Below are positions 1-26,219 of a DNA stretch of 26,219 nucleotides, one piece after another. The translations under genes were made by a program, and so were the position numbers. Each line of letters begins with the position of its first letter. Position 1 is the stretch's first letter. The DNA comes from Acidobacteriota bacterium (GTDB taxonomy: Bacteria; Acidobacteriota; UBA6911; JACQSX01). Where the stretch lies: the NCBI GenBank assembly GCA_036507075.1, contig DASXQR010000217.1, forward strand, positions 1 to 26,219. Direction: 5' to 3'. Below the pieces are notes generated by a model, which saw only the letters and a list, made by a program, of their open reading frames with translations, did no database searches and was not told where the DNA came from.

Positions 1-59
1 GCGGTTCATGTTTTTGAATCCCGGCTTGTGCGCGCGGCTCGGACGACTGCGTTATCCCA

Positions 60-65
60 TATAAT
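60..65 (+). promoter_or_regulatory. Possible sigma70 -10 box upstream of the fumarase gene
   Basis: Perfect TATAAT 17 nt before the ATG. No convincing -35 box seen. Confidence 0.3.
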
Positions 66-82
66 GTACGCTGGAGGTCCTG

Positions 83-1603
83 ATGAAAGCCTTTGAAGCA
101 AGCTTACTCAGCCTGATCACAGAAACTTCGTCGAATTTGCCGGCCGACGTCCGGGCCGCGATGTCTGCGGCGATGGGCCGTGAGAACCCGGGGACACAGT
201 CATCCCAGGCACTGGCGATTATTGCCAACAATATTGATTTGGCCGAAAAGAAAGAAGGGCCCATCTGCCAGGACACGGGGATGCCAACCTTTGAGATCCA
301 TACTCCGGTGGGATTCAACCAGTTGGTTCTGGAGAGGCAGATCCGGTCTGCCATTGCGGAGGCCAGCAGGCAGGGAAAGCTTCGCCCCAATTCGGTTGAT
401 TCCATAACGGGTAAGAACAGCGGTGACAATCTGGGACCCGGCACTCCGGTAATGCATTTTCACCAATGGGAAAAACCGGAAGAAATCGAAATACGGCTGC
501 TGCTGAAAGGAGGCGGGTGCGAGAACAAGAACATCCAGTACTCGCTTCCCGCCGAACTTCCTCACCTGGGTCGCGCCGACCGAAACCTGGATGGAGTGCG
601 AAAGTGCATCCTTCATGCGGTGTGGCAGGCACAGGGCCAGGGTTGCAGCGCCGGGGCGCTCGGTGTCGGCATCGGCGGGGATCGAACCTCGGGATATCAG
701 TTGGCTAAAGACCAGCTCTTTCGCTCCCTGGAGGACACGAATCCGGATGCACAACTTGCGGCTCTCGAACAGTACATTATGCGGGTTGCCAACACGCTGG
801 GCATCGGCACGATGGGGTTCGGCGGCGGAGTCACGCTGATCGGCTGCAAGATCGGCTCGCACAACCGCCTGCCCGCCAGTTTTTTTGTATCCGTCGCTTA
901 CGACTGCTGGGCCTTTCGCAGGCTGGGTGTGGTTCTGGACGCAACTAGCGGCGAAATCCGTCGCTGGCTTTACCGGGATGCTGCGCCCCCGGCGATGCAA
1001 ACTTCCGAAGGCTTCCTGATCACGGGGCGCGAAGTGAAATTGACGCCCCCGCTGGACGAGCAAAAGATCCGAAACCTGAAGGTGGGGCAGGTGGTGCTGA
1101 TCGAAGGCGAAATGTTCACCGGCCGGGACGCGGTTCATTCTTACCTGATGAAAAACACCCCGCCTGTGGATTTGAAGGGAAGCGTGCTCTACCACTGCGG
1201 GCCGGTCGTTATGAAAGAAAACGGAGGGTGGAAGATGACCGCTGCCGGACCGACCACCAGCATCCGCGAGGAGCCATATGAAGCTGATGTAATCGGAAGA
1301 TTCGGCGTGCGCGCGGTGATGGGAAAGGGTGGAATGGGCAAGAAGACTCTGCAGGCGCTGCAGCAGCATGGAGCCGTCTATTTGAATGCCATAGGCGGGG
1401 CGGCGCAGTACTATGCCCGCTGCATCCAGAAGGTAAAGGATGTGCACCTGATGGAATTCGGAATTCCTGAAGCCATGTGGCACATCGAGGTAAAAGATTT
1501 TCCCGCAATCGTGACTATGGATGCCGGCGGAAACTCCCTGCACGCAGACGTCGAAAAGGCATCAGCCGCCGTGCTGGCCACTCTGGCTGATCCCGTGTTC
1601 TGA
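83..1603 (+). CDS. fumA: Class I (Fe-S) fumarate hydratase, fused alpha/beta domains
   Basis: Motifs PICQDTG, KGGGCEN, CWAFRR, TGRDAVH, AAGPTTSIR, GKGGM and EAMW are characteristic of the class I fumarase/tartrate dehydratase family. RBS GGAGG at 73-77. Confidence 0.9.
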   Translation: MKAFEASLLSLITETSSNLPADVRAAMSAAMGRENPGTQSSQALAIIANNIDLAEKKEGPICQDTGMPTFEIHTPVGFNQLVLERQIRSAIAEASRQGKLRPNSVDSITGKNSGDNLGPGTPVMHFHQWEKPEEIEIRLLLKGGGCENKNIQYSLPAELPHLGRADRNLDGVRKCILHAVWQAQGQGCSAGALGVGIGGDRTSGYQLAKDQLFRSLEDTNPDAQLAALEQYIMRVANTLGIGTMGFGGGVTLIGCKIGSHNRLPASFFVSVAYDCWAFRRLGVVLDATSGEIRRWLYRDAAPPAMQTSEGFLITGREVKLTPPLDEQKIRNLKVGQVVLIEGEMFTGRDAVHSYLMKNTPPVDLKGSVLYHCGPVVMKENGGWKMTAAGPTTSIREEPYEADVIGRFGVRAVMGKGGMGKKTLQALQQHGAVYLNAIGGAAQYYARCIQKVKDVHLMEFGIPEAMWHIEVKDFPAIVTMDAGGNSLHADVEKASAAVLATLADPVF

Positions 1604-1710
1604 TTTTCCCCGGCGACGAGACGTCCCAATGGGGCTTCTCTGGAGATGTGGATCGTCTTGAGGCAGTCCCGGACAAGCGCGGCTTTCGCCGCTGGTAAGG
1701 CGTGGCGTGA

Positions 1711-2319
1711 ATGACTGAAAGCAATCGCAAGAAGCTGATTGTAGGGATCACCGGCGCTACCGGAAGCATTTACGGCATTAGAATTCTCCACGCGCTGCAA
1801 GGTTCCGATGTGGAAACACATCTGGTCGTCAGCAAATGGGGAGCGCGCACGCTCTTACATGAGACGCGGTACACGCTTGAGCAGGTAAAAAAAATGGCCT
1901 GCCGGGTTTATCACCCCAGCGATCAGAGCGCGCCTATCTCCAGCGGTTCTTATCTGACCAGCGGAATGGTTGTGGCCCCCTGCAGCATGAGGACTCTTTC
2001 GGCCATCGCCGTCGGGCAGGCCGATAATCTGATCCATCGGGCGGCCGATGTGATCCTGAAAGAGCGCCGCAGGCTGGTGCTGCTTGTTCGTGAAGCCCCA
2101 CTGAATGAGATCCACCTTGAAAACATGCTTAAGCTTAGCCGGATGGGCGTCATCATCGCCCCGCCTGTTCCCGCCTTCTATAACCACCCCCGCAGTATCG
2201 ACGATATAGTGGATTACACTGTGGCGCGAGTGCTGGACCAGTTCGAAATCCAGACGACCTCCGTCCCCCGCTGGGAGGGGAACATGTCTGTCTCGGGAGC
2301 TCCGCGGGAAGAAGAGTAG
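1711..2319 (+). CDS. ubiX: Flavin prenyltransferase UbiX/Pad1
   Basis: Motifs IVGITGATGSIYG, APISSGS, VAPCSMRTL, RAADVILKERRRLVL, REAPL, HLENMLKL and PPVPAFY. Confidence 0.95.
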   Translation: MTESNRKKLIVGITGATGSIYGIRILHALQGSDVETHLVVSKWGARTLLHETRYTLEQVKKMACRVYHPSDQSAPISSGSYLTSGMVVAPCSMRTLSAIAVGQADNLIHRAADVILKERRRLVLLVREAPLNEIHLENMLKLSRMGVIIAPPVPAFYNHPRSIDDIVDYTVARVLDQFEIQTTSVPRWEGNMSVSGAPREEE

Positions 2320-2417
2320 CCCTCCGACTTTGCCGCGCCCGTGGCATAAATTGCCTCCAATGCGCCCATGCGCAACAAATCGTCAATTTTCAAATTTGAA
2401 ATCTTCAAATATGGAGT

Positions 2418-3266
2418 TCAAATCTTTGAACGCAGTGTGATCATCACTATTTCCGGCGGGCAAAGCAGCCGCAGCGGGACATAGGTTGTCCCGACGCCTC
2501 GCGTAATGAAGAGCTGAGTGCTGCCAAATGTGAACGAACCCGACGCGTAACGGCGTCCCAGACGGGTTCTGGTCAGTAGCGGTCCAATCCACGGGAGTCG
2601 GATCTGCCCTCCGTGTGTGTGGCCGGCCAGGATCAAGTCGGCTTTGCGGGAACTCTCGCGCAGCACCACATCGGGCGAGTGCGACAGGAGGATCTGGCAA
2701 TCCGGAAGAGGTTTGGCGCCCGCGTGCATTTGCTGCAGGCTTCGATTCAGCGCTGTTTCTGAAAATGGAGAGGAGACGCCGGCGATTCCAAGCGTGGCAT
2801 TCCCTCGCTTCAAAATGTCTCGCTCGCCGCGAAGGACCCTTATTCCCAACTTTTCCAGTTCAAGCATAAGGCGTGTGGAATCCTGATTCCCCTTCACAGC
2901 ATAGATTTTCTGAAAGCGTTGGAATGCGGGAAGCAGAATCCGGAGCTGGTCGAGAGTCTCCCGTTCGGTGGCATGCATGTCCATGAAATCTCCGGCAATC
3001 GCCGCGATATCGGCATTCACACGGGCTACGTGGTCACGCACTTTTTGTGTGTAAGCGCTGTCGTTGAACAGGTGAAGGTCCGACAAAAACAGAATCCTGA
3101 ATCCTTCAAACTCCCGCGGCAAGCGAGGCAGGACGATCTCGATTGAAGCAGTTTCCAGGTGTTTTGCCTCGCGGTAAGCCACAACGGTGACCACCACAAG
3201 AAGCACTGCCAAGCCAAGGGATGCGAAAAACAGAATGCGACTCATCCGGCGGGCGATGACGGGCAT
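2418..3266 (-). CDS. Membrane-anchored calcineurin-like metallophosphoesterase (YkuE/YaeI type)
   Basis: N-terminal TM/signal segment. Motifs SDLH, AGDF, GNQD (GNHD variant), LLSHSPD, AGHTHGGQI, TRGVG and CPPEI. Confidence 0.88.
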   Translation of the reverse strand: MPVIARRMSRILFFASLGLAVLLVVVTVVAYREAKHLETASIEIVLPRLPREFEGFRILFLSDLHLFNDSAYTQKVRDHVARVNADIAAIAGDFMDMHATERETLDQLRILLPAFQRFQKIYAVKGNQDSTRLMLELEKLGIRVLRGERDILKRGNATLGIAGVSSPFSETALNRSLQQMHAGAKPLPDCQILLSHSPDVVLRESSRKADLILAGHTHGGQIRLPWIGPLLTRTRLGRRYASGSFTFGSTQLFITRGVGTTYVPLRLLCPPEIVMITLRSKI

Positions 3267-3271
3267 GAGGT

Positions 3272-3583
3272 CTATCTTTTCTTCACCAGCCGCAATGAGC
3301 CTTTTGCCGGGACTTTCTTTTTGCTCTTGGAAGGATTGGCTTTCTCCAGCCTGTGAAATTCAAAATCGAGCGATTTGAGACGCAGCATTTCCAGGAGCTT
3401 GCGCACTGCTTCGTCGGTGCGCTCGCGAAGCTCCAGCGACGTCACTCGGAAATGCTTTGCGATCCAGGGCACCGGCTTCTTGGGAAAGCCGCCAAAACCG
3501 TAGCGGTACATGAGCATCTGCGCCATTTCGCGGTCGTCTTTGAGGAGCTTGTAGAAGGCCTGCTCGATTCCGGTCATCGGCAT
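3272..3583 (-). CDS. Small protein resembling a stand-alone sigma70 region 4 HTH domain
   Basis: Starts immediately after the aminotransferase stop and ends 5 nt before the next gene. REMAQMLMYRYGF...IAKHFRVT...DEAVRKL resembles the RpoD region 4 pattern. Basic C-terminal tail. Confidence 0.6.
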   Translation of the reverse strand: MPMTGIEQAFYKLLKDDREMAQMLMYRYGFGGFPKKPVPWIAKHFRVTSLELRERTDEAVRKLLEMLRLKSLDFEFHRLEKANPSKSKKKVPAKGSLRLVKKR

Positions 3584-4777
3584 TCAGAAGCTGCCCGGTC
3601 TGTAGGTTTGCATGTAGCTCTTCAGCCTGTGGAAGGCCTCTCTCAGTAAATCGGGCTCGGCGGCAAAGCATAGGCGGATCGAGCCCTCGCCTCCCTGGCC
3701 GAAGCCGGAGCCCGGCGACATGCCCACTCCCGTCGTACGGAACAGCTCCTTTGCGAAAGCCAGGGAATCGCGCAGCCCGGCGAATCTGAGCAGAAGATAA
3801 AACGATCCTTCCGGTTTTAGAAATCCGACATGCGGAAGGCGCGACGCCAGTTCGCAGCACAGATCCCGATTGGCGCGATAGTGAGCCACGGTTTCTTTGA
3901 CGTAACTTTCGCCGTCGCGCAGAGCCACCAACCCGGCGCGCTGCGAAATGGAGCTGGCGCAGGTGGTGGTAAATTCGGACAGGCGCACCATGGCGGCCAT
4001 GGCCCGCGCGCCTGCAAGAGCGTAGCCGAGTCGCCAGCCCGTCATCGAATAACTCTTCGAAAAGCTTTGCAGAACGATCAAATGGTCCCAGTCGTCGGCG
4101 ATATTGAGGAAAGAAGGAGCGGTCTTCCCTTCTTCCCGGTAGTAAAGCCTCTCGTAAACCTCATCGGATACGAGCACCAGGTTGCGATCCAGGCAAAGCT
4201 TCCAGAGCTGTTTTTGTTCGTCGGGCGTTATCACCCACCCGGTGGGATTGTTGGGGCTGTTGACAACCAGCGCACGCGTCTTTTCGTTGACTGCTTTCTC
4301 GATTGCCGGGACGTCCAGACGATACCCCGAGTTCGTTTCCAGAAGCGGGATCTCCCGTGGAATAGCGCGGCACGCCAGTATGTTGGAATGCAGATACGGC
4401 CAGACAGGCGAAATCAGTATCGCCTCGTCGCCCGGGTCGAGCAAAATCCGCAGCGCCAGCGCCGCCGCCAGCACGCCGCCATCAGTGACGATTACCTGCG
4501 TTTCAGGATCAAGCCGGATCCCGTGAAGCCTTTCGCTTTGCATGGCAATGGCCTGGCGCAGTTCCAGGTAACCGGCTGTGGGCGTGTAAAACATGTACCC
4601 CTCCCGCATTGCATCGATTGCCGCCTGCCGGATGAACTGAGGCGTAGGAAGATTCGATTCACCAAAATAGAGACCGATAGCATCTTTGATCTGCGGCTGC
4701 ATGGCTGCAATTTCGCGGATTTTTGAATTTGGAATCTGCAGCGGAACAGGCGAGAGGCGAACAGTTTGAGCCGGCAT
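3584..4777 (-). CDS. PLP-dependent aminotransferase class I/II (aspartate aminotransferase-like)
   Basis: Motifs NSPNNPTG, SDEVY, SFSKSYSMTGWRLGY (PLP lysine) and IRLCFA. Start placed at ATG 4777, which is preceded by an AAGGG SD. The ORF track extends to 4795. Confidence 0.92.
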   Translation of the reverse strand: MPAQTVRLSPVPLQIPNSKIREIAAMQPQIKDAIGLYFGESNLPTPQFIRQAAIDAMREGYMFYTPTAGYLELRQAIAMQSERLHGIRLDPETQVIVTDGGVLAAALALRILLDPGDEAILISPVWPYLHSNILACRAIPREIPLLETNSGYRLDVPAIEKAVNEKTRALVVNSPNNPTGWVITPDEQKQLWKLCLDRNLVLVSDEVYERLYYREEGKTAPSFLNIADDWDHLIVLQSFSKSYSMTGWRLGYALAGARAMAAMVRLSEFTTTCASSISQRAGLVALRDGESYVKETVAHYRANRDLCCELASRLPHVGFLKPEGSFYLLLRFAGLRDSLAFAKELFRTTGVGMSPGSGFGQGGEGSIRLCFAAEPDLLREAFHRLKSYMQTYRPGSF

Positions 4778-4841
4778 GAGACCCTTTCGACGCAACTATT
4801 CTAGCATGTGGTAGTCGTGACGTTTCGCAGCTCGATTCCTG

Positions 4842-4948
4842 TGCGAGTGGGCAGGAGAGTGGGGGAGTGGGAGAGTGGGGGAGTGAGCGAGTGGGGGCTG
4901 CGATATCGCAGAATTCCCACTCTCCCACTCCCCGCTCTCCCACTCGCA
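4842..4948. repeat. Inverted array of 8-bp tandem repeats (GGGAGAGT/ACTCTCCC) around a 14-bp palindrome
   Basis: Outer arms TGCGAGTGGG (4842) and CCCACTCGCA (ending 4948). Central CTGCGATATCGCAG at 4898-4911. Lies in the divergent intergenic region. Confidence 0.85.
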
Positions 4949-4969
4949 ACGAACGCCGCCGGATTAGCG

Positions 4970-4975
4970 TATAAT
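4970..4975 (+). promoter_or_regulatory. Possible -10 box for the MoxR/vWA operon
   Basis: TATAAT ~78 nt upstream of ATG 5053. The -35 box is poor. Confidence 0.3.
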
Positions 4976-5052
4976 TGTCAGCAATTAGAATATCCCGGGA
5001 AGCGAGAACCCTTCCTTGCCCCCTGAGGAACAACCGGTTTGGCGGAAATAGG

Positions 5053-7326
5053 ATGAAGGCGGTATTTGAGTTTTTGCTGAAGTTCAGGCCGGTTGTCTTT
5101 GAGAAGGGGCATTTCCATTTCCAAAACCTCGGCCCGGTCTTTTATCTCGTCTCGGTTGCGGCAATAGCCGTATTACTTGTCCTCCATCTGCATATTCGCC
5201 GTCGCCAGACTCCCGCAGCCGCCGCAAAACGGGCGATGTTGCTGGGGCTGCATATGGCAGTACTGCTTTTGATTCTGACCATGATGGCCGGCCCTGCCGT
5301 GCTGGTATCGGAAATCAATCCGCGTGAGAGCCGGCTTGCCGTCTTGATTGACGACTCGCGCAGCATGCAGATTCGCGACGATTCGACCCGGTCCCGGGCC
5401 GAACGCGTTCACCAGCTCCTTGATCCGAAGGGAAGCTTCGTGCGTAAGGCGTCCGATAAGTTCGAGGTCAACTACTACCTGTTTTCGGACCGCGCTTCCT
5501 CGCAGAACCTGTCGCAGGTCCTGGCCAGCAGGGCCGAGGGGCAAAGCACGAACTTCGAATCCGGCCTGGGGCAGATCGATCAGGAAATGGCACACTTGCC
5601 GCTGGCGGGAATGGTGGTCATTTCCGACGGCGCGGATAACGGATCGCGCCATCTCAATGAAACCATCGACAAGCTGCGCTCCCAAAAGATACCGGTGCAC
5701 ACGGTGGGGGTGGGACAGGAACGGCTGGATCGCGATGTTGAGCTGGTGCACGTGAGCGTGCCGCGGCGCATTGTGCCGGAATCCGTTTGCACCGCCATTC
5801 TGACGCTGCGCAACCGCGGCTTTGGCGGCCGGAAAGTTCGCATAGACGCGCGCGACGGTGAGTCTCTGATCCAGACGCGGCAAGTGGAACTGCAGTATGA
5901 AAAAGGAACTCAGACTGTGGAGTTCCCGTTCTCTGTTTCCACCACAGGAGTGAAGAATCTCAAGTTCTCAGTTGAGGAACTTCCCGGAGACGTACTTCCG
6001 CAGGACAACTGGACGCAGACTGTCATGGAGGCGCGCGCTTTCCAGCCGAGGATCCTGTACGTGGAAGGGGAACCGCGCTGGGAATATAAGTTTCTTCGCC
6101 GCGCTCTGGCTGACGATCACTTCCTGCGCGTGGAAACGCTGCTGCGCACCGCCAACAATAAGTTCTACCGGCAAGGCGTGGAAAGCGAAGACACGCTGGC
6201 TGCCGGATTCCCTTCCCAGGCGGAAGATCTTTTTCAGTATCAGGGCCTGATCCTGGGTACCGTCGAGTCCTCGTTCTTCACTTACCACCAGTTGGAAATG
6301 ATCCGCGACTTTGTGGGCAAGAGGGGCGGAGGCTTCCTGATGACCGGAGGGCAGCGGTCGTTTGGGGGCGGCAAATACCAGAACACTCCGGTGGAGGAGA
6401 TTCTCCCGGTGCACCTGCTGTCCATCGGTTCGGCCGACTACCGCGAAGGGACAGTCAGGCCGGAGATCACTCTCTATGCGCGCAGTCAGTCCATTCTCAC
6501 CCTCCCTGCGGCGTTGAATCCCGCTCACAGCGGCCGTCCGACGGTGCCACCGCTGGAAGACTTTCATGCGCTCACGGAAATCAAACCGGCTGCCACTGTG
6601 CTGGCCAATGCCGGAGGCGCGGTTCGCGCCCCGGTGCTGGTGGCCACGCAACGCTATGGGCGGGGACAGGCGCTGGTTTTTGCCAGCGGAAGTTCCTGGC
6701 TGTGGCAGATGGGTTTGGACCGGCGTGACACTTCGCACGAAGACTTCTGGAGGCAACTGTTGCGCTGGATGGTCCACGAAGTGCCGGGCCAGGTTTCGAT
6801 TACTCCGGACAAGGCCGAGTACGTTACTGGAGAAACGGCGGTAGTGCGCGCGGAAGTTTTCGACAAGGCCTACGACAAGGTCTCGCAAACCAGCCCTTTG
6901 CTCCAGGTTACCGGCCCGGATGGCAGGCCGCACACCTATCCGATGGAATGGACGGCCGTGCAGGACGGCATTTATTCCAGTTCAGTGCCGGTGGACAAGG
7001 ACGGCATTTATCAGTTTCAGGTTTCCGCAGACGTCAATGGGCAGAACGTCAGCGAGCAATACTATTTGAGGACGTCGCCGGCGAATCTTGAGTTCCATGA
7101 CGCGGGACAGCATGTGGATTTTCTAAAGATGCTCGCGGCGCAGAGCGGCGGGCGTTACTATCCGGCCGAACAAGCGAACGATTTGCCCGAGGAAATCATC
7201 TATCAGGCGGGGAAGACGTCCAGACTCCAGGTGAAAGAATTATGGGACGCCCCTGTTTTCTATTTTCTGATTGTTGGAATGTTGGCTGCTGAATGGGGAC
7301 TGCGACGAAAGTGGGGGCAGCCATAA
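5053..7326 (+). CDS. Membrane protein with vWA domain and glutamine-amidotransferase-like (GATase1/DUF1355-like) domain
   Basis: Two N-terminal TM helices. MIDAS DDSRS...T...SDG. RILYVEGEPRWEYKFLRRAL, RGGGFLMTGG and QRYGRGQ motifs. C-terminal TM followed by EWGLRRKWG. Start placed at ATG 5053 after an AGG SD. Confidence 0.8.
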   Translation: MKAVFEFLLKFRPVVFEKGHFHFQNLGPVFYLVSVAAIAVLLVLHLHIRRRQTPAAAAKRAMLLGLHMAVLLLILTMMAGPAVLVSEINPRESRLAVLIDDSRSMQIRDDSTRSRAERVHQLLDPKGSFVRKASDKFEVNYYLFSDRASSQNLSQVLASRAEGQSTNFESGLGQIDQEMAHLPLAGMVVISDGADNGSRHLNETIDKLRSQKIPVHTVGVGQERLDRDVELVHVSVPRRIVPESVCTAILTLRNRGFGGRKVRIDARDGESLIQTRQVELQYEKGTQTVEFPFSVSTTGVKNLKFSVEELPGDVLPQDNWTQTVMEARAFQPRILYVEGEPRWEYKFLRRALADDHFLRVETLLRTANNKFYRQGVESEDTLAAGFPSQAEDLFQYQGLILGTVESSFFTYHQLEMIRDFVGKRGGGFLMTGGQRSFGGGKYQNTPVEEILPVHLLSIGSADYREGTVRPEITLYARSQSILTLPAALNPAHSGRPTVPPLEDFHALTEIKPAATVLANAGGAVRAPVLVATQRYGRGQALVFASGSSWLWQMGLDRRDTSHEDFWRQLLRWMVHEVPGQVSITPDKAEYVTGETAVVRAEVFDKAYDKVSQTSPLLQVTGPDGRPHTYPMEWTAVQDGIYSSSVPVDKDGIYQFQVSADVNGQNVSEQYYLRTSPANLEFHDAGQHVDFLKMLAAQSGGRYYPAEQANDLPEEIIYQAGKTSRLQVKELWDAPVFYFLIVGMLAAEWGLRRKWGQP

Positions 7327-7349
7327 CTGGAGGCGGAATCCTGATTCTG

Positions 7350-8378
7350 ATGATTGGCGGTAAAGAAGTTCGAATCGGCGGCGGGGGGAAACGCAAAACT
7401 GGAACAGACTCTGCGTTTTCATCCATTTTCCGCAATTCGCGCTCGGTGGTTCGCCTCGCAGTATTTCTGCCGGCGTGTTGTTTTGCGGTGGGCGCCTCGC
7501 AGGCGGCCACGCATGCGCTTATCCTGCGCGGCCTGGGGGGCGATGCGGCCTACGAGCAATTGTTCTCGCAATGGACCGCCGACTTGAGCGCGCGCTTGAT
7601 ATCCAACGGGGACAGCCTCGTCACGCTTGCTCCTCAAGGCGCCAATTCCATCAACCGCGAAAACATTTTGCAGGCAATCTCGAAATATCAGACCCTCGGC
7701 AAAGGGGACCTGTTGCTGGTTTTCCTGCTGGGACATGGAAGCTTCGATCAGAAGAACTATCGGTTCAACATTCCCGGACCCGACATGACGGATGTCGAGC
7801 TGGCGGGCGCGCTGCGAAAAGTGACCGCGCCGGTAGTCGTGATTAACGGCACTTCGGCCAGCGGCGCTTCGCTGGCAGCTCTGAGCGCCAAAGACCGGGT
7901 GGTAATAACGGCCACCCGCAGCGGCTCGGAAACGGTTCCCCCGCGTTTTGCGGGCTTCCTCATCGAAGGGTTGCGTGGAGGGGCAGACGCGGACAAGAAC
8001 GGTTCGATTTCGCTGCTCGAGCTGTTTCAGTATGCGCGCAAGCAGACGGCCGAGTGGTACCAGTCGCAGAATCGCCTCGCCTCAGAACATTCGCTGCTGG
8101 ACGATAATGGTGACGCGAAGGGAATCGATAATCCGGCCCCGGGCACCGAAGATGGCGCGCTGGCGGCTTCTCTTCGCATCGTCTCTCTGGTGCCTGCTGG
8201 GGCGGCGCAGAACGTGGGGCGCGATTTACTCGACCGCAAACAGCAATTGGAAGCTGAAATAGAGAAGCTTCGCTTTCGTAAATCGGAGATGAAAGAGGAA
8301 GAGTATCAGAAGGAGCTGGAAAAACTGGTGCTGGAGCTGGCGAAGATCAACAGGCTGATCAAGGGAGACAAGCCTTGA
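7350..8378 (+). CDS. Exported caspase/legumain (clan CD)-fold protein with EF-hand-like loop and C-terminal coiled coil, catalytic Cys absent
   Basis: Signal-like segment, LLLVFLLGHGS, VVVINGTSASG, VITAT and DADKNGSISLLELF. Start uncertain (7293, 7350 or GTG 7446). Confidence 0.65.
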   Translation: MIGGKEVRIGGGGKRKTGTDSAFSSIFRNSRSVVRLAVFLPACCFAVGASQAATHALILRGLGGDAAYEQLFSQWTADLSARLISNGDSLVTLAPQGANSINRENILQAISKYQTLGKGDLLLVFLLGHGSFDQKNYRFNIPGPDMTDVELAGALRKVTAPVVVINGTSASGASLAALSAKDRVVITATRSGSETVPPRFAGFLIEGLRGGADADKNGSISLLELFQYARKQTAEWYQSQNRLASEHSLLDDNGDAKGIDNPAPGTEDGALAASLRIVSLVPAGAAQNVGRDLLDRKQQLEAEIEKLRFRKSEMKEEEYQKELEKLVLELAKINRLIKGDKP

Positions 8379-10930
8379 GCCGCAGGTCTGCCTTATTCAC
8401 CACAAAGACACAAAGAACACAAAGGTCTTCGTGTCCTTTGTGTCTTTGTGGTTATCTTTTCACTGCACTTCTGTGCAGCTTTCCCTTGATCTCCTGCGCG
8501 CAGGCCCAGAGTCTCCCTCAGGCGATCCAGATCTGGCAAAAGGGTGACTACAAGGGCGCCGAGACAACGCTCGCGTCACTTTCTCAAAAGGGCGATCTGT
8601 CCGCCCGCGTCGCGTACTGCCGGCTGCTGAGAGAAACAGGCCGGTACTCGGACGCCGAAGCCGCCGCCCGAGGCGCCAGTAATGCGGAGCTGAAACTGGA
8701 ATTCTCATACGCCCTTCGCTCGCAGGGCAAGTACGCGGAAGCCGAGAAAGTAATCGCTGATGTGTCGCTGCCGGAGGCGCGATTCGCCCTGGCCGAATTG
8801 CTCGCCCGGCGCGGTGAGGCGGCGCGGGCTGTCGAACTTCACCGCCTGGTGACCCGCGAGGCGCGCGGGCGGCCCGGCTCGCTGGCGGCGGCTCGATCAC
8901 TGCAACGGCTGAAAGACTTCCACGCCTCCAATTCGTTGTTTCAGGATTTGGAAGAAAAGTATCCTCAGGACATCGATATCAAGCTCGCCTGGGCAGAGTT
9001 GTTCCTGGAAAAGTACAACGCCTCGGAAGCCGCCGGCCTGTACCAGGAGATTCTGAAAGAAAATTCCGGCCATCCGGAGGCTCTGGCGGGTATGGCGCAG
9101 TGTGCCGGCGACAGTTCTGACCCCAAGGTAAACGAGTTGCTGGACCGCGCGCTGAAGACGAACGCCAATCTGATCGATGTTTTTCAGATTCGCGCCCGGA
9201 GATTCATTGAAGATGAAAGGTACGACGCCGCGGCCGCCCAACTGGACCTGGCGGAAAAGATCGACGCTCAGGACTTGAAGAACTGGGCCTTGCGCGGCGC
9301 GCTCGCTTACTTCCGGCAGCAGGACCCCCAGGCCTCTTTCAGAAAAATCGACGAAGTAAATCCGCATGACGGCCAGGCCTGGCTGCAACTGGGACAGCTT
9401 TGCGTTTCGCGCAAGCGCTTTGACAAGGCGATCGAGTTCTTCAGGAACGCGATTGGCCGGGATCCGGAACTGTGGCAGGCGCACGCGGATCTGGGGATAA
9501 ATCTTCTTCGACTGGGGGCCGAGCGCGAGGGCAAGGACGCACTGGAGAAGGCGTATGCGGGAGATCCGTTTCATGTCTGGACGGTCAACACTTTGCGTCT
9601 CCTGGATACTTTCAAGTACTACCACGAAAGCCGGACGGCCCATTTTCGTCTTCTGATTCACAGCAAGGAGGAAGTGCTGCGCGACCTGGCCGAGGAACTG
9701 CTGGAGCAAAGCTATCAGGCGTTCAAAGAGCGTTACGGATTCTCGCCGGCTTTTCAGACCAGCATTGAGTTCTATCCCAATCATGAGGATTTCGCAGTGC
9801 GCACGCTGGGGGTTCCGGGTTTGGGCGCGTTGGGGGCGGCCTTTGGTAAAGTGGTGGCGCTTGATTCGCCGATGGCCCGGAAGCGGGGCGAGTACAACTG
9901 GGCAAGTACTCTGTGGCACGAGGTGGCGCACATCTTCACGCTTAATCTTTCCGACATGAAGGTGCCGCGCTGGCTTACGGAAGGTTTGTCCACTTACGAG
10001 GAACGTCTGGCGCATCCAGGCTGGGGAAGGAAGATAGATCCGATGCTTGTCCAGGCGGCGGAAAAGAAACTGCTGCTGCCGCTGAAGGAGCTCAGCGTCG
10101 GGTTTTTACATCCGCAATTTCCCGAACAGATCCTGATCAGTTACACGCAGTCGTCGTTTGTCTGCCAGTTTTTGGCGGAGCGTTATGGCTGGGAAAAAAT
10201 CCGGCAACTGCTGCAGGCCTTCCGTGAGAAAAACGAAACGGATGCCCTTAAGGCCGTTTACGGAAAATCACTTGATGACCTTGATGCCGAGTTTAGAAGT
10301 TATCTCGAGCCGCTGATCTCGAAAGTGGCGGGGCAGTTGGACAAAAGTTCCAGCAGCGAGTATTCCAGACTGCTGCGTGAGGCCGACGAACATCTAAAGA
10401 ATAATGAGTGGGGAAAGGCCGCGCCGCTGCTGCGCCGCGCCGCAGAGCTGGATCCGGAACCGCGTTATCCATTTAACGTCTGGTTCAGGCTGGCACAGGC
10501 GGAAGAAAAGCTGGGCCGCCAAAAAGAGGCGATGGAAGCCTATATGAACGCGGGCAGGCTGTCAGAAGCGGGCGAAGAAGCCTACCAGCGGGCTTTTGAT
10601 CTGGCGCTGCAGCAAAACAGGCAGGACGTTGCCTCGGCTGCCTACCAGAGCCTGATGTGCATTTATCCCGCGAATTCAGAGCTGAATGTCGCTATGGGTG
10701 AGGCATGGTTGAAATGGAACCAGCCCGAGCGGGCTGTTGCTCCGCTTGCGCGCGCTACTCGAATCTCGTCGGCCGACCCGGCGCAGAGCCACTATCTGCT
10801 GGCGCGAGCGTATTTCCTGTCGGGAAAGCGTGAGCTGGCAAAAAAGGCGGTGCTGGCCGCGCTCGATGTTGCTCCCAGCTTTGAAAAAGCGCAGCAGTTG
10901 CTGTTGCAGATTGCGGAGGGACGCCAATGA
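8375..10930 (+). CDS. Exported TPR-repeat protein with a central peptidase MA/gluzincin-like zinc domain
   Basis: TTG start overlaps the upstream TGA and has an AAGGGAGA SD. Many TPR-like helices. HEVAH (9917-9931) followed 16 residues later by the E of WLTEG. Confidence 0.85.
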   Translation: MSRRSALFTTKTQRTQRSSCPLCLCGYLFTALLCSFPLISCAQAQSLPQAIQIWQKGDYKGAETTLASLSQKGDLSARVAYCRLLRETGRYSDAEAAARGASNAELKLEFSYALRSQGKYAEAEKVIADVSLPEARFALAELLARRGEAARAVELHRLVTREARGRPGSLAAARSLQRLKDFHASNSLFQDLEEKYPQDIDIKLAWAELFLEKYNASEAAGLYQEILKENSGHPEALAGMAQCAGDSSDPKVNELLDRALKTNANLIDVFQIRARRFIEDERYDAAAAQLDLAEKIDAQDLKNWALRGALAYFRQQDPQASFRKIDEVNPHDGQAWLQLGQLCVSRKRFDKAIEFFRNAIGRDPELWQAHADLGINLLRLGAEREGKDALEKAYAGDPFHVWTVNTLRLLDTFKYYHESRTAHFRLLIHSKEEVLRDLAEELLEQSYQAFKERYGFSPAFQTSIEFYPNHEDFAVRTLGVPGLGALGAAFGKVVALDSPMARKRGEYNWASTLWHEVAHIFTLNLSDMKVPRWLTEGLSTYEERLAHPGWGRKIDPMLVQAAEKKLLLPLKELSVGFLHPQFPEQILISYTQSSFVCQFLAERYGWEKIRQLLQAFREKNETDALKAVYGKSLDDLDAEFRSYLEPLISKVAGQLDKSSSSEYSRLLREADEHLKNNEWGKAAPLLRRAAELDPEPRYPFNVWFRLAQAEEKLGRQKEAMEAYMNAGRLSEAGEEAYQRAFDLALQQNRQDVASAAYQSLMCIYPANSELNVAMGEAWLKWNQPERAVAPLARATRISSADPAQSHYLLARAYFLSGKRELAKKAVLAALDVAPSFEKAQQLLLQIAEGRQ
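8399..8452. repeat. 54-bp palindromic CACAAAGA-type repeat element within the 5' end of the TPR gene
   Basis: ACCACAAAGACACAAAGAACACAAAG-GT-CTTCGTGTCCTTTGTGTCTTTGTGGT, with 24 of 26 positions complementary. Confidence 0.9.
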
Positions 10931-11697
10931 CGCGCGCGCTGCGACGAATTTGCGGGCGGCTCACAGGGCGACTGACAATATCGGCCGTTGTCCTGGTTCT
11001 TTTGACCTCGATTTTCCCCCACATCCACACGGGGGCGGACCGGGTGAACCGTTTCCATCCCAGCGACTTTCATTTTGCGAGGATACGTTTTCGCACTCTC
11101 GATTACTCGAATTATTTTCCCCAAATGCCTCCATGGGCACACGACTATCCGAGAGCGGATCGCAATTTCCTGAAAATCCTGGCTGAGGTCACACAGATTC
11201 GATGCGACAGCGAGTCCTACCAGCTGGTGTCGCTGGAAAACGATGAAATCTTCAAGTATCCGTGGGCCTACATGTGCGAGGTAGGATACATGGATTTGAC
11301 CGACAAGGAGGCGGCCACGCTGCGGGCGTATCTGGATCGCGGAGGGTTCGTTGTGGTGGACGATTTTCGCGGCGCGCGTGAATGGAATAATTTCACCCGC
11401 AACATGCGGAAAGTTTACCCCGACCGCGGTTTTCAAGAGCTGGAATTGAATCACCCGGTGTTCCAGTGCTTCTACAGCATTAAGACTTTGGACTTTGTCC
11501 CGCCCTACGACGAGTTTCTAAAAGTCCACTTTCTCGGGATGAGCGACGAAAAGGGACGGCTGCAGATGATCGCAAATTTCAACAACGACATAGGCGAGTA
11601 CTGGGAATGGTCCGACACCGAGTGGGTCCCCTTGAATCTTTCTAATGAGGCCTACAAGTTCGGCGTTAACTATGTGATGTATGCGCTAACACATTAA
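10927..11697 (+). CDS. DUF4159 family protein
   Basis: Motifs WAHDYPRADRNF, YPWAYMCEVG, LRAYLDRGGFVVVDDF, HPVFQCFY, NNDIGEYWE and GVNYVMYALTH. ATGA-coupled to the TPR gene. Confidence 0.85.
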   Translation: MTRALRRICGRLTGRLTISAVVLVLLTSIFPHIHTGADRVNRFHPSDFHFARIRFRTLDYSNYFPQMPPWAHDYPRADRNFLKILAEVTQIRCDSESYQLVSLENDEIFKYPWAYMCEVGYMDLTDKEAATLRAYLDRGGFVVVDDFRGAREWNNFTRNMRKVYPDRGFQELELNHPVFQCFYSIKTLDFVPPYDEFLKVHFLGMSDEKGRLQMIANFNNDIGEYWEWSDTEWVPLNLSNEAYKFGVNYVMYALTH

Positions 11698-11701
11698 AAA
11701 C

Positions 11702-11789
11702 AGTCTGAAAGTTGAAAGTCTAAGGTCAAGGGTCTGACTTTCCGGTTTGGACTTTCGACTTTCGACCTTTGACTTTCGACCTTCAGACT
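11702..11789. repeat. Inverted array of 7-bp repeats (GAAAGTC/GACTTTC)
   Basis: AGTCTGAAAGTTGAAAGTCTAAGGTC...GACTTTCGACTTTCGACCTTTGACTTTCGACCTTCAGACT, between DUF4159 and moxR. Confidence 0.85.
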
Positions 11790-11809
11790 TGATTTAGGGG
11801 AGCCTATTC

Positions 11810-12817
11810 ATGGATCAAAAGACAACTGCAGAGTTCGTAGAAAAAACGCACGAAGCGTGCACCCGTGTGCGAAGTGAAGTGGGGCGGATTATCGTCGGCC
11901 AGGAAGATGTGGTCGAACTGGTGCTGATCACGCTGCTGGCCGGGGGACATTCCATCATCACCGGCTTGCCGGGACTGGCAAAAACGCTGTTGATTCAGTG
12001 CCTGGGCCAGACGCTCGGTCTGCGTTTCCAGCGCATTCAGTTCACGCCGGATCTGATGCCTGCCGATATCACCGGCACCGACATTCTGGAAGAAGATCGC
12101 GAAACAGGACGGAGAGCCATGCGCTTTGTGCGCGGACCGGTTTTTGCGCATCTGGTGCTAGCCGACGAGATTAACCGCACTCCGCCAAAGACGCAGGCTG
12201 CCCTGCTGGAGGCGATGCAGGAACGGCACGTAACGGTACGCGGTCAGACTTACAATCTGGAACCTCCCTTCTTTGTGCTGGCCACGCAAAACCCCATCGA
12301 GCTGGAAGGAACTTATGCGCTGCCGGAAGCGCAGCTCGATCGGTTCATGTTTAACATCCTGATTCATTATCCGTCCGAGCGAGAGGAAATCGACGTGGTC
12401 AAAAACACAACTGCCGCTCCGCAGCAGGGCCTGGAAGCTGTATTACATCGGGAAGATCTTCTCCGAATCCAGGAACTGACCCGGCTCGTCCCGGTGGCCG
12501 ACGACCTGGTCAGTTATGCGGTTCAGATGGTGCGTCGCACAAGGCCGGGCGATTCGGCGGCCGACTACGTCAACCGTTGGGTAAGTTACGGAGCCAGCCC
12601 CAGAGCCGCTCAGTATCTGATTCTGGGGGCCAAGGCGCGGGCGCTTTTGCGCGGCAGATACAATGTCGCGCTGGAAGATATCCGAGCTCTGGCGGCTCCG
12701 GTTCTGCGGCATAGAATCCTGCTGAACTTCCATGCCGAATCTGAGCAGGTAACCACAGACCAGATCGTGGACAAGCTGCTGGCCAATCTTCACCAGGTCA
12801 AATCCGGGTTGGGTTAA
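11810..12817 (+). CDS. moxR: MoxR-family AAA+ ATPase
   Basis: Walker A GLPGLAKT, RIQFTPDLMPADITG, Walker B LADEINR, LLEAMQE, ATQNPIE, PEAQLDRF and GASPRA. RBS GGGGAG. Confidence 0.95.
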   Translation: MDQKTTAEFVEKTHEACTRVRSEVGRIIVGQEDVVELVLITLLAGGHSIITGLPGLAKTLLIQCLGQTLGLRFQRIQFTPDLMPADITGTDILEEDRETGRRAMRFVRGPVFAHLVLADEINRTPPKTQAALLEAMQERHVTVRGQTYNLEPPFFVLATQNPIELEGTYALPEAQLDRFMFNILIHYPSEREEIDVVKNTTAAPQQGLEAVLHREDLLRIQELTRLVPVADDLVSYAVQMVRRTRPGDSAADYVNRWVSYGASPRAAQYLILGAKARALLRGRYNVALEDIRALAAPVLRHRILLNFHAESEQVTTDQIVDKLLANLHQVKSGLG

Positions 12818-12824
12818 TGACGGT

Positions 12825-12886
12825 CTTTGTGTGCTTTGTGCCTTTGTAGTGGTTTCTGTTTACCACAAAGACACAAAGGCACGGAG
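12825..12886. repeat. Second CACAAAGA-type palindromic element with arms in the opposite order
   Basis: CTTTGTGTGCTTTGTGCCTTTGTAGTGG...ACCACAAAGACACAAAGGCAC. The 17-mer ACCACAAAGACACAAAG is identical at 8399 and 12862. Confidence 0.85.
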
Positions 12887-12896
12887 TTTGAAGGTT

Positions 12897-13883
12897 ATGG
12901 ATTTGTTGAAATTTCTCAACCGCGGCGAAAAGAATCCGCAGCCGCAGGCCGGCAAGGTCGAGCCCTCTCCGCGCCGCGTCCGCTACGCAGGCGCCCAACA
13001 ATCTTTTATCGACCCCACCGTGCTGCAGATGCTTTCTAATCTTCAACTGGTTGCCAAAGTCGTGGTGGAAGGGTTTCTGTCCGGATTGCATCGCTCTCCC
13101 TACCACGGTTTCAGCGTTGACTTTGCCGAGTACCGCGAGTACAGCGAAGGAGACGATCTGCGAACGGTCGACTGGAATGTCTTCGCCCGCAGCGACCGCT
13201 ACTATGTCAAAAAATATGAAGGGGAGACCAACACAGCGCTGCATTTCCTGCTGGACGTGAGCGGATCGATGAGCTACGGCTCCGGCAGCGTAAGCAAGCT
13301 GGATTACGCCCGTTTCCTGGTTGCATCTCTGGCCTACTTCGCTTCCCGGCAAAAGGATGCCGTCGGCCTTTACATTTTTGACCAGCAGATTCGAGAGTTT
13401 CTGCCGCCTCGCCTCCGGCGCACGCATATGCACCAGTTCCTGACGCTTTTGAAGACTGCCAAGGCGGCGGGAACCACCGGATGGAACCGGCCGCTGGAAA
13501 GGGTGGCTCAACTGGCGTCGCGTCGCGGAATGATCGTTATGGTGTCGGATTTCTACAGTGACCTGGAAGATCTGTTTCGCGGCGCCAGGTTCTTTCAGTC
13601 GCGCGGCAATGAAGTGATTCTGTTCCAGGTGCTGGATCCGTACGAGCTGGAATTCCCGTTTGAAGGTCCGGTGCTGCTCGAGGACGTGGAAACGGAGGAT
13701 CGCGTGATGGTGGTTCCCCAGGCCACGCGCAAGGCTTATCTGGAGAATTTCCAGCAGCATCAGGAGAGGCTGCGTGAAGGCGCCGCCACCGCCGGAATAG
13801 ATTACAAGGTGGTACGCACGGATCAGCCGCTCGATGAAACACTTTTACACTACTTAAAAGCAAGGCACCGGAGAATTAAGTGA
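12897..13883 (+). CDS. DUF58 family vWA-like protein (MoxR partner)
   Basis: Motifs GLHRSPYHGFSVDFAEYREYSEGDDLRTVDW, KYEGET, LLDVSGSM, VSDF and QVLDPYE. Start placed at ATG 12897 after an AAGG SD. Confidence 0.92.
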   Translation: MDLLKFLNRGEKNPQPQAGKVEPSPRRVRYAGAQQSFIDPTVLQMLSNLQLVAKVVVEGFLSGLHRSPYHGFSVDFAEYREYSEGDDLRTVDWNVFARSDRYYVKKYEGETNTALHFLLDVSGSMSYGSGSVSKLDYARFLVASLAYFASRQKDAVGLYIFDQQIREFLPPRLRRTHMHQFLTLLKTAKAAGTTGWNRPLERVAQLASRRGMIVMVSDFYSDLEDLFRGARFFQSRGNEVILFQVLDPYELEFPFEGPVLLEDVETEDRVMVVPQATRKAYLENFQQHQERLREGAATAGIDYKVVRTDQPLDETLLHYLKARHRRIK

Positions 13884-13990
13884 CGAATGACGAGTGTCGA
13901 ATGACGAATGACGAATTGAAAATTGCAAATCCGGAACTCGTAACTCGAAACCCGACACTCGTAACTCGACACGCGTAACTCGACACTCGT
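13880..13990. repeat. Array of 7-bp repeats, (ACGAATG)n followed by (ACTCGTA/ACTCGAC)n, an imperfect inverted pair
   Basis: GTGACGAATGACGAGTGTCGAATGACGAATGACGAA...AACTCGTAACTCGAAACCCGACACTCGTAACTCGACACGCGTAACTCGACACTCGT, directly abutting ATG 13991. Confidence 0.85.
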
Positions 13991-15967
13991 ATGAATTTTC
14001 TGACGCCGATATTTCTGGCCGGGTTGGCAGCGATCGCCGTGCCGATTTGGTTTCACCTGATTCGCAGGGAGCAATCCTCGCGCGTGCCTTTCAGTTCGGT
14101 GATGTATGTGCCGCGAAAAGAGATGCGCCAGGTGCGCCGCCAGAAACTGCGGCAATGGCCGCTATGCCTCTTGCGGCTACTGCTGATTATGCTCCTGGTT
14201 CTGGCGCTGTCGCGCCCTTACTGGCCTGAACTGTCGGCAGGCTGGTCTTCCGGTTCGCAGGCCCGAGTGGTTTTGCTGGACAATTCCTTCAGCGTGCGCG
14301 CCGGGAATCGGTGGTTGCAGGCGAAACAACTGGCTGAGCGCGAAGTTCGCTCCGCGCCGGCCGGGAGTGAAGTATCACTGGCACTGGTTTCTGATCGTGT
14401 CGAGTTTCTCGGCGGCCCGCCCGAACCTGTCGAGACAATGCTGAGCAAGCTGCGCCAGGCCGAGCCATCTTACCGCGCCACGCGCCTGGATCAGGGCATC
14501 CGCGCCGCGGGTGACATGTTGAAACAATCACGCATGGTCACACGCGAGATTGTGCTGATTTCCGATTTTCAAAAAAACGGTCTGTACACGTCGTCCTGGA
14601 ACATCCCTGAAGGAATCGGTTTAAGGACTCATTCGCTCCCGGAATCCGCCGGCAACCTGTTTATCGAAGATGTCCAGGCGCCGCGAGAGATGTATGAGAA
14701 ATCGCCGCGCGAAGATATCAAGGTGCAGTTGCGAAATAACACTCCCTCGGAAGCGAAAACCCTGCGTCTGGTTCTCAAAATCCAGGATTTGCCCGAGGTG
14801 TCACAGGTGGTATCGATTCCTGCCTTCAGGTCCAGAACAGCCTCGTTCCAGGCGCCGGAGATAAAAGACGCATCCGTGGTCAAATGCGAGGCCCGGCTGG
14901 AGGCGGCCGATGCGATTGCGGATGACAATCGGTTTTATTTCACAATGCGCCGGCGCGACAAAGTTCCCGTAATCCTGGCCGCCAGCGGCCCGGCTGCAAC
15001 ATTTCTCGGCCAGGCGCTCAATTCCGAGGGTCTGCCCTGGACGGTGAAAGCAGGCTTGACAGAGGAGTGGCTGCGCAAATCAAAGGCGCTGATCCTGCAC
15101 GATCCCATCGAGATTCCGCAGTTTGTGGCAAGCTGGGTTAAAGGCGGGGGTGGATTGCTGATTTTTTCAGGCCCGCAAGGAGATTCGCTCAGATCTGATC
15201 TGCTGCCCGTAAAGCCGCAGGAAAACCGGATCGCGCGGCGCGGCCGCGATCAAGGCATGCAGTTGGACGACGTGCAATGGCAGCACCCTGCGTTCGCCCC
15301 TTTCGCGGATCAGCAGAAGCGATATTTTGCATCGGTGCATTTTTACGGATATACGGCCGCCTCCGCGCTGCCCGATACAAAAATTTTGGCACGCTTTGAT
15401 TCAGACAACCCTGTCCTGGTTGAAAGAAGTTACGGTCGCGGTAAGGTTCTCTGGTTTGCCAGCAGCGTGTCCAACGAATGGAATGACTTTGCGCTGCGCC
15501 CGGCATTTTTGCCCTTCGTGCAGCAGGTAACAGCCTACCTGGCGGGTCTCCGCAAATCCCTTGGCGCGCCGCGAGTGGGAGCGCGCGTGGATCTGTCCGC
15601 GTGGGGCGAAGGAGAAGTTACGCCCATTGATCCCAGGGGGCGGAGGGTAGAGACGGTTTCCAACAGCAGCCTGCTGGATGTGGAGCTTCCCGGTTTCTAT
15701 GAAATTCGGTTTAATCGGACCAGTGATTTTCTGAGCGTCAATATTCCCGCATCGGAGTCGATTCTCGATTCCGAGCCCGTTCAGCAAATTCAGGCACGGG
15801 CAGGCCGCATTCGCGCCAGCGTGGCGCAGGTCTCGGCCGCGACTGCAGAGCACCGCCAGAGCTGGTGGAGAGTATTACTGCTGTTGGCGGCGTTGCTGCT
15901 GCTCGGAGAGTGGGTGCTGGCGGACCTGTATTACGGGCGGATTCAACGCCTTAGGAAGGCCTCCTAG
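13991..15967 (+). CDS. BatA-domain / vWA / GATase-like double-TM membrane protein
   Basis: BatA N-terminus MNFLTPIFLAGLAAIAVPIWFHLI...PFSS...LLRLLLIMLLVLALSRP. MIDAS DNSFS...T...ISDFQ. YGRGKV and WNDFALRPAFLP motifs. C-terminal TM ending LLGEW. Confidence 0.85.
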   Translation: MNFLTPIFLAGLAAIAVPIWFHLIRREQSSRVPFSSVMYVPRKEMRQVRRQKLRQWPLCLLRLLLIMLLVLALSRPYWPELSAGWSSGSQARVVLLDNSFSVRAGNRWLQAKQLAEREVRSAPAGSEVSLALVSDRVEFLGGPPEPVETMLSKLRQAEPSYRATRLDQGIRAAGDMLKQSRMVTREIVLISDFQKNGLYTSSWNIPEGIGLRTHSLPESAGNLFIEDVQAPREMYEKSPREDIKVQLRNNTPSEAKTLRLVLKIQDLPEVSQVVSIPAFRSRTASFQAPEIKDASVVKCEARLEAADAIADDNRFYFTMRRRDKVPVILAASGPAATFLGQALNSEGLPWTVKAGLTEEWLRKSKALILHDPIEIPQFVASWVKGGGGLLIFSGPQGDSLRSDLLPVKPQENRIARRGRDQGMQLDDVQWQHPAFAPFADQQKRYFASVHFYGYTAASALPDTKILARFDSDNPVLVERSYGRGKVLWFASSVSNEWNDFALRPAFLPFVQQVTAYLAGLRKSLGAPRVGARVDLSAWGEGEVTPIDPRGRRVETVSNSSLLDVELPGFYEIRFNRTSDFLSVNIPASESILDSEPVQQIQARAGRIRASVAQVSAATAEHRQSWWRVLLLLAALLLLGEWVLADLYYGRIQRLRKAS

Positions 15968-16016
15968 TTCAGAACACGTTTTTCTGGAGAGTGTTGCAGT
16001 ATACTCGGTAGGACTT

Positions 16017-16488
16017 GGGTTGGCGGGTTCCCGGGTAATCGGTTACGGGTTTCCGGGTTGTCGGGTTCCCGGGTTATCGGGTTCCGGGTTTATCGGGTTC
16101 TCGGGTTCCGGGTTCTCGGGTTCCGGGTTACGAGTTCGCGGGTTACGAGTTAAGAGTTCCGGGTTACGAGTTACGAAATGATGAGAATTGGCGCTAATCC
16201 ATTTATGAGTCTTGTCAACTTTAAAATTCCAGGTTCGTTCGCCGAAACACCGTCCCTGATAACCCGTAACCCGATAACCCGTAACTCGATAACCCGTAAC
16301 TCGATAACCCGAAACCCGATAACCCGTAACCCGGTAACCCGTAACCCGATAACCTGTAACCCGATAACCCGTAACCCGATAACCCGTAACCCGATAACCC
16401 GTAACCCGATAACCCGAAACCCGAAAACCCGTAACCCGAAAACCCGAAGCCCGATAACCCGAAACCCGATAACCCGTGACCCGATAAC
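16017..16488. repeat. Large inverted tandem-repeat element: (GGGTT-rich)n, ~80-bp spacer, then 15 x ATAACCCGTAACCCG
   Basis: The left arm (~16017-16175) is built from CGGGTT/CGAGTTA units. The right arm (16259-16488) is 15 copies of a 15-bp unit, the reverse complement of the left-arm motif. No unique spacers between units. Confidence 0.92.
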
Positions 16489-16503
16489 TGGGATTGGTGA
16501 ACT

Positions 16504-19500
16504 ATGAAATGGAAAAGCTCGCGCCGATACTCCAACGCCATTGAGGCTTTTCTCGACCCTGTCCGTTTAGCGCTTCAGAGGCAGAGGGCGGGAAGAGCGG
16601 GCCTGTTTTCCGTTGTAGTGCTGTGCGCCGCCCTGGTGGGTTCCTCGTGGGCCCTGTACCTGGTCGATTTCGAGTCCCGATTTCTCTCTGCCGCCCGGTT
16701 CGTCCTGGTGCTGGCGCTGCTGGCGGCTGTAGCGCTCATTATTCTTGCATGGAGAAAGCCCCTTGAGTTGCTGCGCGTTTCCCGCTACCTGGAAGAGCGC
16801 AACCCGCAATTGCAGCAGCGGCTTCTTACCGCCGTGCAAGTGAGCCGGGATCCGGCGCATCCTCTGTGGCCGTTTCTTGAAAAGGACGCGCTCCGATCGG
16901 CGCGTTCGGTCAAGCCCGCTTCCGCTTTGCGCGCTCAGCGCCACTGGATTACGGCGGCTGCCGTGGCGGTGCTTGCCGCATTGCTTATCTTTGTCAGCGG
17001 ACCGTCGTTCTTCCGCTATGGCTTGCAAAAGCTTTTTGCCTTCGACAATGCGTCCAGGCCGCTGTATGAGATTACCGTTTCTCCCGGTAACGCCCGCATT
17101 GCGCCCGGGATGGATCAGGAAATTCAGGCGCAACTGAGCGGTTTTGATTCGGCGCACGTGAACGTTCACTTCCGATTTGCCAACCAGACTCAATGGGAAT
17201 CGGCGGCGATGGAGCGCGCCCGCTCGGGCAACGCCTTCAGCAAGTTGATGCTGGATATCCGCGAGACTATGGAGTATTACGTGGAGGCGGAAAAAATCCG
17301 CTCGCCCCTGTATCGCATCGACGTGGCCGATTCGGCCCGCGTTCGGAAAATCGCGCTGCATTATTTCTATCCTGCATACACCGGCCTGAAGCCAAGAACG
17401 TTCGAGGACACCGGGGACATCGAGGCGCTGGTGGGGACGCGCGTGCGGGTTGAGGTGGAGTTTAACGAAGAACCGCAGAAACCGGAGATCCTGCTTGAGG
17501 GGAAGCGTGAAGCCGTCGCCCTGACCGCTGCGGGTAACAAGTCCTTCAGCGGCGAGGTCACCGTCAGGAAGGACGATCGTTATTGGGTGCGCACCAGCTC
17601 GCCGGCGGGCGAAACCCGCAGCAGCTCCATTTATGACATTACCGCCCTTGACGACCGGGCGCCGGTCATCCGATTTACCCGGCCGGGCCGGGATCAGAAA
17701 GTCTCCAGGCTGGAAGAAGTGATAACGCAGCTGGAAGCGGAGGATGACTATGGCCTCAATTCCGTTCAGCTCAATTATTCGGTGAACGGAGGCAAGGAAA
17801 AATCCATCACGCTTTTTGGTCCGGGCAGCGTCAGGCAGCTCACCAAAGACCACACTTTCTACCTGGAAGAAATGAATGTGCAGCCCGGAGACTTCGTCTC
17901 CTACTATGGCCAGGCGCGCGATGCCGTCAATCTGGCCAAGACCGACATTTATTTTCTGGAAGTAAAGCCGTTTGATCGCGAGTTTTACCAGAACCAGCAG
18001 GCAGGAGCAGGAGGGGCAGGAGGCCAGCGCGAGGACATGATGCTCTCGCGGCGCCAGAAAGAAATTATCGCCGGAACCTGGAAGATCTCACAGAACAGCA
18101 AGCGTAACCCGGACCGCGACGGCCGCGCAGATCCGCAGGAGCGGGCTGAAAACTTCCGCACCCTCGCTTTGGTGCAACAGCGTTTGCAGCAGCAAGCCGA
18201 AACCATCGTCGGTCGCCTGGCGCGGCGCAATGTGGGGAGGGACGACCTTGCGCGCCAGATGATGGAAAGCCTGCAGGAAGCGGCCAGGCTGATGGAGCCG
18301 GCGCATCAGAGTCTTTCCAAGGAGCGGGCATCCGAGGCCATGACCTATGAGCAGCAGGCGCTGCAGAAACTGCTTCGCGCAGAGGCCTTGATGAAGGAGA
18401 TCCAGGTGTCGTGGACGTCGGGATCTGCGGGCGGTTCGGGCGGCGACAGTCGCGCAGAAGAGCTGGCGGACCTGTTTGAGCTGGAACGCGACCAGATGAA
18501 GAACCAATACGAGACCCTGCAGCAAAGCCAGCCGGGCCAGCAGAAAGATCCCAAGGTCGACGAAGCACTGCAGAAGCTGAAGGAATTGGCGCGCCGCCAG
18601 CAGGAGATGCAGCGTAACTTTAACGCCGCGCAGCAGCAGCGCCTGCAGCAGGAGACCGACGAGATAGCGCGGCAACTGGAGCGCCTCTCGCGCCAGCGCC
18701 AGAATCAGCGCCTTGAGGACACAGCCAACCAGTTGCGGGAAGCTTCGCGCAGCATGCAGAACGGCAACCAGGGTCAGGGAAACTCGCCTTCCAGCAGCCG
18801 CGCGCTGGATCAACTGCGTCGCGCACAGTCTCAGCTTTCCAATCTTCAGAATCAGCAGCAGCAGAAGCAGTTCTCGCAGCTCAGCCAGACGGCGGAAAAT
18901 CTGGTGCGGCAGCAGCAGGAAATTGAGGATCGTGTCTCTTCGATACAGGAGCAGTTGCAGCGGCAGGGACGCGTCAACAATCGCCTGTTGGGCGGTTTAT
19001 TCACCGACAAGCAGGCCGTTCGCGACCAGCTGAAGAATCTCGAAAAGGAATTGGACGAGGCGGCGCGTCGCACGGCGTCAACGGAGCGCAAGGCTTCGCA
19101 GGATCTGAAGGCTGCTGCCAATGAGATTCGCGATCGGCGCATTGCCGACAAGATCGAGCAGGGCACTTCACTGTTCAGCCGCGGCCTGTTCGACCAGGCC
19201 AGGCAGCGCGAGCACTCCACCACACAGGAACTGCGTGAAGTGCAAAGCATGATTGAAAAAGCGCAGCAGGATGCCGGCGCCGGCCGGCCCGGGGATGACA
19301 AGAGCGCCGGTTCGCGGCTGCAGCGCGCGCTCGAACAGACCGGGCGGCTGCTGGATCAACTGGAACAGATGGAAAAGCAGCAGGCCGGCGGACAAGCGGG
19401 CGAACGTGGAGGCAGGCAGCGCGCGTCCCGTGATGACGGCAATGACCGCTCCGGCGACCAGCAGTCCCCAGATCAAAACGGCAGAGCTTCGGATAATCAA

Positions 19501-20157
19501 CGGAACGACAGAAGCCAGAACGGGCAGCAGCAGGGGAATCAGCAGGGACAACAGCAAGGACAGCAGGCCCAGCAGCAGGGAAGGCAGAGACAACAGGGGC
19601 AGGGACAAAAGGGGCAGGGACAGCAGGGACAGCAGGCCGGCCAGCAGCAAGGGGGCAGACAGTCGTCGTCAGGCACTCGAGGGTCTGATGACCGGCAGCC
19701 GGGTCAGTCGGAAGGTGGCGTGACCGAGTACGCCGGTTCCTTCACCGGCCCGAATAACGGCATCCGGCCGAGGCAGCGGCTGGGCGCCGACGAAAGGGCG
19801 TGGCGTGAATTCTGGAACGAGCGTCTCGACGAGGCTCGCAACATCCGCCGTGAGTTGTCCGGCGACAAAGAATTGGGCCGCAACATCGATCAATTGCTGG
19901 AGCGCATGATTCAGTTGGACCGGCAGCGCTTGCTGAACGACGCGGCAGAAATCTCCAATCTGCGAGCCGGCATCATCCAGGGCTTCAAGTCGCTGGAACT
20001 GAAGATGAGCCTCCGGGTACAGGGCGGCAAAGAAGGTTTCCACCTGTTCAATCCCGATGACGTTCCGCTCGAGTATCGGAAGGCGGTTGAGGAGTATTAC
20101 AAGACACTGGCGCGAAGCGGTTCCCGCAAGAACTCCGTCCCTGAGCGCCAGCCGTGA
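16504..20157 (+). CDS. Large DUF4175-like membrane protein with Ig-like domains, long Q-rich coiled coils and G/Q low-complexity tail
   Basis: Three N-terminal TMs and LQQRLLTAV. DRAPVIRFTRPGRD, AEDDYGL and PGDFVSYY motifs. Extensive Q/E/R heptads. C-terminal VPLEYRKAVEEYYKTLA. Confidence 0.8.
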   Translation: MKWKSSRRYSNAIEAFLDPVRLALQRQRAGRAGLFSVVVLCAALVGSSWALYLVDFESRFLSAARFVLVLALLAAVALIILAWRKPLELLRVSRYLEERNPQLQQRLLTAVQVSRDPAHPLWPFLEKDALRSARSVKPASALRAQRHWITAAAVAVLAALLIFVSGPSFFRYGLQKLFAFDNASRPLYEITVSPGNARIAPGMDQEIQAQLSGFDSAHVNVHFRFANQTQWESAAMERARSGNAFSKLMLDIRETMEYYVEAEKIRSPLYRIDVADSARVRKIALHYFYPAYTGLKPRTFEDTGDIEALVGTRVRVEVEFNEEPQKPEILLEGKREAVALTAAGNKSFSGEVTVRKDDRYWVRTSSPAGETRSSSIYDITALDDRAPVIRFTRPGRDQKVSRLEEVITQLEAEDDYGLNSVQLNYSVNGGKEKSITLFGPGSVRQLTKDHTFYLEEMNVQPGDFVSYYGQARDAVNLAKTDIYFLEVKPFDREFYQNQQAGAGGAGGQREDMMLSRRQKEIIAGTWKISQNSKRNPDRDGRADPQERAENFRTLALVQQRLQQQAETIVGRLARRNVGRDDLARQMMESLQEAARLMEPAHQSLSKERASEAMTYEQQALQKLLRAEALMKEIQVSWTSGSAGGSGGDSRAEELADLFELERDQMKNQYETLQQSQPGQQKDPKVDEALQKLKELARRQQEMQRNFNAAQQQRLQQETDEIARQLERLSRQRQNQRLEDTANQLREASRSMQNGNQGQGNSPSSSRALDQLRRAQSQLSNLQNQQQQKQFSQLSQTAENLVRQQQEIEDRVSSIQEQLQRQGRVNNRLLGGLFTDKQAVRDQLKNLEKELDEAARRTASTERKASQDLKAAANEIRDRRIADKIEQGTSLFSRGLFDQARQREHSTTQELREVQSMIEKAQQDAGAGRPGDDKSAGSRLQRALEQTGRLLDQLEQMEKQQAGGQAGERGGRQRASRDDGNDRSGDQQSPDQNGRASDNQRNDRSQNGQQQGNQQGQQQGQQAQQQGRQRQQGQGQKGQGQQGQQAGQQQGGRQSSSGTRGSDDRQPGQSEGGVTEYAGSFTGPNNGIRPRQRLGADERAWREFWNERLDEARNIRRELSGDKELGRNIDQLLERMIQLDRQRLLNDAAEISNLRAGIIQGFKSLELKMSLRVQGGKEGFHLFNPDDVPLEYRKAVEEYYKTLARSGSRKNSVPERQP

Positions 20158-20160
20158 TTC

Positions 20161-20420
20161 ACGGAGGGTTATGAAGGGTGATGAAGGGGAATGAAGAGTG
20201 AAGGGGAATGAAGAGTGATGAAGGGGAGTCATAGACGTGAGGATGGCATCAATCGATCAGTAAAAGCTTCTTTGACTCCATTTAAAGACTCACCCGCTTC
20301 CGCTCCCCTTCATCACCCTTCATCACCCCTCATAACCCTTCATTCCCGTTCAGCTCCGCCTCCTTCCACTCCCCTCCATAACCCTTCATCCCCCTACATA
20401 ACCCTTCATTCCCGTTCAGC
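20161..20420. repeat. Inverted array of ~10-bp repeats (TGAAGGGTGA/TCACCCTTCA) with a duplicated right arm
   Basis: Left arm 20161-20227, right arm 20299-20420. CATAACCCTTCATTCCCGTTCAGC occurs at both 20331 and 20397, a 66-bp offset. Confidence 0.85.
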
Positions 20421-21528
20421 CGCATACCTCAGACCCTTTTTTCTTCTGGTGGCGCTGCTGCTGTTTTCGCTTCGGGCAAGCGCGGCCGGCCACAAGGAAT
20501 GGGCCGAACTGGTTCAATCGCTCAGCGAGCCGGGCGGTTACTTTGACAGCGACAACTTCGTCTCCAATGAGAGCTCCTATCTGACGGTGCTCGATCGCAT
20601 GCGTGAGTTGCAGTTGCGCAGCGGCGTCTACATCGGGGTTGGCCCGGATCAGAATTTCAGCTACATCACTCAGGTTCGACCAGAACAGGCGTTCATCATC
20701 GACATCCGCAGACAGAACCTGCTGCAGCATCTCATGTTCAAAGCCTTGATGGAACGGGCCCGCAGCCGACTGGAATATCTTGCGCTGCTGGTTTCCCGGC
20801 CGGTGAAGCTTCCGCCGGATCTGGGCAGGGGCCTGACGGTCGATCAGATCGTAGATCGCGTGGATGCGGTCGAAAACGATCCGTCTCTCTTCCAGAAGAA
20901 CCTTGAATCGCTGCAGGCGCGCATTGCCAGGTATCGCCTGCCGCTGTCGCAGCAGGATCGTGATTTGATCGCTTACATTTACCGAAATTTTTATGAGAAT
21001 GCTCTCAACATCCGTTACAAAAGCTTCGGCAGGGAACATCAGTACATGTATCCCGATTTCCGAGCGCTCGTGCTTGCCAGGGACTTGAGCGGCGCCTACG
21101 GGAATTACCTGGCCAGTGAAGAAGGTTTCCAGTGGTTAAAGAGATTCCAGCAGGAAAACCGGCTGGTGCCGCTTACCGGCGACCTGGCCGGCAAGCTCGC
21201 CATGAGAAAGCTGGCTCGTTATCTGGTTGACACGCAGAAAACCGTGCGGGCCTTTTACGTTTCCAATGTGGAGTTTTACCTTTTCCGCAATGGCGTGTTT
21301 GAGAGCTGGGTGGAGAACGTGCGTGCGTTGCCAGCCGACGAGCAGAGCATCATCATTCGAAGCTACTTCAGCTACGGAGTGCCGCATCCCGAGCAGGTCG
21401 ATCCGTATTGGATGGCCTCGGTGATGCAGCGGATCCGCTCTTTCCTGCGCGAACAGGAAAAAGTCCCCTACACCAGTTATCGCGACTTGGCAACGCGCGA
21501 TTTCATTTCCATCCGCACCGACCACTAG
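20218..21528 (+). CDS. Conserved-looking exported hypothetical protein, possible SAM-dependent transferase-like fold
   Basis: Signal-like LRPFFLLVALLLFSLRASAA followed by a globular domain (SEPGGYFDSDNFVSNE, YIGVGPDQNF, IIDIRRQN, FYVSNVEFYL). Start uncertain because the 5' region is repeat-derived. Confidence 0.7.
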   Translation: MKGSHRREDGINRSVKASLTPFKDSPASAPLHHPSSPLITLHSRSAPPPSTPLHNPSSPYITLHSRSAAYLRPFFLLVALLLFSLRASAAGHKEWAELVQSLSEPGGYFDSDNFVSNESSYLTVLDRMRELQLRSGVYIGVGPDQNFSYITQVRPEQAFIIDIRRQNLLQHLMFKALMERARSRLEYLALLVSRPVKLPPDLGRGLTVDQIVDRVDAVENDPSLFQKNLESLQARIARYRLPLSQQDRDLIAYIYRNFYENALNIRYKSFGREHQYMYPDFRALVLARDLSGAYGNYLASEEGFQWLKRFQQENRLVPLTGDLAGKLAMRKLARYLVDTQKTVRAFYVSNVEFYLFRNGVFESWVENVRALPADEQSIIIRSYFSYGVPHPEQVDPYWMASVMQRIRSFLREQEKVPYTSYRDLATRDFISIRTDH

Positions 21529-21542
21529 CGCCGGGGATCCCA

Positions 21543-21612
21543 GATGGAGGGATGGAGGGATTCAGTGGATTGAGGGGATATTAATCCCATATCTCTCAGT
21601 CCTTCAGGTCTC
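21543..21612. repeat. Degenerate inverted 8-bp repeat element (GGGATGGA/GGATTGAG versus ATCCC/TCTCAGT)
   Basis: GATGGAGGGATGGAGGGATTCAGTGGATTGAGGGGAT...ATCCCATATCTCTCAGTCCTTCAG, just after the stop at 21528. Confidence 0.5.
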
Positions 21613-21707
21613 TTCCCCCTTGCGTGGCGAGTTGTAGATCTGCGCTTCAAGCACAAACTCGACGCTGAACCAAGTTTTATTGGTATAGCCAAAATGCAGC
21701 CCCCCGC

Positions 21708-21735
21708 TTGACACCGTGATTTTCCAGGCTACATT
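21708..21735 (+). promoter_or_regulatory. Candidate sigma70 promoter
   Basis: TTGACA (21708-21713), 16-nt spacer, TACATT (21730-21735), in an AT-rich intergenic region ~70 nt upstream of ATG 21807. Confidence 0.5.
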
Positions 21736-21806
21736 TTTATTAATCCTTCTCGGATGCATTACCAGCGGAGCATTAAATAAGCATCCTGCAGAGTCAGGGG
21801 GTTTGT

Positions 21807-22574
21807 ATGCGTCGCGTTTTCTTCTCCTTTCTCCTCGCCACTCTTGTGTGCCCTCTTTCCCGGGGCCAGTCTTCGTCGAGCTTCGATTCGGTCTATAGTT
21901 CCGTGATAGCCCGGCACGGGCCGGCGGTCACGCAGGCGGTCAACGCAAAATTAGACGGAACGATCACCTACCCGCAGACTGCCGCATCGGGCTTTACGCT
22001 GACGCTGCAGAATCGCCAACTCCGGTTCGATCTCTCCAGCGCGGAAGGCCTGTCGGTCGTTCGGGACGCTGACTTGGCGCAGGCTACACGCGCCGGGACC
22101 AAACGTCATTTCGCCGACCGGTCGCCGCTTTATATATCGGGGATGAATCTCGGGCCGGTCCTGGCGTTGCTCTATTTTTACAACGATGCCGCATATGCGC
22201 GAAGTCTGGTGGCGGGAACGAGTGGGACCAACATTTTGCGTTTTACCGAGACTCTTCCGGCCGGGTCGGTTGAGCCGCCGTTATTTCGCCAGCCAAAGCT
22301 TGTGGTGTCGTTTCTTGTGGCTGGCAGCAACGAGATTCAGAGCATCTCCTACGAGGATACCCAACAGACGTTTTTGCCCGTCGTGTACACCTACCTGTAC
22401 GTGGACAGCGTGACGACCCCCTTCCTGCAGCCCAAGAACCTCGTCTGCCAATCCGGCTCCCAAGTTGTCTACTCCGCACACGTGACTTCGGCGCAGTTGA
22501 ACGTGACGGTTCCTGCCAACTTCTTTCGGATCGTTGTTCCCCTCGCCGAAATTCTTGCACATTTTAGAGCTTAA
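21807..22574 (+). CDS. Exported beta-rich hypothetical protein (LolA/lipoprotein-sorting-like), C-terminus replaced by transposon sequence
   Basis: Signal peptide MRRVFFSFLLATLVCPLSRG. The ending AQLNVTVPANFF resembles the N-x5-F ending of LolA-fold proteins. The last 12 codons and the stop lie inside the transposon left end. Confidence 0.55.
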   Translation: MRRVFFSFLLATLVCPLSRGQSSSSFDSVYSSVIARHGPAVTQAVNAKLDGTITYPQTAASGFTLTLQNRQLRFDLSSAEGLSVVRDADLAQATRAGTKRHFADRSPLYISGMNLGPVLALLYFYNDAAYARSLVAGTSGTNILRFTETLPAGSVEPPLFRQPKLVVSFLVAGSNEIQSISYEDTQQTFLPVVYTYLYVDSVTTPFLQPKNLVCQSGSQVVYSAHVTSAQLNVTVPANFFRIVVPLAEILAHFRA

Positions 22575-22599
22575 ATTAGTAGAGTAAATCGCTCCTCCT
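22535..22599 (+). repeat. Left terminal inverted repeat
   Basis: TGTTCCCCTCGCCGAAATTCTTGCACATTTTAGAGCTTAAATTAGTAGAGTAAATCGCTCCTCCT. Confidence 0.8.
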
Positions 22600-22629
22600 T
22601 AACCGGGCCAAAAGCCCAAAGGAGGAACG

Positions 22630-24078
22630 ATGACCGAAGAGGTCAAGCAACAACAGGATCCCACCGAAAGTATCGCAGGTCCAGCAGAACCAACGCCGGT
22701 CAAGGCGGTCGGATCGTACCAGCAGGACAGCGGTCCACAGTCAGAACCGGTAGCTGAGCAGCAGGCCGCCGACGAGGTCGTGGATTTGCTCGACGAGCTG
22801 CCGAGACTTCCATGCCTGTCGGGGGGCCGAGCAAGAACTCGGCGCCTGGTGGTCAAAGAGCAGAACATCAGCGGCAAAGCACTTGGTCCGGAGCAGCGCC
22901 TGCTGCTGTTGGACACGTGGCGGCGCAGCGGGCTGTCCGGGGGTGAGTTTGAAGCACTGGTGGGCATCTCCAAGCACACGCTGTACGCCTGGAAGCAGCG
23001 GTTTGAGCGGGACGGACCGGCCGGTCTGATGCCAAGACAGCGCGAAAGCAGACGCGCCAGCCGTCTGGCGCAGGCCACGCAGCGGGCCATTCTAATGCTC
23101 AAGGCCGACAATCCCGACTGGGGATGCCAGCGCATCAGCGACGTGCTGGCTCGCGCCTCCGGTCTTGGGGCCAGCGCCGCCTCGGTGGCCTATGTCCTGA
23201 AAGAGGCCGGATACCAATGTGAAGAGATTGCAACCCGGGCGCATGCCGAACCGGTCGTCCGACGCTTTGAAGGAGTCAAGTGCAACAGCCTGTGGCAGAC
23301 CGATATTTTTACCTTTGTGCTCAAGCGCCAGAACCGGCGCGTGCATCTGGTGGCCTTCATGGACGATCACAGTCGATTCATTGTCAGCTTTGGTCTGCAT
23401 GCCACCGCCTCGACGGCTCTGGTCATTGAAGTCTTCCGTTCTGCCATTGCCAGTTTTACTGCGCCCGAAGAGATTCTCACCGACAACGGACCTCAGTACG
23501 TGACCTGGCGCGGCAAGAGCGCTTTCGGCAAAGAGTGCGAGGCGCGCGGGGTGCGCCAGATTGTGGCCCGTGTGCGCCATCCACAGACTCTGGGCAAGAT
23601 TGAACGCTTCTGGGGCACACTGTGGCGTGAATGCCTGCAGTCGGCCGTCTTTATTGACTTGGAGGATGCGCGGCGAAGAATCGGCCACTTTATCGACTAC
23701 TACAACTTTCAACGCCCGCATCAGGGAATCGATGGACTGGTGCCGGCGGATCGTTACTTTGGCGCCGCCAGTCAGGTGCGCGAGATGCTGCAGGTGCGCG
23801 TAGCTGAAAACGCGCTCAGCCTGGCCACCAACGGCATCCCCAAAGAGCCGTTTTACCTGACCGGTCAGGTGGCGGGCAAAAACTTCAGCCTGCATACCGA
23901 AGGCGAGCGCGTTATCCTGACCACCCCAGAGGGTCAGCGCCGGGAGATCAATTTACAGGGACCTGCTGATTGGCCTTCCAGCGCCCAGGCGCCTGCTGAT
24001 CAACCCGCTGATGGTGGTAGCCAGCAACAGACCGATCCGAACTTTGCGCTTGACGGCGATAAAGGAGAGCCGCTATGA
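22630..24078 (+). CDS. DDE transposase 1 (IS481-like, rve integrase core)
   Basis: RBS GGAGG at 22621-22625. HTH VGISKHTLYAWKQRF...GPAGL and NPDWGCQRIS. Triad WQTD, LTDNGPQY, GKIERFW. YNFQRPHQGIDGLVP. Beta-rich C-terminal domain. Confidence 0.92.
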   Translation: MTEEVKQQQDPTESIAGPAEPTPVKAVGSYQQDSGPQSEPVAEQQAADEVVDLLDELPRLPCLSGGRARTRRLVVKEQNISGKALGPEQRLLLLDTWRRSGLSGGEFEALVGISKHTLYAWKQRFERDGPAGLMPRQRESRRASRLAQATQRAILMLKADNPDWGCQRISDVLARASGLGASAASVAYVLKEAGYQCEEIATRAHAEPVVRRFEGVKCNSLWQTDIFTFVLKRQNRRVHLVAFMDDHSRFIVSFGLHATASTALVIEVFRSAIASFTAPEEILTDNGPQYVTWRGKSAFGKECEARGVRQIVARVRHPQTLGKIERFWGTLWRECLQSAVFIDLEDARRRIGHFIDYYNFQRPHQGIDGLVPADRYFGAASQVREMLQVRVAENALSLATNGIPKEPFYLTGQVAGKNFSLHTEGERVILTTPEGQRREINLQGPADWPSSAQAPADQPADGGSQQQTDPNFALDGDKGEPL

Positions 24079-24575
24079 CAAACCAAAACCGCAAAGATAA
24101 AGACAGGGCCGGTGCCAAGCGCTCGGCAGGTCCTCGGATTCAAGGAGACGACAGCCAGGCACGGCGGATCGCGACGGCGATTTTGGAGGTCCTGGGTGGG
24201 GAACGCACCCCCACTCAGGCTGCCCAGGCGTTAGGTATATCGGTAATGCACTACTACCATCTCGAGAGCCGCGCTCTGGCAGCTTTTGTCACTGGCTGCC
24301 AAAGTCGCGCCAAAGGGAGAACTAAATCGCCACACCAGCAGCTTCATCAACTGAGCAGGCAGCTGGAAAAGCTCAAACTGGAGTGCGCGCGCAAAAGCGC
24401 GCTGCTGCGAGCCGCCCGGCAGGCTGTGGGCCTGGCGCCACCGCTGGCCGATAAGACCGGCAAGCGGCGGCGGCGTCCTACAGTGCGGGCATTGAGAGCG
24501 GCGTGCCGGCTGCAAACAGAATCGCAAACAGAAAACTCCCATGCTGCAGCAATAAGTGATCCAGGAGGTAGCTGA
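24075..24575 (+). CDS. HTH plus coiled-coil accessory protein A
   Basis: ATGA overlap with transposase 1. HTH ILEVLGGERTPTQAAQALGISVMHYYHLE, then GR, then heptads LHQLSRQLEKLKLE. Confidence 0.8.
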   Translation: MTNQNRKDKDRAGAKRSAGPRIQGDDSQARRIATAILEVLGGERTPTQAAQALGISVMHYYHLESRALAAFVTGCQSRAKGRTKSPHQQLHQLSRQLEKLKLECARKSALLRAARQAVGLAPPLADKTGKRRRRPTVRALRAACRLQTESQTENSHAAAISDPGGS

Positions 24576-25066
24576 TGACAAAAGGAAGGCCCCCGTTGGG
24601 ACCACATCTGGTCGAGCGAATGGCCGGGTCAGATCTGGCCCGCCAACGTCTGCAAACGATTTTGCAAACCATTGCCGGCCAGCTGAGCGTGCCACAAGCT
24701 TGCCGCCAGTTGAGCATTGGCGAGGCGGCGTTCTATAAGCTGCGCTCACAGGTCTTGCAGTCGGCTCTGCAGAGCCTGGAACCGGCCGCGGTGGGCCGAC
24801 CACGCCAGGCGACTGATCAGGATCCTGAGGTTGGCAGGCTGCAACAAGAGGTCACGCAGTTGCGCATCGATCTGCGCGCCTCGCAGATTCGGGAAGAGAT
24901 CGCTCTGCTCATGCCCCATCTTTTGAAGGATCGAAAAGCGAAACTAAAAAAAACGAAACTGAAAATCAACCAGTACTTCCCGGAACAGATATCCCAAGAC
25001 GATCCCCCGTCTGCCGCCGGCAAGCGCGGCTGGTGGCGTGGTTGGGGCAGGCGTGGCGGGCAATAA
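24575..25066 (+). CDS. HTH plus coiled-coil accessory protein B (IS3 OrfA-like)
   Basis: TGATG overlap, RBS GGAGG. HTH ILQTIAGQLSVPQACRQLSIGEAAFYKLR, then GRP, then heptads VGRLQQEVTQLRIDL. Confidence 0.8.
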   Translation: MTKGRPPLGPHLVERMAGSDLARQRLQTILQTIAGQLSVPQACRQLSIGEAAFYKLRSQVLQSALQSLEPAAVGRPRQATDQDPEVGRLQQEVTQLRIDLRASQIREEIALLMPHLLKDRKAKLKKTKLKINQYFPEQISQDDPPSAAGKRGWWRGWGRRGGQ

Positions 25067-26211
25067 TGATGCAAAAGAAAGAGAACAAAAAAAGCCGCGG
25101 CCTCAAAAACCAACAGATGCGCCGTCACCTCGAGCGCCAGGTGCGCCGTGATGTACTGGTGTTTGCCCGCTGGTTGCTGTGCCACCGCATCAACATTGCC
25201 ACAGCAGCGGAAAAACTCGGGCTTTCGCTGCGAACGCTGCTTTGCTGGCAGCTGCGTTGGAAGACGGATCGATTGGCCGGCCCATCTCGCGGCAGACCCC
25301 AGCAGCGGGCTGACCGCCAGTTGCGCAATGCCATTATCGCTTTGTTTCAGTTGACGGGCCCTGGCATTGGATTACCTGCATTGCAGGAGATCTTCCCCGA
25401 TGTCGCGCGTCGCGAGCTGGAGTCTTTGTTGTATCGCTACCGAAACGTCTACCGCAAACGCAATCAACTGCTCGTCTATGCTCTGCGTTGGCTCAAAACG
25501 GGCTCTGTCTGGGCCCTTGATTTTACCGAGCCTCCCTTGCCTGTCGATGGGATCTACAAGCAGATCCTGGTGGTGCGAGATCTGGCAAGCGGCATGCAGC
25601 TTGCCGCCTTACCCGCACCTGACGGCACCGCTCAAGTTGCTCATGACCTCTTGCTCGCTTTATTTAGAGAACACGGATCCCCGCTTCTGGTCAAATCCGA
25701 TAACGGTAGCCCTTTTATCTGCGCGCAGTTTGCGCAGCTTCTCCAAAGGTTTCAGGTGTTGCATCTGCTCTCCCCGCCCGGTCTGCCCCAATACAATGGA
25801 GCCTGTGAAGCCGGGATTGGTTCCATCAAGACTCGGGCTCATCATCAGTCCGCACGCCATGACCGTCCCGGTCAATGGACCTGCGATGATGTAGAGTCCG
25901 CTCGCCTGATGGCCAATGAAACAGCACGTCCGGCTGGTCTGTATTCTCCTACACCCAGTCAGCAGTGGAGAATGCATCCGACCATGGCGCAGGTTGAGCG
26001 TCTACGTTTTATACATACCGTAAATGATTATCGAACCGAGGTCCGCAAAGAGTTAGGATACTTACCCGAGATCGAACTCGCACCCAAAGATGCAGCCCAT
26101 GTCGATCGCGTCGCCATCACCCGAGCCCTCATAGCGCTCGGTTTACTTGCTCTCAGGAGGAGGCGAATTACTCTACATGTTAACCGCTCTTTTTACGCAA
26201 GAATTAAATGA
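25066..26211 (+). CDS. DDE transposase 2 (rve integrase core, divergent from transposase 1)
   Basis: TAATG overlap with protein B. HTH AAEKLGLSLRTLLCW...RGRP. Triad WALDFT, VKSDNGSPF, PQYNGACE, plus VVRDLASG. The frame is open back to 24817. Confidence 0.88.
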   Translation: MMQKKENKKSRGLKNQQMRRHLERQVRRDVLVFARWLLCHRINIATAAEKLGLSLRTLLCWQLRWKTDRLAGPSRGRPQQRADRQLRNAIIALFQLTGPGIGLPALQEIFPDVARRELESLLYRYRNVYRKRNQLLVYALRWLKTGSVWALDFTEPPLPVDGIYKQILVVRDLASGMQLAALPAPDGTAQVAHDLLLALFREHGSPLLVKSDNGSPFICAQFAQLLQRFQVLHLLSPPGLPQYNGACEAGIGSIKTRAHHQSARHDRPGQWTCDDVESARLMANETARPAGLYSPTPSQQWRMHPTMAQVERLRFIHTVNDYRTEVRKELGYLPEIELAPKDAAHVDRVAITRALIALGLLALRRRRITLHVNRSFYARIK

Positions 26212-26219
26212 GGCCTACA
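26155..26219 (-). repeat. Right terminal inverted repeat
   Basis: Reverse complement reads TGTAGGCCTCATTTAATTCTTGCGTAAAAAGAGCGGTTAACATGTAGAGTAATTCGCCTCCTCCT. Confidence 0.8.

Follow-up and report, generated by a model that had tools for sequence, protein, structure and literature searches.

Genes and ends of the element

The window analysed here is a stretch of 26,219 nucleotides from an Acidobacteriota bacterium, and its last part is occupied by an element of four open reading frames (ORFs A to D) set between terminal inverted repeats (Table 1). An earlier sequence-only reading had drawn a single pair of TGT..ACA repeats of about 65 bp around four genes, and this outline holds, with ends at 22535 and 26219. 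Aligned over 65 and 64 nt, the two ends are identical at 46 of 61 positions with 7 gap positions, and the pair scores 52, the maximum among 5000 random window pairs being 36; the repeats are imperfect, yet far above chance. The stop codon of ORF D lies within the right repeat, and a Logan contig of run X2 covers exactly 22535-26219. A promoter and terminator scan gave nothing worth naming above shuffled sequences, and an Rfam search gave no match.

Table 1. Coordinates of the element, its parts and the interrupted host gene in the window.
Feature	Position	Strand	Length	Description
Whole element	22535..26219		3,685 bp	Imperfect ~65-bp TGT..ACA ends, ORFs A-B-C-D
Left terminal inverted repeat	22535..22599	+		Outer motif TGT-N9-CGAAAT; GTAGAGTAAAT-type inner motif at offset 44
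Right terminal inverted repeat	26156..26219	-		TGT-N8 spacing, 1 base less than left
ORF A	22630..24078	+	482 aa	IS481-like DDE transposase, HTH + rve, family-specific C-terminal extension
ORF B	24075..24575	+	166 aa	HTH + coiled-coil protein, paralog of C
ORF C	24575..25066	+	163 aa	OrfA-like HTH protein
A8 run	24946..24953	+		Predicted frameshift/slippage site, C into D frame; D frame open from 24829
ORF D	25066..26211	+	381 aa	From ATG 25066; second DDE enzyme, HTH + rve + C-terminal helices
Host gene	21807..22534	+		Interrupted by left end of element shortly before its stop

In ORF A, the triad D225 (23302), D285 (23482) and E325 (23602) lies in the motifs WQTD, TDNG and KIER. The protein matches Pfam rve (E 1.5e-16) and scores 211.5 bits against the IS481 model NF033577, whose cut-off is 224; its relatives score 199-231 bits, 4 of 14 reaching that cut-off, and the nearest plasmid IS481 proteins are 29-34% identical to it. 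ORF D matches rve at E 2.3e-10 and carries the triad D152 (25519), D212 (25699) and E248 (25807) in the motifs WALD, SDNG and ACE. An integrase fold is predicted for it (pLDDT 86.6), and its profile lines up the triad with the D, D and E of foamy-virus integrase, which we take to be catalytic residues. The two enzymes are only remotely related to each other (BLASTP E 0.004 over 34 aa). Across the family, D225 and D285 of ORF A are found in 65/65 and E325 in at least 95%, and the triad of ORF D is kept in 108/108, 66/66 and 149/150/150 of 150 in three sets. Both putative active sites are conserved and nearly invariant, and the triads, read earlier as complete, do not degenerate in homologs. None of ORFs A-D matched an ATPase family in the family-model searches, in agreement with the description of two DDE enzymes and no ATPase.

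ORFs B and C had been described as HTH paralogs serving as adaptors. Their pairwise similarity is weak (E 0.096), but the family profiles of B and C detect each other, which bears out the kinship. ORF B, present in 67/67 distinct elements and under purifying selection, is likely a regulator or adaptor of the OrfA type. The adaptor role fits ORF C less well: C and D probably act like OrfA and OrfB of IS3, C forming the front, OrfA-like half of a C::D transposase made by frameshifting and not just a free adaptor. ORF C matches HTH_Tnp_1 (E 4.8e-5) and positions 2-77 of the IS3 model, and its conservation stops at about residue 125, the site of the A-run. A run of A6 or longer at the C-D joint, with the D frame open, is found in 58 of the 62 intact elements; the background is 15 A7+ runs in 140 kb. 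The frame relation from C to D is -1 in 49 of these 62, +1 in 12 and in frame in 1, and natural C::D fusions occur. D has its own start codon downstream of the run in 51/58 elements. No frameshift stem-loop signal was seen, and most distant three-gene elements lack the run. Against the IS3 family model, eight D ORFs and two fusions score 36-81 bits (cut-off 160).

Conservation of the four genes as one unit

A-B-C precede D in 101 of the 112 D loci with room, a count that includes repeated copies. Eight D loci were found without A-B-C: seven are 5'-truncated with the right end only, and the remaining one is a whole element bearing a 3.6-kb insert. An HTH gene lies behind A in 26/26 A loci with downstream room, none being solitary, and a second DDE ORF is present in 11/11 distant A loci with room; the distant three-gene subfamily also retains two DDE enzymes. 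Elements measure 3.3-4.8 kb and hold three or four genes, and four intact ORFs, two of them with DDE triads, are found in 62 of 67 elements. The start/stop overlaps reported at every junction do exist in the window copy (ATGA at 24075, TGATG at 24573, TAATG at 25064), but across the family a tight overlap is typical only of the A-B junction (ATGA in 47/62). Because the B-C spacing is variable, the case against internal ends depends on a profile scan, in which an internal element end of at least 12 bits was found in 0/67 distinct elements. The gene order and ends recur across genomes, and neither half was found alone with ends of its own.

Complete copies repeat at about 99% identity within genomes as whole units (5 in G401, 3 in G402, 3 in G404 and 5 in G729), and many truncated remnants and solo ends are also present. 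In its genome (G000) the window copy is the only one and sits at the end of a contig, as it might if two known insertion sequences had nested by chance or the assembly were faulty, but a four-gene order kept across many phyla without internal ends, multiplication as a whole unit and exact ends in another run leave such explanations a negligible probability. Chance nesting is ruled out by the A-B-C-D order together with the lack of internal ends, unless the loci are mis-assembled.

The family is large: clustered at 50% identity (E up to 1e-30), it falls into 967 protein clusters, and its named loci belong to Planctomycetota, Acidobacteriota, Myxococcota, Gemmatimonadota and other groups. No close relatives were found in 72,556 plasmids or 50,697 phages, and viral contigs scanned for the element gave no match. 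In the 12 closest independent pairs, dN/dS is 0.04-0.25 for A and 0.14-0.37 for D; it reaches up to about 1 in 12 more distant pairs, where dS is saturated. By these ratios, the A and D genes are both under purifying selection.

Taken singly, either half is like a known element with one enzyme. A-D distances are weakly correlated (rho 0.21), and the D tree conflicts with 5 of the 23 A splits that have good support. An ancient IS481/IS3 fusion in which two self-sufficient transposases redundantly use one pair of ends would account for this, but we regard it as very unlikely: no derivative with one enzyme lost and both ends kept was seen among the 67 elements, and both triads are kept in two subfamilies between which A is only about 40% identical.

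End asymmetry and comparison with known systems

In 58 of 67 elements the left end exceeds the right by 1 bp, an asymmetry also present in 5/5 distant elements with readable ends. Three loci (L039, L042, L170) were left out of the end comparison as their automatic end calls were wrong, the ends of the G729 copies were set from the copy alignment, and the ends of L248, L250, L251, L192 and L193 were not found; a strict end pattern, which proved too strict, had matches in 0/5 genomes. In L014, L040 and L267, chromosomal ACA-N-TGT (IRR-1bp-IRL) junctions occur from which the element interior is absent. By analogy, they may point to IS2-like circles; no free circle was seen in the contigs of four runs.

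The same two motifs occur at left and right ends, as expected for one end-binding protein. D diverges faster than A (mean identity 42% vs 64%), and A, far better conserved, scores close to the IS481 cut-off, D being distant from all models. One enzyme could then be the transposase for both ends and the other a catalytically active helper nuclease, in a TnsA-like role on a DDE fold, whose cutting of the second strand or of the target would lead to a deletion. We hold this to be improbable, since D has its own HTH and a fusion to an OrfA-like DNA-binding domain, like a true IS3 transposase.

To our knowledge, known bacterial DDE elements have one kind of catalytic subunit and leave a short duplication at insertions. 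Tn7, whose transposase is heteromeric, IS21, Mu and Tn5053 require several proteins, as the present element does, but all of those known to us have an AAA+ ATPase and one DDE enzyme, TnsA not being DDE, whereas ORFs A-D lack an ATPase match. In RIT elements and Tn554, an overlapping operon within one element carries two or three related catalytic genes; these encode tyrosine recombinases, not DDE enzymes, and the likeness of several catalytic genes in one operon is an analogy only. IS481 elements have one transposase gene, and IS3 elements have one catalytic domain and 3-5-bp duplications. With IS481, the element shares TGT..ACA ends, and its ORF A is IS481-like; it differs by its three or four genes, its length of 3.3-4.8 kb, its second DDE enzyme and the lack of a duplication, IS481 duplications being 2-15 bp and mostly 6 bp (PMC10045372). 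The same source describes IS1202, which likewise has an IS481-related DDE enzyme and TG..CA ends (PMC10045372); a length of about 1.5 kb is given for IS1202 in PMC10132070, and its duplications are 5-29 bp, whereas the element has none at any length.

By its letters alone, the element shows the IS3 layout of OrfA and OrfB with an A-run, and IS1447 (IS3) has an A9 run with slippage in both directions (PMC6211511). It differs from IS3 in adding enzyme A and the OrfA-like B, in having two catalytic domains and no 3-5-bp duplication, and in that D and C::D stay below the IS3 cut-off. The right end shorter by 1 bp and the 1-bp junction spacer are shared with IS2, for which PMC3299598 gives a 41/42-bp asymmetry and a single transposase; because IS2 has it with one enzyme, the end asymmetry does not demand two. 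The element fails the IS481, IS3, IS21 and Tn7 definitions. No description of it was found in the literature searched, though a supplementary IS table could name it. By this literature, the two-DDE family is apparently undescribed, as the sequence-only reading supposed. Its novelty is at the level of the element family; the enzymes share a known integrase fold, and its mechanism is one that we infer.

Insertion sites and proposed mechanism

Contig C60 starts with the last 141 nt of the element and gives the right flank of the window copy. With this flank, no target duplication is seen, and left and right flanks do not join: a paralog of the host gene on contig C22 continues into a different large ORF and not into the C60 flank, and runs X2 and X4 hold the same empty-type continuation of the interrupted gene as C22.

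Exact duplication lengths in 74 flank pairs were 0 in 48, 1 in 18, 2 in 6, 3 in 1 and 4 in 1, and mismatched flanks gave expectations of 50.6, 15.8, 5.7, 1.4 and 0.4; these pairs have no target duplication, their matches being at chance level. Six multi-copy genomes with long contigs, 21 copies in all, also gave chance-like results, and 4 matching bases at both sides of L184, 3 at L236 (both on long contigs) and 4 in the cross pair L237/L238 are within chance, though they may be real. Long imperfect duplications were sought in the same 74 pairs, with partial repeats in L052 and L055 only.

It may be that the two enzymes specialise in steps and that erosion follows, C::D making the circle, A inserting the circle with the usual short duplication, and very frequent adjacent deletions then stripping one flank of nearly every copy. 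The IS3-like C::D, the 1-bp junctions and the many remnants and solo ends speak for this, as do copies with only one flank in common (L132/L135 and L133/L134, the other flank differing), which fit later deletions or chimeric assembly. PMC11708052 reports that a fused OrfAB increases adjacent deletions in IS3 elements and that adjacent deletions arising later also remove duplications. We consider this explanation rather unlikely: even copies 99-100% identical to one another share no duplication length, duplications whose halves lie in different copies of a genome show no excess (one 4-base match in six genomes, at chance level), and 69/69 ordinary IS moves in LTEE data gave a duplication (PMC11708052).

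Flanks were non-contiguous in 10/10 testable cases, namely 7/7 copies with a paralogous empty site, the window copy, L238 and L064, the empty sites compared being paralogs or homologs and never the true pre-insertion allele. At L238, a 1,397-bp repeat is interrupted after base 778 and that half was not found in G729; at L064, both flanks belong to one methylase-ATPase operon from which about 0.66 kb is absent (extrapolated). No usable empty allele was found among 30 relatives of G402, and the L064 flank protein had no match in 251 genomes. Pfam matched 12 of 88 flank frames from 30 elements, mostly uninformatively and never with the same family at both flanks. The element apparently occupies sites where host DNA has been deleted.

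In a separate count, the RHS motif was present in only 2 of 40 right flanks, and a target preference is not established.

The comparisons establish, at the level of sequence, one unit with both putative active sites conserved, asymmetric ends, no duplication and non-contiguous flanks. We propose, at about even chances, an autonomous IS family that combines an IS481-like A, an IS3-like C::D module and a second OrfA-like B. That each enzyme serves one end and that insertion replaces target DNA seems to us as probable as its contrary; the heteromeric transpososome suggested by the sequence-only reading is a candidate complex. C::D would be made by slippage or frameshifting at the A-run, and the element would leave its donor by an IS2/IS3-like route through the IRR-1bp-IRL junction. 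Different catalytic subunits may hold the two ends, and the placing of A at the left and C::D at the right is a guess from gene position. The two strand transfers would strike separate target positions, and the element would therefore replace the intervening DNA, about 0.7 kb in one measurable case and larger elsewhere, instead of duplicating a few bases. More tentatively, and at somewhat less than even chances, two different DDE enzymes would each move one end, the two ends going to separate target sites, and every insertion would replace host DNA, making this a natural replacement transposon, without duplication by design.

Annotation tools split the element into two unrelated transposases. 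If our reading is true, a family in which both active sites are retained and duplications never appear would represent a new transposition architecture, in which the roles of the two ends could be separated genetically. It would also give rise to gene-sized deletions in the bacteria of soils and sediments, and could be a starting point for insert-and-delete genome tools.

Two conserved enzymes in one mobile unit

The element is a single mobile unit with two conserved active sites and asymmetric ends, lacking a target duplication and lying between non-contiguous flanks. The sequence-only reading had described four ORFs with three start/stop overlaps, two DDE triads and TGT..ACA ends, all of which were recovered where it had placed them (see table). 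The end repeats of the window element are imperfect (46 of 61 aligned positions identical; alignment score 52 vs a maximum of 36 among 5000 random pairs). Across the family, TGT and the first motif are separated by 9 bases on the left and 8 on the right in 55 of 69 end pairs, and the left/right offset is +1 in 58 of 67.

Coordinates of the element, of neighboring genes and of features at related loci (L numbers)
Feature	Coordinates	Description
Host genes	window 83-4795	fumarase, flavoprotein, phosphoesterase, aminotransferase
Ordinary host operon	window 4975-20157	vWA/GATase-like, TPR-peptidase, DUF4159, MoxR AAA, DUF58, BatA-vWA, DUF4175
Secreted-type gene	window 21807-22534	unannotated
Element	window 22535-26219	3,685 nt
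ORF A	window 22630-24078	D225/D285/E325
ORF B	window 24075-24575	OrfA-like HTH protein
ORF C	window 24575-25066	OrfA-like HTH protein
A-run	window 24946-24953	A8
ORF D	window 25066-26211	D152/D212/E248
Junction	L014:1183-1310	~125 bp, isolated, no adjoining element genes
Junction	L040:3743-3880	~125 bp, isolated, no adjoining element genes
Junction	L267:1455-1580	~125 bp, isolated, no adjoining element genes
Internal rearrangement	L019:2119-2880	left end and C inverted behind D

A is IS481-like, scoring slightly below the NCBIfam cut-off, and D combines an rve core with an HTH of its own, is distant from all family models and has a predicted integrase fold (pLDDT 86.6) with retroviral intasomes as top structural matches. 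The window is an entire contig whose last 141 nt overlap C60, the source of the right flank. One element copy was assembled in this genome, and a contig from a second sequencing run covers exactly its 3,685 nt. The secreted-type gene to its left has several paralogs in the same genome (contigs C22, C201 and C8), and behind one of them begins a large ORF, RHS-like in look, without Pfam hit.

Four intact ORFs are found in 62 of 67 distinct elements, and neither triad proved degenerate. D225 and D285 of A are invariant in 65 and E325 is kept in at least 95%; the D triad is conserved in 66/66 elements, retrieved with locus patterns that select for its glutamate, and in pattern-free sets in 108/108 and in 149, 150 and 150 of 150. 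The proposed dN/dS comparison covered 24 independent pairs: in the 12 closest, A ranged over 0.04-0.25 and D over 0.14-0.37, the other 12 being saturated with values up to about 1. Redundancy of the two enzymes is considered highly improbable. Their trees share 14 of 23 well-supported splits and conflict at 5, with an A-D correlation of rho 0.21; co-inheritance is real, but loose.

As judged from sequence, C and D form an IS3-like pair. In 58/62 elements, C contains a run of A6-A10 at residue 105-150, where the D frame is open, and runs of such length are rare elsewhere in the elements. Relative to C, 49 elements have D in the -1 frame, 12 in the +1 frame and one in frame, a mix suggesting that slippage on this run may join C to D, as described for IS1447 (PMC6211511). 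Single C::D proteins occur in frame (P0038, locus L046 and 7 of 150 representatives), some of which may be homopolymer read errors. D has a start codon in 51/58 elements and may also be produced alone. No comparable frameshift signal was seen at the A-B and B-C junctions.

Extent of the family

At least 1,265 homologs of D were counted, and a search with E up to 1e-30 gave 967 clusters at 50% identity. The D alignment, which took in 108 of 120 homologs among the matches listed, retrieved 160 loci (80 of 153 in one search, 80 of 521 in the other). Gene order, for which a synteny check had been proposed, is conserved: A, B and C precede D in 101 of the 112 loci that have 2,300 nt or more upstream of D, repeated copies included. 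The other 11 scored AB (2), BC (1) or none (8), the last comprising seven 5'-truncated loci that retain just a right end, and L091, a whole element carrying an insert. Conversely, A matched 7/401 genomes of the window's phylum and 35/401 of another. Among the 30 loci returned, 4 without downstream sequence, an HTH gene follows A in 26/26, A never standing alone, and the absence of internal ends in all 67 distinct elements argues against nested insertion sequences. Elements in which both ends are present are 3.4-4.8 kb long.

Whole-unit copies are ~99% identical inside genomes G401, G402 and G729 and 94-100% inside G404. Two copies often share a contig, 5-80 kb from each other and in inverted or direct orientation (G402:C3 74649-86488, G729:C26 and C44, G404:C7, G401:C26), which suggests local hopping.

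A distant subfamily comprises 12 of the A loci and two in G323 (L222-L233, L192, L193), with A 38-47% identical. Its elements (2.8-3.3 kb) carry A, a single HTH gene and, in the +1 frame, a second DDE ORF, and most have no A-run; D, D and E are present in 10/10 of the second ORFs displayed, and the end motif and 9/8 spacing match the main family in five elements with ends read.

Junctions and target sites

At three chromosomal junctions (L014, L040, L267) a right end, one base and a left end follow each other, and no element interior was found beside any of the three. That of L267 was found in 1/401 genomes (control 0). The nearby element in L014 and L040 has no right end behind D, and L050 shows a right end, two bases and a right end. 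Since the ends of IS2 are 41 bp (right) and 42 bp (left) long, with 1 bp between them at the junction (PMC3299598), the first transposition step is probably IS2-like. Solo left or right ends without element genes (L262, L263, L191, G402:C3 2609420) occur in genomes also holding whole copies. The 15.5-kb contig G431:C122 (L265, L266) starts and stops inside an element with overlapping ends. It represents either a circular molecule, made up of one element and 11.6 kb of additional DNA, or the collapsed assembly of two direct copies.

No target duplication was detected in 74 flank pairs, match lengths equaling chance at every length, nor beyond chance in 21 copies from six multi-copy genomes, whose long contigs, from which a long-read origin is inferred, make chimeric joins less likely. 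In 7/7 cases with an intact copy of one flank for comparison, that flank did not run on into the opposite one. The right flank of the window element does not continue its left flank, the flanks of L238 are non-contiguous, and ~0.66 kb is absent from one operon at L064 (extrapolated from a plasmid homolog). By eye, further genes are cut by an element end without continuing beyond; no gene was clearly seen to extend from one side of an element to the other, most flanks being uninformative. In the LTEE, duplications accompanied 69/69 ordinary IS moves and none of 14 deletion-linked ones (PMC11708052).

Left-flank sequence next to the element is repeated within the right flank at L052 (final 211 bases, 0.9 kb in, 97% identity) and at L055 (final 284 bases, 3.8 kb in, 83%), possibly as remains of long duplications. 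Several right ends (among L174 (142-522), L014 (1807), L028, L033, L059, L080, L132 and L234) adjoin the 3' portion of an RHS-type, Tle1-like or immunity gene that has the same orientation as the element; no preference for such targets could be established by counting a motif.

Mechanism and relation to known systems

We give about an even chance to a mechanism in which a circle would form as in IS2, a different enzyme would hold each end, and uncoupled strand transfers would replace target DNA; any assignment of the enzymes to the ends is a guess. Enzymes specialised for successive steps are somewhat unlikely, since symmetric integration with a duplication would be expected and near-universal later deletions would be required. 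A helper-nuclease role for one enzyme appears improbable.

IS21, Tn7, Mu and Tn5053 are systems with an ATPase; the element, as had been claimed, encodes none and is therefore none of these. It resembles IS3 in its OrfA/OrfB pair and end junction, and IS481 in its end type and enzyme A, but departs from both in defining features: gene number, second DDE enzyme and duplication (duplication lengths of IS481 and IS1202: PMC10045372). Plasmid and phage records yielded no close relative, and no publication describing the element was found in a search of main texts, few of them from subscription journals; PMC3196728 has another subject. There is a small chance that the element is already listed somewhere. 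The sequence-only interpretation is largely supported and sharpened, its heteromeric transpososome being hypothetical: these elements constitute an apparently undescribed family with two DDE enzymes, whose copies sit at deletions.
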